Assembly (NCBI GenBank): GCA_029556615.1
Contig: JAKQDD010000196.1
Span: 11,167-75,166 of the forward strand
Origin: Verrucomicrobiota bacterium
Lineage (GTDB): Bacteria > Verrucomicrobiota > Verrucomicrobiia > Limisphaerales > J093
Reading direction: 5' to 3'
Length of the DNA stretch: 64,000 nucleotides
In this document: positions 1 through 64,000 of the stretch, piece by piece
How the letters are laid out: every line of letters starts with the position of its first letter
Position numbering within the stretch: the stretch's first letter is position 1
Made by a program: the position numbers and the translations under genes
Notes under the pieces: model-generated
What the model was told of the DNA's origin: nothing
Databases searched by the model: none
What the model saw: the letters and a program-made list of their open reading frames with translations, nothing else

Positions 1-1098
1 CATTCGATGGTCGCCGTGGGTCTCGACGGTGGCGCCATGCCAGGATGCCGCCGACGGGTGGATTGTGAGGGTGTCCCCTGACTCCTCGACACGGCCGCCG
101 CAACGGCTGAGCTCCTGGCGCATCGCGGCCACGCGCTCGCATTCCTGAAGCCGCAGCCGCCCGAGGTCGGTGAAGCGGACGGGCTCCGGCCCCAGCAGCG
201 CGAGGGGCATCGCCGTCAGGATGCTGTCGCCGAGATCGCGCGCGCGCGAGATCACCCGAGGCAGCGGCAAATACTTCGGAAACCGTTCGTCCACCTGCCA
301 CCCGCTCTCCGGCCATCGCGCCACGCGGATGCGGGATCCCGGGACCAGCGTGCCGGCGGCGTGAAAGTAGCTGCCGCTCGACGCGTCCGCCTCGATTGTG
401 AACCGTCCGCCCCGTCGCGGAAACGCGCGGATCAACTGCCGGGTCATCTCGATGTAGGGCATCTCCTCGGGATTCTCCCCGGCCACGCGCACCTCCCATC
501 CGGCGGCGGGGGCCATGAGCAACAGGGCCGAGGCGAACTGGGAGCTGTCGTCGACGCCGACCGTGCAGTGTCCGGGCCGCGGGCCGTCGGCGTGGATCAC
601 AGCCGGCAGCCGGTCCTTGGGGCTGTCAATCGGGACTCCCAGCTGGCGCAGCGCCTGGAACAGGCCCCCCTGGGGCCGTTCCTGCATGCGGGGCACGCCT
701 TCCAGGCGGTAGGCGCCGTGGCCGAGGCTGACCAGGGCGGCGAGGAATCGGGCCGCGGTGCCCGCGTTGCCGACCCACAGGGCCAGCGGTTGACCCGGGG
801 TCCCCCCGTCGGCAATGCGTCCCCCCCTGCCCGAGACCGTCAGCTGCCGGTTCGAGGAGTCACCGGGGTCCGGGGCCACGCGGATGTCAATCCCGAGCTG
901 CCGCAGGGCGGCCACCATGATTTGGGTGTCCTCGCTCCAGAGGGCCGCATCGAGCACGGTGGTGCCCTCAGCGAGGGCCGCCAGCACCAGCGCCCTGTTG
1001 GTGAGGCTCTTCGATCCGGGCACTGTGACTTCGGCACAGACGGGTGCCTCGAGGGGCAGGATCTCGATGAGCGAGGGCAGGGGACTGGGTCGTTCCAT
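1..1098 (-). CDS. aroA: 3-phosphoshikimate 1-carboxyvinyltransferase (EPSP synthase); C-terminal end lies beyond the window start
   Basis: Not in the ORF track because it is open to the window edge. My translation from the ATG at 1098 reads MERPSPLPSLIEILPLEAPVCAEVTVPGSKSLTNRALVLAALAEG...LWVGNAGTAARFL...VETHGDHRM, which carries the canonical EPSPS motifs. It lies 29 nt downstream of tyrA on the same strand. Confidence 0.9.
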   Translation of the reverse strand, partial: MERPSPLPSLIEILPLEAPVCAEVTVPGSKSLTNRALVLAALAEGTTVLDAALWSEDTQIMVAALRQLGIDIRVAPDPGDSSNRQLTVSGRGGRIADGGTPGQPLALWVGNAGTAARFLAALVSLGHGAYRLEGVPRMQERPQGGLFQALRQLGVPIDSPKDRLPAVIHADGPRPGHCTVGVDDSSQFASALLLMAPAAGWEVRVAGENPEEMPYIEMTRQLIRAFPRRGGRFTIEADASSGSYFHAAGTLVPGSRIRVARWPESGWQVDERFPKYLPLPRVISRARDLGDSILTAMPLALLGPEPVRFTDLGRLRLQECERVAAMRQELSRCGGRVEESGDTLTIHPSAASWHGATVETHGDHRM

Positions 1099-1127
1099 GG
1101 CCTGGGTTGGCGACGGCCGCCGGAGTT

Positions 1128-2012
1128 CTACTCGGGCGACGGGCTGATCTGGGTTTCGATCCAGCGGTCGCGACGCTCCTTCGCGCGGTGGAAGAGCGCC
1201 GACAGCGCCGCGGCATCGCTGGCGGCCAGGGCTTGTCGCATCGCGTCCAGCTGTGCGCTCAGGGCGTCCAGGGCTTCGCCGAGGGGCGCCCGATTGGCCA
1301 GCGCGATGTCGCGCCACATCTCCGGTGAACTCGAGGCAACCCGCGTCGTGTCCCGGAAGCCGTTGGCACAAAGGAGCGCCTGCTCCTTCGGAGCTTCGGG
1401 GTCCAGGATGGCATCCGCCAGCACGCTGGCCACAAGGTGTGGCAGATGACTGGACCGCGCCACCAACTGATCGTGCAGGCCGGCGTCGAGCCGGAGTACC
1501 CGCATGCCGACACCCTTCCAGAGCGCCTCGGCGCGTGCGAGCGCCGCCGGGTCGGACCGGGGGGTTGGCGTGATCACACACAGTGCGCCCTCGAAGAGAT
1601 TCGCCCGGGCGTGCGCGACTCCCATTTTCTCGGCGCCAGCCATGGGGTGGCTGCCGATGAACCAGGCGCCCGTGGACGCGGCCATGGGCTCGAGGTCATG
1701 GACGACCGTTTGCTTGACGCTTCCCACGTCGGTAACCACGGTGCCCGGCGTGAGCGCCGGGGCCATTTCCTCCATCAGGGGGCGCATCTGGCCGATGGGT
1801 GTTCCGAGAACCACAACGTCGGCATCCTTGACTGCCCCGGCCAGATCATGCGTTGCCCGGTCGGCGGCGCCGCGCCGCTCGCATTCGGCCGCGGCCTCCG
1901 GACGTCGCACATAACCCACCACGCGGGCGGCAAGGCGCCGCTCCCGCAGGGCCAAGCCGAGCGACCCTCCCAGCAATCCCATCCCGACGATTGTGACTTT
2001 CCCCACCAACAC
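1128..2012 (-). CDS. tyrA: prephenate/arogenate dehydrogenase
   Basis: Track ORF of 294 aa. N-terminal Rossmann motif VTIVGMGLLGGSLGLAL. Family-typical FIGSHPMAG and HDQLVARSSHLPHLVA. GTG start. Confidence 0.85.
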   Translation of the reverse strand: MLVGKVTIVGMGLLGGSLGLALRERRLAARVVGYVRRPEAAAECERRGAADRATHDLAGAVKDADVVVLGTPIGQMRPLMEEMAPALTPGTVVTDVGSVKQTVVHDLEPMAASTGAWFIGSHPMAGAEKMGVAHARANLFEGALCVITPTPRSDPAALARAEALWKGVGMRVLRLDAGLHDQLVARSSHLPHLVASVLADAILDPEAPKEQALLCANGFRDTTRVASSSPEMWRDIALANRAPLGEALDALSAQLDAMRQALAASDAAALSALFHRAKERRDRWIETQISPSPE

Positions 2013-2087
2013 GGCTCACAGCCTAGCCGCCTCCGCCCGGCCCGGCCAAGCCGGAATGCGAGGCGTTGGCGGTCTTTTGCCGAAGGC

Positions 2088-2300
2088 TCAACCGATCCGC
2101 CAGACGATCCGCGCCTTGGTGAGGTCGTACGGGGACATCTCCATTTTGACGCGGTCGCCGGTGGTCAACCGCACGAATCGCTTGCGCATTCGGCCCGCGA
2201 TGGTGGCCAGCACCACGTGGTCGTTGTCCAATCGCACCCGGAACATCGTCCCCGCCAGCACGGTTACAATGCAGCCCTCAACCTCAATGTGGTCTTCCAT
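2088..2300 (-). CDS. infA: translation initiation factor IF-1
   Basis: 70-aa S1-like protein. MEDHIEVEGCIVTVLAGTMFRVRLDNDHVVLATIAGRMRKRFVRLTTGDRVKMEMSPYDLTKARIVWR is near-consensus for IF-1. Confidence 0.95.
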   Translation of the reverse strand: MEDHIEVEGCIVTVLAGTMFRVRLDNDHVVLATIAGRMRKRFVRLTTGDRVKMEMSPYDLTKARIVWRIG

Positions 2301-2706
2301 GAACGATCAATTGAATGCAAACCAGGGCGCTGCGGGAAACCGCAAGCGCACTGTCGAATCCCGCAACGATGCCCGTTGGTTTCGGAATAGCAAGCGGTTT
2401 TCCGGCGCCTTCTCCTTCCGTTTCCGGCCGGCGCGAAGCCATGTCGGAGTGCACGACGGAGTCCTTCTGCAGACGCGGAATCCCGTTCATCCCGTCTTCT
2501 CCCCCACCGAACAAGCAACCGACCATTGCACCCCCGGGTCAGGGTGCACGACAGGATTCTGAGTTCAGGCTGCCAAGAAGTGGTCAGAGTCCGCTGACAG
2601 GCATCCGGTGTGAACGACCGATTGCCCTCCGGACTGCGCGGTCTCCACGGAGGGCCCTGCACGGGCCCTGGCGGAGCCGCGCGCCGCGAACCGGCTTGGT
2701 TGTCGC

Positions 2707-4119
2707 TCACTCGATGTTGTGGAGCGATCCGAGCAGGTGCACTGCGGCGTCCACAAGGCGTTCCCCCGAGCCTGCCGCACACCGGGCGCTCTCCGGTTCG
2801 TAATTCCCCTCGGCATAGCTGCGCCGGTCAGGCACATAACCGATGTTCTCGTTCGCCAGTTCGACAACGAGAGTTTGACCGAAGGGCGATCGCCGTTTGA
2901 CCGCCAGTCCGAGCTCGACGAAGATCTCGCCCGGCAGACCCACCCAGGCCAGGTCCTGGCCCAGGGCAATCGCCTGCACCTCGACCCGGTGGGGTCTGCC
3001 TTCGCGCTCGGCGATGTCCAGCACCCGGTGGGCGCGCACGCGTTTCATGAAGTTCGCTCCCCGATCGTCGCGGGTGCTCTCGAGCGTTACCCTGGCCTCG
3101 GCGACCTCCTGCGGCGTCACCGGCGGGAGGGGGAGTTCGACCGTCTCCGATCGGCACCGGAGGGGGCCTGGGGGGAGGGGTTCGAGGCTCTTGCAGGCTT
3201 GAAAGACGGCGGCGCCGAGGATGGTGGCGATCCGGTTCTGTTCGCCCGGGCCGCCCTGGGGCCCGCCCCAGTGGAAATCGAGATGGTTCAGATTCCCGCA
3301 GGTGCCGTTGGCCACCAGCGTGAGATGTCGGGCCCCATGATAGCCAGCCAGCACCCGACCCAAGGCCCCCGGCCAGTCGGCACTGAAGCGCATCCCGCCG
3401 GTTGTGTCCGGGTGCATGGCGAAGTTGACGTAGGTCGCCCGCACAGTCGATGGGCCTTGGTTCCCGGGGGAACCGACCTGCAGGACCCCCACCTCCGGAT
3501 CGGTTGGGCCGGCGGGGAGGCCGAGATTCGGGTTCAGTTTTCCGGGGTTCCAACCGACGGTGCCGTCGTTCATGAAGAAGCGGCGGTTGAAGGCGAGGCC
3601 TTCGCACCGGCCCGTGGCGCTGCGGAGCACGGCCGACTGCAGCGCGGCATTCGCTTCTCGGACGCTCGACGCGATGCGCTCGGGCAGCTTCTCGGTGTAC
3701 TCGACGGCGACCGGTTTGGGCGCCCCCGGTCCGGTGATGCTTCGATCCCCCTCGACGAGCTCCGGTCCCGTGTGGGCGTGGGTTGCGCTGATCATGACGG
3801 CTGTCCCCCGGATGCCGGTGGTCCGTTCGATCTCGAGTCGTGCGCGATCGGTGACATTGCGGGTGACACTGATGATATCGAGAGTGACGAGCGCAACCCG
3901 ATCGCCGCCGGCCTCGATCACCATGGCCTTGCTGTACAGCGGGTCGAGGACGCCCTCGGCCGGTCGTTCATGGTAGTAGCCCGCCATCGGCATTCCCAGG
4001 GGCGGCGTGATGTCGACTGCCGCGATGCCCACCCGGAGGTCGCCGCCGGCCAGCGGCAGGGTGGCGAGGAGACACAGCATGGCCAGGGGCCGAGCCAGGG
4101 ACCGAGTGGTTGTTTTCAT
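2707..4119 (-). CDS. secreted neutral/alkaline ceramidase-like hydrolase (N-terminal ceramidase domain family)
   Basis: Signal peptide MKTTTRSLARPLAMLCLLATLPLAG. VGIAAVDITPPLGMPMAGYYHER...LYSKAMVIEAGGDRVALVTLDII...SATHAHTGPE matches the pattern I recall for bacterial neutral ceramidase-like proteins. Confidence 0.65.
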   Translation of the reverse strand: MKTTTRSLARPLAMLCLLATLPLAGGDLRVGIAAVDITPPLGMPMAGYYHERPAEGVLDPLYSKAMVIEAGGDRVALVTLDIISVTRNVTDRARLEIERTTGIRGTAVMISATHAHTGPELVEGDRSITGPGAPKPVAVEYTEKLPERIASSVREANAALQSAVLRSATGRCEGLAFNRRFFMNDGTVGWNPGKLNPNLGLPAGPTDPEVGVLQVGSPGNQGPSTVRATYVNFAMHPDTTGGMRFSADWPGALGRVLAGYHGARHLTLVANGTCGNLNHLDFHWGGPQGGPGEQNRIATILGAAVFQACKSLEPLPPGPLRCRSETVELPLPPVTPQEVAEARVTLESTRDDRGANFMKRVRAHRVLDIAEREGRPHRVEVQAIALGQDLAWVGLPGEIFVELGLAVKRRSPFGQTLVVELANENIGYVPDRRSYAEGNYEPESARCAAGSGERLVDAAVHLLGSLHNIE

Positions 4120-4147
4120 GGTCGTTCGCTGATGGGGAGGTCCGGGT

Positions 4148-6667
4148 TCACCAGTCCTGGGCGGCGCGGTGGTTTCCTGGACGATTGCGCGCCTGCTGGC
4201 GTTCGCGATCGCCAGTCATCGGCGGTTCGCGTTCGCTCACTTCGTCCAGCAGACTCTGCAGGGAAGCCGGCTGCCGGCCCGGTCGCGGGGGCGTCTGCGC
4301 CGCCTGCCTGACGCGGTCGCGGGCGCGGGCCAGTCTCGGTTCGAGTTCCTGCAAGCCCTGCTGCGCCTTGGCCTGATCCGGCTGGATATCGAGCGCCCGC
4401 TCGAAATGGGTTTGTGCTTCCTGGTATCGGCCCAGGGCTTCCGTGGGACTGCCGGGCTCGGCGCGGTCGCCAGCCTGCATTTCCTCCTGACCTGCCAGCG
4501 CCAGGGCCTCGGGGAGCAATCGCCGGGTTTCCGCCGCCCCTTCTTGTGCCGGGACACTCCCGGGGTGCATCTCGAGGGCGGCCTCGAAGTGTCCCAAAGC
4601 CTCGCTGAGACTCGATGCGGACAGCGGGCTTTCTTGCGCCAGGAGCTCGCGTCCCTGACGCAGCGCGTGCTGTCCCTCGCTCAGATGGAGTGTCTCGATC
4701 GCCCGGCGGACCTCACGCTCGCCGCGCTCTGCGGCCTCGTGACCGGGTTCGGCCGCCTGCGCCTGCTGGTAATGGTCCAGCGCAGTCTCGAAATGGCCGA
4801 GAGCAGCGTCGGGGTTCCATTCCGCCTCGGTTTGGCCCTCTTTCTGGTCGCGCTGGCCCATGCGGGTGAGCAAGTCAGCGAGCTTATGACGGACGCGGTC
4901 CTGGGCCTGGCTGGCGGCGGCGTCGAGTGACTGCGCCGCCGGGTCATTGGTGGCCGCCTTCGGTTCGGGCTGGGAGGAGGGTGTGGCCTGGGCGATGTCC
5001 GCCAGGGCGTCGCGGTACTGTTCCTCGGCTTGGCGGTCGGCCCAGCGATTCTTCGCCTGCGCTTGCTCATCGCCACGGCGCTCTGCGGCGCTGGCTCGAG
5101 CCAGAAGCCGCTCGCGCAGGGCGGTGCGGGCGTGATCGCGATCGGTCCGGATCGCGGGCTCATCGGGAGCGAGCAGCGTGGCCTCGTCGAGCTCGGTGGT
5201 GGCGGCCTCGAGCAGGCGGATCGCCTCGTCGATCGGTTTGTCGGCGGCTTGCTGGAAGGACTCGAGTCCGAGGCGGTGGAGCAATCGGGCCAGGTACCGT
5301 TCAACCAGGTCGTGGTTGTGGCGGGTTGCGGTGTTGCGCGGTTGGATGCGCAACGCGCTCCGATAGGCTTCGAGGCTCCGCCGCCAGAGTTCGGCAGTCT
5401 CCTCGGGCCGGTCGGGCTCGCCGGCTTCGCCGAGTCGGAACTGGGCGTTACCGAGCTGGAACCAGACGGGTTGGCGGAGGCGGCTTGGCAGTGTCCGGAG
5501 CGCCAAGTCCTGCCAATGCTCCTGGGCGCGGAGGTAATCCTGCTGCGCATAGGCATCGACGCCTGCGTTGTAGACATCCCAAGGGGAGGGTTCGGGCGGC
5601 GCGGCGGCCGGAGCGTTGGCGGCGAGGAGGGGGGCACCGGCCAGGAGGGCGATGGCGGCTGCGATGGCCCGACGCCGGTCGCTCAGAACCCAGCCTGCTC
5701 CCAGGAGACCGGTTGCCAGGGCCAGCGGCCACTGGAACTGCTCGCGGGGTTCATCCACGAGCCGCCGCTCGGTGGTGCGCGCCAGCGGGGCGGCCACGTC
5801 GCGGAACCAATCGATCAGGACCCGGTCATCCGCGTCCTCGATGCGGGTGTAGCGTCCTCCGCCGGCTGCGGCGATGCGCTGGAGTCGTTGTTCATCGCGC
5901 CGGGAGACCACCTCGCGGCCGGCGACGTTCCGCACCAACCGTGCCGTCTCGCCGGCTGAAGTCGGGACCCTGGCTCCGGCGGTTGAGCCGACGCCTGCGG
6001 TATGGACGCGCACGCCGTCGCGCCACGCCGCCTGGGCGGCGCCGACGGCGTCTCCCTGCAATTGCTCGCCGTCGCTGACGACGAGCAAGGTCCGCGGTCC
6101 CTGGGCGGAGCGGTCGAAGCACTGGCGTGCCTCGGTGATGGCGAGGCCCAGATCGCTGCCTTGGGCGGAGACCATGCCGGGGCCGGCACCGTCCAGGGCA
6201 CGATGGAACGCCGTGCGATCGCGGGTCAGTGGTGCCGCGAGATGTGGTTCTCCGGCGAACGCGAGCAGGGCGGCGCGGTCGCCGCCCAGATCGTCGATGA
6301 GACGCTGGATTGCCCTGGTGGCCGACTTCAGTCGGTTGGTGTTGCCGGCGTCGGCGGCGAGCATCGACCGGGAGACATCCAGGGCGATCACGAGGTCGAC
6401 CCCGGTGCGCTCGATTTCAATGGTCTTACGGCCCCACAAGGGGCGGGCGAGCGCGAGGATCAGGAGGGCGAGTCCGAGAGCGATCAATCCCCGTTTCAGC
6501 CGGCGTCGGCCGGGGTGGACGGAGCGCAGCAGGTACGGGAGCCAGGGCGTGTCGAAGGCTGCCTGCCATCGATGCCTTGTCCGGCGGGCCGAGACGAGCC
6601 AGAGCGCGGCCAGGCCCGCCAGGGCGGCGGGCAACACGACCAACCAGAACGGTTCGCCGAGTCTCAT
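4148..6667 (-). CDS. BatB-like membrane VWA-domain protein fused to a long TPR/coiled-coil C-terminal region
   Basis: I place the start at MRLGEPFWLVVLP (ATG 6667), which overlaps the batA stop by 4 nt. Two TM helices. VWA MIDAS motif DLVIALDVSRSM. The C-terminal 450 aa are helical and TPR-like (YNAGVDAYAQQDYLRAQEHW...). The 161-aa N-terminal extension in the track ORF overlaps batA and is rejected. Confidence 0.8.
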   Translation of the reverse strand: MRLGEPFWLVVLPAALAGLAALWLVSARRTRHRWQAAFDTPWLPYLLRSVHPGRRRLKRGLIALGLALLILALARPLWGRKTIEIERTGVDLVIALDVSRSMLAADAGNTNRLKSATRAIQRLIDDLGGDRAALLAFAGEPHLAAPLTRDRTAFHRALDGAGPGMVSAQGSDLGLAITEARQCFDRSAQGPRTLLVVSDGEQLQGDAVGAAQAAWRDGVRVHTAGVGSTAGARVPTSAGETARLVRNVAGREVVSRRDEQRLQRIAAAGGGRYTRIEDADDRVLIDWFRDVAAPLARTTERRLVDEPREQFQWPLALATGLLGAGWVLSDRRRAIAAAIALLAGAPLLAANAPAAAPPEPSPWDVYNAGVDAYAQQDYLRAQEHWQDLALRTLPSRLRQPVWFQLGNAQFRLGEAGEPDRPEETAELWRRSLEAYRSALRIQPRNTATRHNHDLVERYLARLLHRLGLESFQQAADKPIDEAIRLLEAATTELDEATLLAPDEPAIRTDRDHARTALRERLLARASAAERRGDEQAQAKNRWADRQAEEQYRDALADIAQATPSSQPEPKAATNDPAAQSLDAAASQAQDRVRHKLADLLTRMGQRDQKEGQTEAEWNPDAALGHFETALDHYQQAQAAEPGHEAAERGEREVRRAIETLHLSEGQHALRQGRELLAQESPLSASSLSEALGHFEAALEMHPGSVPAQEGAAETRRLLPEALALAGQEEMQAGDRAEPGSPTEALGRYQEAQTHFERALDIQPDQAKAQQGLQELEPRLARARDRVRQAAQTPPRPGRQPASLQSLLDEVSEREPPMTGDRERQQARNRPGNHRAAQDW

Positions 6668-7620
6668 GGCAGGCGTCTCCAGCGAGTATAAGCCAGAACC
6701 TCCGCGGTCAGCAACAGGCCCAATGCCGGAACGGCGAGCCAGGGGAATAGCTCGCGCCAGGCTTTCTCCCGGCGGTCGGTCAGCTTCTGTTTCTCGAGGC
6801 GATCGATGGCGGCGTAGACCGCCCGGAGATCCGTGCCGCTTCGCACCCGGAAGAACTCGCCGCCGGTGCGGGCGGTCATCCGCGTGAAGAGCTCGCTGAG
6901 GTCGCTGACCGGAGCTGGTTGGCCGGGACTGAGGATCTGGATGCAGTGGATGCGGACGCCGAGCGGGTGGAGGGCCTCGGCGATGGCCGTTGGCGCCGGT
7001 CCGGCGCTGATGTTCTCCGCATCGGTCATGAGGATGACGACCCGGGTCTCGTTGCTGTGCTGTTGCAGGTGCTCGACGGAGACGAGCAGGCCGGACCCGA
7101 CGGCCGTGCCGACGCCGTTGGTCTCGAGTTTCAGCCGCTCGAGCAGCCAATCGTGATCAAGCGTCAGCGGACTCGAAAGCCAGGCGTCGCGGTCGAAGGA
7201 AACCAGTCCGATCCGGTCATTTGGCCGGCCGCGGATGAACTCGGCCGAGATCCGTTTGAGCCCTTCGGATCGGCTCACCCGACGGCCGTCCAGGAAGAAG
7301 TCGCGGGTTTTCATGGTGCCCGAGAAATCGAGCGCGAGCATGATGTTGATGCCGCGGGCGTCCTCGCGGGTTTCAGCGGTCTCGGTCTGGGGTCGGGCCA
7401 GGGCGAGAACGAGGAGGGAGAGGGCGATCATCCAGAGGACTTCGAGCCAGCGTCGCGGTCCGCCGCTGCGGACCTGGGCGGCGGCGGAAAGCAGGGAGGC
7501 GGAGGTGTAGGCCAGAGCTGCAGGCCGTCGTGGGCGACGGAGGCGCCACAGCATCCAGAGGGCGGGCAGCAGCAGCGCCGGCAACCACCAGGGCGAGGCC
7601 CATCGAAGGCTTGCGATCAT
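6664..7620 (-). CDS. BatA-like VWA-domain membrane protein
   Basis: N-terminal TM helices plus VWA motif INIMLALDFSGTM and VVILMTDAENISAGP. C-terminal TM helix. Classic position after DUF58/DUF4381. Confidence 0.85.
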   Translation of the reverse strand: MIASLRWASPWWLPALLLPALWMLWRLRRPRRPAALAYTSASLLSAAAQVRSGGPRRWLEVLWMIALSLLVLALARPQTETAETREDARGINIMLALDFSGTMKTRDFFLDGRRVSRSEGLKRISAEFIRGRPNDRIGLVSFDRDAWLSSPLTLDHDWLLERLKLETNGVGTAVGSGLLVSVEHLQQHSNETRVVILMTDAENISAGPAPTAIAEALHPLGVRIHCIQILSPGQPAPVSDLSELFTRMTARTGGEFFRVRSGTDLRAVYAAIDRLEKQKLTDRREKAWRELFPWLAVPALGLLLTAEVLAYTRWRRLP

Positions 7621-8153
7621 GCCGCAGGACCCTCCGGCGTCGCTTCGGGGGGGGTGGGGCGGGAGGCCAGGACGAACCCGACGGCCGCCGCGTGGAGCCG
7701 CCCGAGTTCCTCAGCGGTGGCTGTGTAGCGGCCGAACTTGCAGAGGTCGCACGCCACAAGACAACGGCCGAGGCTTTCCTGGTGGGCCGACGGGAGCACA
7801 GGGGACTGGCTGGCGGCGCCGAGGAATTCCTCGGTGGCCAGCCGGGGTGCGCTCAAACCGTACCGTTGCTCGATGTAGCGCCGCAGGACGGCGGTGGCCG
7901 CCATGCAATAGTCCCGCGATGCCTCGGGGCGAAGGAGGCCAGCGAGCCGCTCGAGCTCGGCAAGAGCCGTCTCCCAGGCTCTGTCCGGCGTGGGATCGGC
8001 GGCGGGGGCTACGGCTGCGGGCTGCCGCCGACGCCAGCGCCAGAGGGCGAGGGCCGCCAGGGCCGTGGCGCCTGCGACGAGGATGGCAAGTTGCCAGCGC
8101 GGATCGGGCGGTGCCAGGTGGCGCAGGTCCTCGATGAGATTGGTCTCGATCAT
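7617..8153 (-). CDS. DUF4381-like small membrane protein of the Bat operon
   Basis: Start at MIETNLIEDL (ATG 8153), in a 4-nt overlap with the DUF58 stop. One TM helix (WQLAILVAGATALAALALW). Conserved CDLCKFGRY tail, as I recall for DUF4381. Confidence 0.65.
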   Translation of the reverse strand: MIETNLIEDLRHLAPPDPRWQLAILVAGATALAALALWRWRRRQPAAVAPAADPTPDRAWETALAELERLAGLLRPEASRDYCMAATAVLRRYIEQRYGLSAPRLATEEFLGAASQSPVLPSAHQESLGRCLVACDLCKFGRYTATAEELGRLHAAAVGFVLASRPTPPEATPEGPAA

Positions 8154-9085
8154 GCCGGCAGGGTGGGGGGGGTGGGGCCGCGCCGTTGCCGCTGCTCGAA
8201 GAACTGCAGGAGCGCGCGCTGGCACGGGCGGCCCGTCACACAGGGAATGGCATCCACTCCCGCCCGGCGGAATACGTCCTGGAGTGCTGCCGCCCGGGAT
8301 CGGCGCGCCAGGTCGAAGGCGTGCCGCACGGCTGGATCGCCGGTGTCGAGCTCGAGGAGGTCCCCGGTCTCGGCATCCTCGCAGACGAGCCAGCCGAGTT
8401 CTGGCAGACGGCTCTCCGCCTCGTCTTCGAGCATCATGGCCACCACATCATGGCGGCGCGCTGCAATGCGCAACGCCCGCTCGAAGCCGGCGTCGAGAAA
8501 GTCGGAGAGCACGAAGACGGTGGCGCGGCGGCGCAAGGCGGAGCCGATCGCATCGAGAGCGGTCCGAATCGAGGTGGTTCGGCCCCGGGGGCGATGGGCG
8601 AGCACGGCGGCGACGATGGCCAGTGCCTGACGACGGCCTATCCGGGGAGGCAGGTAGCGCTCGACCCGGTCGGAGAAGAGGAGCAACCCGACCCGGTCAT
8701 TGTTCATGACCGCGCTCCAGGCGAGGGTGGCGGCCAGCTCCGCCGCCAGCTCCCGCTTGCTCTGGGGCCCGGAGGCGAAGTCCGACGAGGCGCTGATGTC
8801 CACCGCAAGGAAGACGGTGAGGCAGCGTTCTTCGACGTTCTGCCGGGTTTGGACGATCCCGGTCCTGGCCGTCGTGTGCCAGTCAATGCTCCGCACGTCG
8901 TCCCCCGGCTCGTAGGCCCGCACCTCATCGAACTCGAGGCCGCGTCCGCGAAAGACCGACCGGTAGGGGCCCGAGAGGAGATCCTCGACCCGGCGCCGGG
9001 CGCGCAGGTCGATCAGGCGGACCCGGCGCAGGAGTTCGGCGGGCAGGGAGCAGGCGGGCGGGGTGGGGTCGGCCGTGGGCTTCAC
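8150..9085 (-). CDS. DUF58 family protein (MoxR-associated, VWA-like)
   Basis: Only the C-terminal ~311 aa of the 827-aa track ORF look real: LLSGPYRSVFRGRGLEFDEVRAYEPGDDVRSIDWHTTARTG...VFLAVDISASS. A GTG at 9085 overlaps the moxR stop (GTGA). Confidence 0.85.
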   Translation of the reverse strand: MKPTADPTPPACSLPAELLRRVRLIDLRARRRVEDLLSGPYRSVFRGRGLEFDEVRAYEPGDDVRSIDWHTTARTGIVQTRQNVEERCLTVFLAVDISASSDFASGPQSKRELAAELAATLAWSAVMNNDRVGLLLFSDRVERYLPPRIGRRQALAIVAAVLAHRPRGRTTSIRTALDAIGSALRRRATVFVLSDFLDAGFERALRIAARRHDVVAMMLEDEAESRLPELGWLVCEDAETGDLLELDTGDPAVRHAFDLARRSRAAALQDVFRRAGVDAIPCVTGRPCQRALLQFFEQRQRRGPTPPTLPA

Positions 9086-10071
9086 GGGACGGGGACCTGC
9101 TCGAGGAGGTGGGCCACGATATGTTCCGCGGTGATGCCATCGGCATCCGCCTCGAAGGTTGTCAGGACGCGATGGCGGAGGACATCGGGGGCGATGGTCT
9201 TGATGTCCATCGGGGTGACATGGGGTCGGCCCTGGAGGAACGCATGAGCTTTCGCGGCGAGGGCGAGGTTGATCGAGGCCCGGGGCGAGCCGCCGAATCG
9301 GATGAAAGGCTTCATCCGGGGCGCGAGCGTCCCCGGGTTCCGCGTTGCGAAGACGAGCCGGACGATGTAGTCGGAGACCTGGTCGTCCACGTAGATCTGG
9401 TCGACCAGTTCCCGCATGGCGAGGATATTCTCCGGGTGCAGGATGGCGGTGAGAGGCGGCCGGGGGGCGGTACGGGACATCAACGCCATGATCTGGCGTT
9501 CCTCGGTTTCGCTCGGGTAGGTGACGATCGTCTTGAGCATGAAACGGTCGACCTGGGCTTCCGGCAGCGCGTAGGTGCCTTCCTGCTCGATGGGGTTCAT
9601 GGTAGCCAGCACCAGGAATGGCGCCGGCAAGGGGAACGTCTCCTCGCCGATGGTGACCTGTCGCTCCTGCATCGCCTCGAGCAGGGCGCTCTGGACCTTG
9701 GCCGGAGCGCGGTTGATCTCGTCCGCGAGCACGAGGTTCGCGAAGACAGGCCCCTTGCGTGTTTGGTAGACGTTGTCCCGGGGATTGAAGACCAGATTCC
9801 CTATCAGATCGCCCGGCAGGAGGTCGGGGGTGAACTGGACGCGGGCGAAGTCGAGGTGCAGGCACTGCGCCAGGGCGTTGACGGTGGCCGTCTTGGCCAG
9901 GCCCGGGACGCCCTCGAGCAGGACATGGCCGTTGGCCAGCAGTCCCGTGAGAAGACGCTCCATCAGGATCGCCTGGCCGACGATGTTCTTGGCCATTTCC
10001 TGGCGCAAGGCCTCGAGACGCGGTTGGTGCGAGGCGATGGTCTCCTCGAGCGGACGCAGGTCGGTATGCAT
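9082..10071 (-). CDS. MoxR-family AAA+ ATPase
   Basis: Start at MHTDLRPLEE (ATG 10071). Walker A LLEGVPGLAKT, Walker B LADEINRAPAKVQSALLEAMQE, and FLVLATMNPIEQEGTYALPEAQVDRF. Confidence 0.9.
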   Translation of the reverse strand: MHTDLRPLEETIASHQPRLEALRQEMAKNIVGQAILMERLLTGLLANGHVLLEGVPGLAKTATVNALAQCLHLDFARVQFTPDLLPGDLIGNLVFNPRDNVYQTRKGPVFANLVLADEINRAPAKVQSALLEAMQERQVTIGEETFPLPAPFLVLATMNPIEQEGTYALPEAQVDRFMLKTIVTYPSETEERQIMALMSRTAPRPPLTAILHPENILAMRELVDQIYVDDQVSDYIVRLVFATRNPGTLAPRMKPFIRFGGSPRASINLALAAKAHAFLQGRPHVTPMDIKTIAPDVLRHRVLTTFEADADGITAEHIVAHLLEQVPVP

Positions 10072-10261
10072 GCGGCGGTCCCATTCTGTCGAGTCGCCCG
10101 GGAACGCCGCAAGCAAAACCCGGACAGGGAACCCACCGGGGGCGCACGACGGCATTACTCGCCACGAGTGAACGTGACTGCCTTGGTGGTGCCATCCTGT
10201 AGCCGCCCGCGGATTTGGGGTGCTTGTGGGCCGGCTCGGGGTCTGGCAGAGTACGCGGGCG

Positions 10262-11500
10262 ATGAGACCGGGGGCGGTGGTGTTGGCGGGTGTTCTGGTC
10301 CTGGCGGTGGCTTGGGCGATCGTTGCGCCAACACCGCGGGTGAGGATCGGGGACACGCCGCGGGTCGAGGGCCCGGCAGGCGGGGTGCCGGCGCTGCGCC
10401 CCGCTCTGAATCCCGGGGATGAGATCTTTCGGGAACCGACGGTGTTGGATTTCCACATCCGGCTGGCGCCGACCAACCGGCAGGCGTTGCGGCAGCGCCC
10501 GCGGGATTACGCTGCAGCCACCGTGGTCGTGAACGGCGTCGAGTTCACGAACGTGGCGGTGAAGCTCAAGGGCGCAGCCGGGAGTTACCGGGGTCTGGAT
10601 GATCATCCGGCGTTGACGGTCTCGTTCGCCCATTTTGTCGAGAACCGCCGGCTGTTTGGCCTACGGCGGCTTCATCTGAACAACTCGGTCCAGGATCCGT
10701 CGTATTTGAACGAGTATGTGGGGAGCGAGCTATTTCGCGCCGCGGGGGTGCCGACGCCGCGGGTGGCCTGGGCCGTGGTCCGACTGGACGGCGATTCGCT
10801 GGGGCTCTACGTGTTGAAGGAGGCGTTCGAGAAGGAGTTTCTGCGCTGTCATTTCACGAATCCGGACGGCAACCTCTATGATGGCGGGTTTGTCAGCGAC
10901 GTGGATCAGGAATTGGAGCGAGACCTTGGCAGTGGGCCGGCGGATCACTCGGACCTGCGCGCGCTGACGGCGGCGGCCCGGGATGATGACGCCCATCGGC
11001 GGTGGACGAACCTGCAGCGGGTCCTGGATGTGGAGTGCTTTGCGCGATACGCTGCGCTGTCCGTGATGCTGGGGGATTGGGATGGATATCCGCTGAACCG
11101 GAACAACTACCGGGTGTACTTCAATCCCGCGGACGGTCGTGCGGTGTTCTTTCCCCACGGGCTCGATCAGCTCTTTCAGCGGAGCAGCATGGCGCTGGAC
11201 TCGGGTTGGTCGGGTCTGGTGGCCTGGGGGCTCTTTGGGACCGAGCCGGGATGGGCGTTATACGAGGCCCAGTGCCGGGACGTCTTTGCCGGCGTGTTCA
11301 CCTTCGAGCGGATCAGCAACCTGGTGGAGCGCGCCGCGGCCACGCTGGCGCGTGTTCAGCCGGACATGCCGCAGATCGCCCGGTCGTACACGGATCAAGT
11401 GGCCTGGCGGCTGCGCTCACTGCGGCGGGATCCGCTGCTGAAGCCGCCCGAGGCCGCGTCCGGAGGCGCATCCACGGCAAGCCAGGCGGCAGCCCGGTAA
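10262..11500 (+). CDS. CotH kinase-family protein (secreted or membrane-anchored)
   Basis: Start at MRPGAVVLAGVLVLAVAW (ATG 10262). CotH-type segments LHLNNSVQDPSYLNEYVGSELFRAAGVP, LGLYVLKEAFEKEFL and GDWDGYPLNRNNYRVYFNP. Confidence 0.8.
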   Translation: MRPGAVVLAGVLVLAVAWAIVAPTPRVRIGDTPRVEGPAGGVPALRPALNPGDEIFREPTVLDFHIRLAPTNRQALRQRPRDYAAATVVVNGVEFTNVAVKLKGAAGSYRGLDDHPALTVSFAHFVENRRLFGLRRLHLNNSVQDPSYLNEYVGSELFRAAGVPTPRVAWAVVRLDGDSLGLYVLKEAFEKEFLRCHFTNPDGNLYDGGFVSDVDQELERDLGSGPADHSDLRALTAAARDDDAHRRWTNLQRVLDVECFARYAALSVMLGDWDGYPLNRNNYRVYFNPADGRAVFFPHGLDQLFQRSSMALDSGWSGLVAWGLFGTEPGWALYEAQCRDVFAGVFTFERISNLVERAAATLARVQPDMPQIARSYTDQVAWRLRSLRRDPLLKPPEAASGGASTASQAAAR

Positions 11501-11720
11501 CCAACGTCGGCGGTCACGAAGAACGCCGGCTATTCTGGGGGGACTTGGGCATGTCCGCCCCCGGACTTTCTCCACGGCGTTTTCAGCGATTCTGTGTGGC
11601 TCCACATCATCCTGCAGGGCGCCACGACAACAGGCTGAGCCTGCGGCACTGCTCCGAGCGCCGTCGAGGGGCGATTGTAAACCAGTCACCCTGTTGTTGC
11701 GGACTCTTCGTTCACCCGTT

Positions 11721-11825
11721 GGAAAGCGGCAGGGGGCAGCCGCACTCCAGGACGCCACCGCGCAGATTGCGGGGCCACGGTGCGGCCGCCAGGTTGTGGA
11801 GTGCGCCGGCCCTCCGGCGCTTTCC
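11721..11825. repeat. about 105-nt imperfect palindrome (long hairpin) in the gap between convergent genes
   Basis: The left arm GGAAAGCGGCAGGGGGCAGCCGCACTCCAGGA (11721-11752) is about three-quarters complementary to the right arm (11791-11825, ...TGTGGAGTGCGCCGGCCCTCCGGCGCTTTCC). No credible ORF lies in 11501-11882. Confidence 0.45.
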
Positions 11826-11882
11826 AAGAGCCCGTGCCTCGGCCCTCGATCTGCGCGAGAGCGTTTTGGAGTGGAGCCTGGT

Positions 11883-13295
11883 CTACTCCGGACGCCGGTT
11901 GATCTTCGCGTTCTCGCTGGCGAATCGGGTCAGCAGGTCGCGGACGGCGTCTTTGTGGACGCGGAAGGTCAGCATTTTGAGGCGGAGGTAGTCGCCCCGA
12001 TAGAACCAGTAGCCTGGGATGCCGCGCTGGCCGGATCGTGAGGAGTCCTTGATCAGGAACCAGTCGTGATCGGCGAGGCGGCTGCAGCCGACGACGTGGA
12101 GGCCATGGTCATCGCCGGTGGTCTGGTTGGCGAACCGGAATTCGCGGGCGGACTGGTCGATGCGTTCCGGCGGCATGTCGAAGGACGGCACGAGGGCGAC
12201 GTCCTCAGCTCCTTCGTGGCCGATCTCGGACACGTCGCCGGCGATGGTGACCGAGAATCCGGCCTGGACCGCCTTGGTCAGTGCGCCGTACCACTCCTCG
12301 AGGGGCACGTTGTAGTACTCCTTGCTGTGCCAGTAGTTGTCGGGGACTTCGTATTCCGCCTTGGTCCAGAAGGGTGCGTAGAGAAACGACATGAACTCGA
12401 CGTAGTCGTCGGGGTTCAACCGAACGACGTCGCGGAGGTACTCCTGCGGGGTCATGGTGCGACCATCGACGGTGATCCGGGCGGGCGGTTCGCCGAGGTG
12501 CCGGTTCAGGATCAACCGGACCGAGGGGAGGACGATCGACTCGTCCCAGAGCTGCTGGTTTTTCACGTAGCCGAGGTAGCCGCTGAGTTCGTCCATGAGG
12601 GGGCCCTGGTCGAACACGGTGTTGGTTCCCCGCAGGCCGGTGTAGGCGGATTCGGGGACGATCCCGCAGGTCTTCCATCGCAGGAGCAGGGCCTCGCTCT
12701 GAGATCCCTCCGCCACAAGGCTGGTCCCCTTGGTTCGCACGTACTCGCGCGCTTTCTCGACGAACTCCCAGTAGACGGTGAACATTTCGGAGAGTTTGAT
12801 CTCCTTTCCGGTCAGGCGGTGAATCTCGGATTCCATCAGGGAGGTGGTGCAGAAGCACCAGCAGTTGCCCGTCCACCATTGGCGCTTGGGCGGCTGATGC
12901 CAGATCGGCTGGAATTCCCCGAGCGACCGCGGCCGGACCAGGGTCGAGAAGTCCATGGTGAGCTTCTTCTTCGGTTTGCGGCTTTCGGCCGTGAATGGGA
13001 GGCCCTTGCGCTCGGCACGAGCCTGATCGCGCGCATTCTCTTCCTGGATCTCGCGTTCGATGGGCGGCATTTCGCGGTACACGGCCGTGTCGCTGGGGGT
13101 GGTGGCGCCACTGCCCGCCGGAGCGGGGTTCGATTGTGCCCGGAGGGAGGCAACGATGCCCACCACTGCCAGGGTGGCCGTGAGGGACGCAATCGCCCGG
13201 CTGACCGCCTCGATTCGCCGCCGGGAGAAGGAAGCTATGGGTGTCGCGGCAGCATCCCGAGAAGAGAACGACAACGGGTTCATGAGGCGGAGCAT
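11883..13295 (-). CDS. C1-family cysteine peptidase (aminopeptidase C / bleomycin hydrolase-like)
   Basis: Catalytic Cys context QWWTGNCWCFCTTSLMESE. Catalytic His context GDDHGLHVVG. An N-terminal signal/anchor is followed by a low-complexity linker. Confidence 0.75.
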   Translation of the reverse strand: MLRLMNPLSFSSRDAAATPIASFSRRRIEAVSRAIASLTATLAVVGIVASLRAQSNPAPAGSGATTPSDTAVYREMPPIEREIQEENARDQARAERKGLPFTAESRKPKKKLTMDFSTLVRPRSLGEFQPIWHQPPKRQWWTGNCWCFCTTSLMESEIHRLTGKEIKLSEMFTVYWEFVEKAREYVRTKGTSLVAEGSQSEALLLRWKTCGIVPESAYTGLRGTNTVFDQGPLMDELSGYLGYVKNQQLWDESIVLPSVRLILNRHLGEPPARITVDGRTMTPQEYLRDVVRLNPDDYVEFMSFLYAPFWTKAEYEVPDNYWHSKEYYNVPLEEWYGALTKAVQAGFSVTIAGDVSEIGHEGAEDVALVPSFDMPPERIDQSAREFRFANQTTGDDHGLHVVGCSRLADHDWFLIKDSSRSGQRGIPGYWFYRGDYLRLKMLTFRVHKDAVRDLLTRFASENAKINRRPE

Positions 13296-13348
13296 GACCG
13301 CGTCAGCGCCGCCGTCAAGGCCGGTGACCGGATGGGTGCGCCGCTTCG

Positions 13349-15934
13349 CTAGCGTTGCGCGCTCACCCGGTAGAACCGCTGCGCGCCTGCCGGGTTCGGA
13401 TCATGGAGTGACCGGGGCGACCCGTCACCTTCCACGATTGGCAGAGAGACCCACGCGGCAGCTCCGAGCATATCGCGGTATTCAAGCTGATAGCGGATCC
13501 CCGGCTGGGTCAACACGGTCACCGTGAACCCGCGATCGTCGAGCATTGGACTCTCGATCCGCGGCGGCTCGACCGGTGTGGCGGACTGCGGGACCAACCG
13601 CGCCAGACCGGTGCGGCGCACCCCATCGAACGCAGTGAACTCGCCGCCTACCACAAGGCTGCCGTCGGCGAGTGGGAGGAGGGCGTTGACCCGTCCGTTC
13701 GCCCCCAGACCGGGGTCGAAGCTCGGGTCCGCGTTGCCGTCGAATCGGACGCAACCGAGGCGCTTGCGCGCCAGACCGCCGAGCTCGGTGAAATCGCCGG
13801 CCAACAGGGTCCGGCCACCGGGCATCGACAGCAGGCTGCGCACGCTGTCGTTGGGGCCGGTGTGGGGGTTGAACGTGGCGTCCAGGGTGCCGTCGGAGTT
13901 GATGCGGACGAAATGGGCGCAGGCCTGGCCAGTGATCTCGGTGAAATCGCCGCCGACCAGGTAGCGTCCGTCTCCATCGACTTGGAGGACGAAGACCACG
14001 GCGTCGACTGGCAGCCGCGCGAGGAAATCCGTGTCCAACGTCATCTTCCGCGAGCCACCGGTCGAGACCAGCTTAAGCTTCGCGAGTGCGGGCTGTGCGA
14101 CATCGCCGACCGTGTTGAACCAGCCGCCGACCAGCAACGTCGAGGGGTCCGGACTGGCGAGCGCTGCCACAGCGCCGTCCATGGCGTCGGTCGTGAATTG
14201 GGAGTCCAAAGCCAGGGTGGGGGGGATCGTGGTGCGCCGGACTCCGAAACCGCCCCCGACCAACAGGCGGCCGTCGGCCTGCTGGACCAACGCGGCGACG
14301 GACCAATCGGACGACACGAATTGCAGGATACTGACAGGACCGATAACCCCACCGCGCAAGGAGACCAGACCTTTGGAGGGCAACCGATTCACGGAGGAAA
14401 ACAAGCCACCGAGGACCACCTGGCTCGCCGCGTCGTTCCCCAGGGGGAGGATGGTGTTGACGGTCGAGTTGGGGCCGTCCGCCAGATCGAAGTTGGGATT
14501 CAACGCGCCGTCGGGTCCGAACGAAGCCAACCGCACCCGTTCCTCGTTGTCGACCAAGACAAACTCGCCACCGACAAGGATGTTCGTTGGGCCCAGCGAA
14601 GCAAGGGCCTTGACGCTCCCGCTGCACTTGAGCTCGACGGCAAAGCCGGTGTCGATGCTCCCGTCGGGCAAGAGCCGAACCAGGCCGCTCACGGTCGTCC
14701 CACTCGCCTGGGAAAAAGAGCCGCCCACCAGGATTTCGCCGCGATCGAGCACGGCAAGGGCATGGACCATCGGGATGCCCATGCCACTCAGGTGCGCATC
14801 GAAACCGAGGTCGACGGTCCCGTCGGCGTGGAGGCGGACGAGGCCTGTGAGGGGCTGGCCTGCCGGTTTGTGCACGTCGCCGCCGACGAGGACCTTGCCG
14901 TCACTTTGGACCGCCAGACAGGCCGTGATTCCGTTGAGCGGAACCAACTGCCAGGCAGGATCCAGCGTGCCGTCGGCGTTGAGCCGGGAGACGCCGAAAC
15001 CGCCCACCAGGATCCGGTCATCAGGTTGCAGCGCGATCCCCTGGAGAATGCGTCCCAAGGCGAACGTCTGATCCAGACCGCCGTTCGGGTCGAGCCGGGT
15101 CACCTGTCGCAGGCCGTCTTCGACGCCCAGCATCGTCCCGCTCCGCTCGAGGGCGATGCTCTCGTACCCATGGGAAGCTGGCGCGTTGAATGCAGGGTCC
15201 AGCGTGCCGTCGGAGTTGACGCGAATCACCCCAGAACCGGCTGCCGACACGAATCGCCCGGCGACCAGCAGTTGTCCGCTGGGCAGCAACGCGAGGTCCT
15301 CGACACGCCCCGGTGCGGCAACCTCGAAGGTCGGGTCCACGCTACCGTCCGGATGCAACCGGGCCACCGAGTTCCGACGGCTCGTGCCGACGCGTTCGAA
15401 GTCGCCGCCGACGAGGATTTTGCCATCCGGTTGCAGCACCAGGACGCTCACCCAGCCGTCGAGACCGTCCCCGGGATCGAACGTGTTGTCCACGGCACCG
15501 TCCGTTTCCAGGCGCACGATCCGGCGCCGCAGGGTGTTGTTGACCTGCGTGAATTGGCCGCCGACCACCGTCTTCCCGTCGCCCTGGACGACCAGCGCCG
15601 TGACGATCGGTTGACTCCACAACGCCGGCGCAAAAGCGGGGTCCACGGTCCATCGGGTCGGCGCCGGGGATTCGACGGTCACGTGTGCCGCCAGGCTCGT
15701 GATCGACCCAGCCCTGTTCGACAGGGTCACGGAGTAGCCGCCTCCCTGATCCAACCCGACGCGGTCTACTGGCAGCCCGGCCGGGGTTGCAGCCGGGATT
15801 GCGGTGCCGTCATGGAACGTCAGATCGGTTCTGCCAGGAGAACCGCCCCAGAGTTGGCAGCTCAAGGGTAACACCAGACCCAGCGAGGCGAGCGAAGGAA
15901 TCGACGTCATCATACCCGCAAGAGGTGGCAGCAT
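13349..15934 (-). CDS. large secreted delta-60 repeat protein with an N-terminal Ig-like domain and a C-terminal RFYR module
   Basis: More than 12 tandem units of the type DG(S/T)(L/V)D.(T/A)F...G.V..L..Q.DGKILVGG.F. Signal peptide MMTSIPSLASLGLVL. Ends ...AQRFYRVSAQR. Confidence 0.75.
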   Translation of the reverse strand: MLPPLAGMMTSIPSLASLGLVLPLSCQLWGGSPGRTDLTFHDGTAIPAATPAGLPVDRVGLDQGGGYSVTLSNRAGSITSLAAHVTVESPAPTRWTVDPAFAPALWSQPIVTALVVQGDGKTVVGGQFTQVNNTLRRRIVRLETDGAVDNTFDPGDGLDGWVSVLVLQPDGKILVGGDFERVGTSRRNSVARLHPDGSVDPTFEVAAPGRVEDLALLPSGQLLVAGRFVSAAGSGVIRVNSDGTLDPAFNAPASHGYESIALERSGTMLGVEDGLRQVTRLDPNGGLDQTFALGRILQGIALQPDDRILVGGFGVSRLNADGTLDPAWQLVPLNGITACLAVQSDGKVLVGGDVHKPAGQPLTGLVRLHADGTVDLGFDAHLSGMGIPMVHALAVLDRGEILVGGSFSQASGTTVSGLVRLLPDGSIDTGFAVELKCSGSVKALASLGPTNILVGGEFVLVDNEERVRLASFGPDGALNPNFDLADGPNSTVNTILPLGNDAASQVVLGGLFSSVNRLPSKGLVSLRGGVIGPVSILQFVSSDWSVAALVQQADGRLLVGGGFGVRRTTIPPTLALDSQFTTDAMDGAVAALASPDPSTLLVGGWFNTVGDVAQPALAKLKLVSTGGSRKMTLDTDFLARLPVDAVVFVLQVDGDGRYLVGGDFTEITGQACAHFVRINSDGTLDATFNPHTGPNDSVRSLLSMPGGRTLLAGDFTELGGLARKRLGCVRFDGNADPSFDPGLGANGRVNALLPLADGSLVVGGEFTAFDGVRRTGLARLVPQSATPVEPPRIESPMLDDRGFTVTVLTQPGIRYQLEYRDMLGAAAWVSLPIVEGDGSPRSLHDPNPAGAQRFYRVSAQR

Positions 15935-17449
15935 TTCGGTTGGTCAAAACCTGGATCTGGCCTGGCGGCGGAGCCAGGATTCCACGACGCGACGCCAAGC
16001 CCGGCGCGCGTCCCGGCGACCGGGAGCTTCCACAGCGCGGAGGGTACGCTTGGCGCGGGCGCTAATCCACCTGGAAATGGCAACCCCAGCTCCGTGAGGA
16101 ACCGCTGTCTGCGGTGGGACGAAGCAGTCGATCAACCGCGAAGAACGAAGAGCGCGGAGAGGCAGGCTCCTCCCCCTCTTCCCTTGCGCCTTGTGCGCCT
16201 CTTGGCGGCCGTTCCCTCTTCCCGTCCTTCGTGGTGAATTCCGGCCGCCCTCGAGTCCCCAAGGCGAGGATCAGGGATCGACGCCTCCTATTGTGGCGGA
16301 GTAACCTATCAGCCATGAAACCGGCAGGTCAGAGCATGTCCCGCATCGCGTTCATGAATCTGCGTTTCTCCCGGAGCGCAGCGCGATGGTTTGGCATGGG
16401 TGCGGTCGTGGTGATGATGGTTGTCCGGGCGGCGGACATCGTGCCGCCGCTGCAACCAACGGACGTCTTTGTCTCGGGGCACGGGGGGTACTTCGCCTAT
16501 CGGATCCCGGCGCTCGAGACGGCTCCTGACGGCGCGATTCTGGCCTTCGCCGAAGGCCGGAAGAACAACCTGGGCGACCCCGGCTACGAGGGGAACGACA
16601 TCGACCTGGTGGCGCGTCGCAGTACGGACTCGGGTGTCACCTGGTCGCCCATGACCGTCATCGAGGATCCGGGCGACAAATGGTCCGCAGGCAACCCGGC
16701 GACCTTGGTCGATCGCGACACGGGCAAAGTCTGGCTGTTCTACCTTCGCTGCAAGCCGGGGCGGAACACGGAGACGGCGCGTCCGGGGACGGACGACAGC
16801 CAGATCCTGGCGCGGACCAGTTCGGACAACGGTCTGACGTGGTCGCCGCCGCTCGACCTCACGGCCGTCTCGCGCGATTTCGCCGATCCCAAGTGGCGCT
16901 GCAGTGTCGTCGGACCCGGGGGCGGCATCCAGGCCCGCGACGGCCGGCTCGTGATCCCGGTCTGGCGATTCGAGCCGTGGGGGGATTTCGCCATGTTCAG
17001 CGAGGACCACGGAATCACGTGGCATCGGGGCGCGCTGGCGCCCGGGTTGTCGGGGGACGAATGCCAGCTGGTCGAGCTGGCGGACGGCCGGCTGCTCCTG
17101 GACGTGCGCCAGCAATCGGGGCCCACACGCCTGCTCGTGACGAGCGCCGACGGTGGCCGGACGTGGTCGGCGACGCGCCCGGGGGCATCGGTCACGCCGG
17201 TGTGTTGTGCCATCGAGCGATTCACCCTCGAGTCCCGGGGTGACGATCGCAATCGTCTGGTGTGGACGGGGCCGAAGGGCCCGGGTCGGACCCATCTCGT
17301 GGTCCGGGTGAGTTACGATGAGGGGGCGACCTTCGGCGGCGAGCGGCTTCTGGCGGCGGGTCCGGCGGCGTACTCGGACCTTGCGTTGCTGAAGGACCGC
17401 GCGATCGGGGTGCTGTGGGAACGCGGCGTCGACCGCGGCTACCAGTTCA

Positions 17450-20227
<2,778 letters not shown>

Positions 20228-20314
20228 AGCGCAAGTCGCGCATGAAAGACAGGGGAATTGACTTGTGCAATCGCCGGGTCAGGCTACTTTGCAGCGTTTT
20301 GAAGAGCGAACATC

Positions 20315-20719
20315 ATGCATTCAACATCTGAAAACGGGGTAGTCCTTGCCAAGACCCTCGAGTTATGCGGGGTCCTGGCTGCCGATCCGGACGTTGTCAC
20401 CCTCCGGCAGCAGGTCGAGGCCTTTCTGGCGGACGATGCCGCCAGGCTCCTCTACCAGACCGTGGCGGAGAAAGGCGACGCCCTGCATCGGAGGCAACAG
20501 CAGGGCCTGGCTTTGGAACCGGCTGACATCGCCGACTTCGAACGGGAACGCGACGCCTTGCTCGGCAACGACGTGGCCCGGGGCTTTCTCGAGGCTCAGC
20601 AGAAGATGCATGAGATTCAGGAGCTCGTGACCCGCTACGTGCGGAAGACGATGGAGCTGGGTCGTGTGCCCGGGCCGGACGACTTCCAGTCCTGCGGCCA
20701 GGGCTGCAGCTGCCATTAG
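20315..20719 (+). CDS. YlbF/YmcA-like (UPF0342) protein with a C-terminal Cys cluster
   Basis: 134-aa helical protein. The call rests on size, the motif FLEAQQKMHEIQELV and the terminal CGQGCSCH, which resemble the YlbF family as I recall it. Confidence 0.5.
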   Translation: MHSTSENGVVLAKTLELCGVLAADPDVVTLRQQVEAFLADDAARLLYQTVAEKGDALHRRQQQGLALEPADIADFERERDALLGNDVARGFLEAQQKMHEIQELVTRYVRKTMELGRVPGPDDFQSCGQGCSCH

Positions 20720-20899
20720 AGTCCTCGCCATGTGGAATCTGTGGTGAACAGGCCAAGGTCTACTCGGTCTGGTTACAGACCTCCCCTCCTTCCGGCGAGG
20801 ACTCTATGGTAGCGAGGCGCGGAACAGGGGGAGGGAAGGGGGCCGCGGGGTCGTGACAGGCCTGGGGACTTGGTTGGGTCTGGGGTGGCGCCTCGCTAG
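20717..20899. repeat. two-hairpin dispersed intergenic element, copy A
   Basis: Aligns to 39411-39587 and 50322-50501. Helix 1 is 20718-20729 / 20794-20805 (12 bp perfect). Helix 2 is 20810-20820 / 20888-20898 (11 bp perfect). Confidence 0.8.
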
Positions 20900-21633
20900 A
20901 ACAGCCCGGGGTACTGCTGCAGCACGGTGTCGATGTTGGTCGCCGTGACCAGCAGGAAGCGCCGTTCGAACTCGCGGTGCGGGTCGCTCTCGATCCCCTT
21001 GAGTTCGGCCGGCGCTCCGGGGCGGTTCAACACGGCGCCGAGGATCTTCCCGGAACGAAACGCTGTGCGCACGCTCTCCGGGTCGCCAAGCAGCCTCAGG
21101 TCGGGCAGGAGCAGGGCCCAGCGGGGGGTTGCCTGGCGCCATGCCTCGATTTGCGTCAGCCCCGCGGGGAGCCCGATCAGGCTGACGAGGATCTCCGTGC
21201 CGGGGCGGTTCCGGAGCAGGGTGTCCCAGCTCCCCTCTTCGGTCATGAAACTCAGCGGCGTCGACGCATCGGGCGGCAGCGGGACGGAGGACGGGTCCTG
21301 GCGGGCGGCGGGGGTGAGCGCCGGGTACGCTGTTCCCAGGATGGTCATCCGGCCGGCGGCGCCGGCTTCGAGGCCCTTGACGGCAGCCGTCTCGAACGCC
21401 TGCACTTCTGCGGGCTGATTGGGGAGTTGGCTGAAGGGGTTGCCCACAACGAGCACTTTTCCGCCGGGGAGGGTTCCTGCCAGATGCTCTCCAAGGATCC
21501 TCAGGGCGATGACCCGCCGGTCGACCGCCCGCGCGCGCACGGTTCGCTCGGGCGAGGCGTAGAACCGGTAGGCGATTAGGGCCACGGCAACCAGCAACAG
21601 ACCGGCTACCAGCGTGCGTGCGGAGGGCTTCAT
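20896..21633 (-). CDS. hypothetical membrane-anchored protein (downstream of the pilin-like gene)
   Basis: Start at MKPSARTLVAGLLLVAVALIAY (ATG 21633), 8 nt after the upstream stop. Ordinary amino-acid composition. No motif recognised. Confidence 0.55.
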   Translation of the reverse strand: MKPSARTLVAGLLLVAVALIAYRFYASPERTVRARAVDRRVIALRILGEHLAGTLPGGKVLVVGNPFSQLPNQPAEVQAFETAAVKGLEAGAAGRMTILGTAYPALTPAARQDPSSVPLPPDASTPLSFMTEEGSWDTLLRNRPGTEILVSLIGLPAGLTQIEAWRQATPRWALLLPDLRLLGDPESVRTAFRSGKILGAVLNRPGAPAELKGIESDPHREFERRFLLVTATNIDTVLQQYPGLF

Positions 21634-21641
21634 GATGGGTT

Positions 21642-22292
21642 TCAGCCGCCGAAGTAGCCGGGGATCGTGTCCGCCTCGAACAAGGCGTCGATGCCGAGGT
21701 TCTCGAGGCGATGGCGCGGGCAGCTTTCGACATGGCCGTCCAGGAAGAGCCCGTTGGATTTGAGCGTGTGCCGGGCGTGCACCTCTTTTTCGCTGGCGGC
21801 GCGGAAGAAGTAGAACTGCTGGGAACCGATGCCTTGGCGGCCGCGGCTGGTGGTATCGGCCACGTGCAGGTACTCGACCGGGTTGGGCAGGCTGTCGATG
21901 TGCAAATACTCCTGGAACGTGCCGCGGGTCGAGTTGGTCGGAGGATCGAGCCGGACGCCGTAGGTGCGGAACCAGTTGGTGAATTTGTGCGGGGGATAGC
22001 TGGGGCAGAGGAACACGCTGACGGTTCGGAGATCGGTGTTGGTGCTGAGGAGGCTGGCCCAGGTGGCGCCGGGGGTGAGCGGCGCATTGATCGGGAGAAG
22101 CCCGCCGTGGTCCTGGGTGTAGAGCAGGGTGGTGACCCCGATCTGTTTGAGGTTGTTCACGCACTGGATCTGCTTGGCCCGCGACTTGGCGTTGCTCAAG
22201 GCCGGCAGCAGGAGGCTCGCGAGGATCGCAATGATGGCGATCACGACCAGCAATTCGATAAGCGTGAAACCGCGCGATCGGTGGTGACTCAT
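21642..22292 (-). CDS. prepilin-type N-terminal cleavage/methylation protein with H-X9-DG motif (DUF1559-like)
   Basis: N-terminus [27 protein letters not shown]-terminal [13 protein letters not shown] gives H-X9-DG. Confidence 0.85.
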
Positions 22293-22443
22293 GTGTTGAA
22301 TGACGGCGCCGAAGCCGGCGGAATTCCCTCGCCAGCGATCGGCTGCCGTCTACAGTATCGCAAGCAACGCCGGGGTCAACCCATCGCCGACCCCAGGATC
22401 AGCAGACCAGACAGGCGGTGTTTCGGCGGCGGGGCGGACGAAC

Positions 22444-23850
22444 ATGCTGTTCAACTCGGATGTTTTCCTGCGGTTCTTCGCAGCGTTTCTTCTGCTGTAC
22501 TACCTCGTCCGCGGGCACCGGGCATGGCGCAATGTTCTGATCGTCGGCGCCAGCTACCTGTTCTACGGCTGGTGGGATTACCGGTTTCTCAGTCTCCTGT
22601 TCCTCTCGAGCGTCGTCGACTACTCAGTGGGCCGGAAGCTCGCTGTCACCGAGGATCCCGCGCGGCGCAAGCTCTGGCTCGGGCTGAGCCTGGTCGTCAG
22701 CCTCGGCCTGCTGGGGTTCTTCAAGTACTGCAACTTCTTCGTCGAATCGTTCGCCGCCGTCCTGGCGCAGTTGGGCCTTTCGGCGAGTCCACCCGTCCTG
22801 AACGTCGTGCTGCCGGTGGGCATCTCGTTCTATACGTTCCAGTCGATGAGCTACGCGATCGACGTGTATCGCCGGCGACTTCCGGCAACGCGCAGTTTTG
22901 TCGAGTTTCTGGCCTTCGTCTCGTTCTTCCCGCAGCTGGTGGCGGGGCCCATCGAGCGGGCGTCGAATCTCCTTCCGCAATTCCAGCGGCCCCGCGTGAT
23001 CACGTCCGCCATGGTTGGCGAAGGCGTCTGGCTCATGCTCTGGGGGATGTTCAAGAAAGTGGTGCTCGCCGACAACCTCGCGCCTCTCGTCGAGCAGGCC
23101 TACCATCCCGGGGTCCACTCGGGCCCCGTGATCGTCCTGGGGACCATCGCCTTTGCCTTCCAGATCTATGGGGATTTCTCGGGCTACTCGGACATCGCCC
23201 GCGGTCTGGCAAAGATCCTGGGATTCGAGTTGATGGTGAACTTCAACCTGCCGTACGGGGCGTCCAGCCTGCGCGAATTCTGGCATCGGTGGCACGTGAG
23301 TCTATCAACGTGGCTGAGGGACTATCTGTACGTGAGCTTGGGCGGCAACCGCCGGGGGGCGGTTCGGACCCGCCTGAATCTGCTGGTCACCATGGTGCTG
23401 GGCGGGCTCTGGCACGGGGCGGCCTGGAACTTCGTTTTGTGGGGGCTCTGGCACGGCGCGGGGTTGGCCGTCACCCGACGGGACCGTCGTGTGGCTGGAA
23501 CCGCGCCGCTGCCGGGCTGGCGACGGGGGATCGCCTGGGGGCTGACGGCGGCGTTCGTGCTCTATGGCTGGCTGCTGTTTCGGGCGGGGTCCTTCAGCGA
23601 GGTGGTGCGGCTGACGACCAGTCTGGGTCGACTCGAATGGCCGGTCTGGATCGGCAGTTACGCGTTGAATCTCGTGGTGTTCAGCCTGCCGCTCGTGCTC
23701 GTGCAGATCTGGCAGGCGCGTGCCGGGGATCTCCTGGCTCCGGCGCGGCTCCCCCTGGTGCCCCGGGCGCTGCTTCAAGGGGCGCTGTTGGGGGCGGTGA
23801 TCCTGTATTGGGAGAAGCAGGCCTCGCCCTTCATCTACTTCCAGTTCTGA
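22444..23850 (+). CDS. MBOAT-family O-acyltransferase (AlgI/DltB-like)
   Basis: Start at MLFNSDVFLRFF (ATG 22444). Polytopic membrane protein. FWHRWHVSLSTWLRDYLYVSLGGNR and GGLWHGAAWNF contain the conserved MBOAT His. Confidence 0.85.
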   Translation: MLFNSDVFLRFFAAFLLLYYLVRGHRAWRNVLIVGASYLFYGWWDYRFLSLLFLSSVVDYSVGRKLAVTEDPARRKLWLGLSLVVSLGLLGFFKYCNFFVESFAAVLAQLGLSASPPVLNVVLPVGISFYTFQSMSYAIDVYRRRLPATRSFVEFLAFVSFFPQLVAGPIERASNLLPQFQRPRVITSAMVGEGVWLMLWGMFKKVVLADNLAPLVEQAYHPGVHSGPVIVLGTIAFAFQIYGDFSGYSDIARGLAKILGFELMVNFNLPYGASSLREFWHRWHVSLSTWLRDYLYVSLGGNRRGAVRTRLNLLVTMVLGGLWHGAAWNFVLWGLWHGAGLAVTRRDRRVAGTAPLPGWRRGIAWGLTAAFVLYGWLLFRAGSFSEVVRLTTSLGRLEWPVWIGSYALNLVVFSLPLVLVQIWQARAGDLLAPARLPLVPRALLQGALLGAVILYWEKQASPFIYFQF

Positions 23851-23851
23851 C

Positions 23852-24892
23852 ATGGACCGCAGTCACACGTACGAACTTGGTGGACGCGATCTCGCGGCGG
23901 TGCTCACGCCGCCGCTCGGGGTGCTGGCGATCGCGGCGCTGCTGATCCACGGCGCTGCGGCGCTGGGCTGGCTGCCGCCGCCGCGTCCGGCGTTGGACAT
24001 GGATCGGACGGTGCTCGTCCATCAGGCGGAGGCGGCGCGCACTCCCCAGCTCGCGCGGACGGTCGTGATCGGCGATTCCTCCGGTCTGATGGACGTGTCG
24101 GCGGTTGTGGTCAGCGCCGGTCTCGAGGAGCCGGTGCGGAACCTGTCGACGCTCAGCTACGTCGATCTGCCAACGCACGCCCGGCTGCTGCGCGAGTATG
24201 CCGTCACCAACTCGGGTGGCCTGCGGGAGGTCGTCCTCCTGTTGCACCCGGAGACCCTGCGGTTGCGGGACCCGTCGAGTTATCACTCCCGGCAGGTCGT
24301 GGATTTCCTCGAGGGTCGCGACGCCGCACCGGGCCCTGGGGTGGGGACGCGTCTTTCGCTCTGGCTGGGGGGCGAACGGCTGCGGGGGCGGTGTTTGAGC
24401 CGCTGGCTGCCCGTGCCGCTCGCCGGCGAGTATGGCCGGTTCTATGGGTTCACCACCGATCTCGAACGGTACCTCGAAGCGCACGGCGGGAGCGCAGTGG
24501 ACCCACACACGTTCGACCGGCAGAAGGCGCAGGGGACCGCGGAGTACCGCCTTGCCCGTCGGTTCGAGCTCGAGAGCCGCACGTTTCGCGACCGGATGCC
24601 TTCGGCGCGGCTCTATGTGGGGCTGACACCTGCGCCCGAGTCTTTCGTGGGGGCGGACCATGCGACAGCCGTGGACCGATTACGCACCCAGTGGTCGGCG
24701 TGGCTCGAGCCTGATGGGCTGTTGACGAACCTGCCGGTCACCATGCCGGATCGTTGGTTTGCCAGCGTGACGCATTTGAACTCGGCGGGCTCGGTCGAGT
24801 TCAGCGGCCGGCTGGCTGCGGAAGTGAAACGGGCACGATCCCTCAGCGGAACTGCGGGTGCGCCAGAAGGCGGTCCCAGGTCGCCGCGCTGA
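23852..24892 (+). CDS. hypothetical MBOAT-partner protein (possible SGNH/AlgJ-like acyl-transfer partner)
   Basis: Starts 2 nt after the MBOAT stop. One N-terminal TM helix. VVIGDSSG resembles SGNH block I. Function is inferred only from synteny. Confidence 0.5.
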   Translation: MDRSHTYELGGRDLAAVLTPPLGVLAIAALLIHGAAALGWLPPPRPALDMDRTVLVHQAEAARTPQLARTVVIGDSSGLMDVSAVVVSAGLEEPVRNLSTLSYVDLPTHARLLREYAVTNSGGLREVVLLLHPETLRLRDPSSYHSRQVVDFLEGRDAAPGPGVGTRLSLWLGGERLRGRCLSRWLPVPLAGEYGRFYGFTTDLERYLEAHGGSAVDPHTFDRQKAQGTAEYRLARRFELESRTFRDRMPSARLYVGLTPAPESFVGADHATAVDRLRTQWSAWLEPDGLLTNLPVTMPDRWFASVTHLNSAGSVEFSGRLAAEVKRARSLSGTAGAPEGGPRSPR

Positions 24893-25736
24893 GGGGTGCC
24901 TGCCGGTACCGCGCCGAGGGAAGCGGTTCGGCGCTGGTCGAGCGGCGGGCCCGGCCGAGCCAGCGTCGGTCGAGCGGATCATCGAGCAACTCCGGGGTGT
25001 TGGCGGCGATCGTTGTTTGGTCCTTCTCGCCCGTCGCGCGGCCGGCGCCGACGTAGAAGCCGGCGACCAGGAGCGAGACCCTCAGGAGTGTGCTGCGGGA
25101 GTAGGTGGCCAGGGCGCAAGGCGTGGCCGGATCGAGCAACCGGTGGATTGCGGAGAAGAGACCCAGGGTCCACATGGACGGATTGCGCGCCGGCGAAAAG
25201 GCGTCGAAGAGAATGGCGTGGGGTTTGGCCCAGGCGACCGCTGCGGGCGCCCCGATCAGCGTCGGGAAATCGCCCAGGTGCAGCTCCCAATCCACCGTGG
25301 TCCTGCCAGTTTGGAGCTGGACGCGGCCCGCGGCCAGGAGTTCGCGGAGGGAGCTCTCGAAACCTCCGTAGTAGCCGAGCTCCGCAGCGTGCCCGAGTCC
25401 GAACCGCAGAGGTTCGAGCGTTCGATCGAAGCTGAGGATCCGCAGGGAACACACCTGCAAGGCGGCGGCACGGATTGCCGCCAGGGCGTTGGCGGCAGCC
25501 CCGAGGCCGACGTCCCAGACGACAAACCCACCGGCCATGGCCGCCAACCGTTCCTGGAGCCGAAGTTGGCGGACATAGAGCGCTTCCGCTTCTGCGGCCG
25601 GTCCGACGACGGGGTGGAAGGTCTCGCGCTCGGCCAGGGCGTGGATGCTCGACACGCCATTGGCGAGGCGGACAAGTCGGTAACCTTCACCCGTGTTCAC
25701 GTCGCTATTCACCCGGGTTCGGCCGTGCGCGGTCAA
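24843..25736 (-). CDS. MnmC-like SAM-dependent methyltransferase (DUF752 type)
   Basis: VWDVGLGAAANAL (SAM-binding Gly-rich loop) and ILFDAFSPARNPSMWT resemble the MnmC methyltransferase-domain signature DGF.P..NP.MW. Confidence 0.65.
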   Translation of the reverse strand: MTAHGRTRVNSDVNTGEGYRLVRLANGVSSIHALAERETFHPVVGPAAEAEALYVRQLRLQERLAAMAGGFVVWDVGLGAAANALAAIRAAALQVCSLRILSFDRTLEPLRFGLGHAAELGYYGGFESSLRELLAAGRVQLQTGRTTVDWELHLGDFPTLIGAPAAVAWAKPHAILFDAFSPARNPSMWTLGLFSAIHRLLDPATPCALATYSRSTLLRVSLLVAGFYVGAGRATGEKDQTTIAANTPELLDDPLDRRWLGRARRSTSAEPLPSARYRQAPLSAATWDRLLAHPQFR

Positions 25737-25848
25737 TGGCTAATTGATCCGACCCACGAGCGGCTCTGCCTGGAGCCTCGGAAGCGGTGGTGGTGTCCGG
25801 GCGGTCTTTTTGCTTTGCGGCGGGCCATGCGGACGATAAAGAGAGCCC

Positions 25849-26328
25849 ATGGAACCACTGCTGCGAGTGCTGCGTGAGAATGCCGCGTTGAAACCCGCCC
25901 AGATTGCCGCGCTGCTCGGCCTCTCCGAGGCCGAGGTCAAGGCGCGGATTCAGGCTTACGAGGCCGATCAGGTCATCCTCGGGTATCGCACGGTGCTGAA
26001 CGAGGAGAAGTTGGGCGTGGATTCGGTGCGGGCAGTGATCGAAGTCAAGATCACTCCGGAGCGTGAGGGCGGGTTCAACCGGATCGCTGAGCGGATTGCC
26101 AAGTACCGCGAGGTGCGGTCCTGCTATCTCATGTCGGGGGCGTACGACCTGCTGGTCGAGGTCGAGGGCGATTCCCTGCGGGACGTGGCGATGTTCGTTT
26201 CCGAGAAGCTGGCAACGATCCAGGGGGTGCTGTCGACGGCGACGCACTTCATGCTCAAGCCCTACAAGGAACAGGGCTTGTTGGTTCAGCGGGAAACCAA
26301 CGAGGAGCGGCTGCCGGTTACGCCGTAA
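25849..26328 (+). CDS. Lrp/AsnC-family transcriptional regulator
   Basis: 159 aa. N-terminal wHTH (ENAALKPAQIAALLGLSEAEVKARI) plus a C-terminal RAM/ACT-like domain (VRAVIEVKI...YDLLVEVEG). Confidence 0.85.
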   Translation: MEPLLRVLRENAALKPAQIAALLGLSEAEVKARIQAYEADQVILGYRTVLNEEKLGVDSVRAVIEVKITPEREGGFNRIAERIAKYREVRSCYLMSGAYDLLVEVEGDSLRDVAMFVSEKLATIQGVLSTATHFMLKPYKEQGLLVQRETNEERLPVTP

Positions 26329-27223
26329 GGACGATCACGCCGAGGACGGCGAGCACGCAGCCGACGAGGGATCGCGGGCCGGGGCGGTCGCCTTCGAGCC
26401 AACGGGTGAAAGGAATCACGAGGAGCGGGGTGGTGGCGGTGATCGAGAGCACGACGCCGCTGGGGGCCAGCTTGAGCCCCCACTGGTAGAAAGCGACCCC
26501 GATCGTGGGGCCGGTGAGCCCGTTCAGGAGCACCCAAGTCCACGCGCTGCGCCGCGTCGCCGTGGACATCGGCGCGCCGACCGGGTCCAGTCGCCGGGTT
26601 CTGCGCGCGTACAATTGGTAAAGGAACGGGATCGCCACGATCACCAGGCCGCCGAGGATTCGCTGGAAGGCCGCGGTGCCGCCGTCCATCGAGCCGCCCG
26701 CGGCGGCCGAGACCGCGTAGGCTTTCCGGCTGATCACCGCCCCGAGGGCCTGTCCCAGACCCGCCAGGACGCCAAACACGATGCCCGCCTGCCAGAGTCG
26801 GCGCGGGATGGGTTGATGGTGCTCCGGCGCCAGGGCCAGCGCCACCCCCGCCAGGATCACCAGGCTGCCCACGCATTGCGTCGCGGACAGCGGCGTGCCC
26901 AGCCAGCCCCACTCGATCGCCGCCCCGAACGGGGCCGCGAGACAGTTGATCATCAGACTGCTCAGGCGGGGGCCCAGTCGTGGCAGGGCTTGGAACAGCG
27001 CCACATCGCCGAGGCCGAACCCGATGCAACCGCTCAGGAAGAAGAGGGCAAAAGCGCCGCCACCGAATCCCTGGCCGACGGTGTGGGCCCAGATCGCAAG
27101 GAGAACGACCGCGACGACGACCCGGCCGAAGTTGGCCGTGTGACTGCCCAACATGCGGGCCGACCGGCCTGCCGCCAGGATCGACACCGCGAACAGCGCA
27201 GTCGCCAGAAAAGCGGGTATCAT
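26318..27223 (-). CDS. EamA/DMT-family transporter
   Basis: About 10 predicted TM helices in two halves, Gly/Ala/Leu-rich. Convergent with the Lrp gene, with an 11-nt overlap. Confidence 0.75.
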   Translation of the reverse strand: MIPAFLATALFAVSILAAGRSARMLGSHTANFGRVVVAVVLLAIWAHTVGQGFGGGAFALFFLSGCIGFGLGDVALFQALPRLGPRLSSLMINCLAAPFGAAIEWGWLGTPLSATQCVGSLVILAGVALALAPEHHQPIPRRLWQAGIVFGVLAGLGQALGAVISRKAYAVSAAAGGSMDGGTAAFQRILGGLVIVAIPFLYQLYARRTRRLDPVGAPMSTATRRSAWTWVLLNGLTGPTIGVAFYQWGLKLAPSGVVLSITATTPLLVIPFTRWLEGDRPGPRSLVGCVLAVLGVIVLTA

Positions 27224-27347
27224 CAGGAAAACGGTCCGTGGGTAGCAGGGGCCGACCGACGGATGCGATGCAAGTGCCGCTGGTTCGGGAGTTCGTGTCG
27301 GGCCGCGTCGAGCAGGGTGGCGGGGCTCGGGGTCGACCCGCCGGCGG

Positions 27348-28856
27348 TCATTCCTGGAGCTTCAAGCGTGTGAAGACCGGTTCGAGGGCGGCCCTCCATC
27401 GCGCGTAACCGGCGGCGTTGGGATGGAGGAGGTCGGGAAACTCGTCCGGCCGGGCGTTGCCTTCGGCGTCAGCGAACCCGGAGTAGGTGTCGCACCGCAC
27501 AAAGGACGGGGACGCTGCGACCCGTCCATCGACGAGCTCGTTGATGCGGCGGATGGCGTCGGCGGGTCTTTGCTTGCTCGGGTGGCTCGGCATGACCTTG
27601 CAGACCACGACGGGCATGCGGGGGTTGTGTGTCCGGCAGGCTTCGAGGATATCGCCGACGTTAGCGGCAACGTCTTCGGGCCGGCCGTTTTCCTCGAGGT
27701 CATTCGTGCCGATCAGGAGGACCACCGCCCGGGGATCCAGGTCGAGGACATCTTCCTTCAGCCGATAAAGAACCCCGCGGGTGACGTCTCCGCTGATCCC
27801 GCGGTTGGCCACCTTGAGCCCGGGGAAATCGCGGGCGAGGCTTTCCCAGCCCTGCGTGATCGAATCGCCCAGGAACACGACGGCGCCGCGGTCCTGGTCC
27901 CGGCGGTTCCACCAGTTCAGGCGGCGTTCGCTCCAGAGTTTCCGGAACCATTCCGGTTTTCGGATGGGTCCGCGTCCCGGGAACGCGGCGTCCTCGGGAA
28001 AGCGCGCCACCGCGGGCAGGGTGGGTTGGGGCGTCTTGAGGTCGAAAGCGTCGGGTTGGCCGCGGCGCTGCGCGAACATCCACGGCAGCAACTCCGGCTC
28101 CGCGTAGGCGGCGTCCCACGAATTGTGGCCGCGGCCGAAGTACTCGAAGTAATGGGGGCGACCGCCGGCGCGGATCATGGCCTGGACCATGTTTCGTGTC
28201 CGCTGGACCTTCACGACGCCGTCGTCTTCCGAGTGGAAGGCCCAGACCGGGACGCGCGCCACGTGGTCGGTCACGGTCCGTTCGTCGCCGCCGCCGCAGA
28301 TGGGCACCGCGGCGGCGAAGCGAGCCGGCCAGCGCGTGATGCAGTCCCAGGTCGCGTAGCCGCCCATCGAGAGTCCCGTGACATAAAGGCGGTTGGTGTC
28401 GGCCATGGGAAACTCGAGGGCGATGGACTCGACGATCTCGAGGGCCAGGCGGAGCGGCAGGCTGGGCTGGGCCGGGCGTGTGCCGGTGTCGCCGTCCCAC
28501 TGCATTTCCACCCAGCGCTGGCCGGCCGGGCACTGGGGGGCTATGACGAAGCAAGGATGCTGAATCCGGGCTGTGGGCTGGAGAAAAAGCCGGGTGCCAT
28601 GCGTGAGTTGCGCGGCATTGTCATCCCCCCGTTCTCCGGCGCCGTGGAAGAACAACACCTGCGGGTACTGCCGCCCCGGTTCCGCGGCCGCCGGCGTCAG
28701 GAGCCGGTACGGAAGGGTCTGGCCTGCTGCGTTCGTGTGAACCCGGGGCTGGTACTCCTGGGCATGGGTGCCGAGCGAAAGTGCCAGGACCAGACTCAGG
28801 CGCGCAACCAGGCTGGCGACAACGGTTCGTGGGGGGCGATTATTCATGAGGCGCAT
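27348..28856 (-). CDS. secreted bifunctional alpha/beta-hydrolase esterase + SGNH/GDSL hydrolase
   Basis: N-terminal half: VLFFHGAGERGDDN and the nucleophile elbow VTGLSMGGYATW. C-terminal half: VVFLGDSITQGW, LLIGTNDL, DLLHPNAAGY (SGNH blocks I, III, V). Confidence 0.75.
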   Translation of the reverse strand: MRLMNNRPPRTVVASLVARLSLVLALSLGTHAQEYQPRVHTNAAGQTLPYRLLTPAAAEPGRQYPQVLFFHGAGERGDDNAAQLTHGTRLFLQPTARIQHPCFVIAPQCPAGQRWVEMQWDGDTGTRPAQPSLPLRLALEIVESIALEFPMADTNRLYVTGLSMGGYATWDCITRWPARFAAAVPICGGGDERTVTDHVARVPVWAFHSEDDGVVKVQRTRNMVQAMIRAGGRPHYFEYFGRGHNSWDAAYAEPELLPWMFAQRRGQPDAFDLKTPQPTLPAVARFPEDAAFPGRGPIRKPEWFRKLWSERRLNWWNRRDQDRGAVVFLGDSITQGWESLARDFPGLKVANRGISGDVTRGVLYRLKEDVLDLDPRAVVLLIGTNDLEENGRPEDVAANVGDILEACRTHNPRMPVVVCKVMPSHPSKQRPADAIRRINELVDGRVAASPSFVRCDTYSGFADAEGNARPDEFPDLLHPNAAGYARWRAALEPVFTRLKLQE

Positions 28857-29331
28857 GCTGGGGTTGAAGGCGGCGAGCGGTTTCCTCGAGGAGTTTTTGG
28901 AACGATCCGCGCCAGTGGACGGCGTGTTCTTCTTCCATCACGGAGTCACCGGGATACTGGACGGTCGCAGCCCGGCAGGAGATCAGGAGGGCATCCGGCT
29001 CCTGGCGGGTGATTCGCAGCCGGGCGCGGATCACGGTCTCCGAGGACAACCAGCCGCCGCGCATGAGGTTGTCGCTGAAGCTGCCTGGCTTCTCGAAGCG
29101 CAACTCGGGTCCGGAAAGCACCCGCGCCTCGTAACCGGCCGACTCGAATACCTCGGCCAGGGTAAGCCGCACGCGGCTCTCGGTCACATCGCGGATGGTG
29201 ATCGAAGCGAGCGGCTTCGAGTCGCTGCCGCCCAACGATTGGCACCCGCATCCCAGCATCAGGGTCGCCGCCAGCAGCAGCCCCCCGCAAACGGCTGCGG
29301 CACTCACACGCGGGGACAGTCGGTCTTTCAT
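28840..29331 (-). CDS. hypothetical lipoprotein
   Basis: Lipobox LLLAATLMLGC. Overlaps the downstream esterase gene by 17 nt, so probably the same operon. Confidence 0.5.
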   Translation of the reverse strand: MKDRLSPRVSAAAVCGGLLLAATLMLGCGCQSLGGSDSKPLASITIRDVTESRVRLTLAEVFESAGYEARVLSGPELRFEKPGSFSDNLMRGGWLSSETVIRARLRITRQEPDALLISCRAATVQYPGDSVMEEEHAVHWRGSFQKLLEETARRLQPQHAPHE

Positions 29332-29383
29332 CCGTGGCGCCCACGGTAAGTCGCCCTGGCCGCTGCGACAAGCGCGGACTGGG

Positions 29384-30079
29384 TCAGGGTTTCACAGCCC
29401 GATAGAACCGCGTGCGGGCGTTGGTCGCGCCCGGGTCAGTGACGGCCGTGGGGGAGGTTGTGAGCGTGATGTTCGTCACGTCCTGCCACGAGAGGAAATC
29501 CGCTGACCGCTGCACGGTGTATTGGGAGGTTGGATAGCCCGACAGCTGCAACTGGGTACCGGTCACCGGAGACCACTCGAGCGCACTCAACGAGGGGGGT
29601 TGGTTCGGATTCGCGATCCGGACCAGCACGAGCGCTTGTTCCGCCGCGACGACGGCCATTGACTCCGCCAGCGCCAGCGAGAAGGCACGCCCGCCCGTCT
29701 TCGCCGTGGCGACTTGGACCGGGGCGGCGGGGTTCGTCACATCGATGGCGACGAGGCCGCCGGTGAAATCCGCCACGAACGCCAGGGTGCCGCGGACCAG
29801 CACGTCTTTGGCCTGGCCGGGCGTGTCGAAGCGGCCGACGAGGCGGGGATGGGCCGGGTCCGCGGTGGTGTAGACGGACAGTCCGCCTTCGTTCATGGCC
29901 ACCAAGACGTGGGAGTCCACCACGTCAAGGCCGCACGGTTGGTTGTAGTCGGTTCCTGGCCAGGTGGCCGCCTTCGTGAGCGTGAGTTGCGCGGCCTGCG
30001 ACGTCGGCAGCCAGGCCAACACCAACGCCCAACACCACACCCATCGTTGCTCTCCAGCCGTGAGATCTCGCATGCCCAT
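29384..30079 (-). CDS. secreted LVIVD-repeat-like protein with a C-terminal RFYR module
   Basis: Three blade-like units (SHVLVAMNEGGLSVYTTADPAHP, GTLAFVADFTGGLVAIDVTNPAAP, SMAVVAAEQALVLVRIANPNQP). Ends ...ARTRFYRAVKP. Confidence 0.55.
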   Translation of the reverse strand: MGMRDLTAGEQRWVWCWALVLAWLPTSQAAQLTLTKAATWPGTDYNQPCGLDVVDSHVLVAMNEGGLSVYTTADPAHPRLVGRFDTPGQAKDVLVRGTLAFVADFTGGLVAIDVTNPAAPVQVATAKTGGRAFSLALAESMAVVAAEQALVLVRIANPNQPPSLSALEWSPVTGTQLQLSGYPTSQYTVQRSADFLSWQDVTNITLTTSPTAVTDPGATNARTRFYRAVKP

Positions 30080-30177
30080 TGACGTAGCATGCTACTCGGC
30101 GACCAGACAACGGAAACCTCGAATCGTGCCTCGGTCTGCTCTTTGCCTATGGGAAAGGCCATGCTAGATTCCGGGGC

Positions 30178-31605
30178 ATGATGAGACCCTGCGAATCGGG
30201 AGTGCGAAGAACCGTGGGCGTGGCGGTTGCCGCCGCTGCTCTGTTGTGGCTCGGGACGGCCCGAGGCGCGGAGGACGGGGCCAAGGCTGCGGAGGCCTAC
30301 TGGCCAGCGTGGCGCGGCCCTTGGGCGACCGGCGTTTCGCCCCAAGCTGATCCCCCCATCTCCTGGAGCGAAACGCAGAACGTCAAATGGAAGGTGACGA
30401 TTCCCGGTCACGGATCGGCGACGCCGATTGTCTGGGCGGACCGGGTGTTGGTGCAGACCGCGATTCCGCGGGATGGCGGGTCGGCAGCAGCCACGTCGGC
30501 GGTCTCCTCGGAGGTCACGGGCGATCCCGGCGGACTGCCGCCGCGCGAACGCCGGCCGGGGGGCGGCGGCGGCATGCGGTCACAGACGCCGACCGAGCCT
30601 CACCGGTTTGTTCTGCTATGTCTGGACCGGAACACGGGGAAGACACTCTGGGAGCGGTGCCTGCGGGAGGAGATCCCCCACGAAGGACACCACCAGGCCG
30701 ATGGCACCTTCGCGTCCGCGTCGCCCATCACCGATGGCCAATGGGTGATCGCTTTCTTCGGTTCCCGCGGTTTGTACGGCCTGGATCTTGAAGGCAACGT
30801 CAAGTGGTCGAAGGACCTGGGACGCCTGCAGATCAAGAACGCGTTCGGTGAGGGGGCGTCCGCCGCCCTGGCCGGCAACACGGTGGTCGTGAACTGGGAC
30901 CACGAAGGCGAGGATTTCATCGCCGCGTTCGATCGGGAAACAGGCAAGGAGCTGTGGCGCCAACCGCGGGAGGAAGACACCTCGTGGTCGACACCCCTGG
31001 TGGTCACCGGCGCGGGTGCGCCGCAGGTCGTGACGTCGGCGCCGCGCAGGATCCGCAGCTACGACCTGGCCACAGGCAAGCTCCGCTGGGAGTGCGGCGG
31101 GATGACGCAGAATGTGGTCCCCACGCCGGTGGCGGGATCGGGATTGGTGTACCTGTTGAGCGGCTTTCGAGGGAGCGCCCTCCTGGCGATTCGGACCGAT
31201 GCATCGGGGGACGTGACCGGCACCGACGCCGTGGTCTGGCGGTTGGGCAAGAACACGCCGTATGTGCCGTCCCCGTTGCTGGTCGATGACAAGCTCTGCT
31301 TCTTTGCCGGCAACACGGCCGTCTTCTCCTGTCTCGACGCGAAGGACGGCAAGCCGCTGATCGACGCCCAGCGGCTCGAGGGGCTCTCGGGAGTCTATGC
31401 CTCGCCGGTGGCGGCGGCAGGACGAGTCTACCTGACCGGCCGCAACGGCGTCGTCATGGTTGTCCGGCTTGGCTCTCCGCTCGAGATCCTGGCGACCAAC
31501 CGTCTCGAGGAGCGGATTGATGCTTCTCCGGCGCTTGCGGGGAAGGAACTGTTCCTCCGCGGTCGAAGCTCGCTCTACTGCCTGGCGAGGCGCGGCTCGG
31601 ACTAA
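30178..31605 (+). CDS. PQQ-like beta-propeller repeat protein (BamB-like fold), secreted
   Basis: Signal peptide. Repeated W-containing blades (WPAWRGP, KWKVTIPG, TLWERCL, VKWSKDL, ELWRQP, LRWECGG, VVWRL). Confidence 0.75.
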   Translation: MMRPCESGVRRTVGVAVAAAALLWLGTARGAEDGAKAAEAYWPAWRGPWATGVSPQADPPISWSETQNVKWKVTIPGHGSATPIVWADRVLVQTAIPRDGGSAAATSAVSSEVTGDPGGLPPRERRPGGGGGMRSQTPTEPHRFVLLCLDRNTGKTLWERCLREEIPHEGHHQADGTFASASPITDGQWVIAFFGSRGLYGLDLEGNVKWSKDLGRLQIKNAFGEGASAALAGNTVVVNWDHEGEDFIAAFDRETGKELWRQPREEDTSWSTPLVVTGAGAPQVVTSAPRRIRSYDLATGKLRWECGGMTQNVVPTPVAGSGLVYLLSGFRGSALLAIRTDASGDVTGTDAVVWRLGKNTPYVPSPLLVDDKLCFFAGNTAVFSCLDAKDGKPLIDAQRLEGLSGVYASPVAAAGRVYLTGRNGVVMVVRLGSPLEILATNRLEERIDASPALAGKELFLRGRSSLYCLARRGSD

Positions 31606-31682
31606 CGGAACCTCCGGGCTGCAGCGGCGGGCGCTGACCGCGGCGGGTGAAAGGGGGTGCCCTTGCGGACCGTTCTCGTGCC

Positions 31683-31742
31683 GCCCTCGCCGCGGGCGGC
31701 TACAGAATGAGGACTCGACAGAGTCTGAGGCGCGCCTCGCTA
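31683..31742. repeat. internally deleted copy (D) of the two-hairpin element
   Basis: Retains GCCCTCGCC...GGCTACAGA...GAGGACTC and then GTCTGAGGCGCGCCTCGCTA. The last 19 nt match copy B exactly. Confidence 0.55.
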
Positions 31743-31747
31743 CACCC

Positions 31748-31777
31748 GTAAGGGCCGTCACATTGACGGCCCCTTAC
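31748..31777. terminator. 13-bp hairpin between convergent genes, overlapping the ThuA stop codon
   Basis: GTAAGGGCCGTCA-cat-TGACGGCC(C)CTTAC. No U-tract on either strand, so terminator function is uncertain. Confidence 0.35.
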
Positions 31778-32706
31778 TGGGCGGTCTCCTTCTCGGGTTG
31801 GATCTCGCGATGTCCCGGAGTGACGGCGTCGAGGTTGGGCGGGACGTCGGCCTCGACACTGCCGGCCGCCCACGCGAGGCCGCCGAGCAGGATCTTCTGG
31901 AAGCGGGGGTGTAGCCAGACGTCCTCGCGGTGACCCATCGAGGTGTAGAAGACGCGGCCTTGCCCGTGGCGGCGGGCCCACGTGGAAGGGAACGGGGCCC
32001 GGCGGTAGTCGATGCCTTTCATGCCGGCCGTCTCCATGACCAGGATCACGTGGAGATCGGGGGCGAAGTCCTTGAAGGTGTACCATTCGTCCGTCGCGCT
32101 GAAGCGATCCCCCAGGTCCTCGCAGCCGGGGAACTTGGGATTGGCCACCCGCTGGACGGCCTCCTGCTGTGGGCCGTGGCGGATGAACTCGCCGCCCAGC
32201 ATGGCGATGAACGGATCGACCTTGTCCCCGTAAGCGCGGAACCGGGACGACTTGTCCTCAGCATCCGGCTGGACATGGTAGCTGTCGTTGGCGGCGTGGA
32301 TGCCGACGAAGCCCTTGCCGGCGCGGATGGCGTCGAGCAAGGCGGCTTTGCCGGCGGGCGAGATGGGCGGGAACTTGTCAGTGCCGATTTCGCTCAGCAG
32401 TCCGCTCGTGTAGAACACGATGACGTCATGGCGAGCCAGGTTTTCCGGCGTGAACACGCTGCCGTCCTTGGTGCAGGTGACAGAGAATCCGTGGCGCTTG
32501 CCCAGGTCGGTGAGGACCTGTTCCGAGTGGCTGAGCTGGTCCGGCGTCTTCCGCTTGACCACGCTGTGCTCAAAGCCGGCGCTCTTGGTGAAGTAGAGCA
32601 GGTTCTTGCCCTTGGGTATCGCATCCGCCCCCCGGGCGGCAATCAGGGTTGAAGCGAGAACAGCCGCTGCGAGGAGGGCGGACCGTGCGGAGGAGATCGA
32701 TCGCAT
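31774..32706 (-). CDS. ThuA-domain protein (secreted)
   Basis: Start at MRSISSARSALLAAAVLAS (ATG 32706). GKGFVGIHAA, GGEFIRHG and RVFYTSMGHRED are typical of ThuA-like class-I glutamine amidotransferase-fold proteins. Confidence 0.8.
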   Translation of the reverse strand: MRSISSARSALLAAAVLASTLIAARGADAIPKGKNLLYFTKSAGFEHSVVKRKTPDQLSHSEQVLTDLGKRHGFSVTCTKDGSVFTPENLARHDVIVFYTSGLLSEIGTDKFPPISPAGKAALLDAIRAGKGFVGIHAANDSYHVQPDAEDKSSRFRAYGDKVDPFIAMLGGEFIRHGPQQEAVQRVANPKFPGCEDLGDRFSATDEWYTFKDFAPDLHVILVMETAGMKGIDYRRAPFPSTWARRHGQGRVFYTSMGHREDVWLHPRFQKILLGGLAWAAGSVEADVPPNLDAVTPGHREIQPEKETAQ

Positions 32707-32780
32707 AAACGTTGTCTGGGTTAAAGTCGGTGCAAAACCGGGATCCGTTGTTGCACGGATTCTTGTGGAATTCAGACGGA

Positions 32781-34202
32781 TCAGGCCAGCTCCCAGCCTT
32801 TCCGGTAGCTCCCGCGGAGGAACTTGTCCGCCTGGGGGGCATTGGGCGATTTCATGGCGGCGGCGTCCCATTCCAGGACTTTGCCGACGCGGATGGCTAC
32901 AAGGCCGAGCAAGCCCATTTCAGTGAGGCCGGCTCCGTACCCGAAGTGGGAGCTGGCCGGTTTCCCGCCTTTGCAGGCGTCGAGCCAATCGCGATGGTGT
33001 CCCTTGGAACGCGGGAGCGTCTTGGGCGGACGCTGGAAGTCGTCCATCCTCGATCCGGGCAGGAGACGTGGATCGCCCGCCCAACCGGGGCAGGTGATCA
33101 TGCCCTTCGAGCCGACGAAGAGCGTGCCGTTGCCGCCGGCTCCGAGTTGGTCCTCGGGCTCGAGACCCTCGGGCCGGGGCGGGCGCATCCCGCCGTCGTA
33201 CCAGGTGAACTTGACGGGAGGCAGAGCGCCACGGGCCGGGAACTGGTAGTAGTAGATTCCCCCCGGCGGCGCCATTTCGGCGTCGACGCCGCCGACGCCG
33301 TAGGCCTCGATGCGGGTGGGTGCCGTCAGATCGAGGGCGAAGCAGGCCGGATCGAAGTTGTGGCAGAAGAAGTCGCCGATGGGCGCCGTGCCGAACGCCC
33401 AGTAGTCGCGCCAACTGACCGGCGTGTAGCAGGAGCTGTACGGACGCGGATCCCGCGGGCCAAGCCACAGATCCCAGTTCACGCCCTTGGGCACCGGTTC
33501 CTCGGGGGGCCGGCCGGAGTTGTACTTCTTGCTCCACCGACTGGCCGAGGTCCACGCGTGAACCTCGCGGACTTCGCCAATGACACCGGCGCGGATCCAC
33601 TCGTAGGTTTGGCGCAGGCCTTCGCCCGAGTGGCCCTGGTTGCCCATTTGCGTGGCGACGCCGGTTTCCTGGGCGACCTTGGCGATCAACCGCGCCTCCC
33701 AGACGTTGTGGACCAGCGGCTTCTCGCAATAGACATGCTTGCCCTGGCGCATCGCAAGCACCGAGACGTACGCGTGCAGATGGTCGGGCGTCGCGCACAG
33801 AACGGCGTCAATGGCCTTCTCCTTCTCGAGCATGATCCGGAAATCCTCGTAGTCGGCCACCTTGAAGTTCGGGGTCGCGGCGGAATACCGTTTCTCGGCT
33901 TCGGCCTTGACAGGCAGCCGGCCGGCCTCCCCCTTGAAGTAATAGGCATCCAGGTTCTCGCGTTCGATGGGGTCGGCCACGGCGACGATTTGCGCGTCGG
34001 GGAACTTGAACAACTCGCGCATGTTGGTGCGGCCTTGGCCGCCTGCTCCCACGATGGCGATGTTGATCTTCTCGCTGGGGGGCACGAATTGGGTGCCGCC
34101 CAGCACATGACGGGGGATGACGGTGAAGGCGGTGACGGCGGCGGTGGTGGTTTCCAGAAAGCGCCGGCGGGGGATGGCTGAGGGAGGCGTGGCGTGGTTC
34201 AT
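32781..34202 (-). CDS. Gfo/Idh/MocA-family oxidoreductase with a TAT signal
   Basis: Start at MNHATPPSAIPRRRFLETT (twin-arginine motif). Rossmann motif NIAIVGAGGQG. HVYCEKPL signature. Confidence 0.85.
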   Translation of the reverse strand: MNHATPPSAIPRRRFLETTTAAVTAFTVIPRHVLGGTQFVPPSEKINIAIVGAGGQGRTNMRELFKFPDAQIVAVADPIERENLDAYYFKGEAGRLPVKAEAEKRYSAATPNFKVADYEDFRIMLEKEKAIDAVLCATPDHLHAYVSVLAMRQGKHVYCEKPLVHNVWEARLIAKVAQETGVATQMGNQGHSGEGLRQTYEWIRAGVIGEVREVHAWTSASRWSKKYNSGRPPEEPVPKGVNWDLWLGPRDPRPYSSCYTPVSWRDYWAFGTAPIGDFFCHNFDPACFALDLTAPTRIEAYGVGGVDAEMAPPGGIYYYQFPARGALPPVKFTWYDGGMRPPRPEGLEPEDQLGAGGNGTLFVGSKGMITCPGWAGDPRLLPGSRMDDFQRPPKTLPRSKGHHRDWLDACKGGKPASSHFGYGAGLTEMGLLGLVAIRVGKVLEWDAAAMKSPNAPQADKFLRGSYRKGWELA

Positions 34203-34408
34203 GGTCGAATTCACAAACGCAGTTGACAATGCTCGAACCGCGCCACCCTGCGCGATCCGGGCTCGAGACTCAAGGAGGATCCAGAGGGGGGGCGTCGGTA
34301 GGGCGCGCTGTCCCCAGCGCGCCGGCAAGGTGCGTGCGCTCGAGCGGCTCGACATATGCTCGCCGCAGGCGGCTCGACGAAGTCTCGCCCCACCAGGACT
34401 GTCCGCGG

Positions 34409-36007
34409 TCACTTGCTGACCTGTGGCACCGCGCAGCGCCGGCATTTCCGCGCCCCGAGGTGCCGGTTCACGGCGTTCAGGTAGGCGCGCGCACTGGCCT
34501 CGATCACGTCGGTGCTGGCGTCGCGGCCGGTGACCAGAACGCCGTCGCCGAAGTCAACCTTGGCCGTGACTTCGCCGAGGGCGTCCATGCCCTGGGATAC
34601 CGCGCGGAGAGAGTACTCCATGAGCTTCCCGTGGGTGCCGGTCAGGCGGTCAATGGCCCGGAGGGCGGCGTCGACGGGGCCATCGCCGATGCTGGCGTCC
34701 TGGACCAGTTGGGCTGTTTTGCTGCGGTTGGCGTGGCGAAGGCGGACCGTGGCGGTAGGCACGGTTTCGTTGCCGCTGGTCACGTGCAGGTAGACCAGAC
34801 TCCAGGTCTCCTGCACCTCGGTGATCCGCCCCTCGACCAGCGCCGCGAGATCGTCGTCGTAGACGAACTTCTTCTTGTCGCCGATCTGCTTGAAGCGGGT
34901 GAAAACGGCGGCGAGATCATCGTCTCGGAGGGCGAAGCCGAGTTGGCGGAGCCGGGCGGCGACGGCGGCGCGGCCGCTGTGTTTGGTGAGCGGAAGCTCC
35001 GTGCCGCCCCAGCCGACGTCCACGGGGTCCATGATCTCGTAAGTCTCGCGTTTCTTGAGCACGCCATCCTGGTGGATGCCGCTGCTGTGGGCGAAGGCGT
35101 TTTCGCCGACGATCGCCTTGTTGCGCTGGACCATCAGGCCGCTCATCCGGGCGACGAGCCGGGAGGACTTGAGGATCTCGCGCGTCTCGACCCCGCAGCG
35201 CAAGCCGGGGTAGTAGTCCCGGCGGGTCTGGAGGGCCATCACAACCTCTTCGAGGGACGCGTTGCCGGCGCGTTCGCCAATCCCGTTGACGGTGCATTCG
35301 ATCTGCCGGGCCCCGGCGCGGATCGCGGCCAGCGAGTTGGCGACCGCCAGGCCGAGGTCGTTGTGGCAGTGCACGCTGATCACCGCCTGGCCGGATTGGA
35401 ACTCCGGCACGGCGTGGTAAAGGTGGCTGATGAGGGCGCCGAACTGCTCGGGCACCGACCACCCGACGGTGTCGGGGATGTTGACCGTGGTGGCGCCGGC
35501 GCCGACGACCGCGCGGCAGACCTGGACCAGAAAGTCGGGTTCCGTCCGCGACCCGTCTTCGGGGGAGAACTCGACGTCCCGGACGTGGGATCTCGCGCGG
35601 CGGACGCCCTCGACGGCGAGGCGGAGGATCTCGTCCTGGGCTTTCTTCAACTTGTGCTCCCGATGGATCTTCGAAGTGGCGAGGAAGACGTGGATGCGTC
35701 CGCGGCGACCGGCGGGCTTGATGGCGGCGGCGGCGCGGTCGATGTCGGCGGGAACGCACCGGGCGAGTCCGGCGATGACAGGGCCCTTGATCTCGCGGGC
35801 GATAGTGTGAACGGCATGGAAATCGCCCTCGCTGCTGATCGGGAAGCCGGCTTCGATCACGTCGACGCGCAGGCGGGCGAGCTGGCGGGCGACCTCGAGT
35901 TTCTCGCGCATGTTCATCGAGGCTCCCGGGCACTGCTCGCCGTCGCGGAGGGTGGTGTCAAAAATGACGATCCGTTGGTCCTTCATCGTTGTCGCCTTGC
36001 GGTTCAT
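34409..36007 (-). CDS. leuA: 2-isopropylmalate synthase
   Basis: IFDTTLRDGEQ, HCHNDLGLAVANSLAAI, GIGERAGNASLEE, and a C-terminal LeuA regulatory domain. The ATG at 35986 (MKDQRIVIFDTT) is an equally good start. Confidence 0.9.
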   Translation of the reverse strand: MNRKATTMKDQRIVIFDTTLRDGEQCPGASMNMREKLEVARQLARLRVDVIEAGFPISSEGDFHAVHTIAREIKGPVIAGLARCVPADIDRAAAAIKPAGRRGRIHVFLATSKIHREHKLKKAQDEILRLAVEGVRRARSHVRDVEFSPEDGSRTEPDFLVQVCRAVVGAGATTVNIPDTVGWSVPEQFGALISHLYHAVPEFQSGQAVISVHCHNDLGLAVANSLAAIRAGARQIECTVNGIGERAGNASLEEVVMALQTRRDYYPGLRCGVETREILKSSRLVARMSGLMVQRNKAIVGENAFAHSSGIHQDGVLKKRETYEIMDPVDVGWGGTELPLTKHSGRAAVAARLRQLGFALRDDDLAAVFTRFKQIGDKKKFVYDDDLAALVEGRITEVQETWSLVYLHVTSGNETVPTATVRLRHANRSKTAQLVQDASIGDGPVDAALRAIDRLTGTHGKLMEYSLRAVSQGMDALGEVTAKVDFGDGVLVTGRDASTDVIEASARAYLNAVNRHLGARKCRRCAVPQVSK

Positions 36008-36069
36008 GGTTGTGTTGGGTCTGGGTTCCGGCCCGGCATCCCGGCGGCCGCGGGGTCCCTGAACAACAC

Positions 36070-36103
36070 AGAGCCCCACCGCCGCGTCGGGCAGTGGGGC
36101 TCT
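36070..36103 (-). promoter_or_regulatory. candidate attenuator/terminator hairpin in the leuA 5' leader
   Basis: Perfect 10-bp stem AGAGCCCCAC/GTGGGGCTCT. On the minus strand it is followed by GUGUUGUUC. It lies about 63-96 nt upstream of the leuA ATG. Confidence 0.4.
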
Positions 36104-36202
36104 GGAAACTTGCTGGATTGCGTCAGAACCCGACTGCCGCGCTGCGCAGTCGCAGCGCGCCGAGCAGTACCAGGCTGCCAATCCTCTGCTTCACCGGCGC
36201 GG

Positions 36203-36231
36203 ACACTACGCGCCAGGCACCCGCGGGTCAA
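36203..36231 (-). promoter_or_regulatory. candidate sigma70-type promoter for the leuA leader
   Basis: The minus strand reads TTGACC-N17-TAGTGT. Confidence 0.4.
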
Positions 36232-36354
36232 CTTCTTTTCCCGGCCCGGCGGATTCCGAGCACCCGGCGCTTGCAATCCTCGGGCCTGCGCCTCATGCTC
36301 ATTCCGGTCTGGATTTGCAGTCCTCCGCGCCCCGGGGCGCGGGTCCGTTGTCAC

Positions 36355-38172
36355 ATGAGCACATCACCCGAGTCGGAGCTCGATCTCGATCTCCAGCTAC
36401 TGCCGGCGTGGGCGCGCCAGTCGTCCACGGTCAACCGTTACGCCAAATACGAAGGGGAAACCGGCGATGACCGCCGGGGCCGTCGGGGCGGGCCCTTTGG
36501 CCCGCGGGGCGATCGTCCGCCCCGGCGCGATCGTCCCCCGGGTTCGGGCGAAGGCCGTCCGCAAGGTGCCGACCGCGGCCGCCCGGGTGGACCCCCAGGC
36601 CGATCCGGACGGCCTCCGCGCTATGGAGCCCGCGGGACGGACCGTCGGGATGAACCCGCGGCGCCGCCGGTCCCGCTGCCGGACGTCAATGTCAATCTCG
36701 TCCCGGAGGACAAGGGGGTCGAATCGCTGGCGCGCCAGATCAAACTGACCGGGCGCTCCTATGCCTTGTTTGACATCGCCCAGCTGATCCTCCGGCGCCC
36801 TGACCGTTTCGACGTCGATCTTTCGGTGGTGAAGAACGCCGAGGGCAAGGTGGTGCAACCGCTGTTTGTCTGTTCCCTGGACGAGTCGGTGTGGCTCAGC
36901 GAGGACGAGTTGGTCGGTCACGTGTTGCGCCAGCACTTTGACACCTTCTACCAGACGGAGAAGGTCGCAACCGAGCCTCCCAAGGGCACGTACACGCTCG
37001 TGGCCCAGTGCGGCGTGACCGGGGTGATTCTCGGCCCTCCGAATCTCCACGATTACCAGGAAAAGCTCCGACGGCTTCATGCCGAGCGCGTCCCGCGGAT
37101 GCCCTTCGAGGTCTACCGGAACCGGGTGCAAATGGTGCGCGACGAGGCTGTGGTCAAGCGTTGGGTCGAGGAGCAGAGCTGGAAGCTGCAGTTCATCGCA
37201 CTAAACGTCCCCGAGGCGCTGCGGTTCGACCGCCGGGACGATGTCGAGCAGCACTTCCGGCAAACCCACTTGGCCAACCTGATCCGTACGGTCGAGTCCC
37301 ACAGGCTGCGCGCCGGAACGAATCGCGTTCCGATGACCCCCGCCCTGAATACGCTCATCCGCCGTGCGCTCGAAGACCAAAGGCGTTTCCCCCTCCGGCT
37401 GGCGACGACTCTCAGCCAGCAGTTCGCCGGTCACGGCCTCCAGTTCTTCAAGGTCAACCGGACGGTCACCCACGTCTGTGTGGCCCGCCCCCACTACCTC
37501 GACATGGAAACCACGGTGGTGTCGGAAGGCGTCCGGCGGATTGTGCAATTCGTCAACGAGCACCCCGGCTGCACACGCCGCAAGCTCCTCGATGCGCTCG
37601 CCCCTAGTCCGCCCGTGCCGCCCGCGCCGCCCGCGCCGCCCCCGCCAGCCCCTGCCCCGGCCACACCTGCAGTCGAGGCTGTCCCCGGAGCTGAGGCTTC
37701 CGGCGAAGCCGCGCCGGCATCCGTCCCTGCCGCAGGCTCGGGGCCATCGTCGCCCACACCCGAGCAGACTGCCGTGATCTCTGATCTTCATTGGCTGATC
37801 CATCAAGGGCACGTGCTCGAGTTCTCGGACGGCCACCTCGAGACCGCCAAGGCGCCACGGCCGAAGCCCGAGCCGAAGCCCGAACCGAAACCGGCGGCGC
37901 CGACGGGCCCCTCCGCGCCTGCCGCGGCGGCCGTGGAACCCGTGGTGGCTCCTGCCGTTCGCGAAGCCTCGGAGTTCACGACGCCTCCCGCGGCCACGGA
38001 AGTCCTTCTCGCGGAAGGCACCGTCGTGCCATCGGCGCCCGACCCCACGCCCGGAACGCGGACAGCTGACACGCCTCCGTCGCCGGATCCGGTGGAGAAC
38101 ATCCCTGCGCCGCCGACAGAGGCACCCGTGCCGGATCCGGCTCCCGCGCCGCCCACGCCGCCGTCTCGTTAG
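36355..38172 (+). CDS. conserved hypothetical protein with an Arg/Gly-rich N-terminal region and a Pro-rich C-terminal region
   Basis: Start at MSTSPESELDLDLQLLPAW (ATG 36355). Residues ~35-95 are RGG/RP-rich. A globular core follows (LFVCSLDESVWLSEDELVGHVLRQHFDTFYQTEK...). Near the end is DLHWLIHQGHVLEF. No family recognised. Confidence 0.6.
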   Translation: MSTSPESELDLDLQLLPAWARQSSTVNRYAKYEGETGDDRRGRRGGPFGPRGDRPPRRDRPPGSGEGRPQGADRGRPGGPPGRSGRPPRYGARGTDRRDEPAAPPVPLPDVNVNLVPEDKGVESLARQIKLTGRSYALFDIAQLILRRPDRFDVDLSVVKNAEGKVVQPLFVCSLDESVWLSEDELVGHVLRQHFDTFYQTEKVATEPPKGTYTLVAQCGVTGVILGPPNLHDYQEKLRRLHAERVPRMPFEVYRNRVQMVRDEAVVKRWVEEQSWKLQFIALNVPEALRFDRRDDVEQHFRQTHLANLIRTVESHRLRAGTNRVPMTPALNTLIRRALEDQRRFPLRLATTLSQQFAGHGLQFFKVNRTVTHVCVARPHYLDMETTVVSEGVRRIVQFVNEHPGCTRRKLLDALAPSPPVPPAPPAPPPPAPAPATPAVEAVPGAEASGEAAPASVPAAGSGPSSPTPEQTAVISDLHWLIHQGHVLEFSDGHLETAKAPRPKPEPKPEPKPAAPTGPSAPAAAAVEPVVAPAVREASEFTTPPAATEVLLAEGTVVPSAPDPTPGTRTADTPPSPDPVENIPAPPTEAPVPDPAPAPPTPPSR

Positions 38173-38192
38173 AACGTCTGCCGAGGCCGAGC

Positions 38193-38513
38193 TCAGGGGG
38201 CGGGAGGAGGCGGTCCGCCGGCTGCCAGACGGCGCAGAAGGTCGAACGAGAAAAGTCCGGAGTTGTGGCCGTCGCCCCAGACGGGTTGGATGGCGTAGCC
38301 GCCCACTCGATGGAGACCCACAAGTTGGAACGAGGCGGGGCTCAGCAGAGTGTCGGGCCCCTTATCGCGATGGCCCATGACGTCGACCTCGCCCCGGCAT
38401 CCGGCGCAGGGGCAAGCCCGACGCAGGCTCTCGAGGGGAATGAACGACTCCGAGCCGTCATCCCATTTGATGGCCAATTCCGAGCCAATCGCCTGCACAT
38501 CCAACGGTCGCAT
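38193..38513 (-). CDS. DUF971-family protein
   Basis: LAIKWDDGSESFIPLESLRRACPCAGC and AIQPVWGDGHNSGLFSFDLL match the DUF971 pattern. Confidence 0.75.
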   Translation of the reverse strand: MRPLDVQAIGSELAIKWDDGSESFIPLESLRRACPCAGCRGEVDVMGHRDKGPDTLLSPASFQLVGLHRVGGYAIQPVWGDGHNSGLFSFDLLRRLAAGGPPPPAP

Positions 38514-38888
38514 GAGGCGACTTTAGAGAACCTGCGGAGGACAATCAACGCAGCGCGGCTTGGCCGCAACCCAAGCCCAGAGTCTCTTCGTTTGCGTCCG
38601 GCTCCGACGGTGACGTCGGTCGCCGCGCTGCGCTGGCGCTATCGCGCACGACATGGGCGTCCACTCCCGGGTTTCTTTGTCCCGAATTCCGTTGTCCTTC
38701 CGCCGCCCGATCTGCACTTCGCCCGGAATCGGTGAGGCGCTTCCCTACGCTGTTGACCCCTGTGACCAATGGGAATCGCATCTCGACTTGCGACCTTGAA
38801 CGAATCACCATTGGCCATGGATCAGTCCCGATGGCTTCTGCCCAGCGGCAATCGGTTTCCCGGAGTGATCTCCTTGCTGCAGACCGGG

Positions 38889-39413
38889 ATGAAGAAGTCG
38901 ATCGCGTCCTGGGGGTTCCCGCTCCTGCTGGGCCTCGCCGTTCAGCTTGGGCCACGTGAATGTCATGGAGACGCCCTCTTCCCGGGCTACCAGGGCAGGC
39001 AGGAAGCGAGTCTGGTCACGCACGGCGGCCAGACCCTCCGATTTGGCAACACCGTCCAGGCGGAACAGTACCTGACAAGGGTGGTGCGGTCAGTGCCGGA
39101 GGGCCCGGAAGGTGTCACCCTCGACCGACCGAGTTTCACGATTGTTGACGTTTACAGCAACGGAGCGCAGCGGTACGCCGACGTCAAGGCTCTGGTTCCC
39201 GTGAAGGTGTCTGAGTCGGTTGCTGCCGGTTCCTATCCCTACTCGATCCGTCTCTACGATCGCAACAACGCTCTCCTGCTGACGGTCCAAGGGACCCTCA
39301 AGGTCAAGAGCAGCGTCGCGGCTGCCAATCGGTACAACAAGTTGATGGCGATTGGCGGGGGCGCGTTGCTGATCGTCCTTGTGATCGCGACAATCACAAG
39401 TCGCTCCGATTAG
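38889..39413 (+). CDS. hypothetical secreted protein with a C-terminal TM anchor
   Basis: Start at MKKSIASWGFPLLLGLAV (ATG 38889). C-terminal helix AIGGGALLIVLVIATI. Its stop TAG is the first triplet of repeat copy B. Confidence 0.45.
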   Translation: MKKSIASWGFPLLLGLAVQLGPRECHGDALFPGYQGRQEASLVTHGGQTLRFGNTVQAEQYLTRVVRSVPEGPEGVTLDRPSFTIVDVYSNGAQRYADVKALVPVKVSESVAAGSYPYSIRLYDRNNALLLTVQGTLKVKSSVAAANRYNKLMAIGGGALLIVLVIATITSRSD

Positions 39414-39587
39414 GTCCTCGACCTGTGGAACGTGTGGTCAACAGGTCGAGTTTGGTCCCTGCCGTTCCAAGCCTTCCCACCTTCCGTCGAGGACTCTACA
39501 TTAGCGAGGTGCGGAACAGAGGGTCCCGAAAGGCAGGAAAGCTCCATGGGATCGCGAACTTGGCTGGGTCTGAGGCGCGCCTCGCTC
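39411..39587. repeat. two-hairpin dispersed intergenic element, copy B
   Basis: Helix 1 is 39414-39422 / 39486-39494. Helix 2 is 39503-39512 / 39577-39586 (10 bp including one U-G pair). It differs from copy C at roughly 17 of ~150 aligned positions (hand alignment). Confidence 0.8.
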
Positions 39588-39661
39588 GCCCGCGTGTTTC
39601 ACACCTTCTCTGTCAACGCACAGCCGGTGCCGCTCATCGCTCAACTGATGCGGGCTAGAAA

Positions 39662-39775
39662 GGCAACACCGCGCCCCAGCGAAGGCAGGGGAAGAGACTG
39701 CGCCGTGTCAGGATGAGCGTGCGTGCCCCGGGGCCGCTTCATCCCCTCTTCCTGCAGTCAGGGCGCGGTGTTGCC
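39662..39775 (-). terminator. 114-nt imperfect long hairpin downstream of the LTD-LamG-CotH gene
   Basis: The outer 15 bp are perfect (GGCAACACCGCGCCC / GGGCGCGGTGTTGCC). Inner helices are GCAGG/CCTGC, AAGAG/CTCTT and GGATGAGCG/CGCT(T)CATCC. On the minus strand it is followed by UUUCUAG. Confidence 0.45.
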
Positions 39776-39812
39776 AGCTGCCCCGGATACGGTTCGCCGC
39801 GAAGCTGTTGGG

Positions 39813-42800
39813 CTAGGGCAGGCGCAATCGGAAGAAGCGCGGCCCGGGGCGCAGCGGTGCGGCCGCCCGGAAGCTACCGACGCCCTCGGTGTCTGTCATC
39901 GTCCAGGTCTCTTCCGCCCACGACCGGAGATCGGCGGAGGATTGGAGACCGACCGTCTGGCCGGGTTCGGAGCGGGCGACGATCTCGGCCGATCCGTCCG
40001 GGGCGGGCAGCACGCGCTCGACGAGGAGCGCACGAGCCGGGGTGGCCGCGAACACGGCGCTGACGGTGACATCGGCCAACGGCACGATGCGGGTCTCTGG
40101 CCCGGCGCTTTCCACGGGCCCGGTCCAGCGGACGAACCGATGCCCCGGCGCCGGCTCGGCGCGGAGCGTCAAGGGCAAGCCGCGAAAGTACATCCCCTTC
40201 CATCCGTTGCCGTCGGCATCGAGGACGCGCAGGGTGTTCAGGCGGACGGCGTCGGCGCCGGTTGTGAGAACCTCGATGGTCACGGCGACGGTTCCGGGCA
40301 ACTGGAAGCAAGCCAGCAGATGCTGCCGGCAGAAGTCGGGTCGGAGTTGGGCGAACGTATCGAGGTAGGCGACCGCGGCCTGCCAATCGTCGAGCGAGGC
40401 GGGGGCGCGCCAGCGGCGCGTGTGTTCGGCGATCTCGGGTTCGAGTTGGCGTGCGAATTCGCGGATCCGGACCCGGGTGTGGGCGGGAGCGAAGGTGCTG
40501 TTGAGCAGGTCGGCGAAGCGGTGGATGAAGTCGCGGCGGAACGAGTCGTTCCGCATGAGTCGGCGCAGCAGGAACGTGGTTGTCTCGTTGTTGTGTTCGT
40601 GCAACCGGCCGTCGGGAGAGAGGTCGGCGCTGAGCATGTCGTAGGCCCAGCCGGGCTGTTCGGCCCAGAACCCGCCCCACCCGACGTCGTTGTCGAACTG
40701 GAGCCAGCGCCAGCGCCCCTCGGGGGTGCGAGGGCGCCACAGGCGGTGGTTGCCAATGTCCCACCGGTAATTGAAAATCTCGCAGACCTTGTAGTCGATG
40801 TAGTTGGGCACGTCCATGAGCGTGCCGGCGCAGTCATAGTGGAGCGGGATCGCGGGGTCGTTGGCGGCCAGGTACTGCAGCATGGCGTCGTAGTGCCGGG
40901 TGTCGCCCGACTTGGCGGCAGCGTAGCCTTCGAGGTAATCGAGCGCATCCACCGGGATGTCGCCGTAGAAGCCCACGAACTCCGCGTCCTGCTTTTCCTT
41001 GAGGTGGTGGAGGCCCCAGTACTCACCGTTGAGGAACACGATGCAGGGGCGGGCGGCCTGACTTTCCGCACCGGTTTCGCTCGCCAGCGACTGCATCAGC
41101 TCGTCGCGCATGAAGGCCATGCCATGATCGTGTCCCGAGGGCCGAAGCAGCACGTGCTCGAACTCGGTCCGGGTCCGATCGGGGAAGATCGGATAGCGGA
41201 ACGGGCGGCGTCCGGCCCCACCGGTGCCGTCCAGGTCGAGGCCCTTGATTGGGAAGTTCTGCGAGGTGTTGCCGTGGATCTTCACGTCGGCGTCCTGGGC
41301 GAAGGCGAGGCGATTGTCCGCCTCGTAGAACTCGACGTGGACGGGGCGTTGCCACGCATTGCCGCGCTGGGAGTAGTTGCCGCCGGGCGCGTTGCCCGGC
41401 ACGTAGATGCCGATGTCGGGGTCGAAGAAGTTCTTGCGGTCGGTGGCCAGGGCCACGACGGGGAGCGAGTACCGGCGGCGTCCCTGCGGATGCACCCAAT
41501 AGGTGCGTGACACGATCCCGCTCGGGAGGGCGCGGGGCTTGAACGCTCGAGCCCGCACGGTCCAGCCCTTGAACACTTCGCCGAGCGGCGGTTGCCCGCC
41601 CGGGACCGTTGGAATGGCCGACAGATCGTTGGGTGTGCCCGTGCGACTCCGGATCGGGATCGGCCGGGTGTAGAGCGGCGACTCGGGCGTCGGGTCCGAA
41701 CCGTCGAGCGTGCAGCGGATTTCGGCCCCGGGCGTGTCGGGGTCGAGAGCCAACTCGAACGAGGCCGGATAGAAACCGCCCTCGTGCGAGAGCCGCGGTG
41801 GAGCGAGCCACTCGACACCGCCGGGCGTGGCATTGGCGGCTCCGGGGGTCGGCGCAGGATAGTAGTACCAGGTTCCCGGTTCGACGAGCGACGCGCCATA
41901 GGAGACATCGCGCGGCACAGCGCCGAAGCTCACCCGGTCGGCGAGGGTGCCATCCGGACGGGTGAGCACGACTTCTTCGCCGCCGGCGCTGAGTCGGAAG
42001 TTCGTGTGCCGAGGCAGCGGCAGTGCCACGCCATGGCGGATGGCGAGCCCGCGCGCCACGCCACGACGCTCGGTCTCGGTGAGGGGCCGGTCGTAGGCCA
42101 GCAGTTCCAGCAGGTCGCCCCCAAAGGCGCCGTAGGCTCCCGAGCCGATCTCCGTCGGGGCGCGCACGTCCCGGCGCGGCGAGAGCAGACCTGCCCGGGC
42201 GACCAACCCCTGGAGATCGAGGGTGGGTTGTCGGGCGGCGTAGTTCACCGCGAGCACCAGCAAACCAGCTCCTGGCGCCTGGCGGGAGACGCTCAGGGCC
42301 GGCATGTACCCCGAGCCATGCTCGTAAACCGAGGCGCCGTTGGTCCCCACGGACACCCCGGCCCCGGCGTCGAGGTCCCCGCCGTGAGCGGCCCCGAGCA
42401 GCCAGCGTTGCCCGCGGGTGCCGCCGACGCCCGCGGGGCTTTCGTCGTCCACCTCGTGGGACTGCGAGGTTCGGCAGACGGCGAAGAGGCAGAAGTCATT
42501 GGTGCCGGGGGGGCGCGGCAAGCGGAGCAGATCGTTGAGGCCGTCGAAGCGCAGCGCGGGCAGGCCGCCGGGGCCAACCGCCAGCCACAGCGGTTGGAGG
42601 GTGGCGGTTTCCTGCGAGGCGTGGTTGCCGCCCCCGCTTTGGTCCTGCCACTGGCGCACAAAGACCTCGTTGCCCGACCTCCGCACTTGGACGATGCTGT
42701 CGGGGTTGATGCGATCGGCCCGGAGCCAGACGACCAGACCCGGGATCGAGCCGGGATCGAGCGCCTCGGCGAGCTGCGGTTGGCGGTTCTTGCCGGAGGC

Positions 42801-43127
42801 GAAGACGACGAGGTGACTGTCGGGAGGCAACACGCTGCCGGGCCCGAAGACCCATTGGAATGGCCTCGTGCCGTCGTCCGACAATCCCCAGCCGCTGAGG
42901 TCAGCCGGCGCGGGCGCGGGATTCCACAGCTCGATCCAGTCCGACGCGGCGCCGTCTTCGTCGAGCAAGGAGCTGTCGTTGGCGGGTTGCAGTTCGTTGA
43001 TCCGCACCGGCTGGGCCGCCAGGGCGGGCTCGAGCAGCGCGGCGAGCATGGCCCCGAGGCAGAGTCCGGTCAGGGCAGCTGGAGGCCGCCGCACAACGGG
43101 GAGTCTGGACCTGGCCGTGACGCGCAT
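39813..43127 (-). CDS. giant secreted LTD-LamG-LTD-CotH protein with a C-terminal FFRL module
   Basis: Start at MRVTARSRLPV (ATG 43127). Lamin-tail domain (RINELQP...SDWIELWNP...LSGWGLSD). LamG-like jelly roll. A second LTD tail (FRLSAGGEEVVLTRPDG). CotH core (VHVEFYEADN...FLNGEYWGLHHLKEK...YRWDIGNHRLW). Ends ...GPRFFRLRLP. Confidence 0.8.
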   Translation of the reverse strand: MRVTARSRLPVVRRPPAALTGLCLGAMLAALLEPALAAQPVRINELQPANDSSLLDEDGAASDWIELWNPAPAPADLSGWGLSDDGTRPFQWVFGPGSVLPPDSHLVVFASGKNRQPQLAEALDPGSIPGLVVWLRADRINPDSIVQVRRSGNEVFVRQWQDQSGGGNHASQETATLQPLWLAVGPGGLPALRFDGLNDLLRLPRPPGTNDFCLFAVCRTSQSHEVDDESPAGVGGTRGQRWLLGAAHGGDLDAGAGVSVGTNGASVYEHGSGYMPALSVSRQAPGAGLLVLAVNYAARQPTLDLQGLVARAGLLSPRRDVRAPTEIGSGAYGAFGGDLLELLAYDRPLTETERRGVARGLAIRHGVALPLPRHTNFRLSAGGEEVVLTRPDGTLADRVSFGAVPRDVSYGASLVEPGTWYYYPAPTPGAANATPGGVEWLAPPRLSHEGGFYPASFELALDPDTPGAEIRCTLDGSDPTPESPLYTRPIPIRSRTGTPNDLSAIPTVPGGQPPLGEVFKGWTVRARAFKPRALPSGIVSRTYWVHPQGRRRYSLPVVALATDRKNFFDPDIGIYVPGNAPGGNYSQRGNAWQRPVHVEFYEADNRLAFAQDADVKIHGNTSQNFPIKGLDLDGTGGAGRRPFRYPIFPDRTRTEFEHVLLRPSGHDHGMAFMRDELMQSLASETGAESQAARPCIVFLNGEYWGLHHLKEKQDAEFVGFYGDIPVDALDYLEGYAAAKSGDTRHYDAMLQYLAANDPAIPLHYDCAGTLMDVPNYIDYKVCEIFNYRWDIGNHRLWRPRTPEGRWRWLQFDNDVGWGGFWAEQPGWAYDMLSADLSPDGRLHEHNNETTTFLLRRLMRNDSFRRDFIHRFADLLNSTFAPAHTRVRIREFARQLEPEIAEHTRRWRAPASLDDWQAAVAYLDTFAQLRPDFCRQHLLACFQLPGTVAVTIEVLTTGADAVRLNTLRVLDADGNGWKGMYFRGLPLTLRAEPAPGHRFVRWTGPVESAGPETRIVPLADVTVSAVFAATPARALLVERVLPAPDGSAEIVARSEPGQTVGLQSSADLRSWAEETWTMTDTEGVGSFRAAAPLRPGPRFFRLRLP

Positions 43128-43241
43128 CGACAACGAATTCAGTGTGCAGCAGTCACCATGCCTGGGCAAGGCGACCCGCCGGTGGCCGGGGAAAATCCCG
43201 CGTCGGGCCGCTCGGTTTCAGCCAGCGGTCGGATTCAAACC

Positions 43242-43451
43242 TCACGGCGCGCGGATGGCGATCACTGCGATGACGACCAGCAATTCGATCAAGGTGAAGG
43301 CCTGGTTGGCGCAAGCCCGGGCCCGAGGTGCCCGCCGCCTGGTCTGTGCGACCGCGCCGTTGCTCGTCCCCCCGGTGGAAGGCTCACGCGGGCCGCAGCG
43401 CCCGGGCGCGGAAACGCCCGGGCGCACGCTGGTCAGGTCTCCTGCGGTCAT
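43242..43451 (-). pseudogene. remnant of a prepilin-type gene (only the N-terminal methylation/TM segment remains)
   Basis: The ATG overlaps the stop of the upstream giant gene (ATGA). The ORF ends ...[22 protein letters not shown]-stop. No pilin-like body follows in any frame before the next gene. Confidence 0.4.
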
Positions 43452-46400
43452 TGCGCCACGAGTCGGGCGAAGACGACGTTGCCCGGGATCTGGGCGACCG
43501 GCACGCTGTAGGGGCTGACGGTGTTGGCGCCGGGCGCTTCCTGCCACTGGGCAATCGGCGATGCGATGTCGCTCGAGATGAGCAGCCGGGCATTGCCGGT
43601 CCAGGTCAGAACCAGGTTTCCGTTGACCACCTGGATCGTGTCGAACGTCGGCGGCTCGATCGGGGCGGGCTCGACGGTGAGGGCGGCGGCGCTGCCCACC
43701 ACGCCCAGGCCATCCGTCACGAGCACGGTGTACGTGCCGGCCGCCTGGAGTGGCACCTTGGTCAAGGTCAGCGTCTGGGTCGTCGCGCCGCTGATCGAGG
43801 CTCCGTCGGCGAGTTGCACGCCATCGAGCAGCCAGCGGTAAGCGAGGCCGTCGCCCGTGGCGCTGGTCGTGAACGTCACGGTGTCGCCTTCCTTCGCGGT
43901 CTGATCCGCCAGCTCCTGAGTCATCGCGGGGGGTGTGCGAGTCCCCGGCACGACCCGGACATTGTCCACGAGCAGGGTGCGGTCCTGGTCCGGATCCGCG
44001 ACGACGTGCGCAATCCGGAGCGCCACCGTATCGGCGAATGGGGTGAAGGGGACGAAGGCCTGGTAGAGGGGCAGCGTGTGGAGAAAACCCGGCCAGGGCG
44101 AGGAGCTGTTGACCGGCTCGAAGGTCCGGGTGTCGATGAGCGCTTCATCGAGGTAGAGCTCGTAGGTTGTTTCGGGGAACGCGCCGCTGGTGTTGTGTTC
44201 CCGACCGTCGCGTCCATTGTAGTCGAACACCAAGGTGTACGGCTGCTCCGCCTGCAGGCCGCCGACGATCTGTTCGAGGCTTCCGCCGCCCTGGAGGAAG
44301 ATCACGTTGTCCTGGTCCGAGTTGATCCCGTTGTCGAAGAACGGCTCAACGAAGAAGGTCTTCGGACTGTACCCGTTGGGACCGTACCCGTTGCGCGCCC
44401 CGCCCCATCCGGCAATCCGGGACGGCTGGATGTACCCGGGCCAGGCGGCGCCCATCGCGGTGCCTTCGAAGCTCGAGTTCATCACGGTGATCTCGCCCGG
44501 CAGCCGGGGAACGATCGAGACGGCATCGAGGAACAACGTCGCGTCGCCGGACGTGACGACGACCTTGAACTCGAGCAGGCCGGTGGCGTCGCCGGGGGTG
44601 AATCGGACTTCCTGGAAGAAGTACTCGCTCAGCCCCGCGTCGGACGCCGGAGCGACGCCCTGCAAATCGAGGATCTGCTGCCCCGCGAACGAGACCTGCA
44701 GCGCCATTTCGTACGGGTAGCCATACGTGCGGCCGTTGTAGAAGAACTGGAGGCCGTACTCCTGCCCCGGTTTCAGCCCCTTGATCGCCTGGGAGACGGT
44801 GCCGCTGCCCTGCACTCGCAGCACTTTGGCGCGGTCGGGGATTGGCGCATCCGCCGCCGGTCCGAAAGGATTGGCGGCATTGGCGATGCCGATCCCTCCG
44901 GCGGTCGTCCAGCCGGCAACGGGTGTCGAACCGACGCCGCTGTCCTTATCCAACTCGAAGCTCGGGTTGAGCACGAAGCTCGAATTGGCAACGAACAGCG
45001 CCGGGACGTCGGTGGGAGGCAACAGCCCTGCGGTATCGATCACTTGGACGCTCGCGTTCCCCACGCCGACTCCTGCGAACGAATACGGCTGGGACGTGGC
45101 GCCCGGGAGACCCCACTTCTTGCCCAGGTACCGCTCGGCCGCCTCCCGTTCGGCGGGCGACAAGGCGCGGTCGTAGACCAGGAGTTCCGCCACTTCGCCT
45201 GCCAGACCGCCGTGGCCCTGTTTGGTGGCGCCAAGGCGCCAGGGACCGTTCTGGCCCCCTTCGGTTCCGATGGGCACGGTCCGGTCGACGCTTCCGTTGA
45301 CGAAGAGGGAGAGTGTCGCCGCGGAGACGTCCTGGAGCACGGTGGCCAACGCCCAAGTGCCGGGCGTGTAGGTGCCGCTCGCCACCAGCGAAGCCTGGGC
45401 CGAAACCGATTGCAGCCTGTGGTTGGCCGAGGCGTCAGAATCGATGAAGAGCACCGTCCGGCCGCGATTGGCCGACGTGTCGAGGTCCAAGGGTTGAAGC
45501 AGGCTATCGCGCCCTTCGAGCGCGCCCGCACTCACGCCCGTGTCGTCAGAGCGGAAGACCAGGAGCGCGGTGTAGGAAGCTCCGGCCTTGGTTTGCACGG
45601 TGGCCTTGCTGTCGAGGAACTGCACGCCGTTGACCGTGCCGTCGGCATCCAGATCATCGAAGCGGACCGTCGGCAGGTTGTTGAGTCCGTTGGCGACGAA
45701 CGTGGGCTGGTTCGCCTCGGTGGCCTGGCTGGCGTCGTTCGCGTTGCCGGACGAATCGGCCCAGCTGGCCAATCGGGCGCCGTTGGCCATGCCTGTGATG
45801 GCGTCGGCCTTCAACCAGAGCTTCGCGCCCGCCGGAGGTGTGGTGGGGGCGGAGGCATTGCCGAACGTGAGGCTGAGCACGCCGTTGGCGTCGGCTCCCA
45901 CCAGTGCCGCCACATTGGTTCGCTCGCTGCGCAACCGGATCACTGCATCGCCGCTGGCCAACCGTTCGGCGGGAATGGACACCGTGCCGCCGGCTTGCTC
46001 GCCGACCCTGAGCAGCGCCGTCAGCGGCGTGATCGCGATTGGCGGGAGCTTCGAGCCGGTCCGGCCGATCACCTTGATGTCGTCGAGCAGCACTGCCGAG
46101 CCGGGGAGCGTGTTGGCGAAGCTGATGACGCTGGTCTCCTCCGCCGCCTTGAAAGTGACCGTGGCCTTGCGGTAGGCGGCCGTCCCGCCCACGGGCATGA
46201 CGTCCTGCTCCCAGATCACCGCTCCGCCCACGACGAGCTGCAGATGGGGGGTGGTCCCCGCCCGCGCGTTGTAGGCGAACTCGACGCGGTAGTCGTCATT
46301 CACCACCAGGGGGTCCAGGGTTTGCGCGACCGAACCGACACCCTCGATGAACAGCGCGACGGCCTGGTCGGGGATCTCCCCGTTGTCCGCATAACCGCCC

Positions 46401-47122
46401 GTCCCGTCGTCCACGCCCACGATGCCGGTCTTGGCCCAACCGCTCACCGCCGGCCAGTCGGTTCCGACCGCGGGAGCCCCTTCATAGACCGTGCCACTGG
46501 CCTCGAAGCTGGGGTTCTGGACGACGAAGTTGTCCTCGTCGCGCTGGACGATCGTCACCGCATCGAGCAGCGCGGTGGAATCGCCGTACGCGGTGACGGC
46601 GAACGTCAGCGTGCCGTAGTCCACCTCCGGAGTGAACACGACATTGCGGAAGTAGTACGGGGCGCCGCCGGTGACCATCCTCGGGTTCACGATTCTGTCC
46701 AGCTCGACATCCGCGAAGCGGACCGTCAGGTCATAGTCCGCGGAGTTCCGGCGGTCGTATCGGAACTGGAGCCAATAGCGCGCGCCGGGCGTGAGTCCCG
46801 CAATATCCTGGGAGATCGTGCCGGCCCCTTGTTTGAAGGCGACGCGTCGGCCGTCGGGCACGGGCGTGCCGCCGTTGTGAAACGGGCCGCTGGCTGTGTT
46901 CACGCCGTAGGCGGGCGACGAGACCCAGTCCGTGATGTCAGCCACCCCCTGGAGGTAGTGGGGCGATTCCGGATTGTAGTTGTCTTCGAAGCTTGGGTTC
47001 CGGACGAAGGCCGTTCCCGCCTGGATCGAGGTGGCGCAGCCGAGACCAGCGATGAGGGTGAGGAACGCGAGGGCGGAATGGCGATGAGCACTCATGACGT
47101 TCATGATGGTTGGATACTGCAT
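43448..47122 (-). CDS. giant secreted protein: 4 x NPSFE-type (DUF642-like) jelly-roll modules + LamG + Ig-like + C-terminal module
   Basis: Four modules start at NPSFE / NPSFE / NPSFE / NSSFE and end at LLDAVTIV / LLDDIKVIG / FLDAVSIVP / LVDNVRVVPG. LamG segment LWLKADAI...ANQPTF...LPTVRFD...AELLVYDRALS. Ig-like domain with YRWLLDGVQL. Start is ambiguous (47122, 47104 or 47095). Confidence 0.75.
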   Translation of the reverse strand: MQYPTIMNVMSAHRHSALAFLTLIAGLGCATSIQAGTAFVRNPSFEDNYNPESPHYLQGVADITDWVSSPAYGVNTASGPFHNGGTPVPDGRRVAFKQGAGTISQDIAGLTPGARYWLQFRYDRRNSADYDLTVRFADVELDRIVNPRMVTGGAPYYFRNVVFTPEVDYGTLTFAVTAYGDSTALLDAVTIVQRDEDNFVVQNPSFEASGTVYEGAPAVGTDWPAVSGWAKTGIVGVDDGTGGYADNGEIPDQAVALFIEGVGSVAQTLDPLVVNDDYRVEFAYNARAGTTPHLQLVVGGAVIWEQDVMPVGGTAAYRKATVTFKAAEETSVISFANTLPGSAVLLDDIKVIGRTGSKLPPIAITPLTALLRVGEQAGGTVSIPAERLASGDAVIRLRSERTNVAALVGADANGVLSLTFGNASAPTTPPAGAKLWLKADAITGMANGARLASWADSSGNANDASQATEANQPTFVANGLNNLPTVRFDDLDADGTVNGVQFLDSKATVQTKAGASYTALLVFRSDDTGVSAGALEGRDSLLQPLDLDTSANRGRTVLFIDSDASANHRLQSVSAQASLVASGTYTPGTWALATVLQDVSAATLSLFVNGSVDRTVPIGTEGGQNGPWRLGATKQGHGGLAGEVAELLVYDRALSPAEREAAERYLGKKWGLPGATSQPYSFAGVGVGNASVQVIDTAGLLPPTDVPALFVANSSFVLNPSFELDKDSGVGSTPVAGWTTAGGIGIANAANPFGPAADAPIPDRAKVLRVQGSGTVSQAIKGLKPGQEYGLQFFYNGRTYGYPYEMALQVSFAGQQILDLQGVAPASDAGLSEYFFQEVRFTPGDATGLLEFKVVVTSGDATLFLDAVSIVPRLPGEITVMNSSFEGTAMGAAWPGYIQPSRIAGWGGARNGYGPNGYSPKTFFVEPFFDNGINSDQDNVIFLQGGGSLEQIVGGLQAEQPYTLVFDYNGRDGREHNTSGAFPETTYELYLDEALIDTRTFEPVNSSSPWPGFLHTLPLYQAFVPFTPFADTVALRIAHVVADPDQDRTLLVDNVRVVPGTRTPPAMTQELADQTAKEGDTVTFTTSATGDGLAYRWLLDGVQLADGASISGATTQTLTLTKVPLQAAGTYTVLVTDGLGVVGSAAALTVEPAPIEPPTFDTIQVVNGNLVLTWTGNARLLISSDIASPIAQWQEAPGANTVSPYSVPVAQIPGNVVFARLVAQ

Positions 47123-47146
47123 AAGCAATGGACCTTCTGGGCTTGG

Positions 47147-47217
47147 CTAGAGTCCTGGAATTGTAGGAGATGAGGTCAGCAGGTCAAGTTTCGTCCTGCC
47201 GTTTCGAACCTATCCCC
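47147..47217. repeat. 5' half (domain 1 only) of the two-hairpin element, copy E
   Basis: CTAGAGTCCTGGAATTGTAGGAGATGAGGTCAGCAGGTCAAGTTTCGTCCTGCCGTTTCGAACCTATCCCC aligns with positions 1-70 of copies A to C. Similarity stops abruptly at about 47218. Confidence 0.55.
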
Positions 47218-47262
47218 AGGGGCATTTCGTCTGACAAGTGCGTACTGGTTTGCGAGCGCATT

Positions 47263-47302
47263 GGAATCAAGGCAATGGGGTCGGAATCACGGCAATGGGG
47301 TC
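47263..47302. repeat. 2 x 20-bp tandem direct repeat
   Basis: GGAATCAAGGCAATGGGGTC followed by GGAATCACGGCAATGGGGTC (one mismatch). Confidence 0.7.
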
Positions 47303-47571
47303 AGGTCCGTCCATTGTATTTCTGATGGCCCCGCTGGATCTTCACCTCGCTGTTTCCGCACGTGCAACTTGCGCTTCATGGCTGCCGCGAACGCAACCTG
47401 CGCGGGGCCCGCGCGAACCCCGCCGCGAACCGCCGCACCCCCCCTGCGCCGCCGCCCCGTACTTCAGAGCCCCCATCGCCCGCACCACTTCGGCCAACCG
47501 CCGCCGCCCGTAGCGCACGGCCACATCGTGTCTGGCGACAGGTAGAACTCCCCCTTAGAGGCGGAACACGT

Positions 47572-48069
47572 TCAGGGTGCGCGCCGTAGCGCCTTAACGC
47601 CGCGCTGTTTCCCCGCCCAATACTCCCGGAACGCGCGGAGTCGGGGCAGCGATTCCCGGTCCTTCGCGCGGTTGGTGGCTGCCTTGCTGGCAATGATGTC
47701 ATCCGGATGGCAAACCGGGAACCCTTCGACCTCGATACGCCGGTGCCAAGCCTCCTCGAACCGCTCAATGCCGTCCGGCGCGAAGATCAGGTCCAGATCA
47801 AAGGGCCCGTTCTTGAGTTGGATGAAATCCTTGCCCCGCTCGATCTCCGCCGCCTGCTCGGGCGTGAGCGCGAAGCCCAACTCGATCAGGGCCGCTCCCA
47901 GCGCCCGACAGTTCGCCAGGGATTTCTCGACGAACAGGTCGGCATCCTGGGTCGTGTCCGGAAAGCCAAGGAGGATCGCGCCTGACTTCCCGATGAACAG
48001 ATAGCGAATCCCAGCGCGTGCAAACGAATCCCGGATCTCCTGCGCCTGGCGGTACTCAAACGCGCCCAT
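47572..48069 (-). CDS. small Pol-beta-superfamily nucleotidyltransferase (toxin-antitoxin-like module component)
   Basis: Start at MGAFEYRQAQ (ATG 48069). NTase signature GKSGAILLGFPDTTQDADLFV (G-S...D-x-D) plus a third acidic motif DLDLIF. C-terminal IIASKAATNRAKDRESL. Confidence 0.6.
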   Translation of the reverse strand: MGAFEYRQAQEIRDSFARAGIRYLFIGKSGAILLGFPDTTQDADLFVEKSLANCRALGAALIELGFALTPEQAAEIERGKDFIQLKNGPFDLDLIFAPDGIERFEEAWHRRIEVEGFPVCHPDDIIASKAATNRAKDRESLPRLRAFREYWAGKQRGVKALRRAP

Positions 48070-48310
48070 ACCCCAGCCAGTCGGGAAGGTGCTCTTCACA
48101 CCAACGCCGGTAATCCGCAGTCGTGTCGAACGCCCGGAACGGCTCGTCATCCAGGACGGGCTTGTAGGTGCGAATGAACGCGTAGCGGAAACGAGTGGCG
48201 AGCGGGCGCCGGGCAGCCGCTTCGAACTCCTCGATCCAGTCAAGGGGAACAGGCGCAACCTCGGGAGATGTCCGGTTCACCGCCGTCTGGCTGGCTGCCT
48301 CGGTTGCCAT
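48056..48310 (-). CDS. small hypothetical partner protein of the nucleotidyltransferase
   Basis: Start at MATEAASQ (ATG 48310). 84 aa. The C-terminus YRRWCEEHLPDWLGYGRV overlaps the NTase start by 14 nt. No family recognised. Confidence 0.5.
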   Translation of the reverse strand: MATEAASQTAVNRTSPEVAPVPLDWIEEFEAAARRPLATRFRYAFIRTYKPVLDDEPFRAFDTTADYRRWCEEHLPDWLGYGRV

Positions 48311-48533
48311 GGGAGATACTCTAGTCGGTCCGCACACACTTGCCAGTGCAAACAACGCCGACGGCGTCGCCCTTCACATTGGGCCCACAGCTTCAGCCGA
48401 CTCTTTGCGCATCCGGGCCGCTGGGCGTCGCTGGGGGATTGGCCCACAAGATCGCCAGATTGCGATGGTGGCGAAGGTACCAACCTTGGTATTCTATTCT
48501 GTTCGTGCGACCGAAACGCCATCGTATGCTGTC

Positions 48534-48561
48534 TTGACAGCATAAAAGTCGATGCTATTAT
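48534..48561 (+). promoter_or_regulatory. sigma70-type promoter of vapBC with an embedded inverted repeat; implies leaderless vapB mRNA
   Basis: TTGACA (48534-48539), a 16-nt spacer, then TATTAT (48556-48561). The spacer contains AGCAT-N8-ATGCT. The GTG start of vapB is at 48568, about 7 nt after the -10 box. Confidence 0.55.
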
Positions 48562-48567
48562 GCCGCT

Positions 48568-48816
48568 GTGAGAACGACAGTGACGATCGACGCCGATACC
48601 GAGGCGTTGCTGAAGGAGGAAGTCGCCCGGACGGGACAGTCTTTCAAGGTGGTGTTGAACCAGGCGGTGAAGCGGGCTTTGAGACGCCCTTCGACCCGGG
48701 CTCGAGTCGAGCCGCTGTTTTCGGCTCCGTTTCCAGTCGAACTGGCGCGCCAGAGCTTCAATCGACTCGCTGCGGAGTGGGAGGATGAGGATACGGTGAA
48801 GGAACTTTCTTCATGA
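48568..48816 (+). CDS. vapB: VapB-type antitoxin
   Basis: MRTTVTIDADTEALLKEEVARTGQSFKVVLNQAVKRAL is a typical antitoxin N-terminus. It has a 4-nt ATGA overlap with the PIN gene. Confidence 0.7.
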   Translation: MRTTVTIDADTEALLKEEVARTGQSFKVVLNQAVKRALRRPSTRARVEPLFSAPFPVELARQSFNRLAAEWEDEDTVKELSS

Positions 48817-49244
48817 TTCTGCCCGATTTGAACCTCCTGCTGTACGCCTACAATCCCCACACGCTGCAGCATGAGGCTGCCCGGCGCTGGTGGGAAGGGG
48901 CGATGAACGGCGACGAACTCATCGGACTGCCTCTCGAAGTCGCCTTCGGTTTCATCCGCGTGGCCACGAATCCACGGCTGGGGCCGGCGAGGGTCGCCTT
49001 GGCGGACGCGCGCCGGGTGGTGGAGAGTTGGCTGGATCTTCCGCAGGCGCGGGTTCTGAGCGCTGGCGCTCGGCACTTTACCCGGGTGATGGACTTGATG
49101 ACGGCGGCCATGGCGGCGGGACCGGTCCTGTCCGATGCCATACTGGCCGTGTACGCCATCGAGCATCGCGCGACGCTATTCACCAACGATGGAGACTTCG
49201 GGCGGTTTCCGGGATTGAAGTGGGAGAATCCGCTCCTGCGATGA
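48813..49244 (+). CDS. vapC: PIN-domain ribonuclease toxin VapC
   Basis: Acidic residues are in PIN positions: LPDLNLL near the N-terminus, LPLEVAFGF, LSDAILAVYA, and LFTNDGDFGRF near the C-terminus. Confidence 0.85.
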   Translation: MILPDLNLLLYAYNPHTLQHEAARRWWEGAMNGDELIGLPLEVAFGFIRVATNPRLGPARVALADARRVVESWLDLPQARVLSAGARHFTRVMDLMTAAMAAGPVLSDAILAVYAIEHRATLFTNDGDFGRFPGLKWENPLLR

Positions 49245-49358
49245 CCCCGAGCGCAAGCGCTTGGTGGCGGCTGTCGGGGGCAAAATTGTCTGGCACCCGC
49301 GGGCCGGCTTGCCCAACATCCGGGCCGAGCGGTTGACGGCTGGATCGGTTGCATCCGC

Positions 49359-49613
49359 ATGAAAGCGAAGATCATCATCACTCCGAAGAAGGCGGTCCTG
49401 GATCCTCAGGGCAAGACGGTTCAGAACGCGCTCGAACACCTGGGGTACCAGGGGGTGACGGGTGTGCACGTGGGCAAGTACATTGAGATCGAGCTCGCTG
49501 CGGGAACGGATCCGGAGGCTGCGCGCCGGGCGTTGAATGAAGCCTGCCACCGGTTTCTCAGCAACCCGATCATCGAGGACTATCGGCTCGAGCTCGACCC
49601 GGCCGCCGCCTGA
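49359..49613 (+). CDS. purS: phosphoribosylformylglycinamidine synthase subunit PurS
   Basis: 84 aa. [29 protein letters not shown]...[11 protein letters not shown] is near-consensus for PurS. Confidence 0.9.
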
Positions 49614-49621
49614 CACCCCTG

Positions 49622-50347
49622 TTGACCACCGTGCACTTCGCCGTCATTCAATTCCCCGCGTCGAACTGCGATCAGGATTGCCGGCACGCCATCCGGGTGC
49701 TGGGGCACGAGGCCGAGTTTGTGTGGCACAAGGAAACCGGGCTGGGGGCAGTGGATGCCGTGATCATCCCGGGCGGGTTCAGTTACGGGGACTATTTGCG
49801 GTGCGGGGCGATCGCGCGCTTCAGTCCGGTGATGCAGGCGGTGCAGGAGTTTGCCGCCGGGGGCGGGTTGGTGATCGGGATCTGCAACGGATTCCAGATT
49901 CTCTGTGAGGCGGGGCTTCTGCCCGGAGCGCTGGTGCGGAACCGGGACCTGCAATTTCACTGCGAACCGGTGCATCTCCGCGTTGCGACGCACGATTCTC
50001 CGTTCACGTGCAAGGTGCCGGCGGGCCGGATCCTGCGGATCCCGATCGCGCATGGGGAGGGCTGCTACTACGCCGACGCCGCGGTGCTGTCGGAGCTCGA
50101 ACGTCGCCGGCAGATCCTCTGGCAGTACTGCGACGCGGACGGCAACCTGACCGAGTCGGCGAATCCGAACGGATCGCTGCTGAACATCGCGGGGATCTGC
50201 AACGAACAGCGGAATGTGGCGGGCCTGATGCCCCACCCGGACCGCGCCAGCGAGGAGATCCTCGGCAGCGCGGACGGGCGTTTGATCTTCGAGAGCATGA
50301 TCGAGGCGCTTCTCGTCTCCCGAGAGTCCTCGACTTCTGAAACATAG
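49622..50347 (+). CDS. purQ: phosphoribosylformylglycinamidine synthase I (glutaminase subunit PurQ)
   Basis: [14 protein letters not shown], catalytic [15 protein letters not shown]. The start is TTG 49622 or GTG 49631. The last ~8 codons lie inside repeat copy C. Confidence 0.9.
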
Positions 50348-50501
50348 GGTCAACAGGTCAAGTTTGGTCCCTGCTGTTCCGGGCCTTCCCTCCTTCCGTC
50401 GAGGACTCTCCATTAGCGAGGCGTGGAAGAGAGGGTCCGGAAAGGCAGGAAGGCTTCATGGGATCGCGGACTTCGTTAGGTCTGAGGCGGCGCCTCGCTA
50501 G
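50322..50501. repeat. two-hairpin dispersed intergenic element, copy C
   Basis: Helix 1 is 50322-50334 / 50398-50410 (13 bp perfect). Helix 2 is 50414-50423 / 50491-50500 (10 bp perfect). It spans the whole purQ/frr intergenic gap. Confidence 0.85.
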
Positions 50502-51058
50502 ACCGTCATGATCTCCTTCTCCTTGTGGGCGACGTGCTGGTCGATTTTGGCGATGTACTCGTCGTGGCACTTCTGGACTTCCTTCTCGGCGTGCTTCTCT
50601 TCGTCCTCGGTGACGCCCCCGGCCTTGGCGGTTTTCTTGAGCTGCTCGATGGCCTCCCGGCGCACGTGACGGACAGCGACGCGGCTGTCCTCGGCCATCT
50701 TGCGGACGATCTTGACGAATTCCTGCCTGCGTTCCGTGCTGAGCTCGGGGAACACGATCCGGAGGACCTTCTTGTCGATGGCCGGGTTCAGTCCCAGGTT
50801 CGCCTTTTGGATGGCCTTCTCGATGGGATGGAGGGTGGTGACGTCCCACGGTTGGATCACCAGGACGCGGGGTTCGGGCGCGGTGATGCCCGCGAGCTCC
50901 CGGAGGCGCATCTGGGAGCCGTAGGCGTCCACCATGAGGTTTTCGACCAGGGTGGCGGAGGCTTTGCCGGTGCGGACGCCGCCGAACTCGTGGAGGAGCA
51001 CCTGCTCGGTCTTTTGCATCTTCTCACGGGCTTCGGCCAGGATTTGCGGGATGGTCAT
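50498..51058 (-). CDS. frr: ribosome recycling factor
   Basis: 186 aa. The sequence TGKASATLVENLMVDAYGSQMRLRELAGI...VIQPWD...KAIQKANLGLNP is typical of RRF. Confidence 0.95.
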   Translation of the reverse strand: MTIPQILAEAREKMQKTEQVLLHEFGGVRTGKASATLVENLMVDAYGSQMRLRELAGITAPEPRVLVIQPWDVTTLHPIEKAIQKANLGLNPAIDKKVLRIVFPELSTERRQEFVKIVRKMAEDSRVAVRHVRREAIEQLKKTAKAGGVTEDEEKHAEKEVQKCHDEYIAKIDQHVAHKEKEIMTV

Positions 51059-51130
51059 AGGCTGGGGTTCTTTCGTTGACTGAGTGATGTTGCGGGGTCT
51101 TTTCGGATCCTGAGGGTGCCGTGCGGCGGA

Positions 51131-53085
<1,955 letters not shown>

Positions 53086-53089
53086 GAGC

Positions 53090-53110
53090 CCGGCGTGGAC
53101 GCCACGCCGG
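53090..53110 (+). terminator. 9-bp GC hairpin just after the ruvB stop
   Basis: CCGGCGTGG-acg-CCACGCCGG, 5 nt after the stop codon. The T-run (CCTTTTG) lies 12 nt further downstream, so this is a weak intrinsic-terminator candidate. Confidence 0.3.
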
Positions 53111-53140
53111 TCGCAGACGGCCTTTTGCAGGAGCCCGGTG

Positions 53141-53551
53141 TCAGCGGCTGGACCGGGGTGCGGGCTTGGCCTTCTTCGGCTTGTCCTTCTTGATCCCGGA
53201 GTACTCGGGCAGGCTGAAGGAGAAGAGCGTGACACCCTGGGGGGCGCGGGTGATCGGGTCCAACTCGAGGAATTCGGTGCCGTCGCCGTAGGCGGCCGGA
53301 GCGAGGGGATTGATCATCTGAAGCGGATTCTCGCTTCGGGCGATGGCGGGGATGGCGCCGCGAGTCTTGCGTCGGTCGGGCAGGGTGGGGGGGACGGTCC
53401 GGCCTGGGGTGGGCGCGCTCACGCTACCCGGGCCGGTCGTGCTCACGTTGACCGGCGGGTCGGAACGGGCCGGAGCGGTGGCCGGGGCTGGATCGGCCGC
53501 CCGGCTGTCGGCAACGCAGAGAACTCCGCACAGGAGGAGGATCGCCTTCAT
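53141..53551 (-). CDS. hypothetical small secreted Pro-rich protein
   Basis: Start at MKAILLLCGVLCVADS (ATG 53551). Low-complexity Pro/Ala/Thr region. Lys-rich tail KKDKPKKAKPAPR. Confidence 0.4.
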   Translation of the reverse strand: MKAILLLCGVLCVADSRAADPAPATAPARSDPPVNVSTTGPGSVSAPTPGRTVPPTLPDRRKTRGAIPAIARSENPLQMINPLAPAAYGDGTEFLELDPITRAPQGVTLFSFSLPEYSGIKKDKPKKAKPAPRSSR

Positions 53552-53677
53552 GATGTCAGCGTCATCCCGGGTCCGCCGGGCGACGGGCCAACCGTCGGCG
53601 AAACGGCACCTTCTTGTCAACTCCGGGGCCGAGGAAATCTGCTTGTCCGGCTCCCGGCGGAGGCGTAGGAGAAAGTC

Positions 53678-54205
53678 ATGAACGCCCCGTCATCGACTCC
53701 TCCGGACCGGGCGCCCGTGCCGCCCACGGGACCGGCGGCGCCGGCGCTTGGAATTCGCCGCATTCTGGTGCCTTTGGATTTTTCGGAGCACGCGCTCAAG
53801 GCGTTGCGTTACGCGACGGCGCTGGCCCGTCAATTCGGCGCCTCGCTGCTTCTGGTTCACGTGACGGAGCCGATTGTCTATCCATCCGACTTCGGCTATG
53901 CGCCGCTGCCGCCGAACGCGCTCGAGGAGAACTTCCAGCGCGACGCGCAGGAGCGGATGCAGGTCGTGGTGGCGAGCATTCAGCAGGAGGGCATCGAGGC
54001 GCGGGTACTCCTGCGCGTCGGCCGGCCGTATCATGAGATTGTGACCGCGGCTTCGGAGTGCGGAGCCGACCTGATCATCGTCACGACACACGGGTACACG
54101 GGGCTGACCCACGTGTTGCTGGGCAGCACGGCGGAGCGGGTGGTGCGTCACGCTCGCTGTCCGGTGCTGGTGGTGCGGGACGTGGAAGCCGAATTCGTGA
54201 GGTAA
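53678..54205 (+). CDS. universal stress protein (UspA family)
   Basis: ILVPLDFSEHALKALRYA...LLLVHV...DLIIVTTHGYTGLTHVLLGSTAERVVRHARCPVLVV. Confidence 0.85.
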   Translation: MNAPSSTPPDRAPVPPTGPAAPALGIRRILVPLDFSEHALKALRYATALARQFGASLLLVHVTEPIVYPSDFGYAPLPPNALEENFQRDAQERMQVVVASIQQEGIEARVLLRVGRPYHEIVTAASECGADLIIVTTHGYTGLTHVLLGSTAERVVRHARCPVLVVRDVEAEFVR

Positions 54206-55197
54206 CCGCCGGATCGGAACCACGCGACGGCGTCCGCCAACGCCTGGCGCGGCGGGGTCTGGGGCAGTCCCAAGTCGCGGATCGCCTTGGCCGGATTGAA
54301 GAACATCCGGTAGCGCGCCATGCGGACCCCGGCCAGCGGGGCTCGCGGCGGCTTTCCTGTTCTGGCGGCGAGGCGCTCCGCGAGGTGGGCGGCGACGAGG
54401 GCCAAGGGGTAGGGGATCCTGAACTTCGGGGCCGGGAGCCCGCTGATCTCCGCAAGAACGTCCAGTGCCTGTTTGAGGGTCCAGTTGCCCTCGGCGTGTC
54501 CCAGGATGTAGCGGTCGCCGACACGTCCTTTTTCCGCGGCCAGGATATGGCCCGCCGCGACGTCGCGCACATGCACCCAATTCAGGCCGGTGTCCAGGTA
54601 GGCGGGCAGGGCGCGATTCAGGAAATCGACGATGATCTTGCCGGTGGGGGTTGGCTTGACGTCGCGGGGGCCGACGGGGGCGGTGGGGTTGACAATGACG
54701 ATCGGCGCCCCGCGGCGGGCCAGGCTGCGGGCCACTTCTTCGGCGCGCCATTTCGAGCGTTTGTAGTCATTGCTCATTTGGCGCCAGGGTGCGGAGGCCC
54801 GCTCGTCGCTGGGCACCAACACGCCCTCCTGCATCCGCGGCAGGCCGATGCACCCCACGGTGCTCGTGTGGACGATCCGCGAACAGCCCGCGCGCCAGGC
54901 GCCTTCGAGCACGTGTCGTGTTCCGGCCACGTTCGTCTCGTACATGGGCTCATAGTCCCGCATCCAGAGCGCGTAGCAGGCCGCCACATGGAAACACCAG
55001 TCGCATCCTCGGATCCAGCCGGCCATTCGTTCCCGGTCGAGCACGTCCCCCTCGATCTGCTCGTACTCCGCCCCCTGCAAGCCGCGCCGATCGGCGTTGG
55101 GCCGCAGCAGGGCACGCACCCGATGCCCCCGGGCCAGGAGTTCATGGACGAGATTGGCGCCGACAAACCCGGAAGCGCCGGTGACGAAACACTGCAT
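54148..55197 (-). CDS. NAD-dependent epimerase/dehydratase (HpnA / dihydroflavonol-reductase-like)
   Basis: Start at MQCFVTGASGFVGANLV (ATG 55197). YKRSK catalytic motif. VKPTPTGKIIVDFL and GVRMARYRMFFNPAKA resemble hopanoid-associated sugar epimerases as I recall them. The 3' end overlaps the usp gene by 58 nt. Confidence 0.75.
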   Translation of the reverse strand: MQCFVTGASGFVGANLVHELLARGHRVRALLRPNADRRGLQGAEYEQIEGDVLDRERMAGWIRGCDWCFHVAACYALWMRDYEPMYETNVAGTRHVLEGAWRAGCSRIVHTSTVGCIGLPRMQEGVLVPSDERASAPWRQMSNDYKRSKWRAEEVARSLARRGAPIVIVNPTAPVGPRDVKPTPTGKIIVDFLNRALPAYLDTGLNWVHVRDVAAGHILAAEKGRVGDRYILGHAEGNWTLKQALDVLAEISGLPAPKFRIPYPLALVAAHLAERLAARTGKPPRAPLAGVRMARYRMFFNPAKAIRDLGLPQTPPRQALADAVAWFRSGGYLTNSASTSRTTSTGQRA

Positions 55198-55248
55198 GGG
55201 GAGTTTATGGGGCGCCTGCCGTCGGGGCTGCAATGCGAAAACAGGACT

Positions 55249-56841
55249 TCACGGTTCGCAAGGGGCGGGCAGGACGGTCAGCCACGGCTGGTCGGACTCG
55301 CGGACGAGCAACTGGGCGGGTTGTGCATGCCGGGGTTCGAGGCTGAAGCGGGCGGTGGCGAACGCGGGCGGCACATCGGTGGTGCGGGTGCAGAGGACGC
55401 GAAACGGTCTGTTGTCGGGGCGGGCGTTCTGGCTCGCCACGAACTCGAGAGGGACAATCACCTCCTCCGGCGGCACCTGGACCGGCGCGGCGCTGACACC
55501 CTCCGGTAGTCCCATCGCCGTGAGGGTCAGGAAATCCTCGGAGCCAGGAGGCCTGAGGACAGTGACGGTGAGGCGTCGGGTCTCGCCGGGCATCACTCGG
55601 AAGGCATGAGCGGGCAGCCGGGTTTGGAACGTGTTGCGGGGGCGGTCGACCTCGATCTGGCAGGTGTGCAGGGGGCCGCCCTCGCCGCGCCGGTCGGTCA
55701 GCAGCAGGTAATACATGTCGGTCGAGGGCGCGATCCATGTCAGCACCGGATCCGGGGCCGGGGATGCCTCCGCCAGCGGTTGCCGGGCGGCGTCGAGGAC
55801 GCGGAGCACGGGTTGTAGCGGGGATCCGATGCTGCCCACGCGGGCGACGAAGCGGTATTGCTCGCTTTGGCGGGCTTGGAATTCGTAGAGGATCTCCCGT
55901 CCCGGCGGGGTTACGACGGCTCGCGTCAGGCTCGGCACCATGAGGGTTCGCGCGGTGTAGACGACCGGGGCCAAGCGTTGCTCGTTGACGTTTCCACCCG
56001 TCAGGGACTCCCGCGGCACGTGATCGAGCCCATCGATTCGGATCTCGAGGCGGTAGATGGCAGCCGCCGGGTCAACCGGCGTCCCCGGGGCTGAGGCCAT
56101 CGGACGGATCTCGAGCTGATAGAGCCCGCCGACGGCGATGGGGCAGGCGAGTTGCGCGTCGCCTCCGGGGTACTCCGGCGTGCGGCCCAGGGCGAATCCC
56201 GTCGGGTCCAGGAGTGTCGCCTGGGCGAGGATTGGCGAATCGAGGCCTCGGGTGATCACCCGGATTCGGGCCAGGCATTCCCCGGCGATCAGCAGGGGTA
56301 CGCGGTCAGGTTCATCCGGTGTCGTGAGCCGCCCGTTGACGGCCGCGGGGTAACGTTCCACGGCGTTGAAGGTTGTGGCTCGGCTCGCCGCGGGTTCGGT
56401 GAGCTCGACTCCGGTGCCGATCATGAACACGCGCGGTGGGCTGGCGCCGCGGGCATCGAAGAACCGGATCAGGCGGGGGCCAGGGGTCGCGCTTGCCGCA
56501 ACGTCGAGCTGGAACCAGCCGTTGCTCGAGACCGCACGGAACCGGACGGCGTCGTCGTCAGCCCAGCCTTCGAGCGGCCAGGACTCCCAGCGTCCGCCCA
56601 CTTCCACCTCGCATGATGCGCCGGTGCTGGCGCCCATGGGGTAGACGTAGTCGATCCGGGGCGGTTCGCCCGGAAACCCCTCGAGCACGAGAAGCAAGAG
56701 TCCCAGCAGCAGTTGAAAGGCCTGTGGGCCGGCTGTCGAGGGAGCCAGGCCACTCGGTCCCGAGCCGGTGCCGGCCGGGGTGCCGGAGGGCGTCATCGGG
56801 GCAGGGGTTGGCGTCGCCCATCTGGGGGTCACGGGTTCCAT
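55249..56841 (-). CDS. hypothetical secreted/membrane-anchored protein (beta-sandwich-like repeats)
   Basis: Begins immediately after the GH78 stop. TM helix FQLLLGLLLLVL. Ordinary composition. No motif recognised. The exact start is uncertain. Confidence 0.5.
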   Translation of the reverse strand: MEPVTPRWATPTPAPMTPSGTPAGTGSGPSGLAPSTAGPQAFQLLLGLLLLVLEGFPGEPPRIDYVYPMGASTGASCEVEVGGRWESWPLEGWADDDAVRFRAVSSNGWFQLDVAASATPGPRLIRFFDARGASPPRVFMIGTGVELTEPAASRATTFNAVERYPAAVNGRLTTPDEPDRVPLLIAGECLARIRVITRGLDSPILAQATLLDPTGFALGRTPEYPGGDAQLACPIAVGGLYQLEIRPMASAPGTPVDPAAAIYRLEIRIDGLDHVPRESLTGGNVNEQRLAPVVYTARTLMVPSLTRAVVTPPGREILYEFQARQSEQYRFVARVGSIGSPLQPVLRVLDAARQPLAEASPAPDPVLTWIAPSTDMYYLLLTDRRGEGGPLHTCQIEVDRPRNTFQTRLPAHAFRVMPGETRRLTVTVLRPPGSEDFLTLTAMGLPEGVSAAPVQVPPEEVIVPLEFVASQNARPDNRPFRVLCTRTTDVPPAFATARFSLEPRHAQPAQLLVRESDQPWLTVLPAPCEP

Positions 56842-59631
56842 TCAGCGCACCTCGATGAGATGGCGCCCGGGCTCGAGCCGCACGGGGATCCGGGTTGGGC
56901 TGCGGTCAGGGTCGGGTCGGGTCACCTTGAGGGGTTGTCCGTCGAGTTGGAGCGTGGCGCTGGGCTGGAGCGGCACGACGGCGGTGGCGGCGGTATTGGG
57001 AGGGACCTGGAATTCGTAGCGGCAGCCTTGGGGTTCGCGTTTCCAGCGGCTCTCGATCGTGCCGTAGGGGGACTGAAAGCGGGCGGTCACCCACTCGATG
57101 GGAGAGTCCGTCCAGACACCGGGTCGAAGGACGAAATCCTGGTAGCCAAGGCCGTCGGGACCGGGCTGGATGCCGGCCAGGCCCTCGATGAACCAGGCGC
57201 CCAAGTGGAGATAGGAGCTATGGCATTGGGAGAGTTTGCCTTCCCAGTCTTCCCAGAGGGTGGTGGCGCCCTTGGCGAGCATGTGACCCCATCCCGGGTA
57301 ATCCTGCTGGTGGGCCATGGTGTACATCAGATCCGGCCGGTCATGGTCAATCAAGGCTCTCACGATGAACGATCCGCCGGTAATGCCGCCCCAGAAATGA
57401 CCGCGGCGCGTGGTGAGGATTTCGTCCTCGAAGCGCTTCCAGACGCCGGCTTCGAGGGGTTGGGGAGGGAGACCGGTCAGGAGGGCGATGGCGAGGTAAG
57501 CCTGGAAGCCGTTCACGTAGTTTGCTGTGGCCGGATCATAGAACTCGCGGTGAACCGCGGCTCGCACGCGACGGGCGCGATCGGTCCAGCTCTCGGCCTC
57601 TGGTGTTCGTCCCAGGGCGCGCGCGATGCGGGCGGCGGTATCGAGATTGTAGATCCAGTAACAGTTGTTGAAGAACAACGTCTCGCGCGTGTCGCCATTG
57701 ACCCCCTCGGCTCCGGGCCAAAGCCAGTCCCCGAGAAAATCCCACTCCCCGCCCCACCGGCGGAGGAGGTCGTTGGCCGACTTGGTTTCGAGGAAGGCCA
57801 GCCAGCGGGCGATGGTGTCGAAGTTGGTCTCGAGGATCCGGCGGTCGCCGTATCGGCGATGGAGTTCCCAGGGCAACGTGACACAGAAGCCGCTCCAGCC
57901 CGGTCCGCCGCCGCCCCAGTAGGTTGGGGCGGTGTAGGGCAGGTTGCCGGGCTCGATGCCTGTGCCAGAGCCGGCCTGGCCCTCCTTGCGATCGATGCCC
58001 CAGGCGGCGGCCTTGCCCTGGACGTCGCGCCAGTCCTGGCTCCATTTGGTGTAGAACGCCCCGAGGCTGAAATGATCCAGGCCGGTGGCGGTGGTGGCGT
58101 GGGCGTCGCCGCCGTACCCCATGCGCTCGCGCTGGGGGCAATCCACGACGTAGCCGCCCAGGCTGAGGTTCTCGAAGGTCCAGAGGATCGCGGCGTGGAT
58201 GCGATTGAACAATGGGTCCGAGCACTCGAACGCGGTGGCGGGGGCGTAGTCCGAGCGGATGAGCCAGCCGCGGAGGGTATCGGGCCGGGGCGCCTTGCGC
58301 AGGCCTTGGACCTGGATCCAGCGGCCGACGCCGTAGTTGAACCGGTTGCGGAAGGTTGCCCGACCACCAGGCCCGAGGATCAGCACACTGCGAAGCCGGT
58401 GGGTCATCGGCTCCTCCCGGCGCTCGGACCATTGGAATTCGATGCGGTCGCCCGGTTGGCCTTCGACCGGCACTTCGATCCAGCCGGCGAAAACCCGGCC
58501 CATGTCAATCCGCCAGACTCCCGGCCGGCTTTCAACGATCTCGACGGGTTTGAGCTCGTGCACGAGACGGTTCGGTTCGACGGTGTCGGCGGAAACCGTC
58601 AGGCGCGGTGAATAGGTTGTGACCGGTTTCCACCCGGAATCGTCGCGCATCGGATCGCACCAATCGGGCCTCTCGCGGTTCGCATCGTAGAGTTCGCCGC
58701 CGAAATGCATGAAATCCCAGACGCCGAGGAGGGTGTTGGGACTTGGGTGCCAGGACCAGGTCGCGTCGGTGGCGATACGCCGGGTCGTGCCGTCCGGCAA
58801 TTCAACGTCCACTTGCGCGAGCACGATGGGTGCCGCCGGTTTGTCGGGTGTCCGGTAGGGCGGGAAGATCGACCACGCAGTGCCAAGCCAGAGTCCGAGC
58901 CGGTTCGGTCCGGGCCGGAGCAGGCCGGTGATGTCGTAGGTGACGTAACGGGCGCGGCGCGTGTGGTCCGTGGCCGAGGGGGCGAGCACAGCGTCGCCGG
59001 CCTTTTGGCCGTTCACGTGGAGTTCGTGATAGCCGATCGAGGCCACGTGCATGAGGGCGCGCCGGGGAGCGGCGCTCAACTCGAAACGCTTGCACAGCCA
59101 GGGATCCGGCAGGGTGTTGTCCGGCGGCGGGGATCCCTTGCCCCGCTCGAAGTTCTGGCCGGTCCCGATCCACCCGGCCGTCCAATCGGCGTCGCTCATG
59201 GGGCCCATCGACCACGTGGCGGCTGGGCTCCACGCGGACCACTGACCCCGCTCGTCGGCCACCCGGACTCGCCAGAAGCAGGCGTCGCCCGCGCGCAGCG
59301 CCTTGCCGGCGTAAGCGACGAGATGGGAGTTCGCCGACGTAACCGGGCCGGAATCCCAGCGATCGGCGGTTCCGCGGTCGAGTGCGGTGGGGGAGGCTGC
59401 GACTTGCAGGTGGTAGGCCGTCTGCCGCTGGCCGCGCGCGGCGGGATCAACCGCTGCCAGCCGCCAGCTCAAGCGGGGTGCGGGCGTGTCGATCGCCATC
59501 GGGTCCCGCCGATACTCGCAGCGCAAGTCGGACACTGTGACGGACGCCGCGCCGTCCGTGGCGGCGTGCGGCAGATGGGCTGCGGACATCACCATGGCGA
59601 GAGCCAGCCCGAGGTGTTCCAAGGTTCTCAT
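56842..59631 (-). CDS. alpha-L-rhamnosidase (GH78)
   Basis: Start at MRTLEHLGLALAMV (ATG 59631). N-terminal signature LRCEYRRDPMAIDTPAPRLSWRL...QTAYHLQV. The large (alpha/alpha)6 region has CPQRERMGYGGD. Confidence 0.85.
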   Translation of the reverse strand: MRTLEHLGLALAMVMSAAHLPHAATDGAASVTVSDLRCEYRRDPMAIDTPAPRLSWRLAAVDPAARGQRQTAYHLQVAASPTALDRGTADRWDSGPVTSANSHLVAYAGKALRAGDACFWRVRVADERGQWSAWSPAATWSMGPMSDADWTAGWIGTGQNFERGKGSPPPDNTLPDPWLCKRFELSAAPRRALMHVASIGYHELHVNGQKAGDAVLAPSATDHTRRARYVTYDITGLLRPGPNRLGLWLGTAWSIFPPYRTPDKPAAPIVLAQVDVELPDGTTRRIATDATWSWHPSPNTLLGVWDFMHFGGELYDANRERPDWCDPMRDDSGWKPVTTYSPRLTVSADTVEPNRLVHELKPVEIVESRPGVWRIDMGRVFAGWIEVPVEGQPGDRIEFQWSERREEPMTHRLRSVLILGPGGRATFRNRFNYGVGRWIQVQGLRKAPRPDTLRGWLIRSDYAPATAFECSDPLFNRIHAAILWTFENLSLGGYVVDCPQRERMGYGGDAHATTATGLDHFSLGAFYTKWSQDWRDVQGKAAAWGIDRKEGQAGSGTGIEPGNLPYTAPTYWGGGGPGWSGFCVTLPWELHRRYGDRRILETNFDTIARWLAFLETKSANDLLRRWGGEWDFLGDWLWPGAEGVNGDTRETLFFNNCYWIYNLDTAARIARALGRTPEAESWTDRARRVRAAVHREFYDPATANYVNGFQAYLAIALLTGLPPQPLEAGVWKRFEDEILTTRRGHFWGGITGGSFIVRALIDHDRPDLMYTMAHQQDYPGWGHMLAKGATTLWEDWEGKLSQCHSSYLHLGAWFIEGLAGIQPGPDGLGYQDFVLRPGVWTDSPIEWVTARFQSPYGTIESRWKREPQGCRYEFQVPPNTAATAVVPLQPSATLQLDGQPLKVTRPDPDRSPTRIPVRLEPGRHLIEVR

Positions 59632-59684
59632 GACACCGCCTGTCATACCCCGTTCAGGGAGGAGAAGCCAGCTCGGGCGAGGTC

Positions 59685-60479
59685 TCACGGATCCGCCCCC
59701 AGCACCAGGGTCGGGCTGGGATGATCCTGGGAGGTTGATTCGACGCGGACGTGGGTGGCGCCGATCTGCCCGAGGCGCTCGCTGACCACCCGGTGGGCGA
59801 TTTCGGGCCGGTTGCAGTCCCGGCTGAGGTGTCCCAGGTAGACGTGCCGCAGGTCCGCCGAGACCACTTGTTCGGCGACGGCGGCGGCGGCGTCGTTCGA
59901 CAAGTGTCCGTGCCGGCTCAGGATCCGCTGTTTGACGCTCCACGGGCGGCGGGTGTCGTCCTGGAGCAGTTTGAGGTCATGGTTGGTCTCGAGCACCAGC
60001 ACGTGGGCGGGGCGCACCCGTTCCATGACGAGCCGGGTGGCATGACCGAGGTCGGTCAGAAAGCCAATTCGTCCGGCGGGGGTATGCACGAGAAACCCCA
60101 CGGGATCCTGGGCATCGTGCGGCACGGCAAACGTCTCGATGGTGCAATCGCCGATCTCGAACGCGGCTCCAGTTTCGAAGAGCCGGCACTCGAATCGCAT
60201 GCCGAGGGCGTGTTCGATGGCGTCTTTGGTGAGGCGATTGCAGTAGATTGGAACGCGGAGGCGGGCGCAAAGGACGGCGAGGCCCTGGACATGATCGGAG
60301 TGCTCGTGGGTGATCAGGATGCCCTGAAGCCGTTCCGCGTCCCGCTCGATGCCCGCCAGGCGCAGGCGGATCTGCCGCGCGCTGAACCCGGCATCGATCA
60401 GGATCCGAGTATCCCCGGTTTCTAGATACGCACAGTTCCCGCCCGAGCCGCTCCCCAGGATGGTGAATCTCGCCGCCAC
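59685..60479 (-). CDS. MBL-fold metallo-hydrolase
   Basis: HEHSDH motif (ILITHEHSDHVQG), FTILGSGSGGN, SRHGHLSN. GTG start. Confidence 0.8.
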   Translation of the reverse strand: MAARFTILGSGSGGNCAYLETGDTRILIDAGFSARQIRLRLAGIERDAERLQGILITHEHSDHVQGLAVLCARLRVPIYCNRLTKDAIEHALGMRFECRLFETGAAFEIGDCTIETFAVPHDAQDPVGFLVHTPAGRIGFLTDLGHATRLVMERVRPAHVLVLETNHDLKLLQDDTRRPWSVKQRILSRHGHLSNDAAAAVAEQVVSADLRHVYLGHLSRDCNRPEIAHRVVSERLGQIGATHVRVESTSQDHPSPTLVLGADP

Positions 60480-60534
60480 GGAAGCGACGGTAACCGGCGG
60501 TTCGCCTCGGGAACAGGAGGAAAGTGGGCCCGCG

Positions 60535-61980
60535 TCACGCGATCCAACGCCACAGGGTGGCGACGAGCCACGTCACGAGCAGGCCGAGGCCGAGGGGAAG
60601 GAGTGCGGCGACTGCGGTCCAGCGGGCGCTGCGGGTTTCCTTGTAGATGGTGTAGAGGGTGGTGCTGCAGGGGTTGTGCAGCAGGCTGAAGAGCATGAGG
60701 TTGACCGCGGTCAGCCGCGTCCAGCCCCCCTGGGTCAGCAGGGAGCCGAGGGCCTCCGGCGTGTCGAGCTCGAACATCACGCCGGCGCCGGCGCCAATCC
60801 CCGCGGCACGCGTCGTGAGAACCGTCAGCATGAGCACGGTGGGGATCACGATTTCGTTGGCGGGAATGGCCAGGATATAGGCAAGCACGATCACCCCGTT
60901 GAGCCCGAACCAGAACGCGACGGGATCGACCGTGCCGATGAAATGCTCGGCGAGACTGACCCCGCCGACGGTGATGTTGGCCATGAGCCAGATCAGAAGA
61001 CCGGCGGGGAACGCGAACGCCACGGCGCGCCAGAGCACGAATGCCGTGCGGTCGATCAGCGAGACGTAGAGGGTTTGGAAAAACCTCGGCGGCCGATACG
61101 GGGGGAGTTCGAGGCTGAACGTGCTGAGTTCCCCCTTGAGGACGGTGCGTGAGAGGCCCCACGCGGTGCCCAGGGTCGCGATCACGCCCAACACCGCCAC
61201 CCCGGTAACCGCCAGCGCGGCGAGCAGACCCGCCTGGTGCGGTGGCAGGAGGCTGCCGATGAAGACCGTGGCTATCAGGAACTGGGTCGGCCAGCGGCCG
61301 TTGCAGAGGGCGAAGTTGTTGGTCAGGATGGCGATCAACCGCTCGCGCGGGCTGTCGATGATGCGCGTCGCCACCACGCCCGCCGCGTTGCAGCCGAACC
61401 CCATCATCGTGGTCATCGCCTGTTTCCCGTGGGCTCCCGCCTGGTGAAACAGCCGATCGAGGTTGAAGGCCACCCGCGGGAGATAGCCGAAGTCCTCGAG
61501 CAGCGTGAACAAGGGAAAGAAGATCGCCATGGGCGGCAGCATGACGCTGACGACCCACGCCGTGGCCAGGTAGCCGCCATCCACCAGCACGCCGCGCACG
61601 CCCGCCGGGATCCCGAGCTGGCTCGCGACCCCGTTCAACCAGGGATGCAGCGTGTCGACCAGAAGACTCGACAGCAGACGCGACGGGACGTTCGCGCCGG
61701 TGATCGTGAGCCAGAACATCCCGGCGAACAACAACAGCATGATCGGGAAGCCCCAGATTCGGCTCGTGACCACCCGGTCGAGCCAGCGATCCAACGTGAG
61801 CCGTGCGGGCCGACGCGGCGTCGAGACACAGCGGCCAGCGATGCGCTCCGCCTCCGCGTAGATCGCCGCCACCACCGGCTCATGGACATCGCCGGGCAGG
61901 CGCTGACGCCACGTCTGGACCGCGGCGAGGAGGGACACCACCGCCGACGGGCTGCCGCGGTCGGGAAGTCCGGCGTTCAT
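60535..61980 (-). CDS. feoB: ferrous iron transporter FeoB, membrane (permease) part
   Basis: Polytopic. LDRWLDRVVTSRIWGFPIMLLLF is a typical entry into the FeoB membrane domain. Gate-motif-like regions are present. The ATG overlaps the stop of the G-domain ORF (ATGA). Confidence 0.85.
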   Translation of the reverse strand: MNAGLPDRGSPSAVVSLLAAVQTWRQRLPGDVHEPVVAAIYAEAERIAGRCVSTPRRPARLTLDRWLDRVVTSRIWGFPIMLLLFAGMFWLTITGANVPSRLLSSLLVDTLHPWLNGVASQLGIPAGVRGVLVDGGYLATAWVVSVMLPPMAIFFPLFTLLEDFGYLPRVAFNLDRLFHQAGAHGKQAMTTMMGFGCNAAGVVATRIIDSPRERLIAILTNNFALCNGRWPTQFLIATVFIGSLLPPHQAGLLAALAVTGVAVLGVIATLGTAWGLSRTVLKGELSTFSLELPPYRPPRFFQTLYVSLIDRTAFVLWRAVAFAFPAGLLIWLMANITVGGVSLAEHFIGTVDPVAFWFGLNGVIVLAYILAIPANEIVIPTVLMLTVLTTRAAGIGAGAGVMFELDTPEALGSLLTQGGWTRLTAVNLMLFSLLHNPCSTTLYTIYKETRSARWTAVAALLPLGLGLLVTWLVATLWRWIA

Positions 61981-62786
61981 GGCGAACGAGCCGCGGGTGT
62001 GCCGTGGCCGAGGAAGTCCCCCCGTCGGAGGGCTTCGACGATGTGCTCGTCCCCGGCCAGCAGGCGCAAGGCGATCCAGCGCGGATTGGACAGCCCCGGG
62101 TGGGCGGCTTCGAGCCGGGCGACGAGGTCGGTCAGGGCGGCTTGCAGGACTGGCGGATCGGGCACCAGTTGCCGGGGCGGTCGAGGATGGGGGTCGGTCG
62201 CCACGTCCGCGATCGCCGCCAGCAAGGCGGGCACCCCCTCGCCGCGGCGGGCGGCAGCGGGCACGACCGGCACGCCCAGATCCCGGGCCAACTGCCGGTC
62301 GTCAACTTCCAGACCGTGCCGCCGGGCTTCGTCCATGAGGTTCAGACACACCACGGCGCGGCCGGTAATCTCCAGGACCTGCAGCACGAGGTTCAGATTG
62401 CGCTCGAGGCGGGTGGCGTCGACGACGATCACGGTGACCTCGGGCTCCGCCAATAGGATGAAATCCCGCGCAATCTCCTCGTCAGGGCTGGTTGACAACA
62501 ACGAGTAGGTCCCGGGCAAATCGACAAGCTTGTACCGGCGCCCGCGATACTCGAAACCGCCCTCAGCCCGGGTGACGGTCTTTCCGGGCCAGTTCCCCGT
62601 ATGCTGCCGCAGGCCGGTGAGCGCGTTGAAGACGGTGCTCTTGCCCGTGTTCGGGTTTCCCGCGAGTGCGACCACGGAATCCCAGCGATTGGCGGCCAGG
62701 CCGAGCTTGCGGAGGCGGGAGGTGCGATCGATGCCGCAGCGCGCACAGCCTCCGGAGGCCTGGGATCGAGGGGGCGGGCCGGTCAT
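61977..62786 (-). CDS. feoB: ferrous iron transporter FeoB, N-terminal GTPase + helical domain part
   Basis: G1 motif LAGNPNTGKST, G2 region WPGKTV, G3 DLPGTYSL, G4 NLMD. The helical S-domain segment follows. Confidence 0.85.
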   Translation of the reverse strand: MTGPPPRSQASGGCARCGIDRTSRLRKLGLAANRWDSVVALAGNPNTGKSTVFNALTGLRQHTGNWPGKTVTRAEGGFEYRGRRYKLVDLPGTYSLLSTSPDEEIARDFILLAEPEVTVIVVDATRLERNLNLVLQVLEITGRAVVCLNLMDEARRHGLEVDDRQLARDLGVPVVPAAARRGEGVPALLAAIADVATDPHPRPPRQLVPDPPVLQAALTDLVARLEAAHPGLSNPRWIALRLLAGDEHIVEALRRGDFLGHGTPAARSP

Positions 62787-63805
62787 GCAGACGATGATCC
62801 GAGGGTGCGGATGCGGATGAGGTTGGCCTGTTCGCGGCGCAGGGCCACGACCGTGCCCCGAAGGCGGTAGGCGGTCGGATCGCCCGCCGGGCTGACCTGC
62901 TCGTGGGCGACGATCGTGCCCGGGACGAATCCGAGATCCAGGAGTCGCCGCCGTTCGGCGCCGCGGCAGGCTGGGGAGAGGCCCAGGACGGTTGCCTGAG
63001 TCCCCCGAGCAAGGCCCGAGAGGAATTCCTCCTCGACCAGGTCCCGGGGGTTCACCTCGGGCAGGGGCACCACGAAGACATTCTCGGCGAGCACCGGGGA
63101 CAAGCGATGCTCGGTGCCGTCGGCCAGGAACCGGACCCCGGCCGGCGATCGCTGGCTCACCAGGACCCGCATGCCGACCCGGAGGTTCAAGGCTGCAATC
63201 TCGCGGTAGACCGACTCGGGCTCATCCTCGATGTGCGTGATCATGACGGGAAGATCCAGCGGAGCGCCATTCAGCGATCGCCCCGACTCGGCGGCGAGCG
63301 GTCCTCGGGGCTCGGGGATGACGTCCCCGTGGGGATCGTGCGTGGGATGTCCCAGCCGGGCGGAGAGGGCGTCGGCATCCTGCGGCGTCAGCAAATGCTC
63401 CTGCCGCTCGGCCTGGCGATGCCACTCCGTCTCCTCGACACCGGTCTGGTCGGCGAGGTAGCTCTCCCAGAGGCGGTGCGCGCGGATGATGTGAACCGCG
63501 AGCTCCCGCCCGGGACCGAGCAGTCCCAGTCGGCCTTCGTCGAATGAGACCAGACCCGACTCCTGCAGGCGGGCAAGGAGACTGGCTGCGGCTCCCGAGG
63601 GGATGCCGAGGGCGCCGGCCAGGCTCTCGAGGGTGGCTGTGCGGCTGGCAGCCTCGCACTTGAGGATGTGCTTCAGCGCGTCCTCCTGGCGCGCCCGGAT
63701 CGCTTGCTGCCGCGATCGGCGCGCGCGGGCGAGCAGGCCGCTTCGGGGCCACAACAGCACGGCAAGGCCGGCCACCACGAGAATGCCCAGGATGCCGGCG
63801 TTCAT
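62783..63805 (-). CDS. membrane-anchored DtxR/MntR-like regulator fused to two FeoA (SH3-like) domains
   Basis: N-terminal TM helix ILGILVVAGLAVLLW. wHTH region. DtxR dimerisation/metal region HRLWESYL...WHRQAERQEH...GHPTHDPHGDVIP. Then two FeoA-like segments (VGMRVLV..., LLDLGFVPGTIV...). The stop overlaps the feoB-N start (ATGA). Confidence 0.75.
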   Translation of the reverse strand: MNAGILGILVVAGLAVLLWPRSGLLARARRSRQQAIRARQEDALKHILKCEAASRTATLESLAGALGIPSGAAASLLARLQESGLVSFDEGRLGLLGPGRELAVHIIRAHRLWESYLADQTGVEETEWHRQAERQEHLLTPQDADALSARLGHPTHDPHGDVIPEPRGPLAAESGRSLNGAPLDLPVMITHIEDEPESVYREIAALNLRVGMRVLVSQRSPAGVRFLADGTEHRLSPVLAENVFVVPLPEVNPRDLVEEEFLSGLARGTQATVLGLSPACRGAERRRLLDLGFVPGTIVAHEQVSPAGDPTAYRLRGTVVALRREQANLIRIRTLGSSSA

Positions 63806-63827
63806 GGCATCGAGCGCCCCGGTTGGT

Positions 63828-64000
63828 CTACCGCGTCAGGCGGAAGAACCAGGGAGCCCCCGCAGCCGGCACGGCGTAGGGAGCACCAGCCTGAGGCAGG
63901 GATTGCCAGGGACCGAACAGGGAGTGGCTGCTTTGTAGCACGGCAAAGGCGTCCTCCCAGTAGAGATACTGCGCGCCGCCCTCGGCGTAGAACGTCAGCG
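63828..64000 (-). CDS. 3' end of a secreted protein carrying the C-terminal FFRL module (partial; continues beyond the window)
   Basis: Not in the track because it is open to the edge. My translation is ...LTFYAEGGAQYLYWEDAFAVLQSSHSLFGPWQSLPQAGAPYAVPAAGAPWFFRLTR-stop (TAG at 63828-63830). Confidence 0.5.
   Translation of the reverse strand, partial: LTFYAEGGAQYLYWEDAFAVLQSSHSLFGPWQSLPQAGAPYAVPAAGAPWFFRLTR

Follow-up and report, generated by a model that had tools for sequence, protein, structure and literature searches.

A high-copy, two-module inverted-repeat element at gene ends in an uncultured Verrucomicrobiota lineage, probably a MITE-like mobile repeat

Among known bacterial elements, IS630 prefers CTAG and duplicates the TA, and RIME1 of Sinorhizobium is a mosaic palindromic repeat. 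Bacterial MITEs generally carry TA at their ends, and the CIR repeat of Caulobacter consists of 5' and 3' sections that fold independently into long stem-loops (PMC2229807). MITEPsy1 of Pseudomonas syringae (ISPsy2, IS5 family), which is 100 nt long, inserts at CTAG or YTAA and duplicates those four nucleotides (PMC3189936). As well, the class of REP/REPIN sequences with RAYT occurs in Verrucomicrobia, such as Opitutus (PMC3733652). Here we describe a repeat from a window of 64 kb (the whole stretch of verrucomicrobial DNA that was analyzed), with emphasis on one copy, copy A, which is probably a member of a high-copy, non-coding and modular family of MITE-like or mosaic mobile repeats moved in trans. 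Two helices had been described in copy A, and in the best-supported reading they are the terminal inverted repeats of its two modules, D1 and D2.

Copy A is a full two-module element, which consists of D1, a 4-nt linker and D2 (20717-20899, plus strand, nhmmer score of 140-166 against the family profile), and it is flanked by the tetramers TTAG (20716-20719) and CTAG (20896-20899). On the same strand, the left inverted repeat of D1, AGAGTCCTCGCC (20718-20729), carries the "C" variant of the consensus ..CTCGAC and forms the 5' arm of helix 1, the 3' arm of which is the right inverted repeat GGCGAGGACTCT (20794-20805). The conserved D1 box of copy A, GGTGAACAGGCCAAGG (20743-20758, consensus GGTCAACAGGTCAAGT), contains a G at 20746 that marks the sub-lineage with a C-G pair in this helix. 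The linker, ATGG (20806-20809), corresponds to the consensus ACAT and is variable in the family, with 16% non-consensus bases. D2 is bounded by the left and right inverted repeats TAGCGAGGCGC (20810-20820) and GCGCCTCGCTA (20888-20898), which are the two arms of helix 2, and its interior (20821-20887) is of a type b-like, G-rich subfamily. The first-pass annotation had given the same sequence and coordinates for helix 1, a perfect 11 bp for helix 2, and a double change from A-T to C-G that distinguishes copy A (CTCGCC / GGCGAG) from copies B and C (CTCGAC / GTCGAG), and all of these were reproduced. It had also called the interior of D2 heavily diverged and G-rich. The interior is indeed G-rich and unlike that of copies B and C, but it shares 68-69% identity with the type b consensus and 60% with type a, and it represents another interior subfamily and not decay of the B/C type.

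Both flanking stop codons were found within copy A, as had been noticed before. A gene of the YlbF family (Pfam PF06133, 20315-20719, plus strand) terminates with the TAG at 20717-20719, which is the left terminal TAG of the element, and a convergent gene encoding 245 amino acids (20896-21633, minus strand) terminates with the plus-strand CTA at 20896-20898, which is the right terminal TAG on the other strand. In an element-free relative, the YlbF orthologue ends with ..GGC TAG, that is, with CTAG, and the YlbF protein of the window aligned to that of this relative over residues 1-133 of 134, indicating that the insertion of copy A did not truncate the gene; its product has the full length of its homologues.

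The unit of the family is ~180 nt long and consists of two adjacent modules, D1 and D2 (~88 nt each), whose ends are TAGAGTCCTCGAC...GTCGAGGACTCTA and TAGCGAGGCGC...GCGCCTCGCTA, respectively, and its consensus reads C TAG AGTCCTCGAC (~63 nt) GTCGAGGACTCTA CAT TAG CGAGGCGC (~65 nt) GCGCCTCGCTAG. Each module possesses terminal inverted repeats of 11-13 bp beginning with TAG, conserved subterminal boxes and a variable interior. Conservation exceeds 90% in the four arms, in the D1 box CAGGTCAAGTT and in the 3' subterminal part of D2 (GGACT..GGTCTGAGGC), and the box in the latter (GGACT..GGGTCTG.GG) is common to all D2 types. The interiors fall into at least two subfamilies for D1 and at least three for D2, which are wholly different from each other. 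Solo D1 and solo D2 copies were also found in complete form, sharp-ended and with both arms, for instance a solo D2 that reads CTAG CGAGG...CCTCG CTAG. Variants of D1 and D2 are combined independently of each other (chi-square p = 0.49 and 0.71), and free assortment extends even to the two halves of D1. Moreover, approximately one tenth of the copies stand directly after another copy with one CTAG in common, and 16 copies are joined on the left to an unrelated repeat of ~165 nt, module X. As read from the sequence, an inverted-repeat relationship exists between the ends of each module and not between the two outer ends of the composite, and moving the composite as a unit needs an extra assumption.

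Five copies or fragments of the repeat, all on the plus strand, are present in the window. Copies B (39411-39588) and C (50322-50501) are full copies with a type a D2. The right tetramer of copy B has decayed to CTCG, and its left TAG (39411-39413) is the stop codon of gene 38766-39413. Copy C has the left tetramer CGAG, so that gene 49541-50347 extends 8 codons into D1 and ends at an internal TAG, and its right CTAG (50498-50501) provides the stop codon of the minus-strand gene 50498-51130. Copy D (47148-47217), a decayed D1 fragment with CTAG (47147-47150) before it, adjoins the start side of the minus-strand gene 43448-47146. Copy E (31582-31743) is a solo D2-type element with a longer and different interior and with the ends CTGG CGAGGCGCGG ... 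GGACTCGACAGAGTCTGAGGCGCGCCTCG CTAC, and gene 30088-31605 terminates within it.

The window matches a contig of the MAG GCA_035356785.1 and contigs of JGI metagenomes, and the sequencing runs that contain the stretch, none of which is an RNA run, are labelled as activated-sludge, bioreactor-sludge or sludge metagenomes. The UvrA of the host is at most 70% identical to that of Verrucomicrobiota MAGs labelled Pedosphaera, Limisphaerales or Verrucomicrobiales, suggesting that the host lineage is verrucomicrobial and uncultured and that none of 185,579 species genomes is closely related to it. An exact scan of these genomes, a set from which the source species is absent, yielded no match to a 24-base core pattern, and the relatives in this set are without the element consensus. 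Similarly, no relative of the element was detected in a profile scan of 80 uvrA loci (~24 from Verrucomicrobiota, 1.29 Mb). A 21-base core pattern matched at least 116 metagenome contig stretches, and a family profile built from copies A, B and C, which was run with nhmmer on the matched loci (~1 Mb of related metagenome contigs), gave at least 220 matches at 180 or more distinct loci, including at least 138 full-length and at least 42 partial copies. The recurrence of a ~180-nt unit in the window and at no fewer than 180 loci excludes chance. In one metagenome run, the depth over the element core was ~30 times that of its flanks, and the DNA contigs aligned at the copy A locus showed only high repeat depth and no empty allele. 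The density in the window, roughly one copy per 13-20 kb, points to a few hundred copies per genome, and the repeat is probably scattered in hundreds of copies through this genome.

The genome has a G+C content of 67%, and CTAG occurs only 11 times in the window versus 193 expected from base composition (~17-fold depleted); GATC occurs 494 times in the same window. Three of the 11 CTAG sites are element ends. Both end motifs were located in 116 copies, of which 79 have CTAG as the right tetramer and 60 have it as the left, and the commonest variants, CCAG and CTGG, are each one transition away from CTAG; in 14 further copies the left tetramer is GTGG, which represents the junction with module X. 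Both TA dinucleotides are intact in 57 copies, 44 of which have CTAG on both sides, and the inner G (left) and C (right) are invariant where the outer bases vary. The first-pass annotation had asked whether CTAG or TAG marks every end, which would indicate a target-site preference; this idea is borne out, as one or the other stands at most ends, although not at all, and overlaps systematically with stop codons. The flanks of the copies were scored by codon usage, with 264 long ORFs as the training set. On 33 left and 38 right sides a gene is directed toward the element, with both orientations equal, and in 21 of these left and 28 of these right gene ends (49/71 in total) the stop codon coincides exactly with the terminal TAG. 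In this element-enriched sample, an element end follows 41 of the 90 TAG stops of long genes. The copies mainly adjoin the 3' ends of genes, and they often separate convergent genes.

Filled and empty sites were observed in related genomes (L037/L056 versus L088, and L015/L033 versus L119/L095/L084). At these two loci, the flanks are 87-99% identical and resume exactly outside the terminal tetramers, and the net gain amounts to 4 nt in addition to the core. CCAA and CGAG, and not CTAG, are found at the two clean empty sites, so that the target preference rests on flank statistics and the duplications of TA and of CTAG are inseparable at these sites; the invariant inner bases of the flanks may fit a TA duplication with a C-TA-G preference slightly better than a 4-nt duplication, on the basis of 11 informative cases. 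In a sister lineage (locus L200, YlbF 86% identical), a full copy is present at a place that is empty in the window, and the site of copy A holds a 52-nt remnant with both ends (CTAG AGTCCTGGAC ... CTCTGAGGTGCGCCTCGCTAG) and neither helix, suggesting that both insertions and deletions of the family have occurred on a time scale comparable to that of these lineages. According to these sequences, the copy A site would either have been occupied before the lineages split or have been hit twice. Insertions are not always harmless, since one lies inside an ORF that continues for 57 codons further in the empty genome, and another, in L200, lies in the 5' coding part of a gene and has given it a new ATG and N-terminus. 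As for an autonomous partner, ~1 Mb of loci contained neither a long multi-copy repeat nor a gene enclosed by distant arm pairs. Metagenome assemblies are usually broken at IS copies.

The copies are thus repeated, modular and bounded by inverted repeats, they are present or absent at corresponding sites, they have CTAG flanks and overlap stop codons, and they show no strand or orientation bias; a transposase, the size of the duplication and any present activity are inferred. In the mechanism that we propose for a mobile repeat, a transposase acting in trans, likely a DDE enzyme of the IS630/Tc1-mariner kind or of the IS5 kind, would recognize the repeats and integrate the element at the TA within the palindrome CTAG, which would duplicate TA or CTAG. 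Because CTAG is depleted and survives mostly as C followed by a TAG stop, insertions would land on gene ends, and because the duplicated palindrome restores TAG on both strands, both convergent genes would keep a stop codon and the insertion would be tolerated. If only copies with two matching ends propagate, arm variants would spread as matched pairs, and this would appear as compensatory change. The dissimilar outer ends, the lack of a partner in ~1 Mb, the two clean empty sites that do not read CTAG and the hints of constraint after insertion, which come from the arms of nearest neighbours and from the orthologous pair L015/L119, argue against this reading.

The first-pass annotation had taken the C-G pair of copy A as the signature of selection on pairing rather than on sequence. 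Pairing was tested on 138 full copies with the two helices described there (23 pairs) and 500 shuffles. The arms are 62-66 nt apart, and 96.0% of the helix cells pair, against 28-46% in slid controls. Two-sided changes were found in 17 cells of 9 pairs, compared with 3.2 cells and 2.6 pairs after shuffling, and none of the 500 shuffles reached the observed values. Two parts of the helices, the 3' arm of helix 1 and 8 nt in the 5' arm of helix 2, were constrained by the search pattern, and the flagged pair was free; these constraints can only hide covariation, in 99 of the copies. However, uncompensated changes (128 unpaired and 66 wobble cells) far outnumber the 17 compensated ones.

At the flagged pair itself, A-T is present in 117 copies, C-G in six, A.C in six, G-T in four, and the half-changed states C.T and A.G in four copies and one copy, respectively. 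In the D1 box, all six C-G copies have the derived G (GGTGA; Fisher p = 8.7e-6). Two of the six are orthologues that occupy one locus in two lineages, and a seventh member was found in L200. This lineage supplies 6 of the 17 two-sided cells. The shared derived base in D1 and the orthologous pair suggest that the C-G change represents approximately one inherited event and not repeated compensation. The C-G pair is a marker of a single sub-lineage. Of the broader claim, the part on pairing holds, since pairing exceeds chance, but the part that excludes sequence does not, because the arms are also conserved in sequence. Non-consensus bases account for 2-3.5% in the arms and 15-23% in the interiors, and between nearest neighbours 3.7% of arm positions differ versus 11.4% of interior positions (p = 5e-40), about three times less in the arms. 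Per-column singleton counts, which had indicated equal decay of arms and interiors, were discarded because this measure becomes saturated where columns are variable and is contradicted by the nearest-neighbour comparison. Matching arms of this kind are what the terminal inverted repeats of mobile elements look like.

The excess of two-sided changes is also what could be expected from a structured RNA or a domesticated gene-end element whose pairing is kept by host selection, with a possible role as a two-way transcription stop or insulator, a 3'-end mRNA stabilizer or a protein-binding site. We regard this explanation as distinctly unlikely, although several observations agree with it, including the position at gene 3' ends and often between convergent genes and the conservation of the arms even between nearest neighbours. 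Fold z-scores are modest (-1.9 and -3.2), and the lower one, which belongs to the minus-strand fold of copy A, points in the same direction, as does the orthologous pair L015/L119. This pair has no changes in the 25 positions of the helix-1 arms, the four of the linker and the 87 of D2 (0 in 116 nt), and the unchanged run reaches into the 3' part of the D1 interior, while divergence amounts to 11-16% in the flanks and 19% in the remainder of the D1 interior. Such identity could reflect either a short recombination tract or real constraint, and the helix-less 52-nt remnant of the sister lineage counts against constraint, suggesting that the structure is dispensable at the copy A site.

Further results argue against a structured RNA or a gene-end element. 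Rfam gave no match at the gathering score in the whole window and only chance-level matches at the locus with E values up to 10, and no terminator or promoter pattern was found between 20500 and 21100. An intrinsic terminator, in which a G+C-rich hairpin with a loop of 3-8 nt precedes a T run, was rejected, since the loops exceed 60 nt and no T run follows. No shared predicted structure was detected beyond the closing helices, and the interiors, as mentioned above, are wholly different between subfamilies. G.T and A.C mismatches are about equally frequent, which suggests that neither strand behaves as a selected RNA. The equal gene orientations (33 versus 38), the insertions within coding sequence, the predominance of breaks over compensations and the single origin of the C-G pair also disagree with a structure kept for the host. 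It is also conceivable, though rather unlikely, that the host has co-opted the family, or at least D2 with the arms, for a role at gene ends, where it could act as a two-way stop, an insulator or a protein-binding site between convergent genes. In this case, the element would have been kept by selection after insertion, in a lineage without recognizable intrinsic terminators, and it would combine the properties of a stop-codon-seeking transposon with those of a functional 3' module. Overall, a host-selected function as RNA or DNA appears unlikely.

A REP/REPIN-like element, which would be moved as single-stranded DNA by an HUH tyrosine transposase (RAYT, "TIRYT" or an IS200/IS605 relative), is improbable. 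According to this explanation, recognition would take place at the hairpins and cleavage at the terminal tetranucleotide. The arms can indeed form hairpins, the end tetranucleotide is conserved, with GTAG before D2 in copy A and some other copies, and the composite lacks an end-to-end inverted repeat, as in that class. In addition, GTAG-tagged REPs and RAYT-like genes with long flanking inverted repeats have been reported in the PVC group, including Verrucomicrobia (PMC3733652). However, the arms are 62-66 nt apart instead of forming a 20-40 nt hairpin, and the consensus tag, (C/T)TAG, is present at either side and is symmetric around the TA. Strand-specific insertion of single-stranded DNA further predicts an orientation bias among neighbouring copies, and none was found (33 in the same and 24 in the opposite orientation, p = 0.29), suggesting that the all-plus arrangement in the window is due to chance. 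Single-strand transposition, which the five all-plus copies of the window had suggested, was not supported by this larger sample.

It is very unlikely that the family is an old one which is not now mobile, with its similarity and reshuffling mainly produced by recombination or gene conversion and the matching arms being a by-product of conversion. The free assortment of D1 and D2 variants and even of the halves of D1, the half-changed arm pairs and the occupation of the copy A site already in the sister lineage are consistent with such a history, and nearest-neighbour copies are still ~7.6% apart, which indicates no very recent burst. On the other hand, exact presence and absence at three sites in genomes 86-98% alike, together with the CTAG flanks and the tandem copies with one CTAG in common, call for insertion events and not for conversion alone. 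Finally, a bridge-RNA element (IS110), which the size and the two loops had prompted, was rejected, since the flanks have only CTAG in common and the insert is a bare 180 nt.

Recognition of the family prevents mis-annotation, since its hairpins mimic an RNA structure with "covariation" and the element supplies stop codons. In places, it gives neighbouring genes new C-termini or a new start codon. Read as a mobile repeat, it would offer a clear example of a transposon that finds a safe landing site via a depleted palindrome, with CTAG regenerated on both strands. At the estimated number of a few hundred copies, the family probably causes breaks in assemblies and could serve as a strain marker for this uncultured Verrucomicrobiota lineage of sludge. 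Knowledge of how such elements work is unchanged by the finding.

Among the known systems, REP/REPIN sequences with RAYT are similar to the present element in their short conserved terminal tetranucleotide beside a palindrome and in their inverted pairs that form hairpins, whereas the present element differs in its (C/T)TAG tag instead of GTAG, in its geometry and in the absence of a strand bias. Its modules are not hairpins of 20-40 nt with a GTAG or CGTC tag, as in the consensus D2 is preceded by TTAG and the outer ends carry CTAG, GTAG being confined to a minority of copies such as copy A. Nor does it show the strand-specific insertion of IS200/IS605-type elements (PATE), given 33 versus 24 orientations and symmetric TA-centred flanks. 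BIMEs of E. coli, RIME1 and CIR are, like the present repeat, intergenic mosaics of palindromic units in several arrangements, which occur solo, paired or in tandem and can be joined to other modules, as with module X here. However, BIME units are REP hairpins of 20-40 nt with a GTAG tag that bind gyrase or IHF, whereas the present units are ~88 nt long with arms 62-66 nt apart. MITEPsy1 is likewise small with inverted repeats, and its target sites may be compared with the flanks of the present element, which read CTAG, TTAG, CTAA and CTAC; it differs in its unrelated terminal repeats, its single module and its experimentally shown mobility, whereas we infer that of the present element. The MITEs of the IS630/Tc1-mariner type, such as RUP of pneumococcus, Correia/NEMIS of Neisseria and Nezha of cyanobacteria, are also shorter than 200 bp, non-coding and high-copy, with terminal inverted repeats, TA at both ends and the capacity to form hairpins, and they are mostly intergenic and often located just after genes. 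Unlike these A+T-rich elements, the present one is G+C-rich, consists of two different inverted-repeat modules with no end-to-end repeat, and has a presumed TA duplication and no partner IS in ~1 Mb of loci. It agrees with MITEs in being a non-coding repeat below ~300 bp with many dispersed copies, and it represents a new family within a known type of element.

One copy of the element is present in two related lineages, at L015:11062-11240 and L119:8414-8591. Between the two loci there are differences at 17/150 and 24/150 positions of the flanks and at 12 of 63 in the interior of D1, but none in either helix-1 arm, in the linker or in D2 over its full length (87 nt). A solo D1 at L104:2262-2353, the arms of which (TAGAGTCCTCCCCCC / GGCGGGGGCTCTA) differ from the usual ones and still pair if T.G pairs are permitted, may represent a diverged subfamily.

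The site of copy A was also found in the sister lineage (L200), whose YlbF is 86% identical to that of the window. Only a 52-nt remnant is present there (L200:10402-10453), which retains the two ends of the element together with the two stop codons and is probably the product of an internal deletion. The sister lineage also has, at L200:1560-2234 and 8 kb from the YlbF gene, a gene whose product contains a Y2_Tnp domain (IS91-type transposase); no link between this gene and the element was seen.

The C-G sub-lineage, in which a C-G pair replaces A-T in helix 1, has a further copy on the minus strand at L200:11160-11340. There it lies within the 5' portion of the coding sequence of the orthologue of window gene 20896-21633, and its empty counterpart lies at window ~21600-21633. 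The ATG in TTCATGAG of D2 appears to supply this orthologue with a new protein start and N-terminus. Another element (L015:10314-10492) is inserted inside an ORF, which in the empty genome (L119:7839-7852) extends for 57 more codons; the filled ORF gains ~31 element-encoded codons and stops at the TAG opening D2, directly past the linker. At window 50321-50347, the left tetramer of copy C is CGAG instead of CTAG; the reading frame of gene 49541-50347 therefore runs on through 8 codons of the element before ending at a TAG within D1.

CTAG itself is extremely depleted in the whole window: base composition predicts 193 occurrences and 11 are present, compared with 494 for GATC. This depletion suggests that strong counter-selection, or else a bias in repair, operates in this lineage.

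A second repeat of ~165 nt, module X (CAATGAGTCTGTCACCTTGTTTGCGGCAC...CCCAGCGCAGTCTGGGAAAAGGCGTGG), is unrelated to the element and has internal palindromes of its own. It occurs at 16 loci, among them L027:3252-3415 (minus strand), L035:1-212 and L019:486-650. In 16 element copies the left arm is joined directly to module X, which replaces CTAG, and the module X copies share 91-99% identity. Moreover, the D2 interior of the element copy at L044:13210-13428 is interrupted by ~30 nt (..GAGTCTGTCACCTTGTTTGCGGCAC..) matching the start of module X, a resemblance suggesting that one module inserts into another or that the modules recombine.

Follow-up and report, generated by a model that had tools for sequence, protein, structure and literature searches.

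In an uncultured Verrucomicrobiota bacterium, the whole space between the stop codons of purQ and frr is taken up by a sequence of about 180 nt that recurs in the 64-kb stretch of DNA analysed here (the window). This raises the questions of what kind of element it is, how it spreads, and why it fits between two genes so exactly. An earlier note on this DNA correctly described a two-hairpin family dispersed in many copies. It did not recognise the family as REP, BIME or MITE; the anatomy in fact matches tagged palindromic REP dimers and REPINs, including those of Verrucomicrobia (PMC3733652, PMC3337134).

Copies in the Window

The element consists of two palindromic modules, D1 and D2, and D2 contains a smaller unit, R. 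The window holds three full copies (A, B and C), one D1 fragment and one complete 160-nt D2-type unit. The features are as follows (window coordinates).

20717-20899, + strand: copy A, full D1-D2, more diverged; ORF 20315-20719 ends on its first triplet, the TAG stop at 20717-20719
31583-31742, + strand: complete D2-type unit without D1; inverted R pair TGGCGAGGCGCGGCTCGGACT ... AGTCTGAGGCGCGCCTCGCTA around a spacer of ~115 nt
39411-39587, + strand: copy B, full D1-D2, 87% identical to copy C; 3' CTAG mutated to CTCG
47147-47217, + strand: truncated copy, made up of CTAG and ~70 nt from the 5' end of D1
49622-50347, + strand: purQ; last 8 codons and TAG stop are element sequence
50322-50410, + strand: copy C, module D1, palindromic unit of ~89 nt; 13-bp arms GAGAGTCCTCGAC (50322-50334) and GTCGAGGACTCTC (50398-50410)
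50370-50449, no strand assigned: copy C, third, central imperfect palindrome; D1 pyrimidine tract 50370-50393 is complementary to D2 purine tract 50425-50449
50411-50413, + strand: copy C, conserved 3-nt CAT spacer between D1 and D2
50414-50501, + strand: copy C, module D2, interior of subfamily 'a'; arms TAGCGAGGCG (50414-50423) and CGCCTCGCTA (50491-50500); the terminal G completes CTAG
50479-50501, + strand: copy C, REP-like basic unit R, GGTCTGAGGC-GGC-GCCTCGCTAG; small GAGGC/GCCTC hairpin and CTAG tag
50498-51058, - strand: frr, encoding a full-length ribosome recycling factor of 186 aa; the element's terminal CTA(G) provides the TAG stop of the gene

The four helix arms of copy C lie where the earlier note had placed them. 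The three full and two partial matches that it reported are real (three motif searches found 3, 2 and 3 matches where 0.00-0.03 would be expected by chance), and its count of ~17 differences in ~150 positions between copies B and C is close to the 21 differences found over 164 nt. The two partial matches differ in kind. That at 47147-47217 is indeed truncated, and lies upstream of ORF 43448-47128 (minus strand), 19 nt from its start. That at 31683-31742 had been taken for a partial copy and is the 3' part of the complete unit at 31583-31742, whose 5' arm extends over the final 7 codons of ORF 30178-31605 and whose DNA fold has z = -3.7. All five copies do lie on the + strand in the window, as described, but this is chance only: about 100 loci split 51:48 relative to GC skew, with no replication-strand bias.

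Structure of the Element

Module D1 (~90 nt) is closed by 13-bp arms (TAGAGTCCTCGAC/GTCGAGGACTCTA; in copy C the 5' T of TAGAGTCCTCGAC is mutated to G) and is followed by the CAT spacer and then D2. The right arm of D1 reads GTAGAGTCCTCGAC on the bottom strand, and the D1 interior GGTCAACAGGTCAAGTTTGGTCCCTGCCGTT is strongly conserved. Module D2 (~87 nt), with arms of 11-12 bp, terminates in the 22-nt REP-like unit R, GGTCTGAGGC-NNN-GCCTCGCTA(G), which forms a GAGGC/GCCTC stem. Within the composite the left R of D2 is cut to 12 nt, with 11-12 bp of the left unit kept. The unit at 31583-31742 carries two full R units head to head, the arrangement looked for in a REPIN (defined in PMC3337134), and inverted R-R pairs are also present in three relatives (L130, L133 and L135). 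Judged by its sequence, D2 is a REPIN-like inverted pair of R, and D1 a second tagged palindrome.

Over 122 copies the closing helices of D1 and D2 are 94.5% and 95.9% paired, respectively, and nearly invariant; among the few compensatory changes seen is the closing helix TAGAATCCTTGACC/GGTCAAGGATTCTA of a different species (L133). The central palindrome was considered as a conserved third helix and dropped, being 58-80% paired across copies and dependent on subfamily. It crosses both closing helices and would therefore be an alternative fold or a pseudoknot.

Both outer ends of the element carry CTAG, with the boundaries C|TAG...CTA|G. Conservation by base is C 82%, T 69%, A 83% and G 92% at the 5' end and C 93%, T 81%, A 83% and G 86% at the 3' end; C precedes just 7% of TAGs elsewhere. 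An NTAG tag (69-92% per base) is found on all four arms, as CTAG on the left arm of D1 and the right arm of D2, TTAG on the left arm of D2, and GTAG only on the right arm of D1 (bottom strand). The outer ends, CTAGAGTCCTCGAC... and ...GCGCCTCGCTAG, have only CTAG(A/C)G in common when reverse complemented, and the composite therefore has no usable terminal inverted repeat (TIR). Solo D1 modules with clean CTAG ends exist, as do truncated and tandem copies. This is a family with exact ends and a modular build.

Family Size and Host

Metagenome contigs related to the window (~1.2 Mb) were scanned for the element, for RAYT genes and for transposases between element ends. The high genomic copy number expected from the five copies in the window was confirmed. 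One 18-mer taken from the element matched at least 117 metagenome stretches, nhmmer gave 217 hits at 161 distinct loci in the related contigs (121 full), and a single sample contains at least 82 full D1-D2 copies. Across the family the arms are 90-99% conserved, and the D2 interior defines at least three subfamilies. Of the 201 matches to R in the 1.2 Mb, 31 fall outside D1-D2 hits. The element also breaks assemblies; one Logan contig ends at it.

A plain 18-mer scan of the GTDB species representatives gave six chance matches (Nocardia, Spirochaetia and others), none with the element, and the family in its present form is therefore absent from these representatives. Plasmid and phage collections gave no match to the element. 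The window locus and the RAYT gene described below belong to one MAG (assembly GCA_035356785.1), and the host of the element is an uncultured Verrucomicrobiota bacterium.

Position Relative to Genes

Genes were called with a crude method based on GC3. On this basis, 93 of the 98 copies that could be classified lie between genes (20 of the 98 between divergent genes) and five lie inside genes, and at 40 of 108 junctions facing gene 3' ends (~37%) element and gene overlap by exactly 3-4 nt, so that the terminal TAG is the stop codon of the gene. Orientation relative to genes is random. In one relative the element lies 3 nt from a start codon.

Exact-stop junctions in the window include those of frr and of the gene at 20315-20719, and the L133 species has two further junctions exactly on a TAG stop. 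The claim that the element enters purQ and supplies the frr stop codon is borne out on both sides: ORF 49622-50347 ends inside the element, and the frr stop is the CTA at 50498-50500 (minus strand), inside unit R. PurQ, of 241 residues, is homologous to PDB 3D54 only up to residue 228, which indicates that the tail is element-coded. Among frr orthologues, a D2-like unit sits on the stop codon in four of four with TAG and in none of four with TGA. It accompanies the TAG stop in relatives in which synteny downstream of frr is not conserved. An orthologous empty purQ/frr site was sought in these relatives and none was found.

Insertion Sites

Comparison of filled and empty sites shows a gain of the element plus one CNNG/CTAG. 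In about 15% of copies the sequence immediately 5' is the ...GCCTCGCTAG of another unit (its CGCTAG end), and in head-to-tail arrays adjoining units share one CTAG. The flanks are asymmetric, with CGC before the element and G/A after it. The element settles preferentially right after (CG)CTAG, a mimic of its own 3' end, so that TAG stop codons and the ends of copies already in place are among its targets. CTAG occurs 11 times in the window, against 42-193 expected. With CTAG nearly absent from the genome, C-TAG stop codons are among the few tolerated targets, which is why copy C exactly fills the purQ/frr gap.

The extra CTAG per insertion is compatible with a 2-4-bp target duplication or with an end borne by the element. 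Correlated end variants were considered as a sign of duplication and were not borne out; variants at the 5' and 3' ends are uncorrelated (CCAG/CTAG 8, CTAG/CCAG 6, CCAG/CCAG 3), and the change from CTAG to CCAG resembles later mutation. The one insertion examined within a gene truncates the ORF; the unoccupied site has GAG, and the filled copy has CAG at its 5' end and TAG at its 3' end. A near-allelic empty site (L073/L048 against L007), whose filled counterpart has CCAG on either end, fits target duplication as well as it fits insertion without one. Overall, the end variants, the in-gene case and a D1 indel beside the RAYT gene lean against target duplication.

RAYT Gene and Proposed Mechanism

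REP-associated tyrosine transposases (RAYTs) are the enzymes linked to REP and REPIN repeats. The earlier note had proposed searching for a RAYT or IS200-like Y1 transposase flanked by copies, and one was found in the same MAG, the only RAYT gene in the 1.2 Mb of related contigs (L105:1508-2077, minus strand). Its product reaches 83.7 bits with the NCBIfam model NF047646 'REP-associated tyrosine transposase', above the cut-off of 80, matches TnpA-REP (PDB 4ER8, E = 2e-8) and has intact HUH and Tyr motifs. The gene is flanked by X-D2 upstream (D2 80 nt away) and X-D1-D2 downstream (D1-D2 143 nt away), X being a further repeat. Between these two flanks D1 is a precise 90-nt indel, and the empty version reads GCGT|CATT.

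The two D2 units that flank the gene are direct repeats, unlike the inverted REPs of classical REPtrons. RAYT orthologues in two other genomes (72-76% identity) are flanked by a repeat, GGACTGCGGTAGTCCTCTACCGC / GCGCCAGAGGACTGGCGCAGTCC, that is homologous to X and not to D1-D2; comparison of D1-D2 with these repeats gave just 8-19-nt matches at chance level. The cognate substrate of the RAYT may therefore be X, and D2 may adjoin the gene simply through its abundance.

We consider it probable that the element belongs to the REP/REPIN/BIME type of selfish DNA, being non-autonomous, built from two palindromic modules and moved by a RAYT. D1 would have joined D2 at a position 3 nt upstream of it, and amplification of the resulting 180-nt unit would have given about a hundred copies or more. 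The HUH tyrosine transposase would bind the R hairpin as single-stranded DNA, cut 3' of CTAG and, as IS200/IS605 elements do, move or copy the unit to a further CTAG-like site. That the RAYT moves the unit is an inference. The replication-strand bias of IS608/ISDra2-type elements, looked for as a sign of a single-strand mechanism, is missing (51:48); this, the tags other than GTAG and the large size of the unit count against the reading. Effects at the RNA level, such as 3'-end hairpins that stabilise or end transcripts, would be a by-product.

Alternative Explanations

The repeats at the RAYT orthologues also bear on a second reading, which seems rather unlikely to us. The composite may represent a REPIN lineage that is changing its architecture, in which a RAYT whose orthologues serve X, a repeat of the GTAG type, was captured by, or switched to, D1-CAT-D2; the D1 interior may also be functional in itself, either as RNA or as a site bound by protein. 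Under a change of architecture, the heterodimer would pick its targets by mimicry, the CGCTAG in the flank corresponding to the CGCTAG at the element end. If true, this would be sequence-level evidence of IS200/IS605-like, guide-directed, duplication-free REPIN integration at stop codons.

The IS630 and IS5/IS481 groups prefer CTAG-like targets according to ISfinder descriptions. A classical MITE moved in trans by, for example, an IS630/Tc1-like or IS5-like DDE transposase, with its terminal CTAGs being TA, TAG or CTAG duplications, would account for CTAG at both ends, for the perfect inverted arms of 11-13 bp within each module, and for the near-allelic pair with CCAG in the empty site and at both filled ends. 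We regard this as improbable. The outer ends, alike only in CTAG(A/C)G, offer a DDE enzyme no TIR, and the asymmetric flanks (CGC and G/A) differ from the symmetric preference of a palindromic DDE target. The tetranucleotide variants at the two ends are uncorrelated, a duplicated in-frame TAG would be impossible in a working gene (the GAG, CAG and TAG case), and the empty version of the D1 indel at the RAYT gene has neither TA nor CTAG. No transposase lies between element ends anywhere in the 1.2 Mb. A parent IS was also sought and rejected: in the window and the 1.2 Mb of related contigs no IS has the ends of the element, and what lies within each end pair 130 nt to 4 kb apart is ordinary genes (cydAB, for example).

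REP hairpins have known effects on the stability of mRNAs (PMC3733652). A functional structured RNA (a stabiliser or terminator in 3' UTRs, or a family of small RNA genes), spread or retained for use by the host, would be consistent with this, with the well-paired closing helices and their few compensatory changes, with the many copies just past stop codons, and with an excess of G-U-type over A-C-type pairs of ~4:1 on the + strand (alifold model). It is nevertheless very unlikely, and the unrecognised structured RNA implied by the earlier note finds no backing. The proposed Rfam search gave no hit at the gathering threshold over the whole window, in agreement with the statement that the element is no known RNA family; at permissive E-values the best match was noise (20 bits against a threshold of 79, to a miRNA-hairpin model). 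Further copies and covariation had been named as the test of the family. The copies exist, at the 161 loci, and covariation is marginal (0.085 versus 0.074 in shuffles) because the closing helices are almost invariant. Single-copy folding energies are unremarkable (MFE z = -0.5 to -2.3), and scans of the element found neither a U-tract terminator nor a promoter consensus. The random orientation to flanking genes, with copies between divergent genes and within genes, does not suit an RNA; truncated, tandem, polymorphic and gene-disrupting copies fit selfish DNA. Inverted repeats are equally expected for recognition of REPs or TIRs at the DNA level. The element shows no sign of a new RNA.

Highly improbable is a PATE-type IS200/IS605 derivative (fused LE and RE, possibly a TnpB omega-RNA scaffold) moved by a conventional multi-copy TnpA: the lack of a TIR, the net insertion without duplication beyond one CTAG, the insertion 3' of a tetranucleotide like the element's own 3' end and the hairpin at each end would fit, but the left and right hairpins are unrelated in sequence where IS200/IS605 ends carry similar ones, the 1.2 Mb contain no IS200-type TnpA/TnpB and only the RAYT equivalog as Y1 enzyme, Rfam gives no HEARO or omega-RNA match, and the strand bias seen in IS608/ISDra2-type elements is missing.

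Significance

Repeats of this kind matter for annotation. They create false C-terminal extensions such as the purQ tail RESSTSET, donate stop codons and can truncate genes. The family is also a large, well-resolved population (more than 120 diverged copies, subfamilies, solo modules, and filled and empty pairs) in a phylum whose REP/RAYT systems are little studied. How RAYT-type enzymes place repeats is an open question for REPINs (PMC3337134), and the asymmetric target preference and head-to-tail arrays provide testable clues to it.

Comparison with Known Repeats

GTAG-tagged REPs, REP dimers and REPINs with RAYTs are known from E. coli, Pseudomonas, Stenotrophomonas and Opitutus terrae (families GTAG-17 to -20) (PMC3733652, PMC3116915, PMC3337134, PMC3479197). 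In the verrucomicrobial O. terrae, the GTAG-tagged REPs form head-to-head (HH) dimers with spacers of 20-100 bp (PMC3733652). The present element shares with these systems a high-copy palindrome in which an NTAG tag adjoins a small hairpin, inverted head-to-head pairs that form one long hairpin across a spacer of 20-100 nt, and conserved arms around variable spacers. Related units occur at the same site in related species. REPs are palindromes of 20-40 nt with about 100 or more copies per genome, and R has 22 nt and its 201 matches in 1.2 Mb. REPs lie mainly outside genes near gene 3' ends, and here 93 of 98 copies are intergenic and 40 of 108 junctions fall on a stop, with termini that give TAG stops and occasional in-gene copies. 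A RAYT-equivalog gene stands between repeats, as in REP systems.

The differences are also clear. REPs carry a conserved GTAG, or a degenerate GYAG/GTGG, at one end of the palindrome. Three of the four arms are tagged CTAG or TTAG and not GTAG, and the 180-nt unit, with stems of 11-13 bp and loops of ~60 nt, exceeds the canonical 20-40-nt REP. What is amplified is a heterodimer of two unrelated palindromes with a third palindrome at its centre, and the left REP of D2 is truncated. A REP family is specific to its RAYT, which is single-copy; the 1.2 Mb hold one RAYT gene, which is flanked by direct repeats, and its orthologues have a different flanking repeat.

The 'double inverted repeat' of P. 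putida and P. fluorescens, as its description reads (PMC3733652), joins degenerate GTAG-1 REPs to an unrelated stem-loop, and occurs in hundreds of copies, some of which flank RAYT genes. Compared by that description, it resembles the present element as an amplified composite of a REP-type unit and an unrelated stem-loop beside a tyrosine transposase gene; its sequences are different and it belongs to another phylum.

Rickettsia palindromic elements likewise occur inside ORFs and are partly translated, as is the purQ tail. They are typically in frame and tolerated within proteins, whereas the present element carries stop codons and truncates the ORF in the internal insertion examined. BIMEs of E. 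coli are also mosaics of palindromic modules that occur singly, recombined and in tandem, in intergenic regions after gene 3' ends; their module sequences are unrelated, and here one fixed combination, D1-CAT-D2, dominates as the unit. The same likeness and the same differences apply to RIMEs (Rhizobium-specific intergenic mosaic elements). The MITEs Correia/NEMIS, ERIC/IRU and RUP resemble the element in size (100-200 nt), in long hairpin potential, in lying near or overlapping gene ends and in TA-containing termini, but have true outer TIRs and TA duplication, whereas the composite lacks an outer TIR and the data speak rather against duplication. The REP/REPIN/BIME kind has already been described for Verrucomicrobia, in Opitutus terrae; the element is not a new class, and the family itself is new.

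Structure of the repeat family

The element described in the earlier note is real and was well described. It is a composite of two palindromic modules, D1 (~90 nt) and D2 (~87 nt), and the consensus of ~120 copies reads, between an outer C and an outer G, TAGAGTCCTCGAC-(62 nt)-GTCGAGGACTCTA-CAT-TAGCGAGGCGCG-(63 nt)-CGCGCCTCGCTA. Pairwise identity among these copies averages 77% (range 60-95%), per-column conservation in the arms is 90-99%, and CTAG stands at both outer ends. At least three subfamilies can be told apart by their D2 interiors, with arms common to all, as is typical of repeats in which it is the ends that matter. The last 22 nt form the REP-like unit R, GGTCTGAGGC-NNN-GCCTCGCTA(G), with a small GAGGC/GCCTC hairpin adjoining the tag; 31 of 201 R matches lie outside composites. 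Paired in inverted orientation, R makes up D2-type units in relatives and, in this genome, at 31583-31742. Solo D1 units with clean CTAG ends exist, and apparent D2 solos retain the ACAT spacer and are therefore 5' truncations. The D1 pyrimidine tract also pairs with the D2 purine tract, giving a third, central palindrome (58-80% paired across copies).

Copies in the window

20717-20899, composite, copy A
31583-31742, D2-type inverted-repeat unit, 160 nt, left arm TGGCGAGGCGCGGCTCGGACT overlapping the 3' end of ORF 30178-31605
39411-39587, composite, copy B
47147-47217, truncated copy
50322-50501, composite, copy C, in the purQ/frr gap

The positions reported earlier for the four helix arms of copy C are exact, and the copy folds, as RNA and DNA alike, into two adjacent hairpins closed by these arms. 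The purQ gene (49622-50347) does reach eight codons into the element, ending at an internal TAG, and the PurQ tail is element-coded because homology to solved PurQ stops at residue 228 of 241. The frr stop is, as had been stated, the CTA within the terminal CTAG. Directly upstream of purS/purQ is a VapBC-type pair, a small antitoxin-like ORF (48568-48816) overlapping a PIN-domain gene (48813-49244).

Further copies claimed in the window are genuine; three motif searches gave 3, 2, and 3 matches versus 0.00-0.03 in shuffles, and copies B and C are 87% identical across 164 nt. The stretch 31683-31742, described as a 60-nt partial copy, matches the family but is not partial, being the right end of the complete unit at 31583-31742.

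Other repeats were observed in the window. Periodic GC-rich 9-nt repeats (CGCCCGYGC...) at 37601-37654 and 38123-38158 lie in a 3-kb stretch (36181-39411) where the GC3 gene caller placed no gene. Several direct repeats of 39-48 nt, 150-930 nt apart (13868-15595), lie within a large minus-strand ORF (13349-15934) and look like a repeated protein domain. Two genes share a prepilin-type N-terminal motif typical of the PVC superphylum (22218-22268 and 43248-43298; 80% DNA identity), and their small neighbouring genes carry Pfam N_methyl annotation.

Host and copy number

The window is part of a metagenome contig with ~67% GC. Identical loci occur in several JGI and ENA wastewater/digester assemblies and in NCBI MAG GCA_035356785.1, and RRF has its nearest named homologues, with at most 82% identity, in Verrucomicrobiota MAGs. 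An element 18-mer has at least 117 matching stretches in JGI metagenome contigs. Using nhmmer on 1.2 Mb of fetched contigs, we obtained 217 element matches, which collapsed on flanking sequence to 161 distinct loci (121 full, 40 partial). In one sample alone, 549 kb of sequence contain 82 full copies and 26 partial ones, bearing out the high copy number anticipated earlier. No comparable element was found in the GTDB representative genomes, plasmids, and phages searched. The copy downstream of frr is cut off after ~24 nt by the end of a 1798-nt Logan contig (L005, SRR4236648), consistent with the repeat breaking assemblies.

Conservation in relatives

Eight frr loci (RRF 79-99% identical) were compared. 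A D2-like unit starts at the stop codon in all four loci with TAG (the window, L130, L133, and L135) and is present in none of the four with TGA. In L133, a contig of a different species, two D1-D2 composites have compensatorily changed D1 arms (TAGAATCCTTGACC / GGTCAAGGATTCTA), and the first triplet of each is the TAG stop of the upstream gene. One of them (L133:1343-1521) exactly fills an intergenic gap: its first TAG terminates the upstream ACT-domain gene, and 3 nt past its end comes the ATG of pyrH, so any pyrH ribosome-binding site would sit inside the R unit. Because relatives share both the units and the stop overlaps, the family predates this species and behaves alike elsewhere.

Placement and stop codons

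Element orientation is random relative to genes and to GC skew (51:48). A simple GC3 gene caller placed 30 copies in convergent, 48 in tandem, 20 in divergent, and 5 in intragenic contexts. The distances between elements and genes show a conspicuous spike at an overlap of exactly 3-4 nt, found at 18 of 51 junctions between the element 5' end and the 3' end of an upstream gene, and at 22 of 57 between the element 3' end and the 3' end of a convergent gene. At every such junction, the TAG stop of the gene is the terminal TAG of the element; in the window, ORF 20315-20719 (copy A) and frr (copy C) end in this way, and elements are involved in three of the window's eight TAG-stop genes.

CTAG is nearly lacking in this genome, judged by the 64-kb window (11 observed versus 193 expected from base composition or 42 from a Markov estimate), and element ends account for three of the 11. 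C precedes 7% of TAGs outside elements versus 82% at element 5' ends. TTAA and TATA are likewise extremely depleted across the window. Where the terminal CTAG varies, it most often reads CCAG, a change that arises independently at the two ends. Very-short-patch (Vsr/Dcm-type) repair would be expected to drive changes in this direction, from CTAG to CCAG.

Insertion sites

Five pairs of filled and empty sites, from paralogous repeats or near-allelic contigs, were compared. In four, the empty site has one CNNG (CCAG, CGAG, CCTG, or CAAG) and the filled site CTAG-element-CTAG, so that insertion adds, on balance, the core and a single CTAG. In upstream flanks, TAG tends to follow (C)GC, as the 3' TAG does inside the element, and the target is not symmetric since the downstream flank prefers G/A. 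Approximately 15% of copies lie directly 3' of another unit's ...GCCTCGCTAG, and head-to-tail neighbours in arrays have one CTAG in common.

One copy (L023:10314-10492) interrupts a protein-coding gene whose counterpart in a contig of 90% identity (L102:3490-3611) is intact; the 183-nt insert is in frame and carries stops, shortening the ORF by ~50 codons. The empty site is GAG, and the filled site has CAG at the 5' end and TAG at the 3' end. A working gene cannot have had an in-frame TAG there to be duplicated. Target duplication as the source of the terminal CTAGs fits equally well in one near-allelic case, where the empty site and both ends of the filled copy read CCAG. CTAG-to-CCAG variants at the two element ends are uncorrelated. 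The flank preferences, the placement behind other units, the in-gene case, and the uncorrelated end variants argue that targets are chosen asymmetrically and strand-specifically by their likeness to the 3' end of the element itself, without true duplication, and insertion of this kind would be in the IS200/IS605 style.

RNA-level features

An Rfam search of the whole window gave no match at gathering thresholds; around the element, only miRNA-hairpin noise (20 bits or less) was seen. Single-copy fold z-scores are -0.5 to -2.3. Pairing in the two closing helices reaches 94.5% and 95.9% over 122 copies, but the helices are nearly invariant, with a covariation score of 0.085 versus 0.074 in shuffles. 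G-U-type pairs exceed A-C-type pairs in the plus-strand alifold model, mostly from fixed consensus positions. A pattern scan of the element found neither an intrinsic terminator nor a sigma-70 promoter. REP hairpins in 3' UTRs are reported to affect transcripts, and the hairpins of elements in 3' UTRs may well influence transcripts, but nothing here indicates this as the reason for the family's existence.

RAYT gene and flanking repeats

The earlier note had suggested looking for a RAYT or IS200-like Y1 transposase near copies, and a six-frame motif scan of the 1.2 Mb identified one HUH/Tyr protein.

L105:1508-2077, minus strand, RAYT gene
L105:1365-1500 and 2246-2377, X repeat, both sides of the RAYT gene (also in L050, L083, L098, L054, L006, L025, L101, L007, and L096)

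With the NCBIfam model NF047646 ("REP-associated tyrosine transposase"), this protein reaches 83.7 bits against a cut-off of 80; with Pfam Y1_Tnp it reaches 19.1 bits, under the model cut-off of 23, and it matches the E. coli TnpA-REP structure 4ER8 (E = 2e-8). It is the sole RAYT copy in the sample, on contig DAOQSW010000024; the window locus is on ...026 of the same MAG. A D2 unit ends 80 nt before the start codon and a D1-D2 composite begins 143 nt past the stop, each in the orientation of the gene. Both flanks consist of X + D2, directly repeated (~96% identical), and differ by a precise 90-nt D1 (GCGT joined directly to CATT versus GCGT-CTAGAG...CTCTA-CATT).

The RAYT protein family has thousands of members in Verrucomicrobiota (at least ~70% identity, constant 189 aa), and this size, conservation, and constant length fit a vertically inherited, domesticated RAYT. 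At two orthologous loci (72-76% identity), the flanks carry a different family of GTAG-containing inverted repeats, GGACTGCGGTAGTCCTCTACCGC / GCGCCAGAGGACTGGCGCAGTCCAAAAGC, related to X and not to D1-D2; X is thus the probable ancestral partner of the RAYT. D1-D2 could have joined X as a second client, have replaced it, or be no more than a neighbour, and mobilisation of D1-D2 by this RAYT is a tentative proposal, slightly less probable than its opposite.

The X repeat (...GAAGGACTGCG...CCAAAAGCTGGCGCC...) is dispersed (16 matches in 9 loci), has no copy within the window, and is related to the GTAG-type inverted repeats flanking RAYT orthologues in L140 and L141. Near the orthologue in L140, another Verrucomicrobiota contig, two phage-integrase-family genes and an IS91-type Y2 transposase were seen (8693-12564). 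A third dispersed palindrome, Y, is a ~100-nt hairpin (GGGCGGGCTTCCCAATCCGCGAAA...CGCGCGGATTGGGG; predicted fold energy -83 kcal/mol), and in one copy (L085:5375-5555) D1-D2 is inserted in the loop.

L011:3074-3187, L085:9409-9514, L062:1365-1476, L084:9271-9386, and ~10 more loci, Y repeat, 17 matches in 14 loci

Comparison with known REP systems

The earlier reading of the element as something outside REP, BIME, and MITE is unsupported. The mechanism is shown in part, by the ends, the targets, the modularity, and an adjacent RAYT; the catalysis would be of the HUH type on single-stranded DNA. D1-D2 is likely a selfish REP/REPIN/BIME-type DNA repeat.

The PVC superphylum contains GTAG-tagged REPs, and Opitutus terrae is described as "highly enriched" in them; some REP dimers are heterodimers, and head-to-head dimers with 20-100-bp spacers fold into one hairpin. 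Certain REPs are intragenic, and RAYT genes have REPs or other repeats on their flanks (Di Nocera et al., PMC3733652). Pseudomonas has hundreds of composites in which a degenerate REP is joined to an unrelated stem-loop (Di Nocera et al., PMC3733652). By definition, a REPIN is two REPs in inverted orientation around a variable spacer, served by a single-copy RAYT (Bertels and Rainey, PMC3337134). The D1-D2 family fits this known kind. It differs from known REPs and REPINs in its mostly CTAG tag, its size, its fixed two-module composition, and the direct orientation of the units around the RAYT.
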